Shown: positions 1 through 24,000 of the stretch, one piece after another
How the letters are laid out: each line of letters opens with the position of its first letter
Position numbering within the stretch: position 1 is the first letter of the stretch
From: Gammaproteobacteria bacterium AS21
GTDB taxonomy: Bacteria; Pseudomonadota; Gammaproteobacteria; Pseudomonadales; Balneatricaceae
Assembly (NCBI GenBank): GCA_038900335.1
Contig: JBBMRB010000001.1
Location: forward strand, 290,630-314,629
Direction of reading: 5' to 3'
DNA length: 24,000 nucleotides
Notes under the pieces: generated by a model
What the model was told of the DNA's origin: nothing
Databases searched by the model: none
The model's input: the letters and a program-made list of their open reading frames with translations, nothing else
Program-made: the position numbers and the translations under genes

Positions 1-380
1 CATTAAGCAGAGTCAATATGTTGGACTTTAAAGATCGACAAATAGGAGAGCTTTCCGGTGGCCAGAAAAAACGTGTTTTTTTAGCAAGAGCACTAGCACA
101 ACAGAGCTCTGTGATCTTATTAGATGAGCCTTTTACCGGTGTAGACACCACAACAGAAAAACAAATAATTAGCTTACTCAATAAGTTAGCGAAACAAGGT
201 AAAGTAATTTTAGTCTCCACTCACAACTTGAATAGTATTCCAGATTTTTGTGATAATACCATTTTAATTAATAAGACGCTGCTTGCTTTTGGCAAGACAA
301 AAGATGTATTTACAGACAATAACCTAGCGCAAACATTCGGCAAAACATTAGCGTTATTTACGCCTAACAGCTCAGTGTAA
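1..380 (+). CDS. Metal (Mn/Fe/Zn-type) ABC transporter ATP-binding protein, 5'-truncated by the window edge
   Basis: The reading frame is open from position 3 and the listed Met at 18 is internal. ABC signature LSGGQKKR and Walker [12 protein letters not shown] are present. It is followed by two ABC-3 permease genes, as in SitBCD/YfeBCD/MntBCD loci. Confidence 0.9.
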
Positions 381-410
381 CGACAGCTCATAAAGGCCAA
401 GGAAAATAAA

Positions 411-1289
411 ATGACATACTTACTCGAACCATTTCAATACGACTACATGGTGAATGCTTTTCTAATTAGCGCATTGATTTGTGCAGTATGTGCCTTTTTA
501 TCTTGTTTCTTAATGCTTAAAGGCTGGTCATTAATAGCCGATGCGTTATCGCATGCAACAGTACCAGGTGTGGCCATTGCTTATATACTAGGCCTGCCCT
601 TTTCTATTGGTGCTTTTGTATCAGGTGGCTTTGCCGCATTTTCAATTTTATTCATCAAGCAAAATACAATTTTAAAAGAAGATGTTGCTATCGGCGTGAT
701 TTTTACCACTTTTTTTGCCATAGGTTTGTTTATATTATCAATATCGCCTAGCTCTGTAGATTTACAGCAAATCTTGATGGGCAATATTTTATCTATCGCT
801 CCCTGGGATGCTCTACAAATGCTAATGATTAGCTTAGTTACTTTAGCCTTTTTAGCTTTGTACTGGAAACATTTACTAATGGTCTTTTTTGATGAGGGCC
901 AAGCCAAAACATCAGGCATTAATACCGTTTTAATTAAAGTACTATTTTTTGCCTGCTTAAGTGCAACAACACTGGCAGCTATGCAAACAGTAGGCGCACT
1001 ATTAGTGATTGCTGTTATTGTCACCCCTGGTGCTACTGCTTATTTATTAACTGATAAATTTAACCACATCATCATAATCAGCATTGCTATTGGTGTTACT
1101 AGCGCTTTTTTGGGTAGTTATACTAGTTTTTTCTTTGACGGTGTGACGGGTGCTTTAATTGTTTGTTTTCAATTAACCTTTTTTATCCTAGCGTTTTTAT
1201 TTGCACCTAAGTACGGGCTAATAAAACAGCTGCTAGCAACCAAGAAATTAAATACTAAAAATTTACAATTAGGGGCTGATCATGTTTGA
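411..1289 (+). CDS. ABC-3 family metal ABC transporter permease (SitC/YfeC-like)
   Basis: 292 aa and highly hydrophobic with multiple TM segments. N-terminal LEPFQYDYM and the motifs KGWSLIADALSHA and VTPGATAYLLTD are typical of ABC-3 permeases. RBS AAGGAAA lies upstream of the ATG. Confidence 0.9.
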   Translation: MTYLLEPFQYDYMVNAFLISALICAVCAFLSCFLMLKGWSLIADALSHATVPGVAIAYILGLPFSIGAFVSGGFAAFSILFIKQNTILKEDVAIGVIFTTFFAIGLFILSISPSSVDLQQILMGNILSIAPWDALQMLMISLVTLAFLALYWKHLLMVFFDEGQAKTSGINTVLIKVLFFACLSATTLAAMQTVGALLVIAVIVTPGATAYLLTDKFNHIIIISIAIGVTSAFLGSYTSFFFDGVTGALIVCFQLTFFILAFLFAPKYGLIKQLLATKKLNTKNLQLGADHV

Positions 1290-2160
1290 TTCTCTTAAAT
1301 CATTGATCAATAACGAGTTATTACAAGTGTTATTAGAGCCATTTGAATACGACTTCATGCTATCAGCATTTTTTGTAGCGATCACTGTCAGTATAGTGAT
1401 GGCTATGCTCTCTTGCTATATTGTATTAAAAGGCTGGTCTTTAATGGGTGATGCTATAGCGCATGCGGTATTACCGGGCATTGTTATCGCCCACTTTTTT
1501 GCCCTACCTCTAGCCATCGGCGCTTTTTTTGCCGGTTTCTTCTGTGCTTTCTCAACGGGTTTTATTAAGGCTCATAGTAGATTGAGGGAAGATACCGTGA
1601 TGGGGGTGATTTTCTCTGGTATGTTTGCCATTGGTATTGTGCTTTTTCAAAAAGCGGAAACTGATTTACACTTAACGCATTTGTTAATTGGCGACATTTT
1701 AGGAATTGAAACCGCTAATTTAATTGAGACGACTGCAATTTCTATTGTTGTGTTATTAGTTTTACTCGTTAAAGGTAGAGATTTAATGTTATTGATTTTC
1801 GACCCTCAACAAGCCTCTACATCAGGTACTAATGTAAAATTTTGGAGTTATGGTATTCAGATATTACTTGCTCTGATGATAGTCGCTGCGCTGCAAGCGA
1901 TTGGCATGATACTCGCGGTATCTCTACTTATTATTCCAGGTGCTTGTGCGATGCTAATCACTAAACGCTTTGTGACAATGCAGTTAGTGGCTTGTAGTAT
2001 CGCTGCGACTAGCTCTGCTTTAGGTGTCTACTTTAGTTTTCACCTAGATAGTGCACCCGGGGCTAGCATCGTGCTATGTATGTCTCTCACTTTTATGGTG
2101 TTATTTATCTATAAAAGTGTGGCCATCAAAAGAGCAGCTATGCAACAGCTGACTCTTTAG
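1282..2160 (+). CDS. ABC-3 family metal ABC transporter permease, second subunit (SitD/YfeD-like)
   Basis: Paralog of the preceding permease (LEPFEYDFM, KGWSLMGDAIAHAVLPG, IIPGACAMLITKR). Its start overlaps the upstream gene by 8 nt, so the two are likely translationally coupled. Confidence 0.9.
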   Translation: MFDSLKSLINNELLQVLLEPFEYDFMLSAFFVAITVSIVMAMLSCYIVLKGWSLMGDAIAHAVLPGIVIAHFFALPLAIGAFFAGFFCAFSTGFIKAHSRLREDTVMGVIFSGMFAIGIVLFQKAETDLHLTHLLIGDILGIETANLIETTAISIVVLLVLLVKGRDLMLLIFDPQQASTSGTNVKFWSYGIQILLALMIVAALQAIGMILAVSLLIIPGACAMLITKRFVTMQLVACSIAATSSALGVYFSFHLDSAPGASIVLCMSLTFMVLFIYKSVAIKRAAMQQLTL

Positions 2161-2195
2161 TCATTAACAGTAACCAAGGCAATTTCTAACTGATA

Positions 2196-2663
2196 TTAGC
2201 ATTTTATATGTTCAGATTTTGCTTTAGTTAAGTTCTTTAAATCATTGAATGATAATTCTATTTCCATCCCTCTTTTACCAGCGCTGACAAAGATAGTATC
2301 AAACTCAGCCCCACTGTCATCTATCACTGTTGCCAATAATTTTTTTTGCCCTAAAGGGCTAACACCGCCTAAAACATAGCCTGTTGATCGCTCGACATCA
2401 CCTGGCAATGCCATCGCTACCTTTTTCACATTTAATGCTTTTGCCATTGCCTTTAAACTTAATTTATTAGCAACCGGGATAATGGCAACTGCTAAAGTGC
2501 GAGTATCAATACTGACAACCAATGTTTTAAAAACCCGATTATTATCAATATTTAGTTTTTCTGCTGCTTCCAAACCATATGCTTCACTAGCAGGATCATG
2601 CTGATACTGATGTATGGTGTGAATGATTTTGTGTTTTTTGGCCATATTAATAGCGGGAGTCAT
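2196..2663 (-). CDS. ybaK: Cys-tRNA(Pro)/Cys-tRNA(Cys) deacylase YbaK
   Basis: 155 aa, collinear with E. coli YbaK as I recall it (MTPA..., HxYxHDP, FKTLVV, STGYVLGGVSPLGQKK, SAGKRG). Perfect AAGGAG RBS 8 nt upstream on the minus strand. Confidence 0.9.
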   Translation of the reverse strand: MTPAINMAKKHKIIHTIHQYQHDPASEAYGLEAAEKLNIDNNRVFKTLVVSIDTRTLAVAIIPVANKLSLKAMAKALNVKKVAMALPGDVERSTGYVLGGVSPLGQKKLLATVIDDSGAEFDTIFVSAGKRGMEIELSFNDLKNLTKAKSEHIKC

Positions 2664-2803
2664 ATTTCGTTATCTCCTTTAGAATTTTTACTCGCCAATG
2701 AACATTTTAGCGCTACATTTAACAACTATTATTGATTAAATAACAGAGTTAATGCACAGTGTGCGCATTGTATGGGCAATATATATTTAATTTTGGAGGC
2801 TAG

Positions 2804-3637
2804 ATGAAAGCATTGAGCACAGTAAAAGAATTCGGTGGTGAATTAATACGTTATCAGCATTATTCAACTAGCTGCCAATGTGATATGACTTTTTCTGTCT
2901 ACCTGCCACCATTAGCGACAACCCAAGCGGTTGCTGCTATCTATTGGCTTTCAGGCTTAACCTGCACTGATGACAACGTAAGAACTAAAGCAGGTGCTCA
3001 GCGCTATGCAGCAGAGCATGGCGTGGCTTTAGTAATGCCAGATACCAGCCCACGCGGGGATAATGTAGCCAATGACGATGCTTACGATTTAGGACAAGGT
3101 GCTGGGTTTTATATTAATGCTACTCAATCCCCATGGCAGCAGCATTATCAAATGTACGATTATATTAATATTGAGTTAGCAGAGCTAATAACACAAAATT
3201 TGCCTATTATTGCTGATAAGAAATCAATTTTTGGTCATTCTATGGGCGGACATGGTGCCATGATAAGCGCTATTAAAAACCCAGGCATGTACCAATCAGT
3301 GTCTGCATTTTCACCTATTTGTCACCCGATTGTCGCACCTTGGGGCAAAGGCTGTTTTAGCCAATACTTGGGGGATAACCAAGCAGATTGGCAAGCATGG
3401 GATAGCACTGAACTAATCAAAGCGAATGGCTTTGATTTAGCAATACTCATTGATCAAGGAGCTGCTGATAACTTCCTACATGATCAGTTATTCCCCAATG
3501 ATCTAGTGAAAGTATGCAAAGATAAAAACGTGGCATTAGAGCTACGCATGCAACCAGGCTATGATCACAGCTATCATTTTATCGCCAGTTTTATTGGTGA
3601 ACATATAGCCTATCACGCTAAAGCGTTAAATAAATAA
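2804..3637 (+). CDS. frmB: S-formylglutathione hydrolase (esterase D family)
   Basis: 277 aa, near full-length collinearity with E. coli FrmB/YeiG as I recall it (YWLSGLTC, RYAAEHG, PDTSPRG, DLGQGAGFY, nucleophile motif GHSMGGHGA, GYDHSYHFIASFIGEHIAYHA). GGAGG RBS upstream. Confidence 0.93.
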   Translation: MKALSTVKEFGGELIRYQHYSTSCQCDMTFSVYLPPLATTQAVAAIYWLSGLTCTDDNVRTKAGAQRYAAEHGVALVMPDTSPRGDNVANDDAYDLGQGAGFYINATQSPWQQHYQMYDYINIELAELITQNLPIIADKKSIFGHSMGGHGAMISAIKNPGMYQSVSAFSPICHPIVAPWGKGCFSQYLGDNQADWQAWDSTELIKANGFDLAILIDQGAADNFLHDQLFPNDLVKVCKDKNVALELRMQPGYDHSYHFIASFIGEHIAYHAKALNK

Positions 3638-3691
3638 ACTATATTTAACAGTATTTTATATTTATAACTTAATGTAAAAGGTCATATTGAT

Positions 3692-4666
3692 TTGTCTAAA
3701 CAAAGTGGTTTAAAGCAGCAGTTACATGCTAGTAACTTACATAATCAAGGTTATGATTTTGAGCAGTTATGTGAAAAATATCCGCCGCTTAATTCGTTTG
3801 TGACCATTAATAGCTATCACAATCAGAGTATAGATTTTAGTAATGGCGATGCTGTTAAAGCATTAAACCGTGCATTGTTAGCCACGTATTATAGGATTGA
3901 GCACTGGGACATTCCCGAGGGTTACTTGTGCCCTGCTATCCCAGGACGTGTCGATTACATCCATTATTTACATGATTTGTTAAGCCATTCTTTCAAGGAT
4001 ATTAAAGGTGGCGATAATCAGCAAATAAATTGCAAAAAGAATATACAAATATTAGATATTGGCACAGGCGCGAGCTGCATTTATCCGATTTTAGGACAGC
4101 GTAGTTATCAGTGGCAATTTATTGCATCTGATATTGACCCGACATCGATTAATGTTGCCTCACAGATTGTGCTTGCTAATAAAGGTTTAAAAAATAACAT
4201 TGATTGTCGCTTGCAAAGCGATGCCAATCATTTCTTTAAAGACATTTTACACGATGATGAATATCTAGATGCCACTATCTGTAATCCACCCTTTCATCAA
4301 TCTCTTGAACAGGCAAGTGCTGGCACCAGCAGAAAATGGAAAAACCTAGGTAGAGAGCAGAGCGCTAAGGCATCGTTAAATTTTGGCGGCCAAAAAGCAG
4401 AGTTGTGGTGCCCAGGTGGCGAGCTTACTTTTATCTCTAATATGATGCTAGAGAGTAAACAATATAAAAACCAAGTACTTTGGTTTACATCTTTAGTCTC
4501 TAAAAGTGCCAACTTAGCGGCATTAACAAAGCAGCTACAAAGCATAGCTGCCGCGCAAGTTAAAGTCATTGAAATGCGACAAGGTCAAAAAATTAGCCGA
4601 TTTATTGCCTGGTCATTTTTATCTTTAGATCAACAGCAAATCTGGATAAAGCAGCGTCACGGCTAA
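3692..4666 (+). CDS. rlmF: 23S rRNA (adenine1618-N6)-methyltransferase RlmF
   Basis: 324 aa with a TTG start. The N-terminus is collinear with E. coli RlmF/YbiN as I recall it (AVKALNRALL, WDIPEGYLCPAIPGRVDYIHYL). SAM motif LDIGTGASCIYP and N6-adenine MTase motif NPPFH are present. Confidence 0.9.
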   Translation: MSKQSGLKQQLHASNLHNQGYDFEQLCEKYPPLNSFVTINSYHNQSIDFSNGDAVKALNRALLATYYRIEHWDIPEGYLCPAIPGRVDYIHYLHDLLSHSFKDIKGGDNQQINCKKNIQILDIGTGASCIYPILGQRSYQWQFIASDIDPTSINVASQIVLANKGLKNNIDCRLQSDANHFFKDILHDDEYLDATICNPPFHQSLEQASAGTSRKWKNLGREQSAKASLNFGGQKAELWCPGGELTFISNMMLESKQYKNQVLWFTSLVSKSANLAALTKQLQSIAAAQVKVIEMRQGQKISRFIAWSFLSLDQQQIWIKQRHG

Positions 4667-4679
4667 GATCTGCTTTATC
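4645..4679. terminator. Perfect 10-bp stem hairpin between the convergent rlmF and UPF0126 genes; candidate bidirectional terminator
   Basis: GATAAAGCAG (4645-4654) is the exact reverse complement of CTGCTTTATC (4670-4679), with a 15-nt loop. It spans the rlmF stop codon (4664-4666) and ends 7 nt from the stop of the minus-strand gene. The flanks are A/T-rich but there is no long T-run. Confidence 0.4.
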
Positions 4680-4685
4680 AATTAT

Positions 4686-5321
4686 TTAGTTGAGTGATAT
4701 CTGTGGAAGCTTTAGTTTAAAGATAATCGCCGCAGCTCTAAGTCCAAAACCTGCTATAAATGCAGCACTGACAATAAATAATTCAGGTACGCCAAAGTAA
4801 TACAATCCAACATATACAACACTGGCAAAAAGTGCACAGCTGATATACATCTCAGGGCGCATTAACATTAAAGTCGAAGAGCATAATACATCACGCATAA
4901 TACCGCCAAATGTCGCTGACATAACCCCCATGACAATCGCGACAACGAAAGGCGTGTCACTATCTAAAGCGACTTGTGTACCCATCACCGCAAACACACT
5001 TAAACCCAGTGCATCTAACCAGACTATCCAGAAATCTCTTTTTAAAAACAACTTGGTGGCAAAATAAGCAAATGCAGATGAGCCTATACACAAGTAGATA
5101 GTAAGGGGCTCCCTCACCCAAAACACTGGGATATCTAATAACAAATCACGCAGTGTACCACCGCCAATCCCCGTCACTGTTCCCATTAAAATAAAACCGA
5201 GAATATCCATGCCTTTCTTAGCAGCGAACAGTGCCCCGGATATAGAAAATACGATAACACCTGTTACTGAAAAAATATAAATTAACTGGTTAATCAGCTG
5301 CTCGAACATTAAATTAGTCAC
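4686..5321 (-). CDS. UPF0126 / TRIC-family (YadS/YicG-like) inner-membrane cation-channel protein
   Basis: 211 aa with about 7 hydrophobic segments. It carries two copies of the glycine-rich UPF0126 motif (GTVTGIGGGTLRDLLL and SATFGGIMRDVL). Confidence 0.8.
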   Translation of the reverse strand: MTNLMFEQLINQLIYIFSVTGVIVFSISGALFAAKKGMDILGFILMGTVTGIGGGTLRDLLLDIPVFWVREPLTIYLCIGSSAFAYFATKLFLKRDFWIVWLDALGLSVFAVMGTQVALDSDTPFVVAIVMGVMSATFGGIMRDVLCSSTLMLMRPEMYISCALFASVVYVGLYYFGVPELFIVSAAFIAGFGLRAAAIIFKLKLPQISLN

Positions 5322-5617
5322 TTATATATCCCAAATTACTTAAATACATGCAGATATTTATTAAACATAGCTTAGCGTGCTCAAGCTAGCTGCAAAAAAT
5401 AGCGCGCATGATAGTAGCTAACACAATATTTATCAATGCTGGCCACAAATTTTATGCTGTCAGCGCTAGGCTTAGTGCTTTTTAAAAGCACCGTTAAGCG
5501 AATTATCAATAAACACTAAATAATTATTATTTATTGACAGGCAATGAAGTGGCAATAGAGATGATGATAGGCTGATAATTTACCAACCTATCACAATGAC
5601 ACTAAGTTAATAGAAGA

Positions 5618-7498
5618 TTAAACTTTAAATTGTTTTAAGACGTCAGCTTGCTGCTGCGTATACTCTACCATCGTTGAGCATAACTCGCGTTGTGCCTGTG
5701 CATCGTCGACAACACTCTGACTAATATTACGAATATTATGCGTGTTAACCCCTATTTCATCACTGGTTTTGCTTTGTTCTTGAGCCGATAACGCGATACT
5801 GCTAGTGATGTCACTAATTTGCGAAATTGATTGACGTATATCGCGTAAAGCCTTGTCAGCTTTGTGTGAGTTTTCACTAGTTCTGTTCGCGTGTCCCATA
5901 CTTTGCTTAATTTTCTCGACAGCTGATTTGACACCCTCTTGCAATCTTCCAATGATCTCACTGGTCTCGGTAGTAGATTGCTGAGTTCTACCAGCAAGTG
6001 CTCGTACTTCATCAGCAACAACTGAAAACCCTCTGCCTTGCTCGCCCGCTCTAGCCGCTTCAATAGCGGCATTAAGAGCAAGTAAGTTGGTTTGTTGCGC
6101 TATATTAGTGATCGAAGTTAATACGGATTCGATGTCTGCACTGTCTTGTTCAAGCTGATGGACAGTCTGTGCTGTATCATCCATATCAACCACAAGTTTT
6201 GCAATTGACTCGGTTGTTTCATTGACAATACTGGCCCCTTCTGCAGCCGAGGAATCTGCTTCATGCGCTGCTTTTTCGGCATTTTTTGCATGATTAGCCA
6301 CCTCTTGAGCAGAGTAAGATAGCTCTGTAATGGCAGCTGAAAGCATGTCTAGCTCATTGAGTTGCGTCAGTAGATCTTGCGCTGATTTTTCAGCAGATTC
6401 TGAACTTAAAGACGTATTCGTTTTTATATCAGCAGATATGTCTTTAACTTCAATAATAATTTTTTGTAAATATTGTACGAATTGGTTGAAATCAGTTGAT
6501 ACTTTACCAAATTCATCATTAGAGGTCGCAACCAAACGAGCAGTTAAATCTCCGTTGCCGTTATTGATAGCAACTAAAGAGCTCTGTAGTTTCTCTAGTG
6601 GTTTGAATAAGGTTTTCAATATCAGAAATAACGCTAAGGCTGATAGTAATACACTTAAAACCGTACCGATAATAGCGGCTATACCAAAATCATTTGCCTC
6701 TTTTAACACCTTGTCTTTTTCTAGTACCACACCAATAAACCACTTTGAGCCGCGCAATGAATCTAACGATTGAAAAGCAACAAAAACCGTTTTGTTTTCT
6801 AAGGTGAGCTCTTGCAAAGCGCCACCTACAGCTGGCACTTTATCTGTAAAAAGCTCTGTCACTTGCTTGCCGTTTAACTCTTTATTAGGATGTGAAATAA
6901 AACTGCCTTTATCATTAATTAAAAAGGCGTAACCTGTGTTGTTAAAATTTACCTTATTAATAGCATCAGAAATAGTTTCTAGACTTAAATCACCACCAAA
7001 TGCGCCTTTAAAAACACCTTTATCAGAGTATTGGGCAACCGCTGATATTAAAATATTAGGCGTCGATGCATCTAAATAAGGGTCTGTTAAAACAGCCACT
7101 TTATTGTTTTTGGCATCACTGTACCAAGGCCTTGCCCTAGCATCCCAACCCGGTGGGTTCCATGTTGGATCATTAGTAATAGGTTTACCATCTGTATCTA
7201 AACCACCAAACATAATAAGAAAACTGTCAGCTAAGAGTGGTGTATCCATCGTTTTTTGAATAGTTTCATCGCTGAATTCAGCGTCTATTCTTTGCGCCGC
7301 CATATCAATAAGCTCTAACTTACCATTGAGCCAACTTGATATCTGTTGTGATATAACAAAGGAAGTTTCGCTAATATTACTGGCCGCCCTCTCTTTAAGC
7401 GCAGACTTGACGGTATCGTACTGAATATAGGAAAATAAGGTAAAGATGATAGAAATGACAGTGGATGAGATCAAAATCGTTTTATGAGAAACTTTCAT
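5618..7498 (-). CDS. Methyl-accepting chemotaxis protein with periplasmic dCache_1 sensor, HAMP and MCP signalling domain
   Basis: 626 aa. It has an N-terminal TM, a periplasmic region of about 250 aa with the Cache hallmark WDARARPWY, and a second TM ([22 protein letters not shown]). The conserved MCP hairpin tip is present ([40 protein letters not shown]). Confidence 0.93.
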
Positions 7499-7899
7499 AG
7501 TGTAGACCTATTATTTAAATCAAATATTATTATTTTTAAAGTCATTATGTTTTAAATAGTTAGTTATTTTATAATTGCTATAAATAATACTATTTAGCAG
7601 CTATACAATGAGCATTGATGATTACTATTTAGAGAGCGCCAATTTTTTATATATCTAATATAGCTGAACGTGGTTGCGCATAAAGAAACACTAACCAAAC
7701 TTTATTTAACACTCGCTATATCGCGGTTGGCACCTTACTTATAGTAAATGATTTTTAGTTAATCTTAAGCATGAAACAGTGTATTTTTGATGTTTTAATA
7801 ACAATTGAGTGAGTTTTGATCGCAGATTTATCATTATAAAATGATAATTAAAAGAGGATGAATATTGTTAATACTTGGTTAACATATTAAGTGTTGAAA

Positions 7900-7927
7900 T
7901 TAAGAAGCCACAATCATGACTTCTTAA
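7900..7927 (-). terminator. Candidate weak intrinsic terminator downstream of purU
   Basis: TTAAGAAG (7900-7907) pairs with CTTCTTAA (7920-7927) across a 12-nt loop, 11 nt after the purU stop on the minus strand. It is followed there only by a short TTT. The stem is AT-rich, so support is weak. Confidence 0.3.
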
Positions 7928-7937
7928 TAATTAATCG

Positions 7938-8807
7938 TTATTTAAAGACGACTGTCTTATTACCATCAAGGAATACACGATGTTCAATGTGCAACTTAAC
8001 AGCCTTTGCCAAGGCAATAGTTTCTGTGTCACGCCCTATCGCCACTAAAGAGTCAGCACTATAAGTATGATCAACTACCTGCACAGCTTGTTCAATAATA
8101 GGGCCTTCATCTAAATCAGGCGTTACGTAATGAGCAGTAGCACCTATTAATTTAACGCCTCTTTCGTGTGCTTGATGATAAGGCTTTGCGCCTTTAAAGC
8201 CAGGCAAGAAAGAATGATGAATATTAATGGCTCTACCTTTTAACTGAGTACATAGGTTATCAGTTAATACTTGCATATAACGCGCTAATACCACTAATTC
8301 AGTACCACTTTCATCTACAATATCTAATAGCGCCAACTCTTGTTCGCGTTTATTCTCTTTCGTAATAGGCAGGTAGATAAAGCGAATCCCTTCTCTTTCG
8401 GCCATTGGTCGTAAATCTAAGTGATTAGAAACAATCGCTGTGACTTCCATATTGAGCTCGCCCTTGCGTAAACGATAAAGCAAATCATCTAAACAATGGT
8501 CGAATTTACTCACCATAATCATCACTTTTGATGCTTTACTTGCATCAAGTAAGCTCCACGTTAAATCCAAGCTTTCAGCTAACTCAGAGAACTGCTCTTC
8601 AAGGTCTTCTCTGGTACATTCACCTGCTTCAATATAACCGACAGCACGCATGAAAAAATGGTTGCTATCTGGATCATCGTATTGTGATAAAGCGCTGATA
8701 TAGCAGCCTCTTTCAGCTAAAAAACTTGTTACACTGGACACAATACCACTTTTAGCGGCGCAGCTAACTTTTAATATAAAATGATGATCGTTCTTAAGTT
8801 CTGTCAT
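7938..8807 (-). CDS. purU: Formyltetrahydrofolate deformylase
   Basis: 289 aa with an N-terminal ACT-like regulatory domain (ILKVSCAAKSGIVSSVTSFLAERGCYI). The C-terminal formyltransferase domain carries LARYMQVL, INIHHSFLPGFKGAKPYHQA, GATAHYVTPDLDEGPII. Confidence 0.93.
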   Translation of the reverse strand: MTELKNDHHFILKVSCAAKSGIVSSVTSFLAERGCYISALSQYDDPDSNHFFMRAVGYIEAGECTREDLEEQFSELAESLDLTWSLLDASKASKVMIMVSKFDHCLDDLLYRLRKGELNMEVTAIVSNHLDLRPMAEREGIRFIYLPITKENKREQELALLDIVDESGTELVVLARYMQVLTDNLCTQLKGRAINIHHSFLPGFKGAKPYHQAHERGVKLIGATAHYVTPDLDEGPIIEQAVQVVDHTYSADSLVAIGRDTETIALAKAVKLHIEHRVFLDGNKTVVFK

Positions 8808-9506
8808 GGTAAGCCTTATTAAATAATAGATGACGTTTTTTATATTTAAGCATTATATTGATATAGAAATTGACTAAACCCACTGGAAATATATCCAAAA
8901 AGTAACCTTTTTCATAAAAGTACAATGATTACAGCTCAAATAAAATAGCTAAGCTTTTATAATAAATGATGTCATAAATAACAAATAATAAAATATTGCA
9001 ATGCCAATACTAGTGCAGCACTTAATACCCTGTTATTTCATTAAGTTAATCAAATAAAATAGATCTCGATTCTAAGACATCAAAGACACTTATGAAAGTG
9101 CTATAAGATAAAAATACCATTTGAACGCCGCTCCTGCCTGCAGCTTAAGTTTGGTAGTTAACAAAATATAAAAGCGCACACCAACCTCACGCTATTACCT
9201 AGCTTGATGAGTGTGAAATAAGCATATATTAGTGATGCTTATGTATGCATTAGCGATTAAATAAAAATAACCAAATTGATGGTCAATAGACTCTATTTCA
9301 ACAACCAAGTTATTCATGCTGCATTAATACTCTTTATGTTTAATTAACTGATCATTAAAAAAACAAGCCAATTTGAATACATAACAATATTTTTTTAGAA
9401 CTTGGAATATCTGTATTTTGTAAACTACACTCAATCATGATGATGCAGTCGTTTTAGCAGTAACTTAATGTAAGTTTAACATGTCATTGAATAAGGATAT
9501 TGAATT

Positions 9507-11048
9507 ATGGGGCCGATGAATGATACAGCGAGAAGTGATGAGCAATTTCTAAAAATAATTAACAAGTCTAGAGGTATTATTGATTTTACCATGGACGGTA
9601 TAATTATTAGCTGTAACCAAGTTTTTTTAGATTGTCTAGGTTATACATTAGATGAAATACAAGGAAAGCATCAAAGTATCTTTTTTAATGAAGACTATAT
9701 AGAAAGCTCTGATTATGCTGTTTTTTGGCAACGCCTTAATCAAGGTGAAACTATTGAGGAAGGTGAAAACAAATACCTAGGTAAAAATGATAAAGAAGTA
9801 TTTATTAAAACCATTTTCAACCCTGTTTTAGACGACGATAAGCAACCTATTAAAGTCATCCAGTTTGCCAATGATATTACTGAACATAAATTAAAAAATG
9901 CTGAGCATGAAGGTTTATTAACCGCGATTAATAAATCTCAAGGCATCATTGAGTTCAATATGGATGGTACTGTCATTTCTGCAAATCAAATATTCCTTGA
10001 TATTATAGGCTACTCATTAGCTGAGATTAAGGGTTTTCATCACAACCTATTTTGCGAAGCCTCTTATGCTAACAGTGAAGAATACCAGCAGTTTTGGGCT
10101 AAGTTAAATCGTGGTGAATTTGATGCCGGTGAATACAAGCGTATCGCTAAAGACGGTTCAGAAGCCTTTATTCAAGCAACCTACAACCCCGTTTTTGACC
10201 TAAATAACAAACCGTTCAAAGTGATTAAGTTTGCAACAGATGTCACTGAACGCAAAATCACCAATGCCGAATTTGAATGCAAACTACAAGCGATCGACAA
10301 ATCCCAGAGCACTTTAGAACTCAATATGGATGGTATCATCGTTAGTGCTAACGAAAAATTTCTTAAAATCGTAGGCTATACCCTAGAAGAAATCGTTGGT
10401 GAGCACCATCAAATACTTTGTGACGATGAGTATGTAAAAAGTCATCGATATACAGATTTTTGGCAGAAAATAAGGCGTGGTGAATTTCAGTCCGGGGAGT
10501 ATAAGTGTATTGGCAAAAATGGTCGTGAAGCTTACATTCAAGCAACCTACAACCCAATATTTGATTTAAATAATAACCCTATCAAAGTGCTAAACATTGC
10601 CTCGGATGTGACTGAGAAAAAACGTCGCGAAAATGAAAATGCCAAGCAAGCGGCACTCATTATGGATATGTCTACTCCGGTGATGCGCCTTTGGGACAAT
10701 GTCTTATTGCTACCTATTATTGGTTTAGTTGATTCTAAACGAGTGCAGACAATCATGGAAGCTGCGCTACAAAACATTTTAGATCATCAAGCGAAATTTC
10801 TTATTTTAGATATTCAGGGCGTACCGGCGATCGACAGTGCAGTGGCTAATTATCTTATCAAAGTCACACAGGCAACTAAACTGATGGGGTGTCGCTGTAT
10901 TGTCACCGGTATTTCACCACAAATATCACAAGCTCTTGTTAATTTAGGTATTGATTTAGGTGACATACTAACCCAATCCACGTTAAAGGATGGTGTCAGT
11001 ATGTCATTAAAAGAAATGGGACTTAAATTGGGGAGTATTAATAGTTAA
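9507..11048 (+). CDS. rsbR: RsbR-like stressosome sensor protein: three tandem PAS domains plus a C-terminal STAS domain
   Basis: 513 aa with three units of about 122 aa (INKSxGIIxFxMDG...GYxxxEIxGxHxxxF...FWxxLxxGE...NPxxDxxxxPxKVxxxAxDxTExK). The C-terminal STAS domain resembles Bacillus RsbR (MSTPVMRLWDNVLLLPIIGLVDSKR, LILDIQGVPAIDSAVANYL, LMGCRCIVTGISPQISQALVNLGIDL). AAGGA RBS upstream. Confidence 0.88.
   Translation: MGPMNDTARSDEQFLKIINKSRGIIDFTMDGIIISCNQVFLDCLGYTLDEIQGKHQSIFFNEDYIESSDYAVFWQRLNQGETIEEGENKYLGKNDKEVFIKTIFNPVLDDDKQPIKVIQFANDITEHKLKNAEHEGLLTAINKSQGIIEFNMDGTVISANQIFLDIIGYSLAEIKGFHHNLFCEASYANSEEYQQFWAKLNRGEFDAGEYKRIAKDGSEAFIQATYNPVFDLNNKPFKVIKFATDVTERKITNAEFECKLQAIDKSQSTLELNMDGIIVSANEKFLKIVGYTLEEIVGEHHQILCDDEYVKSHRYTDFWQKIRRGEFQSGEYKCIGKNGREAYIQATYNPIFDLNNNPIKVLNIASDVTEKKRRENENAKQAALIMDMSTPVMRLWDNVLLLPIIGLVDSKRVQTIMEAALQNILDHQAKFLILDIQGVPAIDSAVANYLIKVTQATKLMGCRCIVTGISPQISQALVNLGIDLGDILTQSTLKDGVSMSLKEMGLKLGSINS
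9540..10622 (+). repeat. Intragenic tandem triplication (three PAS-encoding units of about 366 nt each)
   Basis: The protein-level repeat offsets are 123 and 122 aa. Units 2 and 3 still share an identical 20-nt DNA block, ATTCAAGCAACCTACAACCC, at 10170-10189 and 10536-10555 (offset 366 nt). Confidence 0.8.
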
Positions 11049-11443
11049 TGACTTCATTATCCCAAGGCAGCTTAGCATCACCCGATAATTCTTCTAACAT
11101 GACGACATATGTTACTAGCGATTGTTTAGTCTTTCCTGTTCAAGCAGAACTTTCAAAACAAGCGGCTCTTAACGTACAGGCGTTTATCTTAGATCAGGTG
11201 CACTCAAAGAGTTATAACGGCGTTATTATTGATTTATCAGGTGTTGAAGTCATAGATAGTGTGCTGTGGCAGGTCTTTGCCAACACTTGCGTGATGATCA
11301 ATATGTTGGGGTATAGAACCGTCATAACCGGTCTAAACCCAGGCGTTGTTGCTGCGATTATGGACATCAATGTCGATCTAACCAAGGTGATAACGGCAAT
11401 GGATATACAAGATGCCCTAAATATATTAACCACAAAAGACTGA
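11048..11443 (+). CDS. rsbS: RsbS-like single-domain STAS protein (stressosome scaffold / antagonist)
   Basis: 131 aa with a STAS core (GVIIDLSGVEVIDSVLWQVF...MLGYRTVITGLNPGVVAAIMDINVDL). Ser71 sits in the VIDS context, the equivalent of the phosphorylated Ser of Bacillus RsbS. The start overlaps the rsbR stop (TAATG). An alternative start is Met18 at 11099. Confidence 0.85.
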   Translation: MTSLSQGSLASPDNSSNMTTYVTSDCLVFPVQAELSKQAALNVQAFILDQVHSKSYNGVIIDLSGVEVIDSVLWQVFANTCVMINMLGYRTVITGLNPGVVAAIMDINVDLTKVITAMDIQDALNILTTKD

Positions 11444-11488
11444 TTAACAGATAAGCCTGTAATAATAGCAACGAAGGCTAGATAAAGT

Positions 11489-11899
11489 ATGACATTAGAC
11501 ACTCAAAAATCACTGAAATTTCAGGTATATGATGAAGTTGACGTCGCCTACGCTGCATTAGGTGCTAAAAAATACGCTCAAGCTATCGGTTTTAATAGCC
11601 CGTCTCAATACATGATATCAACCGCTGTTAGCGAGCTGGCCCGAAATATTTATGTTTATGCTAAAAAAGGTACGGTTTTATTAAATTATGTAGATGAAGA
11701 GTTCAAACTAGGAATGCAAGTTATCGCCGATGATTGCGGCCCCGGTATTGTTGATATTGAAAAAGCTTTACTAGATACCTACAGCACTGGTGGCACTATG
11801 GGCGTAGGTCTACCTGGCACTAAAAGATTAATGGATGAGTTCAAAATTGAATCTATAGTTGGTAAAGGCACAAAGGTAACGATAGTTAAATGGTTGTAA
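11489..11899 (+). CDS. rsbT: RsbT-like serine/threonine kinase (GHKL anti-sigma-regulatory-factor type)
   Basis: 136 aa, collinear with B. subtilis RsbT as I recall it (ISTAVSELARNIYVYAKKG, ADDCGPGIVDIEKAL, YSTGGTMGVGLPGTKRLMDEF, GKGTKVTIVKWL). Confidence 0.88.
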   Translation: MTLDTQKSLKFQVYDEVDVAYAALGAKKYAQAIGFNSPSQYMISTAVSELARNIYVYAKKGTVLLNYVDEEFKLGMQVIADDCGPGIVDIEKALLDTYSTGGTMGVGLPGTKRLMDEFKIESIVGKGTKVTIVKWL

Positions 11900-12477
11900 T
11901 GAATTCAAGTCAATTAGAATATTTTGTCGCTACACGATCACTTGAGTCACTAAATGGCGACGCAGCATTTATTGTTGAAGACAATGATGAGCTATTCATT
12001 TTTATCTTTGATGGCGCAGGACATGGTGAATCAGCACATAATATCGCCATAGTAGCGGTTGATTTTATAAAAAAAAACAGACAGCTCGATTTGGTAAATT
12101 TAATGAGTGCTCTGCATGACAAACTAAAAGGTAGTGACGGAGGCGTAGCTGTTATTGCTAAATTCAATATGATAACAAGGCAGCTATATTATGTTGGCAT
12201 AGGAAATATATTTCTTCGTGTTTTTAGTGAATCTTCAAAACGTGAAATTACTCAAGGAGGCGTCATTGGTTATCAAATACGTAGCCCTAAAGAGAAGTCA
12301 ATCGCAGTGGCGACAGGCAGTACCATTGTTTTTCATACTGATGGCATTACCAGTCGTTTTAATGAAAGCGACTACCCAAACATACTCTGGGATGATGTCC
12401 AGACAGTTTCACAAATACTACTTGATAAGTTTGGGAAGAATAATGATGATGCGACCTGTGCAGTTATACGTGTGTAA
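11890..12477 (+). CDS. rsbX: RsbX-like PP2C/SpoIIE-family phosphatase
   Basis: 195 aa with motifs NGDAAF, FIFDGAGHGESAH, VFHTDGI and NDDATCAVIRV, matching RsbX-type feedback phosphatases. It overlaps rsbT. The start may instead be the ATG at 11899, which would form a TAATG junction. Confidence 0.85.
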   Translation: MVVMNSSQLEYFVATRSLESLNGDAAFIVEDNDELFIFIFDGAGHGESAHNIAIVAVDFIKKNRQLDLVNLMSALHDKLKGSDGGVAVIAKFNMITRQLYYVGIGNIFLRVFSESSKREITQGGVIGYQIRSPKEKSIAVATGSTIVFHTDGITSRFNESDYPNILWDDVQTVSQILLDKFGKNNDDATCAVIRV

Positions 12478-12548
12478 TAACACTAAGACGTTAATTTTTG
12501 GCAATAGTTTTAAATCTCATATCTCACAATATTTTTGGGCTGTCTAAC

Positions 12549-15212
12549 ATGATTTCTCTAGGTACTATCTGCATAAATGATGAAGACAGTATTGTCCACA
12601 CCCGTAGTAAAATTCGCAGCCTATCAATCAATTTAGGCTTTAGTGCGATTGAAGCTACACGTCTTTCGACGACGACCTCTGAAGTTTGTTGGTTGCTGTT
12701 AGAGCAGCAGGCAAAAATTGAGGTTTATCTCCAGCAAACACAACAACAATATGCTTTGCTGTTAGTATTTAAAAGTAATATCGACGCTGTTGATTTAACT
12801 AAATTCCAAGGCCCTTTTAGTCAATTAGTTGCAGAAAAAACGAACAAAGATAGGATAAATATTAGGGCAGTAAAAAATATTATTAATCCAGGATTCGACC
12901 CAGACGAAAACTTCATTAATGAAAGTCAGCGCAAAATAGAGCAACTTAGTCGTGAAGATCTTGTCGGTGAACTAAAAGTCGCTATCAACCAAGCTGAAGC
13001 GGCGAATCAAGCTAAAAGTGACTTTCTGGCAAATATGTCCCATGAAATTCGCACGCCGATGAATGCCATTATCGGTATGTCTTACCTTGCTTTAAAAGGC
13101 AATTTAGATCCAAAACAACGTAATTATATTGAGAAAGTACATCGCTCAGGTGATAGTTTACTAGGGATTATTAACGATATATTAGATTTCTCTAAGATTG
13201 AAGCTGGCAAATTAGATATCGAAAAAATTAGTTTTAGAATTGAAGATGCATTTGATAATTTGGCTAATCTAGTAGGCCTTAAAGCAGAAGAAAAAGGCTT
13301 AGAATTACTATTTGATTTACCGACCAACCTGCCCGCTTTCTTAGTAGGCGACCCATTACGCTTAGGTCAGGTTTTAGTTAATCTTGGCAATAATGCGGTG
13401 AAATTTACTGATACAGGTGGTGAAATTAGAGTTAATGTCATCGTTAAAGAAGAAACAGACAGCTCTATCACATTACAGTTTTCTGTTTGTGATTCCGGTA
13501 TAGGGATGACGCCAGAGCAACAACAAAAATTATTTAAATCCTTCTCCCAGGCAGATACCTCAACTAGTCGAAAATACGGTGGTACCGGTTTAGGCCTCGT
13601 CATTTGTAAGAAATTGTCAGAATTAATGGGCGGTTCTATATGGGTTGAAAGCGAGGCGGGACAAGGAAGTACGTTTCACTTTACCTCTAAGTTTAAAAAA
13701 CAATCAGGGGAAATATCAAACACGCGTCAAAAAGCAGAAACATTGGAATCAATACGTGTGCTTATAGTTGATGACAACGCCTCTGCTCGAGAAATTTTAA
13801 CCTCTATTGTTGAGAGCTTCGGCCTACACGTTGACTCCTGTCAAAGCGGCGAAGAAGCGTTATCTATGATTAAAACTGCCTCTACAATAAGTCCCTACAA
13901 ACTAGTATTATTAGATTGGAAAATGCCAAATATGAGTGGCGTTGAAGTTAGTAGAGCACTGCAAAATGACACCTCGCTCGCTCAATGCCCTGATATTATT
14001 ATGATTACAGCGTATGGTCGTGAAGATGCTATTGAATCCATCAAAGACATAAGTATTCAAGGATTTCTCACTAAACCTGTTACAGCATCGAGTCTACTTG
14101 ATGCCATACTTATCACAATGGGAAAAGACACCGCTGTTAATTCACGTAAGGATACCAGTAAAACACAGTCATCAGCATCTATTGCCAAGCTAGTCGGTGC
14201 TAAGATTTTACTAGTTGAAGATAACGAGCTCAATCAAGAGTTAGCACTGGCTCTATTAGAAAATAATGGCTTAATAGTAGAGATTGCTAACAATGGTCAG
14301 CAAGCTGTAGAAAAAATAACAAATTCTGATTTTGACGGCGTATTGATGGATCTTCAAATGCCCATTATGGATGGCTTTGAAGCGACCAAAATAATTCGCG
14401 AGCAAGCTAAGTATAAAGATTTAGCTATTATCGCTATGACGGCAAATGCAATGGCCGGCGATAGAGAGAGAGTTATCGACGCCGGGATGAATGATCATAT
14501 CGCTAAGCCTATTAATGTCAATGACATGTTTGCCACTATGTCTAAGTGGATTAGTTCTAAAAACCCAATAACATCACCGCTTAAAACAGATGAAACGGAT
14601 AGTATCAACGGCGTTAATTTACCTGATATTGCACAGCTAAATATTGACGTTGGCCTTAACTCTACACAGGGTAATCAGGCATTATATCAAAAATTATTAG
14701 TGAAATTTTATATCAGCAACAGCACCTTTTCCCAGTCTTTTAGCCAGGCATTATCAGCAGATGATCAATCGACTGCGCTTCGACTTGCGCACACTCTCAA
14801 AGGCGTTGCGGGGACGATAGGCGCACAACAACTTCAAAGTGTTGCCGGCACTCTAGAAAATGCCTGTGAAAATAAAGCGACTAAAGCTGAACTTATGTTA
14901 TTACAAGAACAGGTAGAGATAGCGCTGGAACCTATCTTACAAGGATTATCCAATTTTGACCCCAATGACACTATCGTTAATGATAAAACACAGACACTAG
15001 ATTTAGTGGCGTTAAAAATAATACTGATTAAATTAAGAAATTTAATCGAAGAAGATGACGCTGAAGCAACCTTTATTATCCATGAACTCAATGCACTGCC
15101 AGGTATTGCGCAACATAGCCACACATTGCGCAAGCTTACTAATGCTATTGATAGTTATGATTTTGATGAAGGACTTGAGCTGCTAGCTGAACTTGAGGAA
15201 TTAGTTATCTAA
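12549..15212 (+). CDS. Hybrid sensor histidine kinase: N-terminal RsbT-like degenerate domain, HisKA, HATPase_c, two receiver domains, Hpt
   Basis: The H-box [11 protein letters not shown] has its His codon at 13041. N-box [13 protein letters not shown]1 DSGIGM and G2 GGTGLGL are present. REC1 carries VLIVDDN and [12 protein letters not shown]2 carries ILLVEDN and [12 protein letters not shown]. The Hpt motif is [13 protein letters not shown]. There are no TM segments, so it is probably cytoplasmic. I call the ATG at 12549 as the start; the ORF track uses the TTG at 12498. Confidence 0.9.
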
Positions 15213-15226
15213 TTTAAGAAGGTAAT

Positions 15227-16279
15227 ATGGATATCAACAACAAAAAACAAACTATACTAGTGGTTGATGACACCCCTGAAAACATTGATATTTTAAGTGG
15301 TGTGTTAAGGAATAAATACAAGGTAAAAGCGGCGCTTAATGGTGATAGAGCATTAAAAATAGCGCGTACAGCACCCTATCCTTCTATGATTTTATTAGAC
15401 ATAATGATGCCAGGTATCGACGGTTATGAAGTGTGCCGTCAATTAAAGGCTGACCCGCAGACATCCAAAATACCTATTATTTTTATCACTGCTAAAAATC
15501 AAGATGGCGATGAGAAAATCGGCCTTGAGCTAGGCGCAGTAGACTATATTACCAAACCTTTTAGTCCTTCAATAGTCGAGGCAAGAGTACATACCCATTT
15601 ATCATTATACGATCAAAACCTAGCACTTGAACACCAAGTCAATCAACGCACTAAAGAATTACTCGCTACGCGCTTGCAAATTGTTCGTATATTAGGCCGT
15701 GCCGCCGAATTTAAAGATAATGAAACAGGCTTACATGTTATTCGCATGAGCCATTATGCCAGGCTTATTGCTGAAAAATTAGGTAATAGTGCCTCTTGGG
15801 GGGACTTGATTTTCAGTGCTGCACCATTACATGATATCGGCAAGATCGGCATTCCCGATCACATTCTATTAAAACCTGGTAAGCTGACCGATGATGAATG
15901 GGCTATTATGCGTAAACACCCAGAGTTTGGTGCTGAAATTATTGGTAAAAATGATTCTGAAATTCTGATGACCGCCAAGGAAATAGCGCTAACTCATCAC
16001 GAACGATGGGATGGTAGCGGCTATCCGAACCAGCTAAAGGGTGAGGAAATTCCTATCAGTGGACGTATAATTATGATTGCAGATGTATTTGATGCCCTCA
16101 CCACGCAAAGGCCTTATAAAAAAGCATGGTCGGTTGAAGATGCTGTCAAATTGATAAATGATAGTGCGGGCACTCATTTTGACCCCAGTTTAGTTTCCAT
16201 TTTCAATGAAGTACTGCCCTCTATACTGGCTATAAAAGAAAGTTACGCAGAATCTACAGCGGGTACTCATACCTCTTAA
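15227..16279 (+). CDS. Response regulator with HD-GYP domain (RpfG-family c-di-GMP phosphodiesterase)
   Basis: 350 aa. The REC domain has ILVVDDTPEN, MILLDIMMPGIDG and ITKPF. The HD-GYP domain has PLHDIGKIGIPD and HHERWDGSGYP. It starts 14 nt after the kinase stop. Confidence 0.92.
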   Translation: MDINNKKQTILVVDDTPENIDILSGVLRNKYKVKAALNGDRALKIARTAPYPSMILLDIMMPGIDGYEVCRQLKADPQTSKIPIIFITAKNQDGDEKIGLELGAVDYITKPFSPSIVEARVHTHLSLYDQNLALEHQVNQRTKELLATRLQIVRILGRAAEFKDNETGLHVIRMSHYARLIAEKLGNSASWGDLIFSAAPLHDIGKIGIPDHILLKPGKLTDDEWAIMRKHPEFGAEIIGKNDSEILMTAKEIALTHHERWDGSGYPNQLKGEEIPISGRIIMIADVFDALTTQRPYKKAWSVEDAVKLINDSAGTHFDPSLVSIFNEVLPSILAIKESYAESTAGTHTS

Positions 16280-16283
16280 GAAT

Positions 16284-16300
16284 GCTATCGCGCTGATAGC
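16284..16300. terminator. Short hairpin between convergent gene ends; candidate weak bidirectional terminator
   Basis: GCTATC-GCGCT-GATAGC (6-bp stem, 5-nt loop) lies 5 nt after the HD-GYP gene stop and is followed by TATT. It is short with no real T-tract, so support is low. Confidence 0.25.
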
Positions 16301-16356
16301 TATTGATGGTTGAGTACAGCAGATGATAAGCGCTAGTAAACAATACTTTTACTATA

Positions 16357-18543
16357 TTAACTGAGCACTGACTCTGGTTCAAACTGATCGCCATTGGCAC
16401 AGTAATCTAAAAATAATTTTAAATCCTCTATCTCTAATGGTTTAGCGATATGAAACCCCTGTGCATAGTCGCATTGCATATCACCTAGCAATTCAAGTAA
16501 AGCCTGCGTTTCTACACCTTCACCAACGACTTTCATCTTTAATGAATGTGCTAAATCAATCATCGCCTTGATAACAGTATCGCTGTTATCTCCCCTATTT
16601 AGTAAGAAACTTTTATCTATCTTTAATTCTTTAACGGGCAACATAATCAAATAGGAAAAGGATGAGTAACCTGTACCGAAATCATCAATGGACGCGCTAA
16701 AGCCTTTACTGGTTAGTTGGTTTAATATTTTTATAGCCTGCTCAGGCTTCTCCATTGCCGTTGTTTCAGTTATTTCTAAATTTATACTTGTAGGCGATAT
16801 ATTTAATGTTTTACATACGCCCTCTAAGATACTGGGCATTTCAGGCTGACTGAATACCCGCCCCGACAGATTGATGGAGACACAAAAGTTGCGATTAGCT
16901 TTAAACATAGGTCGGCATTGTATACAAGCGCGGCGGAAAACCCATTGGGTTAACTCATAAATACTGCCATTTCGCTCGCAAATAGGAATAAATTCGACAG
17001 GAGAAATAAGTCCTAATTGCGGGTGCTGCCAGCGAACTAACGCTTCAACTTTATTCACTCGCCCTGAATTAACATCTAAAATGGGTTGGTAGAGAACAAA
17101 AAGTTGGTTGTTTTCTATCGCGCTCTTAAAATCACGGCCTAATTGCGATTGACGTCTCAATTGTGAATCTGTTTCTGGGCTATATAATGTATAGTTAATA
17201 TCAGATCGTTTTGCGTGATACATCGCTAAATCAGCATTTTTGACCAGTGTACAGGCATCTTCACCATGTTGCGGATAAATCGCGGTCCCGATATTTGCAG
17301 TAATAAGAATACTTTTAACATCTTGGTTATTACAAATAACAGGCGCTTGTAATACTTTAATAAATTTTTGTATTATTGACTCACCATCATGATTACTAGC
17401 CACTGCAAGTAATGCATAAAACTCATCTCCTCCCATTCGGGCAACAGTATCAGTTGAGCGCAAAACACTAGATAGTCGTTTAGCGACTTCACAAAGTACG
17501 AGATCGCCAATTTGATGGCCATAATTATCATTTACCTCCTTAAACTTGGTCAGATCAATACTGGCAACTATAAATCGAGTGTTATTACGTCGGCCTAATT
17601 TTATATATTGCTCTAGACGATCCTGAAACAAGGTTCTATTAGGTAAAGAGGTTAGTGCATCGTGAAGCGCAAGGTGCTTAAGCTCTTCATTGGCTTTTGA
17701 AAGTGATTTAGTTCGAGACAATACACGCTCTTCAAGCTTGCGTTTTTGTGACTCAATGACGGCCATTTTATCGACAATTGCGATCCGCATTTGGTTAAAG
17801 TTAGTCGCTAGTAAATACAGTTCATCGTCATGTTTAGCATTGATGACATTATCAAGGTCAGCAGAGTTTTTAAGTGTTTCAAGCTTATCGGGGTTAAGCG
17901 CACTGGCGGCATTGGCCAATGCTTCCAAAGGCTTTGCAACAAACTTGTTGACGAAAAACAAAAAGAATAACCACAGTGCTGCACTCTTGATGATCGAAAA
18001 AATAATGATTAATAGAAAACTGTATTTAACACGATCAATAATGATATTAACGTCAGTATAAATATGACCAAAACCAATTAATGTATAGGGGCCATTCGCA
18101 TTTTCTAGACGCTCTAAAGGAAAGGCGTATTCAAACAAAGTTTGGCGTTTAGTTGAATTAACTTGTGCTAATTCAACTTCCTTCATATTGGGGTTTGCCA
18201 AGTTTTCTTCTAGATAAATGATGCTATCATCACTAACCACATCTCCCATTGATGCAATTACTTGGTTGCGTTCAGAAACTATTTTAATACCGGAGACTGC
18301 ATCAATTTTCATCATCCCAGAGAGAATCACCTCTAGTTGCGATGTATCAAAAGACCAAATGGAATTCATAATACTGCCTTTAAATGTTGTCTCTATATTA
18401 TTGATTTGATTGAAGACTTCTCTTTTCACATCGCGGTATTCCGAGTTCAATTGAAGTGCCGTTATCAATACAGCAACAATAAGATAACAACCAAATACGT
18501 AACGCAGTAAACGCAGGCCTATGCCATTTTTAAATTTATTCAT
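16357..18543 (-). CDS. Membrane-bound GGDEF-EAL c-di-GMP turnover protein with periplasmic loop and HAMP
   Basis: 728 aa with two TM segments flanking a periplasmic region of about 140 aa, then a HAMP-like linker. The GGDEF motif is intact and has an RxxD I-site five residues upstream (RSTDTVARMGGDEF). The EAL domain has intact EALVRW, DDFGTGYSS, KIDKSF and EGVET motifs. Confidence 0.92.
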   Translation of the reverse strand: MNKFKNGIGLRLLRYVFGCYLIVAVLITALQLNSEYRDVKREVFNQINNIETTFKGSIMNSIWSFDTSQLEVILSGMMKIDAVSGIKIVSERNQVIASMGDVVSDDSIIYLEENLANPNMKEVELAQVNSTKRQTLFEYAFPLERLENANGPYTLIGFGHIYTDVNIIIDRVKYSFLLIIIFSIIKSAALWLFFLFFVNKFVAKPLEALANAASALNPDKLETLKNSADLDNVINAKHDDELYLLATNFNQMRIAIVDKMAVIESQKRKLEERVLSRTKSLSKANEELKHLALHDALTSLPNRTLFQDRLEQYIKLGRRNNTRFIVASIDLTKFKEVNDNYGHQIGDLVLCEVAKRLSSVLRSTDTVARMGGDEFYALLAVASNHDGESIIQKFIKVLQAPVICNNQDVKSILITANIGTAIYPQHGEDACTLVKNADLAMYHAKRSDINYTLYSPETDSQLRRQSQLGRDFKSAIENNQLFVLYQPILDVNSGRVNKVEALVRWQHPQLGLISPVEFIPICERNGSIYELTQWVFRRACIQCRPMFKANRNFCVSINLSGRVFSQPEMPSILEGVCKTLNISPTSINLEITETTAMEKPEQAIKILNQLTSKGFSASIDDFGTGYSSFSYLIMLPVKELKIDKSFLLNRGDNSDTVIKAMIDLAHSLKMKVVGEGVETQALLELLGDMQCDYAQGFHIAKPLEIEDLKLFLDYCANGDQFEPESVLS

Positions 18544-19397
18544 CTATTGTGTTCTAGCCCATATTTCATTTGTAACTGAGCGATAGTGCCATCAGCAATT
18601 AATTCATTCAGAGCCTTACGCATAGGGGCAAGAATCCTGTCATCAATTTTATTATTAAATGCATAACCCATATTCGAATATTTTAATACATGGACTATTT
18701 CAAATTTATTAGCATCAATATTAGCTTTCTTAAACAGAATTTGTGATGTGGCGTGGGCATAACTCATGGCATCAATTCTGCCTGAATCAAGTTTTTTGAC
18801 AATACTGAGCCCTGAGTTAAGTTTATCTAAAGAGTCGGGCTGTACTCCTTCACTAAGCAGTAGCTGTTCCCCTATATCATCTCTGATAACACCAATTGTT
18901 AAGCCTTGAAGATCATTAATATGCTGAACCGATAAGTGGCTAAATTTTGGCGCTATCACGGCGACTATGTTAACTGCGAAAGGCCCTACAAATTTCATTT
19001 CTTTTAATCGTTTTTTAGAATAAGTAGTCGAAAAGAGCGCGGTTTGAGGGTCGTTCAATAGCTGATTATAACCACGTGCCCAAGGGTATATTTTCAATTC
19101 AACTTTATCGCGTGAAACGCCTAATTTATCAAAGATGCTTAATAATATCTCTACTCCAATCCCTGTTATTTCACCGGTTATAGGGTCTTTATAATTAAAT
19201 GGCGGATACTCTTCAGTCACCCAATTTAAATTTTCAATGGCACTAACAATCTGTTTAGGATCATCTAAATCACTACTTGCGATAGCCTGATGGCTAAACA
19301 TTATTGAGAGTATAAATGTGGCGATAACCCTGCTTATCGCAGCCTTGTTGGGGTAGCTATATATCATCGTTCTAAATCTCTTGTACTGCGCAAACAT
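18540..19397 (-). CDS. Periplasmic solute-binding protein, family 3 (amino-acid/polar-ligand type), no transporter partner in view
   Basis: 285 aa with a signal-peptide-like N-terminus (AISRVIATFILSIMFSHQAIA/SS) and SBP_bac_3-like features (WVTEEYPPFNY, GIGVEIL, WARGY, TIGVIRDDIGEQLL). Its stop overlaps the GGDEF-EAL start (ATGA, 18540-18543). The start may be Met11 at 19367. Confidence 0.75.
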   Translation of the reverse strand: MFAQYKRFRTMIYSYPNKAAISRVIATFILSIMFSHQAIASSDLDDPKQIVSAIENLNWVTEEYPPFNYKDPITGEITGIGVEILLSIFDKLGVSRDKVELKIYPWARGYNQLLNDPQTALFSTTYSKKRLKEMKFVGPFAVNIVAVIAPKFSHLSVQHINDLQGLTIGVIRDDIGEQLLLSEGVQPDSLDKLNSGLSIVKKLDSGRIDAMSYAHATSQILFKKANIDANKFEIVHVLKYSNMGYAFNNKIDDRILAPMRKALNELIADGTIAQLQMKYGLEHNR

Positions 19398-19902
19398 ATT
19401 TATAGCGATATAAATGTGTTACTCAAGATTTTGATGTAAATAGGGCATTGAAAAACTTAAAATACTGATAAAATAAATTAATATCCCTTGATGCAAAAGA
19501 GCTAACCCATACCAAAACATAACCGGTATTTGGTGTTAAAGATTATTAATTTATTATTGTTTATGCCCTGCTCTATAATTAGAAAAGCTAAGCTCTTAAC
19601 TAACCAATTATTTTTTTGACTAAAGAAAACTACATTTTTTAACCCGAAAAAGCAATAAAATAAAACATATCAATGGTTTAAAAACATCCAAATTCATACT
19701 TTTGCAACACTCTTTAAGCGCTCATATCTTACAAAGTGATAGCTAAAAAAATTTAAGCGCGCGGGCCTAACTTTAACCATATATCAACTAGAAAATTAAT
19801 AGTTTAGTGATCATGATTTTTCCTTGCTATGTCCTAAGTTGATAGTGTGTAATAACTGCGCTTTTTAAAAGACTGCAATCTAGTATAGGAATTGATCAAA
19901 CT

Positions 19903-20883
19903 ATGGCTTCAACCTTAAAAGCCGATGCTGATGGCGTCATCACACTGTCCTTTTTGCTGTTACCTGAGTATGCGATGATATCGTTATTGTCAGCCATTGA
20001 GCCGCTACGCATCGCTAACCGACTTGCAGGCAAAGAGTTATATCGCTGGCAGTGCTTTAGTAAAGATGGTCTGCCTGTCGTTGCTAGCAATTTAATGATG
20101 TTACAAAATCATTTATCTATAGATGAGCCTACCCTGCCTAAAAACTTAATTGTTAATGCCAGTTTTCACCCTGAAAAATATTGCGATGATCAAGCGATTA
20201 TTAAATGGCTGCGAAAATTACAGCGCAATGACTGCATAATTGGTGCGTTAGACTCCGGCTGCTTTATGTTGGCAAAAGCAGGTTTACTTGCTCACAAGTG
20301 TATTACTATGCACTGGGAAGCCATTCCTATCTTTAAAGAGCAGTATCAGCGACAAAAAATCAGTACTCAGTTGTTTGTTATTGATAAGCACTTAATGACC
20401 TGCGCTGGTGGCACAGCAGCCTCAGATATGGTGCTATATTTAATAGGGCAAGATCATGGCCAAGCACTGGTATTAAACATATGCGATCAATTCATAAAGA
20501 AAAACATCAGACAGCACTCAGATCATCAGCAAATTGATTTGGCAAAAAGCCTCAATATTCATCACCCAAGGTTATTAAACGTTTTAAGGCTGATGGCGAT
20601 AAATATTAGCAATCCAATGACAATTGAGCAGTTAGCAAATTGTGTGCACATATCATTAAGACAACTAGAGCGCTTATTTAAGCAGCATTTTAAATGCACA
20701 GCAAAACAGTATTACCTACAACTAAGGCTTGAGCGTGCTCAACAATTACTGAATGAATCAGACCTCAATATTTATGATATCGCATTGATCACAGGCTTTA
20801 GCTCAAGCTCCCACTTTTGTCGCAGTTATCGCCAACATTTTGCAATAACCGCGAGTCAGCAGCGTGCCTTAAAAAGTAATTGA
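19903..20883 (+). CDS. GlxA-family (DJ-1/PfpI-like N-domain plus AraC HTH) transcriptional regulator, CdhR/GbdR-like
   Basis: 326 aa. The N-terminus has LLLPEYAMISLLSAIEPLRIAN and LDSGCFMLAKAGLL (GATase1-like). The C-terminal AraC double HTH has IEQLANCVHISLRQLERLFKQHF and IYDIALITGFSSSSHFCRSYRQHF. Confidence 0.88.
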   Translation: MASTLKADADGVITLSFLLLPEYAMISLLSAIEPLRIANRLAGKELYRWQCFSKDGLPVVASNLMMLQNHLSIDEPTLPKNLIVNASFHPEKYCDDQAIIKWLRKLQRNDCIIGALDSGCFMLAKAGLLAHKCITMHWEAIPIFKEQYQRQKISTQLFVIDKHLMTCAGGTAASDMVLYLIGQDHGQALVLNICDQFIKKNIRQHSDHQQIDLAKSLNIHHPRLLNVLRLMAINISNPMTIEQLANCVHISLRQLERLFKQHFKCTAKQYYLQLRLERAQQLLNESDLNIYDIALITGFSSSSHFCRSYRQHFAITASQQRALKSN

Positions 20884-20902
20884 ATGACTGAGCTAATTAA
20901 TT

Positions 20903-22093
20903 TTAAGCCAGCTCTCGCTCCAGTACTCTAATTCGTGATAGCAACTCATCCCTATCAACGTAACAACCTTGTAGGTGCCTGTGACCTTGCTCAAGACTAA
21001 ATGCATTGCGTGAATGCAGTACTCGACGATTATCAAAAACCAGTAGATCACCAGCATTCAGGCGATGAAAAAATTGGAAGCGCTCCTGCCTTGCCAATAG
21101 CATAAAACGACGATAGCCTGCGTAAATAGCCTGCATTTTATCCGCGGCTATAGCAATGGGTCCACGTAAGAAATTAGCTAAGCGAACCTCTACCACCTCG
21201 CCTTGATTATTGACAGAAATGGCTGGGCTATCAAAGCGATAATCTGAAGCTTTATCTTTGTTATAAAACGACATTGATAAAGTCGTTAGTGCAATAAAAT
21301 CATCGGGATAGTTTTCGCGAATATACTGCGCTATTTTAAAGCCATCGACTAAAATGGATTCCCCGCCTTGAGCATCATTAACTAAACAGTGCAAAAACTG
21401 TAGGCCAGGTTGCAGTTCTCTTGTTGGCAAATCAGTGTGCAGTGGCAGCCTTAACGTAGTGTAGGCAGCTGAATTTGCGTTGTTTTTAGCAACAACATCA
21501 AAAATGGTACCAAAATTTGTCTCTCTGATAAAAGAGATACGCTCGGCGACTTTTTTTACTGTGTTTTCACTAGTATCAACATTTTTTACAATACTAATAC
21601 CATAATCCCTTACCTCATATAACCAATTAAGTAATGCTTGGCTATCACTCATGATATCCTGATATTGGTGAGTGGGTAAATATTGGCTTATTTGTTGTCT
21701 ATCCCAAAGTGTAGGCTTTAACTGGCGAGCTTCTCTGGATGCTTTCGTGTAGCAATGCTGCTCTAACCAACCGGCTAAGTAACGGCTATGATGATTTTCA
21801 AAATCCCATGTGATTTGCAGCTCATGCTCTGGTGATATATTGGCATTACTAGGTTTTATCGTAAACGGGACATCACATATCTCAAAAATTTGCTCACGTG
21901 TGAGTGAGGTAATACATTGCTCACAGTGGCAGTTATCCCTAAGCCAAAGATAATGGTATTCGCTTTGCGCACCATCATCCCATTCAATAATCAGTTTATC
22001 ATCAAGGCAATTGACACTAATGGGAAGCTTGTTCTTCTCATAAATACTATAACCGACCATGGCTGTTGTGCTGTTATCTGTCGTGACTGGCAT
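20903..22093 (-). CDS. Fe(II)/2-oxoglutarate dioxygenase of the gamma-butyrobetaine / trimethyllysine hydroxylase family (DUF971 N-domain plus TauD fold)
   Basis: 396 aa, collinear with human BBOX1/TMLHE as I recall them. The Cys3His zinc-site context is WLRDNCHCEQC...NHH. Other shared motifs are AERISFIRETNFG, SAAYTTLRLPLHTDLP (HxD iron ligands), PGLQFLHC, GGESILVDGF, GDLLVFDNRRVLHSRNAF and RHLQGCYVDRDELLSRIRVL. AAGGGGA RBS upstream. Confidence 0.88.
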   Translation of the reverse strand: MPVTTDNSTTAMVGYSIYEKNKLPISVNCLDDKLIIEWDDGAQSEYHYLWLRDNCHCEQCITSLTREQIFEICDVPFTIKPSNANISPEHELQITWDFENHHSRYLAGWLEQHCYTKASREARQLKPTLWDRQQISQYLPTHQYQDIMSDSQALLNWLYEVRDYGISIVKNVDTSENTVKKVAERISFIRETNFGTIFDVVAKNNANSAAYTTLRLPLHTDLPTRELQPGLQFLHCLVNDAQGGESILVDGFKIAQYIRENYPDDFIALTTLSMSFYNKDKASDYRFDSPAISVNNQGEVVEVRLANFLRGPIAIAADKMQAIYAGYRRFMLLARQERFQFFHRLNAGDLLVFDNRRVLHSRNAFSLEQGHRHLQGCYVDRDELLSRIRVLERELA

Positions 22094-22126
22094 AACGATT
22101 CCCCTTCATAATTAATGAGCTAATCA

Positions 22127-22170
22127 TAAAGTGTCGCCTAGTTATTTTGTTGTGTTATTTCGACACTTTA
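22127..22170. promoter_or_regulatory. Perfect 10-bp inverted repeat upstream of the dioxygenase gene (candidate operator or 5'-UTR hairpin)
   Basis: TAAAGTGTCG (22127-22136) is the exact reverse complement of CGACACTTTA (22161-22170), with a 24-nt T-rich spacer. It lies 34-77 nt upstream of the start codon at 22093. Confidence 0.3.
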
Positions 22171-22287
22171 TTGCATAAATCGGTCATATTAATCTCTGCT
22201 TGTTAATCTATTATTTAAACGAGATTGTCCAAATAATAGGACTGATTTTTTGATAGTCACCAGTAAAGTGATGACAGACAATGAATG

Positions 22288-22308
22288 TACCTCTGCTGTA
22301 CAGAGGTA
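22288..22308 (-). terminator. 8-bp stem hairpin downstream of the aldolase gene (candidate terminator or attenuator between aldolase and dioxygenase)
   Basis: TACCTCTG-CTGTA-CAGAGGTA is a perfect 8-bp stem with a 5-nt loop, about 65 nt past the aldolase stop on the minus strand. No T-tract follows, so terminator function is uncertain. Confidence 0.3.
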
Positions 22309-22373
22309 TCTCAATTTACATGTTGTGCTGCTTGTTAAAGATTGAGGTCAAGGGCTAATGTTATGAGGTGAGA

Positions 22374-23399
22374 TTAAAGGCTGATCGCTGCGATAAAACC
22401 TGCTACATCTTGCTCTTTCGTTGCCCAGCTCGTTACCAGACGATAACAATCTTGCCCCTCAACAGGCCAGTGATATAAATCATAACCTTGTGCTTTTGCA
22501 CTGTTGTATTGCTCACTAGTGATAGAAATAAACAATTGATTAGTTTGCGCCGCGAAATAACAGCTTCCCAAGCCCTTTTCAGCGATATTTTTAGCGACTA
22601 ATGCTGCCATATTATTGGCATGACAAGCGTTATCTAACCACAAGTTATTGTCAAAATAGCCAAGTAACTGAGCAGATAAAAAGCGCATCTTTGAGGCCAG
22701 ATGGCCCGTCTGCTTGGCATGTGCGCGAATACCAGATGCCAGTAATGGGTTAAATACGACTAAAGCTTCTGCTCCAAAAGTACCATTTTTACTCGCCCCA
22801 AAAGTCATGGCATCAACACCAGCACGACAACTAAGATCCGCTGGATGACAGTCAAAATGTGCAACAGCGTTAGCAAACCTGGCCCCATCGACAAAGTACT
22901 TTAGATTATGTTGCTGACAAATCTTACCCAGTTCATTCATTTGCTCAATACTATAACAGCGACCAAACTCTGTCGCTTGGGTGATCGCCAATGCTGCTGG
23001 TGGCGGGCTATGGATATCATTGATATCAACACCTTGCAGATACTCTTGAAGCCGTGATGCACTAATATTATCTAAATCCGCGCCGACAGTACTCAAGCGA
23101 GCACCACCGGTAAACAGTTGTGGCGCTGTGCTTTCTGATACCGCTAAGTGGCTATTTGGATGGCAGATAATGCTTTGTCTGCCATGACACATCTGCCCTA
23201 GTGCTAAGCAATTAGCCGCTGTACCGGTCAGTACAGGGAAAACATATGCTTGCTGGCCAAAAAGTGTAGAGACACAATCATTGAGCTTGGCTGTTAAAGC
23301 ATCATCACCGTAAGGTAGATCATAACCATTTTGAGCATGCTGCTGTACATACTGCCAAATTTCGGGGCTTGCAGGTGCGGTATTATCCGATAGAAACAT
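22374..23399 (-). CDS. ltaE: PLP-dependent low-specificity threonine aldolase family protein (beta-hydroxy-alpha-amino-acid aldolase)
   Basis: 341 aa with the threonine-aldolase / beta-eliminating-lyase fold pattern (YGDD, TGTAANCLAL, DGARFANA). The PLP-lysine context is MTFGASKNGTFGAEALV. AAGGA RBS 8 nt upstream. The symbol reflects family only, not a proven substrate. Confidence 0.8.
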   Translation of the reverse strand: MFLSDNTAPASPEIWQYVQQHAQNGYDLPYGDDALTAKLNDCVSTLFGQQAYVFPVLTGTAANCLALGQMCHGRQSIICHPNSHLAVSESTAPQLFTGGARLSTVGADLDNISASRLQEYLQGVDINDIHSPPPAALAITQATEFGRCYSIEQMNELGKICQQHNLKYFVDGARFANAVAHFDCHPADLSCRAGVDAMTFGASKNGTFGAEALVVFNPLLASGIRAHAKQTGHLASKMRFLSAQLLGYFDNNLWLDNACHANNMAALVAKNIAEKGLGSCYFAAQTNQLFISITSEQYNSAKAQGYDLYHWPVEGQDCYRLVTSWATKEQDVAGFIAAISL

Positions 23400-23538
23400 T
23401 TTTAAATCCTTAGTGATAACGATAGCTGACGATTAATATTTAGCTAAATGTAAAAAATCGTTGAAGGTTGTTGATCATTGTCTATATTCCCCATAATATA
23501 TTAATTATACAGTTGAATAACAAGGGGAGTTTAAGCTT

Positions 23539-24000
23539 ATGATTATAAAAACGGCAACCGCCTCACCTAATGGTCTATTAGTGACATGGGCCGATGGCAG
23601 TGACCAGAATTTTCCATGGCTTTGGGTTATGGACCACGGTGATGATGAAAACAGTGTCAATAGTAAAACACTACAGCGAAATATTGATACTTTCGCGCTC
23701 ACTCAAAGCTTAAAAGGTGAACAGGTTACTTTGCTTGATCAACAGATCATTAGCATCCGTTGGAATAGTGGTGAGCAAACCAGCATCTCTTGCTTACGCC
23801 TTGCGCAAGTCACTGGCCGTACATTGAGTGATGAGCAACTCTCAGCCGCCTCATATAAAATATTATGGCAGCAAGATACTATGCTCGATGAAATCCCTAG
23901 CATTGATTATCAGGATGTTCTCGCTGATGATCAAGGTGTACTGAACTGGTTAAATAATATCGATAAGTATGGGTTTTGTGTTGTCAATGGCACGCTAGCG
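23539..24000 (+). CDS. Second gamma-butyrobetaine / trimethyllysine hydroxylase-family dioxygenase, 3'-truncated by the window edge (absent from the supplied ORF track)
   Basis: Hand translation from the ATG at 23539 (RBS AAGGGGAG at 23522-23529) gives 154 codons open to the window end: MIIKTATASPNGLLVTWADGSDQNFPWLWVMDHGDDENSVNSKTLQRNIDTFAL...ILWQQDTMLDEIPSIDYQDVLADDQGVLNWLNNIDKYGFCVVNGTLA. It is collinear with the N-terminal third of the 20903-22093 protein (LIIEWDDG...YLWLRD, LLNWLYEVRDYGISIVKNV). It is divergent from the aldolase gene. Confidence 0.8.
   Translation, partial: MIIKTATASPNGLLVTWADGSDQNFPWLWVMDHGDDENSVNSKTLQRNIDTFALTQSLKGEQVTLLDQQIISIRWNSGEQTSISCLRLAQVTGRTLSDEQLSAASYKILWQQDTMLDEIPSIDYQDVLADDQGVLNWLNNIDKYGFCVVNGTLA

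Follow-up and report, generated by a model that had tools for sequence, protein, structure and literature searches.

A stressosome operon of the Vibrio type with a PAS-array sensor and an RsbT-related domain at the N-terminus of its hybrid kinase

Introduction

In Bacillus subtilis and Listeria, the SigB pathway consists of RsbR, RsbS, RsbT and RsbX together with RsbU, RsbV, RsbW and SigB. For RsbU, it is established that RsbT acts on an N-terminal domain followed by a coiled-coil linker, and this mechanism is modular across output types (PMC12143880). In Moorella thermoacetica, the MtR-MtS-MtT-MtX module controls MtG, a cyclase of RsbU_N-GAF-GGDEF architecture, and the stressosome is tied to c-di-GMP metabolism rather than to transcription (PMC4976288, PMC12143880). 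A direct RsbU_N-GAF-HD-GYP version was found in a Syntrophaceae MAG (L018). The RpfC-RpfG system of Xanthomonas follows the same downstream logic as the locus described here, in that a hybrid kinase with REC and Hpt domains is followed by a REC-HD-GYP c-di-GMP phosphodiesterase; the kinase RpfC resides in the membrane and senses the diffusible signal factor DSF.

The stressosome locus of Vibrio vulnificus (VV2_0073-78) has been studied through RSTX and D1 deletion mutants, with motility and fleQ phenotypes, and through the cryo-EM structure 7O0I (PMC10014275, PMC9237108). Deletion of RSTX or of D1 lowers both motility and fleQ expression (PMC10014275), and the stressosome of this organism therefore acts positively through D1/D2. 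The RSTX and D1/D2 modules share transcription kinetics and mutant phenotypes (PMC10014275, PMC9237108), and the locus was already predicted to degrade c-di-GMP (PMC10014275).

Organization of the operon

The window, that is, the whole stretch of 24,000 nucleotides that was analysed, contains an operon of six co-directional genes on the plus strand, rsbR, rsbS, rsbT, rsbX, D1 and D2 (Table 1). The six reading frames were described in an earlier note on this DNA, and all of them are present as given there. The junctions that it listed were read directly from the sequence: a TAATG at 11046-11050, an overlap of rsbT and rsbX at 11890-11899 and a 14-nt gap before the HD-GYP gene (15213-15226). The three phospho-acceptor codons it named (T390 and S444 of RsbR, S71 of RsbS) were exact, the domains it predicted were all recovered by Pfam from the six proteins, and its statement on sigma factor, RsbU, RsbV and RsbW genes was borne out, none being found among the ORFs of the window. 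The spacing between rsbS and rsbT is 45 nt. The other ORFs of the window encode ABC-3 permeases, an esterase, a methyltransferase, an MCP, PurU, a GGDEF-EAL protein, an SBP, an AraC regulator, TauD and a beta-eliminating lyase. The host of the operon is a marine bacterium.

Table 1 Coordinates of the operon and its features in the window
Feature	Position	Strand	Remarks
Conserved leader or promoter region	9398..9506	+	directly upstream of rsbR
rsbR-like co-antagonist	9507..11048	+	513 aa; Pfam PAS_3/PAS_9/PAS_4 x3 + STAS
RsbR, three tandem PAS repeats	about 9534-9899, 9900-10265, 10266-10631	+	
RsbR, C-terminal STAS domain	about 10659-11021	+	Pfam STAS
RsbR, phospho-acceptor T390	10674-10676	+	ACT; in DMSTPVM
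RsbR, phospho-acceptor S444	10836-10838	+	AGT; in AIDSAVA
rsbS-like antagonist	11048..11443	+	131 aa; single STAS (Pfam)
RsbS, phospho-acceptor S71	11258-11260	+	AGT; in VIDSV
rsbT-like GHKL Ser/Thr kinase	11489..11899	+	136 aa; Pfam HATPase_c_2
RsbT, N-box	11630-11647	+	SELARN; intact
RsbT, G1	11729-11746	+	DDCGPG; intact
RsbT, G2	11801-11818	+	GVGLPG; intact
rsbX-like PP2C phosphatase	11890..12477	+	195 aa; single domain; Pfam SpoIIE, E 4e-11
D1, open reading frame	12498-15212	+	
D1_N	12549..12947	+	first 133 residues of D1; degenerate RsbT/RsbW/SpoIIAB-like GHKL domain (pseudokinase)
D1, remainder after D1_N	12945..15212	+	Pfam and motif positions
D1, signalling-helix linker	12945-12962	+	LSREDL
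D1, HisKA	13011-13208	+	Pfam; H-box 13035-13058
D1, HATPase_c	13347-13694	+	Pfam
D1, REC1	13755-14078	+	Asp in LVLLDWKMP
D1, REC2	14202-14534	+	Asp in VLMDLQMP
D1, Hpt	14694-14930	+	His in AHTLKG
D2 response regulator	15227..16279	+	350 aa; REC + HD-GYP
D2, REC Asp motif	15389-15412	+	ILLDIMMP
D2, HD motif	15827-15844	+	
D2, GYP motif	15992-16027	+	HHERWDGSGYP

The conserved region upstream of rsbR lies within a 699-nt AT-rich intergenic region (8808-9506). It is nearly identical in a relative that is 83% identical (L006), and the sequence farther upstream has diverged. A search of the region upstream of rsbR against Rfam gave no match, and a promoter scan of it did not outscore shuffled sequence.

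All catalytic and phospho-acceptor motifs of the six genes are intact. The PAS repeats of RsbR are 42-57% identical to one another, and the best PDB match of its STAS domain was the RsbR of the V. vulnificus stressosome (7O0I, E 1.9e-39); alignment indicated that the STPV and DS/DT sites are kept in most related loci. RsbS matched B. subtilis RsbS (6JHK) with an E value of 7e-18, VIDSV being aligned with MIDSF. The phospho-acceptor serine of RsbS was found in 29 of 32 aligned sequences, with Gly in its place in L009 and V. vulnificus and Thr in L027, and a DS-x-LW signature is common to the RsbS proteins of cassettes with a D1_N domain (see below) and absent from other RsbS. RsbT can be aligned to SpoIIAB (1TIL/1L0O), and its orthologues retain the N-box Asn (30/31) and the DxGxG motif (31/31). 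The translation of RsbX shows the motifs DGAGHG, HTDG and NDDAT; its start may be at 11890 or at 11899 (192 aa), the latter lying in a second TAATG junction and being the start placed by the gene caller. D2 was matched by Response_reg (2e-25), HD_5 (5e-40) and HD (6e-22).

Conservation of the cassette and comparison with known systems

The gene order is repeated in at least 12 other loci, where the genes on either side are unrelated. The six-gene cassette with differing flanks was found in V. pectenicida, V. hepatarius, V. tetraodonis, Marinomonas, an Oceanospirillaceae MAG, Catenovulum and ocean metagenomes, and different genera share the order R-S-T-X-D1, with completely changed flanks. This neighbourhood comparison, which the earlier note had proposed, was thus positive; because the cassette recurs with different flanking genes, the adjacency is not due to chance.

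The claim that the combination had not been characterized did not hold, since VV2_0073-0078 of V. vulnificus comprises the same six genes in the same order, with RsbX directly after RsbT and no sigma factor, and has already been published. In the V. vulnificus-type locus, as here, D1 is a HisKA-HATPase-REC-REC-Hpt protein and D2 a REC-HD_5/HD protein. Identities to this type amount to 45% for the D1 core, 54% for the D2 REC, 47% for the D2 HD-GYP, 42% for RsbT and 46% for the RsbR STAS domain, and the predicted output of both loci is degradation of c-di-GMP. The sensors differ, a haem globin in V. vulnificus being replaced here by three PAS repeats; arrays that take the place of the globin comprise one to five PAS repeats. 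VvD1 is longer (1063 aa against 887 aa); an additional PAS domain separates its N-terminus from HisKA. VvRsbS carries Gly at the position of the phospho-acceptor Ser. We regard the locus as a stressosome operon of the Vibrio type whose sensor is a PAS array.

With the SigB pathway of B. subtilis and Listeria the operon shares homologous RsbR STAS, RsbS, RsbT and RsbX proteins and the same phospho-acceptor contexts, and in both cases the output protein begins with an input domain, after which comes a helical linker. Unlike in these organisms, RsbX lies within the module and the predicted output is a phosphorelay. The difference from Moorella lies in the sign, c-di-GMP being synthesized there and predicted to be degraded here, and in the replacement of direct control via RsbU_N by a predicted four-step His-Asp-His-Asp relay with D1_N as the input domain.

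The hybrid kinase D1 and its N-terminal domain

D1 is a soluble kinase of HisKA-HATPase_c-REC-REC-Hpt architecture according to Pfam, ending in a helical extension, and differs from RpfC in being soluble, in having two REC domains and in having D1_N as its only input domain. It almost certainly starts at ATG 12549 rather than at TTG 12498; the former was chosen by the gene caller, and in 71 of 93 relatives the match sets in among the first few residues, MI-x-LG being the typical beginning of these sequences. Because of this start, the gap between rsbX and D1 is 71 nt. In the AF2 model of full-length D1 (pLDDT 90.4), a helix at residues 120-131 is followed by a three-residue break and a long helix at 135-182 carrying the phospho-accepting His.

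The earlier note had overlooked D1_N. No Pfam family matched this domain, HATPase_c_2 included. On comparison with the RsbT profile by hhalign, a probability of 91% (E 1e-6) was obtained; the D1_N HMM picked up RsbT proteins with E values down to 6e-11, and the RsbT HMM matched the first ~80 residues of nearly all members of the D1_N family. The best Foldseek matches of its AF2 model (pLDDT 94.1, pTM 0.88) in the PDB were RsbW, UsfX and SpoIIAB, with TM scores of 0.6-0.75. D1_N has the fold of RsbT, RsbW, SpoIIAB and UsfX and resembles them at the profile level, most strongly in the N-terminal strand, two helices and the first strands of the sheet; unlike them, it is fused to output domains and, when examined for ATP-binding motifs, was found to lack the N-box Asn, the G1 and G2 boxes and the ATP lid. 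Its GHKL-derived alpha/beta structure also distinguishes it from the all-helical RsbU_N of Bacillus. The N-terminus of VvD1 gave weak but co-linear matches to D1_N, and the linker motif is shared.

D1_N is always N-terminal and heads HK, PP2C, class III cyclase and GGDEF/EAL outputs, the same range as that behind RsbU_N. Its homology to RsbT is accompanied by a strict genomic linkage to RsbRST(X) modules: the D1_N gene lies directly downstream of RsbT/RsbX genes in 25/25 informative metagenome loci, which came from searching for D1_N alone, form 10 clusters at 80% identity and, having been found with two peptide patterns, sample one D1_N subfamily. The same arrangement was seen in 4/4 informative look-ups. 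D1_N is likely to be the link between stressosome and output where an RsbU_N domain is absent. In one D1_N locus (L035), RsbT forms a fusion with a STAS domain, an arrangement poorly compatible with a freely diffusing RsbT, and in Cesiribacter a PP2C and a kinase each carry a fused domain that is recognizably RsbT-like.

Proposed pathway and alternatives

As in the earlier note, a path from the stressosome through a phosphorelay to an HD-GYP protein and degradation of c-di-GMP is the best reading of the genes, domains, sites and operon structure, and we infer its steps as follows. RsbR and RsbS would form a stressosome-like core that holds RsbT, and a signal at the PAS array would lead RsbT to phosphorylate S71 of RsbS and T390 and S444 of RsbR, RsbX resetting the system by removing these phosphates. 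The output would be the soluble hybrid kinase D1 in place of a sigma factor. D1_N, as a kinase-dead copy of RsbT, would take the place that RsbU_N has in the RsbU of Bacillus, heading the output protein before a helical linker; it would receive the stressosome signal, most likely by binding released RsbT, and the linker helix would transmit this binding to the DHp domain. Autophosphorylation of D1 at the HisKA His would follow, and the phosphate would move to REC, to Hpt and to the REC of D2, whose HD-GYP phosphodiesterase would be switched on, so that c-di-GMP would fall and motility would be favoured over biofilm. To this pathway as a whole, a probability of roughly 0.55 is assigned.

The choice of RsbT as the partner is opposed by the solved structural neighbours of D1_N, all of which bind STAS or sigma partners and not a GHKL kinase. 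It was also reported by Heinz et al. that an interaction between VvRsbT and VvD1 was not detected, and transient phosphorylation was suggested instead (PMC9237108); the result counts against binding of RsbT by D1_N. A tentative alternative that accounts for it is that D1_N itself mimics RsbT and docks on the unphosphorylated STAS domains of RsbS and RsbR, D1 being a client of the stressosome, with RsbT and RsbX merely setting the STAS phosphorylation that decides between bound and free D1 and RsbT not being the messenger. The structures of all close neighbours of D1_N were solved as complexes, the partner being a STAS antagonist or a sigma factor (RsbW-RsbV, 6M36/6M37; UsfX-RsfB, 8IH8; SpoIIAB-SpoIIAA, 1TH8/1TID), and pseudoenzymes usually retain the binding partner of the parent enzyme. 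The fusions in L035 and Cesiribacter suit such docking, as does the restriction of the DS-x-LW signature to the RsbS of D1_N-type cassettes. In chained alignments, the invariant Arg19 of D1_N falls at Arg20 of SpoIIAB, which we take to be a docking residue; however, RsbT carries Ala at this position, and Arg19 was therefore not inherited from RsbT. D1_N also lacks the ATP lid, which forms half of the GHKL-STAS interface, and we know of no precedent for a histidine kinase docked on a stressosome. Moreover, the loss of RSTX phenocopies the loss of D1 in V. vulnificus (PMC10014275), which fits docking only if binding activates D1.

It is improbable that RsbT acts on D1 as an enzyme, by transient Ser/Thr phosphorylation, with D1_N serving only for dimerization or substrate presentation. 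This is the proposal of Heinz et al. for VvD1, which explains the missing stable RsbT-D1 complex (PMC9237108), and the RsbT homologue of Moorella was reported to phosphorylate the downstream diguanylate cyclase (PMC4976288). RsbT of this operon has all the catalytic motifs, but the substrates known for this family of kinases are STAS domains, of which Pfam found none in D1, and the conserved Ser44 of D1_N lies in a buried SE motif inherited from the N-box helix. The kinase activity of B. subtilis RsbT is reportedly dispensable for activation of RsbU (Kang et al. 1998), which also speaks against this route. That RsbRSTX has an unlinked target and merely lies beside an ordinary two-component system is very improbable: the gap before D1 and the variable D2 partner (REC-HD-GYP, REC-class III cyclase or bare REC in related loci) would agree with two independent halves, but the order R-S-T-X-D1 persists across genera despite changed flanks, D1_N genes follow RsbT/RsbX in every informative metagenome locus, and the two V. 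vulnificus modules behave alike in transcription and mutant phenotype (PMC10014275, PMC9237108).

At the end of the relay, the variation of D2 among sister cassettes means that the second messenger is not fixed, and D2 scored 151.7 bits against a cut-off of 400 for the NCBIfam c-di-GMP phosphodiesterase family NosR. Some Vibrio HD-GYP proteins degrade cGAMP, and D2 could have a different cyclic dinucleotide, for example 3'3'-cGAMP, as its substrate or work mainly via protein-protein contacts. This is considered unlikely, as D2 retains the HD and GYP motifs and the HHE/D metal ligands. REC-HD-GYP is moreover the architecture of RpfG, whose known activity is hydrolysis of c-di-GMP. The phenotypes of the V. 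vulnificus mutants are likewise compatible with a change in c-di-GMP (PMC10014275).

Organization of the operon

A stressosome wired through a phosphorelay to an HD-GYP protein is already known, and the window contributes one further organism to the Vibrio-type family of such loci, with a version whose sensor is made of PAS domains. The main point is the first domain of the kinase D1, termed D1_N (residues 1-133), a well-folded and apparently kinase-dead relative of RsbT that is strictly tied to RsbRST(X) modules and found with many output types.

The operon consists of rsbR, rsbS, rsbT, rsbX and the genes of D1 (a soluble hybrid kinase) and D2 (a REC-HD-GYP regulator). The six co-directional reading frames described in the earlier note agree exactly with the ORF list. 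Its finer claims were also borne out: the TAATG junction was read directly, the rsbT/rsbX overlap and the three phospho-acceptor codons lie at the positions it had assigned (see table), and the D2 gene is preceded by the 14-nt spacer, which contains AAGAAGG. Pfam returned the domains that had been expected, namely three PAS domains and STAS in RsbR, STAS in RsbS, HATPase_c_2 in RsbT, SpoIIE in RsbX, HisKA, HATPase_c, two Response_reg and Hpt in D1, and Response_reg with HD_5/HD in D2. Genes for a sigma factor, RsbU, RsbV or RsbW are absent from the whole 24-kb window, as had been claimed. The start of D1 is almost certainly the ATG at 12549 (887 aa) and not the TTG at 12498, because 12549 is the start chosen in the public gene call and because the match sets in within the first few residues in 71 of 93 relatives; these relatives typically begin with MI-x-LG. 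The start of rsbX may lie at 11899, in a second TAATG junction.

Positions in the window of features of the cassette and its flanking genes
Feature	Position	Strand	Remark
AT-rich intergenic region	8808-9506		699 nt
Segment directly 5' of rsbR	9398-9506		~110 nt
PAS repeats of RsbR	9534-10631	+	three in tandem, 122 residues each
RsbR T390	10674-10676	+	ACT, in MSTPV
RsbR S444	10836-10838	+	AGT, in AIDSAV
TAATG junction	11046-11050	+	
D-S-x-L-W segment of RsbS	11255-11272	+	DSVLW
RsbS S71	11258-11260	+	AGT, in VIDSV
ATG within the end of rsbT	11890	+	rsbT/rsbX overlap
rsbT stop	11897-11899	+	
D1_N	12549-12947	+	D1 residues 1-133
C-terminal segment of D1	15003-15209	+	D1 residues 819-886
Membrane GGDEF-EAL protein gene	16357-18543	-	weak CHASE5, HAMP, GGDEF, EAL; converges on the cassette end
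SBP_bac_3 solute-binding protein gene	18540-19397	-	upstream of the GGDEF-EAL gene; 4-nt overlap

RsbR has the features that define a stressosome RsbR, i.e. a variable N-terminal sensor, a C-terminal STAS domain and both Thr/Ser phospho-acceptors. The best PDB match of its STAS domain is the RsbR of Vibrio vulnificus (VvRsbR, 7O0I; E 1.9e-39), and it also matches Listeria RsbR; the phospho-acceptor contexts of T390 and S444 were aligned to STPV and VDT, respectively. RsbS is a single STAS domain with the D-S serine, and it matches B. subtilis RsbS (6JHK, E 7e-18), with VIDSV aligned to MIDSF. RsbT is a small GHKL Ser/Thr kinase by its HATPase_c_2 match, in which the N-box SELARN, G1 DDCGPG and G2 GVGLPG are present, and RsbX is a single-domain PP2C of 192-195 aa (SpoIIE, E 4e-11) that has the motifs DGAGHG, HTDG and NDDAT and no other domain. 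In such a module, RsbR and RsbS would build a large pseudo-icosahedral complex that sequesters RsbT, and RsbT would phosphorylate both.

The motifs of the two downstream proteins are intact. D1 retains the H-box MSHEIRTP, both receiver aspartates and the Hpt motif AHTLKG, and D2 retains the receiver aspartate in ILLDIMMP together with LHDIGK and HHERWDGSGYP (HD_5, 5e-40). By its HD and GYP motifs, metal ligands and REC aspartate, D2 fits an RpfG-type HD-GYP protein with predicted c-di-GMP phosphodiesterase activity. The segment of about 70 residues behind the Hpt domain of D1 is predicted with high confidence to form four helices and has no Pfam match. The D-S-x-L-W signature of RsbS is common to the RsbS proteins of cassettes with a D1_N kinase; other RsbS proteins have D-S-F-x-A/G-R/K in its place.

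The PAS array of RsbR

Relatives of VvRsbR carry PF11563. Pfam found no Protoglobin match in the RsbR of the window, which has three PAS repeats instead, with mutual identities of 42-57%. The number of repeats in different cassettes was judged from RsbR length and Pfam matches. One repeat was found in Catenovulum (288 aa), two in an Oceanospirillaceae MAG (390 aa), three in the window, Marinomonas and Vibrio (513-544 aa), four in P0010 (636 aa) and five on a Tara contig (757 aa). The number thus varies from one to five in otherwise orthologous cassettes (the window, L017, L007, L009, L004 and P0010) in steps of about 122 residues, which suggests that the sensor array has expanded and contracted repeatedly. 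The series is a natural one in which to study how a stressosome is controlled by its sensor 'turrets'.

Soluble chemoreceptors have the PAS arrays most similar to these repeats, and the closest solved PAS domains are those of MmoS (PAS-A) and Aer, which bind FAD (3EWK, 5.5e-12; 8DIK, 3.9e-9). The flavin-pocket residues of Aer are H53, N85 and R115 (PMC9668731). In RsbR, the histidine is kept solely in PAS2 and PAS3, the asparagine position is occupied by Y, R or C, and the position of R115, which lies past the printed Aer alignment and was placed by eye, by A/N, A/T or A/S. An Aer/MmoS-type PAS that binds FAD was rejected on account of the two missing pocket residues out of three; just the histidine is kept, and in two of three repeats, so an Aer-type flavin is unlikely in this array. 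A LOV-type PAS was likewise rejected, as no NCRFL-type cysteine motif was seen by eye in the repeats.

Relation to the stressosome of Vibrio vulnificus

The earlier note regarded the combination of stressosome, phosphorelay and HD-GYP protein as uncharacterised. Its logic of the wiring stands and its claim of novelty does not, as this is the wiring of the published Vibrio-type stressosome locus. In V. vulnificus, the upstream module rsbR-S-T-X is followed by a downstream module of VvD1 (sensor kinase) and VvD2, and deletion of either RSTX or D1 reduces both motility and fleQ expression (PMC10014275). A survey of RSTX modules and of the architectures downstream of them, by Heinz et al., placed Vibrio among those that control c-di-GMP; V. 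pectenicida is, according to them, one of a small number of Vibrio species in which the set is complete (PMC9237108).

A V. vulnificus-type locus, L032, was reached via the PDB sequence of VvRsbR; a genome scan for RsbT with restrictive patterns had missed V. vulnificus. In L032, as in the window, the hybrid kinase follows rsbX directly and is itself followed by the REC-HD-GYP regulator. The architectures there are PAS-HisKA-HATPase-REC-REC-Hpt for D1 and REC-HD_5/HD for D2. Identities between the window and L032 are 54% for the D2 REC domain, 47% for the D2 HD-GYP domain, 46% for the RsbR STAS domain, 45% for the D1 core, 42% for RsbT, 32% for RsbS and 31% for RsbX. The two differ in the sensor, which is a haem globin in VvRsbR and three PAS repeats in the window, and in D1, which lacks an internal PAS domain in the window; the PAS-array sensor and this form of D1 set the locus of the window apart from that of V. 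vulnificus. In L032, rsbR (~8400-9543) has an in-frame stop in its globin part, and the gene caller gives a 180-aa STAS fragment alone; either the gene is a pseudogene in that strain or the assembly is in error. A second route from a stressosome to an HD-GYP protein was seen in L018, a Syntrophaceae MAG, where an RsbU_N-GAF-HD-GYP protein is encoded directly 3' of the RSTX genes.

The N-terminal domain of D1

No Pfam family matches residues 1-133 of D1, and the D1 N-terminus had no relatives in a word-index protein search. The 93 relatives came from HMMER, run exhaustively against 1.84 billion representatives, and in nearly all of them the match begins at or close to the N-terminal residue. 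By three independent kinds of evidence, D1_N is related, in degenerate form, to RsbT and to the anti-sigma kinases RsbW and SpoIIAB. On comparing D1_N with an RsbT profile, hhalign gave a probability of 91% (E 1e-6), with D1_N 7-79 on RsbT 11-83. The D1_N HMM matches genuine RsbT proteins, among them the RsbT of Heyndrickxia coagulans (E ~1e-10), and the RsbT HMM matches the first ~80 residues of nearly every member of the D1_N family. The AlphaFold model of D1_N (pLDDT 94.1, pTM 0.88) has the order strand, two helices, four strands, helix, and Foldseek against the PDB puts chains of RsbW, UsfX or SpoIIAB in all of the first 18 ranks, with TM up to 0.75. The link to RsbW/SpoIIAB is visible just by profile-profile comparison and fold; against PDB sequences, the D1_N profile gave a chance match alone.

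None of 45 D1_N sequences has the N-box asparagine, and 3 of 72 have DxGxG, as against 30/31 and 31/31 in RsbT. Because these ATP-binding residues are missing, D1_N is probably a pseudokinase, and it was not classed as a kinase. The invariant residues of the family are R19, K21, R38 and S44-E45. The kinase downstream of RsbRST in Cesiribacter has an N-terminal domain that is still recognised as HATPase_c_2 by Pfam, and it is an intermediate form. VvD1 is an uncertain candidate for the D1_N family: its N-terminus gave weak but co-linear matches to D1_N, with an hhalign probability of just 13.6%, and the linker motif is shared. No description of an RsbT-derived pseudokinase domain heading an output kinase was found in the literature searched.

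Distribution of D1_N

D1_N precedes HisKA and HisKA_2/HWE kinases, SpoIIE phosphatases and class III nucleotide cyclases, as well as one GGDEF-EAL protein and one PAS-GAF-GGDEF-HD-GYP protein; this is the range of outputs controlled by RsbU_N (PMC12143880). The genomic context of six members was looked up, two of them on contigs too short to judge. In all four informative loci, the D1_N gene lies directly after STAS-STAS-HATPase_c_2-SpoIIE genes, and in one of these a D1_N-cyclase stands behind a globin-type RsbR. A metagenome scan with D1_N peptide patterns alone gave 26 loci, 25 of which encode RsbX and/or RsbT just upstream, with RsbS and an RsbR-type STAS protein also upstream wherever the contig reaches; the contig of the 26th locus has just 27 nt ahead of the D1_N gene and is uninformative. 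Clustering at 80% identity sorts the 25 metagenome loci with the domain into 11 groups, 10 of them informative. The patterns were derived from a narrow alignment of four D1_N sequences, broad alignments having no conserved stretch, and the scan samples one subfamily, so that the figure of 25 loci is no census. In a further subgroup of D1_N kinases (L048-L053, L055, L056 and L058), the kinase gene directly follows RsbR-RsbS-RsbT without an intervening RsbX gene.

Proposed coupling of the stressosome to D1

RsbU_N was considered as the coupling domain of D1 and rejected: D1 has no PF08673 match at E <= 0.01, the same method having detected RsbU_N in L018, and residues 1-133 were modelled as alpha/beta and not as a helical bundle. 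In RsbU, the binding of RsbT to RsbU_N rigidifies a coiled-coil linker (PMC12143880). The model of full-length D1 (pLDDT 90.4) places a helix at the end of D1_N (120-131), a three-residue break, and a long helix (135-182) that bears the phospho-accepting His165; because of this arrangement, D1_N would occupy exactly the position that RsbU_N has in RsbU. The LSREDL motif at the junction is common to the relatives and to VvD1 as SR-D/E-EL-M...KN-EL. In our best reading, the PAS array would signal, RsbS and RsbR would be phosphorylated and RsbT freed; the freed RsbT would engage D1_N and switch D1 on, phosphate would pass from the histidine to a D1 REC, Hpt and the D2 REC, and the HD-GYP domain of D2 would then degrade c-di-GMP. 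A positive sign of the stressosome on D1 is suggested by V. vulnificus, as loss of RSTX phenocopies loss of D1. The coupling of RsbT to D1_N is the step held with least certainty.

The main rival places D1_N itself, as an RsbT mimic, directly on the STAS core. It is the main rival because Heinz et al. found no interaction between VvRsbT and VvD1 (PMC9237108), because the structural neighbours of D1_N all bind STAS or sigma partners, and because RsbT is fused to a STAS domain in the D1_N locus L035. In a wider reading, which we regard as tentative and on balance doubtful, D1_N would be a previously unrecognised input domain that arose from RsbT when ATP binding was lost, and it would define a second class of stressosome output beside RsbU_N. 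In the boldest form of this reading, D1_N would be the RsbT mimic: its bearers, be they histidine kinases, PP2C phosphatases, nucleotide cyclases or GGDEF/EAL enzymes, would dock on the STAS core, and the phosphorylation state set by RsbT and RsbX would decide their docking or release. If this is true, the stressosome is a scaffold for whole signalling enzymes, beyond a cage for RsbT. It would also answer how the signal leaves the stressosome of V. vulnificus in the absence of an RsbU_N partner; the V. vulnificus work notes that most downstream proteins lack RsbU_N and saw no RsbT-D1 interaction. With either coupling to RsbT or docking on the STAS core, we infer from computation that D1_N is a coupling domain for stressosome output, which bears on an open question in the field, and its residues 1-133, with the invariant R19, K21, R38 and S44-E45 among them, offer a mutable handle on the coupling step.

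Conservation and surroundings of the cassette

The gene-neighbourhood comparison called for in the earlier note was positive, as the six-gene order recurs across genera. It was found in V. pectenicida, V. hepatarius, V. tetraodonis and two other Vibrio genomes, in a Marinomonas genome, an Oceanospirillaceae MAG and Catenovulum sediminis, and on Tara Oceans and JGI metagenome contigs. The flanks are wholly different, with PurU, MCP and GGDEF-EAL genes in the window, a Lap-type adhesin system in V. pectenicida, and gyrB and glyQS on the Tara contig. Since the flanking genes differ completely between loci, the cassette travels as a unit. The phospho-acceptor contexts are retained in nearly all cassette loci; in the RsbS of L009 and of V. 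vulnificus, Gly replaces the phospho-acceptor Ser.

The last gene is swapped in sister R-S-T-X-D1 cassettes. In L011 (4863-5933), from a MAG placed in Fibrobacterales, it encodes a REC-class III nucleotide cyclase, and in L009 (13977-14399), from a MAG placed in Nitrospinota, a REC domain by itself, so the final output is modular. In the metagenome loci L034 (4385-5064) and L035 (6268-6931), a single-domain receiver and a KaiB homologue follow the D1_N kinase. A gene fragment with a PF06745 ATPase domain, which we take to be possibly KaiC/RecA-like, lies upstream in L034. The two loci hint at stressosome modules linked to Kai-type proteins.

The segment directly 5' of rsbR is near-identical to that of L006, a relative with 83% identity, and the remainder of the intergenic region has diverged. 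No convincing sigma-70 promoter was seen in this segment, promoter and terminator scans gave results no better than shuffled sequence, and neither the window nor the long upstream region matched an Rfam family; a regulatory leader or a promoter of a type other than sigma-70 may lie in this segment. At the other end, the GGDEF-EAL gene places a second c-di-GMP enzyme beside the HD-GYP gene. The pair of GGDEF-EAL and SBP_bac_3 genes also adjoins the cassette in L006, and not in other genera.

Follow-up and report, generated by a model that had tools for sequence, protein, structure and literature searches.

Two juxtaposed gene modules in a marine gammaproteobacterium carry predicted counterparts of three trimethyllysine-to-carnitine enzymes

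Introduction

In the marine gammaproteobacterium AS21, bacterial look-alikes of three of the four animal and fungal enzymes that turn trimethyllysine into carnitine adjoin one another. Do these genes form one pathway, and what would a bacterium use it for? A literature search turned up no report of such a pathway in bacteria. The original prediction, made from the window (the whole stretch of 24,000 nucleotides analysed here), was that a trimethyllysine hydroxylase (TMLH)-like enzyme, a beta-hydroxy-amino-acid aldolase and a gamma-butyrobetaine hydroxylase (BBOX)-like enzyme act on trimethyllysine or a close analogue. This core idea survives all the computational tests that we ran and is partly supported overall, and comparison with related genomes suggests that the genes serve to consume methylated amino acids freed from eukaryotic proteins.

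Results

The window is identical to part of a 164-kb public contig (L001), and the four open reading frames originally described were all recovered with the same coordinates and strands. The features of the locus are:

19903 to 20883, plus strand: AraC-family regulator, GATase1-like, GbdR/CdhR type (326 aa; HTH_18 79 bits, HTH_AraC, weak DJ-1/PfpI N-domain)
20903 to 22093, minus strand: DioxA, Fe(II)/2OG dioxygenase, predicted gamma-butyrobetaine hydroxylase forming L-carnitine (396 aa; GBBH-like_N and TauD)
22126 to 22186, minus strand: 11-nt perfect inverted repeat before the DioxA gene, overlapping a block that DioxA orthologues also have upstream; candidate operator
22288 to 22308, minus strand: terminator-like hairpin between the aldolase and DioxA (9-bp stem, 4 GC pairs; consensus scan)
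22374 to 23399, minus strand: PLP-dependent L-threonine-aldolase-family enzyme, predicted to split 3-hydroxy-trimethyllysine into glycine and 4-trimethylaminobutanal (341 aa; Beta_elim_lyase PF01212, 152 bits)
23471 to 23524, plus strand: promoter/operator-like block in the 139-bp divergent intergenic region, near the DioxB start, conserved between the window, L006 and L011
23539 to 24000, plus strand: DioxB, Fe(II)/2OG dioxygenase, predicted trimethyllysine 3-hydroxylase (first 154 of 375 codons)

The four genes had been taken for one unit under the AraC regulator, but they are two juxtaposed modules. One consists of DioxB, which runs to the window end, and the divergent threonine-aldolase gene; the other is the conserved pair of DioxA and the AraC regulator. 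Each pair recurs in relatives; the placement of DioxA beside the aldolase does not. The AraC gene pairs with DioxA only, the hairpin separates off the aldolase, and DioxB and the aldolase go with a BetI-like TetR gene, whose copy here lies outside the window. The two dioxygenases are 29% identical and thus distant paralogues.

DioxA is most likely a genuine BBOX, to judge from its orthologues, because the DioxA/AraC pair sits with carnitine-catabolic genes elsewhere: with a BCCT transporter, carnitine dehydrogenase, BKACE and a 4HBT thioesterase in Marinobacterium, and at most 8 kb from BKACE and carnitine dehydrogenase in Neptunomonas. These clusters bear out the BBOX-like part of the original prediction. 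DioxA itself matches an NCBI protein of 'Gammaproteobacteria bacterium AS21' at 100% identity. It scores best on the BBOX model TIGR02409 (394.7 bits, cut-off 414.75), ahead of TmpA (325.6) and TMLD (248.6). It is 60-66% identical to annotated gamma-butyrobetaine dioxygenases of Marinomonas, Marinobacterium and Neptunomonas, and 51% identical to a protein of that name from Pseudomonas sp. L-1. It keeps the Zn-site Cys-x-Cys-x2-Cys...His, an F/F/Y aromatic cage and the HTD...H triad, the iron ligands being intact as first described. The AraC regulator has GbdR as its top NCBIfam model (317.5 bits, cut-off 480). In Marinobacterium aestuarii and Neptunomonas antarctica, the AraC genes that converge on the DioxA orthologues share 57-59% identity with it, but the second AraC there, which is CdhR-like and adjoins BKACE and carnitine dehydrogenase, shares only 33-34%. 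By this comparison the regulator in the window is the cognate regulator and conserved partner of DioxA only.

Full-length DioxB (375 aa) was taken from L001:7428-8555. It scores highest on TIGR02410 (TMLD), at 248.9 bits, which is under the equivalog cut-off of 268.3, followed by BBOX (234.4) and TmpA (226.6); by HMM score it is nearly equidistant from the latter two, and it is just 28% identical to human TMLHE. In human TMLH the key residues are H242/D244/H389 for iron, R391/R398 for 2OG, the aromatic cage Y217/W221/Y234, and D231 and N334 for the substrate (PMC7764450). The DioxB equivalents (H199/D201/H340, R342/R349, F173/W177/Y191, D188 and N286) cover every residue defined by TMLH mutagenesis and are invariant in 28 bacterial homologues. 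D231 is said to set TMLH apart from BBOX, where the counterpart is Asn191 (PMC7764450); DioxA and bacterial proteins named BBOX differ from TMLH in carrying Ser or Thr there. DioxB and TMLHE also have in common an NNYDR motif and a 4-residue deletion, both absent from BBOX and TmpA.

The DioxB clade is sister to TMLHE in a neighbour-joining tree; the phylogeny and the substrate cage, two checks proposed with the original prediction, both come out on the side of TMLH. When a DioxB family profile was searched against 1.84 billion proteins and 10 of the next-best matches were sampled, nine passed TIGR02410, at 293-353 bits. By sequence, DioxB is the sister group of proteins positive for TIGR02410, the curated NCBI model of TMLH; these are its nearest relatives outside its own clade. 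An AF2 model of P0001, which is 89% identical to DioxB, has a pLDDT of 86.8 and is closest in fold to TmpA (TM 0.84) and BBOX1 (TM 0.77). Segments resembling TMLHE had been pointed out in both dioxygenases, and this likeness holds: human TMLHE contains NSKTHQRSLDT (NSKTLQRNIDT in DioxB) and AERISLIRETIYG. On TIGR02410 the TMLHE sequence used here reaches 518 bits, and the numbering of its residues agrees with the published mutagenesis.

Against the solved L-threonine aldolases 7yvr, 1v72 and 5vye the aldolase scores 247 bits, with the PLP-lysine motif GA(S/T)KNG in register. Threonine aldolases, among them mouse Tha1 and E. coli LtaE, split 3-hydroxy-trimethyllysine efficiently (PMC11016064). 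The divergent DioxB/aldolase pair recurs in three related genomes (L006, L011, L094), and the other neighbours differ among the four. A neighbour-joining tree groups the aldolases of these four pairs in a single clade; in L025 and L045, distant DioxB homologues are paired with aldolases of another clade. Gene context was tallied for the 51 loci of the DioxB family that have 3 kb or more of flanking sequence. A threonine-aldolase gene lies within 2.4 kb of DioxB in seven of them, drawn from two independent aldolase clades, while a BetI-like TetR occurs in 14, a polar-amino-acid ABC permease in 14 and an SBP_bac_3 binding protein in 12. This TetR travels with the DioxB/aldolase pair.

Past position 24000, L001 continues with the BetI-like TetR, a four-gene Lys/Arg/Orn-type ABC importer, a gene for DDAH (dimethylargininase) and a second TetR. 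A BCCT or ABC betaine-type transporter had been suggested as something to look for here; the ABC importer that is present is of the basic-amino-acid type. Its binding protein gives 211 bits with the Lys/Arg/Orn model, and against solved cationic-amino-acid-binding, HisJ and LAO proteins it reaches about 150-160 bits. The aldehyde dehydrogenase expected beyond the window is absent both from the island and from the genes past 24000 in L001, and one is nearby in a single DioxB locus out of 86. The island DDAH matches P. aeruginosa DDAH over its full length at 334 bits and retains the C-terminal catalytic Cys. DDAH-like genes are linked to DioxB in five loci, sharing its operon in two alphaproteobacterial ones, and at least two DDAH copies are present in A. 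ceti; this linkage is not needed for the trimethyllysine reading and counts against it.

Three intergenic elements bear on how the genes may be expressed. Upstream of DioxA, the inverted repeat ATAAAGTGTCG/CGACACTTTAT (22126-22136 and 22161-22171) accompanies a block, (T)TGATGCAATAA..TGTCGA, common to the window, L092 and L093 in alignment. The hairpin hints that the aldolase and DioxA are transcribed separately; its T-tail is poor and the region has no more of these sites than expected from shuffling, yet the reading agrees with the absence of DioxA beside the aldolase in relatives. Between DioxB and the aldolase, where both strands have sigma-70-like matches, TTGATCAT...CATAATATATTnATTATACAnTTGAATAACAAGG is kept in the window, L006 and L011 despite proteins just 63-80% identical, and this block is a candidate binding site of the adjacent BetI-like TetR.

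Discussion

Methylated basic amino acids are freed on breakdown of eukaryotic proteins, and free trimethyllysine occurs in kelp as laminine. We propose, with confidence about evenly balanced, that the locus is a composite island for scavenging such compounds, inside which the window ends, and that trimethyllysine passes to carnitine via DioxB, the aldolase and DioxA. The importer would take up N-epsilon-trimethyllysine and methylarginines, and the canonical DDAH would convert dimethylarginine to citrulline and dimethylamine. DioxB, as a bacterial sister of eukaryotic TMLH, would hydroxylate trimethyllysine at C3, and the divergent threonine-aldolase-family enzyme would release glycine and 4-trimethylaminobutanal, which an aldehyde dehydrogenase encoded elsewhere may convert to gamma-butyrobetaine. 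DioxA, activated by its GbdR/CdhR-type AraC, would then form L-carnitine, to be either passed to glycine betaine via carnitine dehydrogenase and BKACE or retained as an osmolyte; the BetI-like TetR is probably the repressor of DioxB and the aldolase. Sequence establishes the gene identities, the family placement, the conserved residues and the synteny, and from these the substrates, the regulation, the unlinked dehydrogenase and the fate of carnitine are inferred. The TMLH-like part of this scheme is upheld by the TMLH-specific substrate residues, the TIGR02410-positive sister group, the aldolase pairing in seven loci and the adjoining importer. Counting against the scheme are the TIGR02410 score of DioxB under the cut-off, its low identity to TMLHE, the missing aldehyde dehydrogenase and the housekeeping contexts of related aldolases. 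The closest relatives (L006, L011, A. ceti L094 and L012) lack DioxA but have DioxB, some together with the aldolase, so the link from aldolase product to BBOX rests on the gene order of a single genome; the full route to carnitine fits the gene arrangement of AS21 and would be specific to it.

The genes might instead have independent functions with no metabolite flow between their products, DioxA and AraC serving exogenous gamma-butyrobetaine only, the aldolase being an ordinary low-specificity threonine aldolase and DioxB acting on another betaine. The DioxA/AraC pair is an autonomous module in other genomes, a 280-bp gap with the hairpin separates it from the aldolase, aldolase homologues 49-52% identical to this one occupy housekeeping contexts, and the connecting dehydrogenase is missing. 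We nevertheless consider chance proximity unlikely: the DioxB/aldolase pair is kept among differing neighbours and re-arose with a different aldolase clade, whereas, by a rough estimate, a gene present about once per genome should fall within a few genes of any chosen gene in well under 1% of cases, and the compound that the pair is predicted to make directly precedes the DioxA substrate in the route.

Equally doubtful is a single pathway of DioxB, aldolase and DDAH paralogues for a methylated guanidino or other cationic amino acid (asymmetric dimethylarginine, or homologues such as trimethylornithine and dimethyllysine), with DioxA an unrelated neighbour. DioxB would beta-hydroxylate, the aldolase would yield glycine and a shortened aldehyde, and the methylated head group would be taken off by an enzyme of the DDAH-like or arginase-family kind. 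In L003 and L016 a DDAH-like gene does follow DioxB on the same strand after 36-50 bp, DDAH stands between TetR and DioxB in L011 and L094 with a further copy in A. ceti, the second gene upstream of DioxB in L012 is of the arginase family, the importer type would suit, and aromatic cages, for example in Tudor domains, also bind methylguanidinium (PMC7764450). The island DDAH, however, is a close canonical homologue, and canonical DDAH makes citrulline straight from dimethylarginine, so a hydroxylation and retro-aldol route would be unnecessary; L006 has importer, TetR, DioxB and aldolase with no DDAH within 10 kb. The DioxB cage with its Asp/Asn constellation is that of TMLH, and all four characterised family members (BBOX, TMLH, TmpA and DfmD) use trimethylammonium substrates. 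Very improbable is that either or both dioxygenases hydroxylate 2-(trimethylammonio)ethylphosphonate like TmpA, for all their substantial TmpA-model scores and the rank of TmpA as best PDB sequence and fold match of DioxB. Both fall far under the TmpA cut-off of 400, neither has TmpA as its top model, and context counts against this phosphonate alternative: within 10 kb there is no TmpB/PhnZ-type HD oxygenase or phosphonate transporter, the sole nearby HD protein being a REC-HD-GYP signalling protein, and DioxA orthologues are housed in carnitine clusters. Distant DioxB homologues have very different neighbours (an OpuAC binding protein, an MFS transporter, TMADH-like or PhyH enzymes), and substrates across the family therefore probably differ.

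The gene island and the proposed route

Two modules stand together in the AS21 genome: a predicted trimethyllysine hydroxylase (TMLH-like, EC 1.14.11.8; DioxB) with a divergently transcribed aldolase, and a predicted gamma-butyrobetaine hydroxylase (BBOX, EC 1.14.11.1; DioxA) with an AraC-family regulator. The four genes lie at the coordinates and on the strands given in the original prediction, as the ORF list and translations confirmed, and Pfam and NCBIfam bore out the families to which it had assigned them. To the window we added 10 kb past its end, read on a 164-kb public contig (L001) that was located by an exact-protein match of DioxA. DioxA has 100% identity with a protein of 'Gammaproteobacteria bacterium AS21'. 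The nearest named relatives are Oceanospirillaceae and Aliamphritea.

Genes of the island, inside the window and beyond its end (position 24000; read on L001)
19903-20883, + strand: AraC-family regulator, HTH_18 with a weak DJ-1/PfpI domain
20903-22093, - strand: DioxA, 396 aa, GBBH-like_N and TauD domains (Pfam)
22374-23399, - strand: aldolase, 341 aa, PF01212
23539 to beyond the window end, + strand: DioxB, 375 aa at full length, 154 of them in the window
Beyond 24000, past DioxB: BetI-like TetR regulator (TetR1)
Beyond 24000: ABC importer of four genes, binding protein 211 bits to a Lys/Arg/Orn model
Beyond 24000: dimethylargininase (DDAH), full-length match to P. aeruginosa DDAH, 334 bits
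Beyond 24000: second TetR regulator, 47% identity to the first
Beyond 24000, after the second TetR: FMN reductase and LysR regulator

We propose that an imported trimethylammonium amino acid would be converted to glycine and an aldehyde by the successive action of DioxB and the aldolase. Were the substrate trimethyllysine, the aldehyde would be 4-trimethylaminobutanal, and one oxidation would turn this into gamma-butyrobetaine, the expected substrate of the adjoining DioxA. The scheme draws on the gene identities, clade relationships, residue conservation and synteny observed here; every substrate in it is predicted, as are the ligands of the regulators and the fate of the carnitine, and the single oxidation would fall to a presumed, unlinked dehydrogenase. 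The original prediction had suggested looking past position 24000 for a BCCT or ABC betaine-type transporter, an aldehyde dehydrogenase or, alternatively, a TmpB/PhnZ-type HD oxygenase. An ABC importer is there, of the Lys/Arg/Orn type, but the 10 kb on L001 hold neither an aldehyde dehydrogenase nor the HD oxygenase, and a PROSITE-motif scan of all ORFs at 86 DioxB loci found an aldehyde dehydrogenase at one, 8 kb off (L064). No carnitine dehydrogenase genes lie within 10 kb of the DioxA-AraC pair in AS21. Rfam and tRNA scans gave no matches, and a promoter scan gave 15 sites, essentially no more than the 14.1 expected from shuffled sequence, so individual promoter calls carry no weight.

DioxB, a probable sister of the trimethyllysine hydroxylases

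Family models score DioxB nearly equally (TMLD, the trimethyllysine hydroxylase model, 248.9 bits; BBOX 234.4; TmpA 226.6), and the protein falls short of the TIGR02410 equivalog cut-off of 268.3 bits. TMLD is the best model throughout the DioxB clade, whose members score 259-275 bits, on either side of the cut-off, and therefore annotation pipelines name some of them 'trimethyllysine dioxygenase' and others not. The TMLHE sequence used for comparison serves as a lead with two checks behind it: it scores 518 bits against TIGR02410 and its numbering matches every published residue. Mutagenesis of TMLH has established its iron ligands (H242/D244/H389), 2-oxoglutarate (2OG) arginines (R391/R398), aromatic cage (Y217/W221/Y234), D231 and N334, and a review proposes that D231, for which BBOX has Asn191, gives specificity through its contact with the alpha-ammonium group (PMC7764450). 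In a MAFFT alignment, the iron triad H199/D201/H340, the arginines R342/R349, the cage F173/W177/Y191 (one conservative Tyr-to-Phe change) and D188 and N286 of DioxB correspond to these residues in turn, and all are invariant in 28 bacterial homologues. An NNYDR motif and a four-residue deletion are common to DioxB and TMLHE and are found in none of BBOX1, TmpA and DioxA.

The original prediction had called for the substrate-cage residues and the relationships of DioxB to be inspected; the TMLH-type residues are kept, and a neighbour-joining tree places the DioxB clade as sister to the TMLHE sequence. A further test, independent of that sequence, used a DioxB-clade profile against 1.84 billion representative proteins, which returned its own clade first and then a tier of longer proteins, of which nine out of ten sampled pass TIGR02410 (293-353 bits). 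On this result the DioxB clade appears to be the bacterial sister of genuine TMLH. The structure was taken from a protein 89% identical to DioxB (P0001), in place of full-length DioxB; its AlphaFold model (pLDDT 86.8) superposes on TmpA with a TM-score of 0.84 and on BBOX1 with 0.77. All four characterised members of the subfamily (BBOX, TMLH, TmpA and DfmD) have trimethylammonium substrates.

The DioxB-aldolase pair in other genomes

The aldolase is a fold-type I PLP enzyme (152 bits to PF01212) that matches the L-threonine aldolase structures 7yvr and 1v72 at 247 bits, its GASKNG motif aligning with GATKNG, which holds the Schiff-base lysine. Since an aldolase scan of the genome collection gave two loci, synteny was taken from exact-protein matches and a metagenome scan, the latter adding 80 further DioxB loci; context was counted at the 51 loci that remain once redundancy is removed and that have 3 kb or more of flank. 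The original prediction had asked whether the arrangement is conserved in related genomes: the divergent DioxB-aldolase pair is, in four genomes, but DioxA does not stand beside it in the closest relatives.

Gene order around DioxB in other genomes
L006 (Oceanospirillaceae MAG): ABC importer, TetR, DioxB, divergent aldolase; without DioxA, AraC or DDAH
L011: binding protein, ATPase, TetR, DDAH, DioxB, divergent aldolase
L094 (Aliamphritea ceti): DDAH, 253-aa ORF without a Pfam match, ABC importer, TetR, DDAH, DioxB, divergent aldolase
L012: DioxB, TetR, ABC importer; arginase-family gene and GbdR-like AraC upstream; no aldolase

A BetI-like TetR and a polar-amino-acid ABC permease are each found near DioxB at 14 of the 51 loci, an SBP_bac_3 binding protein at 12, a threonine-aldolase-family gene within 2.4 kb at seven, and a DDAH-like gene at five. 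The largest non-DioxB cluster from de novo ORF clustering was an antisense-ORF artefact in high-GC loci and was discarded; for the same reason the aldolase ORF call at L088 is unreliable, and only its tblastn match was counted. Threonine aldolases, both mouse Tha1 and even E. coli LtaE, cleave 3-hydroxy-trimethyllysine (HTML) well, an activity that is common across the family (PMC11016064), so many DioxB loci need no dedicated aldolase.

By neighbour-joining, a single clade contains the aldolases whose partners are close DioxB genes; its sister clade consists of unpaired aldolases, which lie in housekeeping neighbourhoods at the loci examined (L008-L010). Three aldolase homologues (P0134, P0140 and P0133) proved to be unpaired housekeeping genes, and serve as a negative control. 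At L025 and L045, where the partner is a distant DioxB gene, the aldolases belong to another clade. Two separate paired clades mean that the pairing arose no fewer than two times, an argument that the aldolase and the TMLH-type hydroxylase are functionally linked. Directly upstream of DioxB, in the divergent intergenic region (23471-23524), a block conserved in three genomes is a plausible candidate for a TetR operator.

The genes on the far side of the paired aldolase vary. In L006 the next gene (11118-12116) encodes an AstE/AspA-family deacylase; in L011 (6289-8386) and A. ceti L094 (11079-13164) a DUF1761 gene and a class-III aminotransferase follow; in the window DioxA and the AraC regulator stand there instead.

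DioxA and its AraC regulator

The top model for DioxA is TIGR02409 (BBOX) at 394.7 bits, 69 bits above TmpA (325.6) and short of its own cut-off of 414.75; TMLD gives 248.6. DioxA groups with bacterial proteins that carry the annotation gamma-butyrobetaine dioxygenase: its identity is 60-66% to marine ones and 51% to a protein of Pseudomonas sp. L-1 that is named as a gamma-butyrobetaine hydroxylase and scores 472.8 bits against TIGR02409. Its WLRDNCHCEQC...H segment aligns with the BBOX1 Zn site Cys38/Cys40/Cys43/His82, the HTD...H iron triad is kept, and the cage is F/F/Y against Y177/W181/Y194 of BBOX1. At the carboxylate-binding Asn191 and Asn292 of BBOX1, DioxA has Ser and Ala-Asn (motif ANFLRG), and because the same pattern occurs in every aligned bacterial protein named gamma-butyrobetaine dioxygenase, it looks like a bacterial variant and not a loss.

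In Marinobacterium aestuarii (L092) the DioxA orthologue is followed by a convergent AraC gene (57% identity with the regulator in the window), a BCCT transporter, carnitine dehydrogenase, BKACE, a second AraC (34% identity) and a 4HBT thioesterase; in Neptunomonas (L093) a distance of 8 kb separates the same DioxA-AraC pair from BKACE and carnitine dehydrogenase. The pair thus appears to be a self-contained module, predicted to convert gamma-butyrobetaine to carnitine, and the AraC protein would be DioxA's own regulator, separate from the CdhR-like one. This regulator has a C-terminal AraC HTH and a DJ-1/PfpI-like N-domain (25.6 bits, just under the 26.6 cut-off); as the architecture is present and the GbdR model gives 317.5 bits against an equivalog cut-off of 480, we regard it as a probable member of the GATase1-like family (GbdR/CdhR/SouR), not GbdR itself. 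A perfect 11-nt inverted repeat upstream of DioxA (within 22126-22186) is overlapped by a conserved block, and a 280-bp gap with a terminator-like hairpin separates the aldolase from DioxA.

Comparison with known systems and alternative readings

The closest parallel is eukaryotic carnitine biosynthesis (TMLH/TMLHE, an HTML aldolase of the Tha1 or fungal Gly1 type, ALDH9A1 and BBOX1), with which the island shares the same three protein families in the predicted pathway order. DioxB has the iron, 2OG, cage and Asp231/Asn334 residues of TMLH, DioxA has the Zn site, triad and cage of BBOX, and the aldolase is of the threonine-aldolase family that supplies HTML aldolase activity. The island differs in that its substrate would come by ABC import and not from intracellular protein turnover, that the dehydrogenase is unclustered, that regulation would be by TetR and AraC proteins, and that DioxB, 28% identical to TMLHE, has no N-terminal Zn-binding cysteines. 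Bacterial gamma-butyrobetaine/carnitine catabolism, with its Pseudomonas-type hydroxylase and CdhR-regulated carnitine dehydrogenase and BKACE cluster, is a further parallel: DioxA is related to the Pseudomonas hydroxylase, DioxA orthologues stand beside BCCT, carnitine dehydrogenase and BKACE genes, and the regulator is of the GATase1-like AraC kind, as are CdhR and GbdR; in AS21, however, the hydroxylase-regulator pair is detached from carnitine dehydrogenase and set beside the TMLH-like/aldolase pair, and its AraC belongs to an orthologue group of its own, with 33-34% identity to the CdhR-like neighbour. In guanitoxin GntD/GntG pairs, too, a cationic amino acid is beta-hydroxylated and then cleaved by a threonine-aldolase-family enzyme, whereas that system is biosynthetic, the hydroxylase here is of the BBOX/TMLH subfamily, and the GntG model matches our aldolase weakly (62.6 bits, cut-off 230).

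Trimethyllysine is the best candidate substrate, given the juxtaposition of the modules, the Lys/Arg/Orn-type importer and the TMLH-specific residues. For a complete bacterial route from trimethyllysine to carnitine we would put the chances at nearly even: against it stand the unclustered aldehyde dehydrogenase (one of 86 loci), the closest relatives without DioxA beside DioxB and the aldolase, and a DioxB score under the TIGR02410 cut-off. OpuAC, MFS, TMADH-like, PhyH and BHMT-like genes accompany the distant DioxB homologues, and the inference should extend no further than the studied subclade. The system is probably catabolic or scavenging and not biosynthetic. The caution in the original prediction that the flanks might point to phosphonates can be set aside. 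TmpA and TmpB share the dioxygenase subfamily and fold, and there, too, hydroxylation prepares a bond (C-C or C-P) for a second enzyme, but the partner here is a PLP aldolase and not an HD oxygenase, the substrate-end residues are NNYDR/Asp against NNRSS/Asn, both dioxygenases (325.6 and 226.6 bits) lie below the TmpA cut-off of 400, and the 10 kb to each side contain no TmpB/PhnZ HD-domain oxygenase.

For the trimethyllysine reading, the recurrent linkage of DDAH to DioxB is not needed and goes unexplained. In two alphaproteobacterial loci a DDAH-like gene lies 36-50 bp downstream of DioxB in the same orientation, and two or more copies flank the importer in A. ceti.

DDAH-like genes near DioxB homologues
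L003: 11148-11939
L016: about 6304
L011: 2986-3747
L094: 1553-2314 and 7778-8539

DioxB, the aldolase and the DDAH-like enzymes might form a single, hitherto undescribed route that degrades dimethylarginines or other methylated guanidino amino acids, with beta-hydroxylation, retro-aldol cleavage and then removal of the head group; we consider this improbable, though the co-operonic genes and their multiplication in A. ceti keep it in play. In the BBOX/TMLH subfamily DioxB would then be the first enzyme to act on anything other than a trimethylammonium compound. The island DDAH is a full-length close homologue of the enzyme for methylarginine utilisation in P. aeruginosa, with the catalytic Cys kept, but here it keeps company with a TetR paralogue, a basic-amino-acid importer and a TMLH-like gene. 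DdaR, the regulator in P. aeruginosa, is absent. The DDAH and the TetR paralogue hint at a wider theme, that of methylated basic amino acids derived from the breakdown of eukaryotic proteins.

Significance

Trimethyllysine, an abundant protein-breakdown product, is also a metabolite of kelp and plants and a risk marker linked to TMAO, and eukaryotic TMLH is reportedly difficult to produce. Two papers (PMC8085414 and PMC11016064) say outright that prokaryotes lack the pathway from trimethyllysine to carnitine. Full-text searches of the open-access literature turned up no description of a bacterial trimethyllysine hydroxylase, HTML aldolase or trimethyllysine-to-carnitine route, and no gene-level account of the disposal of free trimethyllysine by aerobic bacteria; one rhizosphere paper goes no further than to correlate trimethyllysine with MAGs. 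The enzymes are of known families, with known chemistry expected, and as far as open-access searches show, the bacterial route is unpublished. If the trimethyllysine reading is right, the island would hold the first prokaryotic TMLH and a dedicated HTML aldolase, could supply soluble bacterial enzymes for L-carnitine biocatalysis and candidate biosensors (a trimethyllysine-responsive TetR and a gamma-butyrobetaine-responsive AraC), and, as a bacterial sister clade, would bear on the origin of the eukaryotic pathway. For the automatic label 'trimethyllysine dioxygenase', which turns on scores around the 268-bit cut-off, gene context lends support in just one subclade.

Other DioxB-family loci and other genes in the window

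Among the distant DioxB homologues, some are followed by a PhyH-family dioxygenase (L004, L045, L052) and others by a TMADH-like FMN/FAD flavoprotein (Oxidored_FMN; L004, L029, L033, L034, L036, L087), and at L045:2-940 a BHMT-like homocysteine S-methyltransferase adjoins the aldolase; these may be other catabolic variants for betaine amino acids. A marine subgroup (L053-L058 and L064; 41% identical to DioxB) sits with an MFS transporter, a luciferase-like monooxygenase, an OpuAC-type glycine-betaine binding protein and a 346-aa protein; this is another context, and probably another substrate.

Beside the island, an SBP_bac_3 periplasmic binding protein (18540-19397, - strand) has a 4-bp overlap with the start of a CHASE5/HAMP-GGDEF-EAL protein (16357-18543, - strand), and the pair (16357-19397) seems to link a solute-binding protein to c-di-GMP turnover. 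A long signalling operon (9507-16279, + strand) encodes, in this order, PAS/STAS and STAS proteins, an HATPase_c_2 kinase, an SpoIIE phosphatase, a hybrid histidine kinase (HisKA-HATPase-2xREC-Hpt) and a REC-HD-GYP protein; its products would make up a partner-switching module with its output to a c-di-GMP phosphodiesterase. A PurU-type formyltetrahydrofolate deformylase (7938-8807, - strand; ACT and Formyl_trans_N) is followed by about 700 bp without genes (8808-9506), in the window's lowest-GC kilobase (0.31, 9001-10000). An ABC ATPase tail and two ABC-3 (Znu/Mnt-type) metal-transporter permeases at 18-2160 (+ strand) are unrelated to the island.
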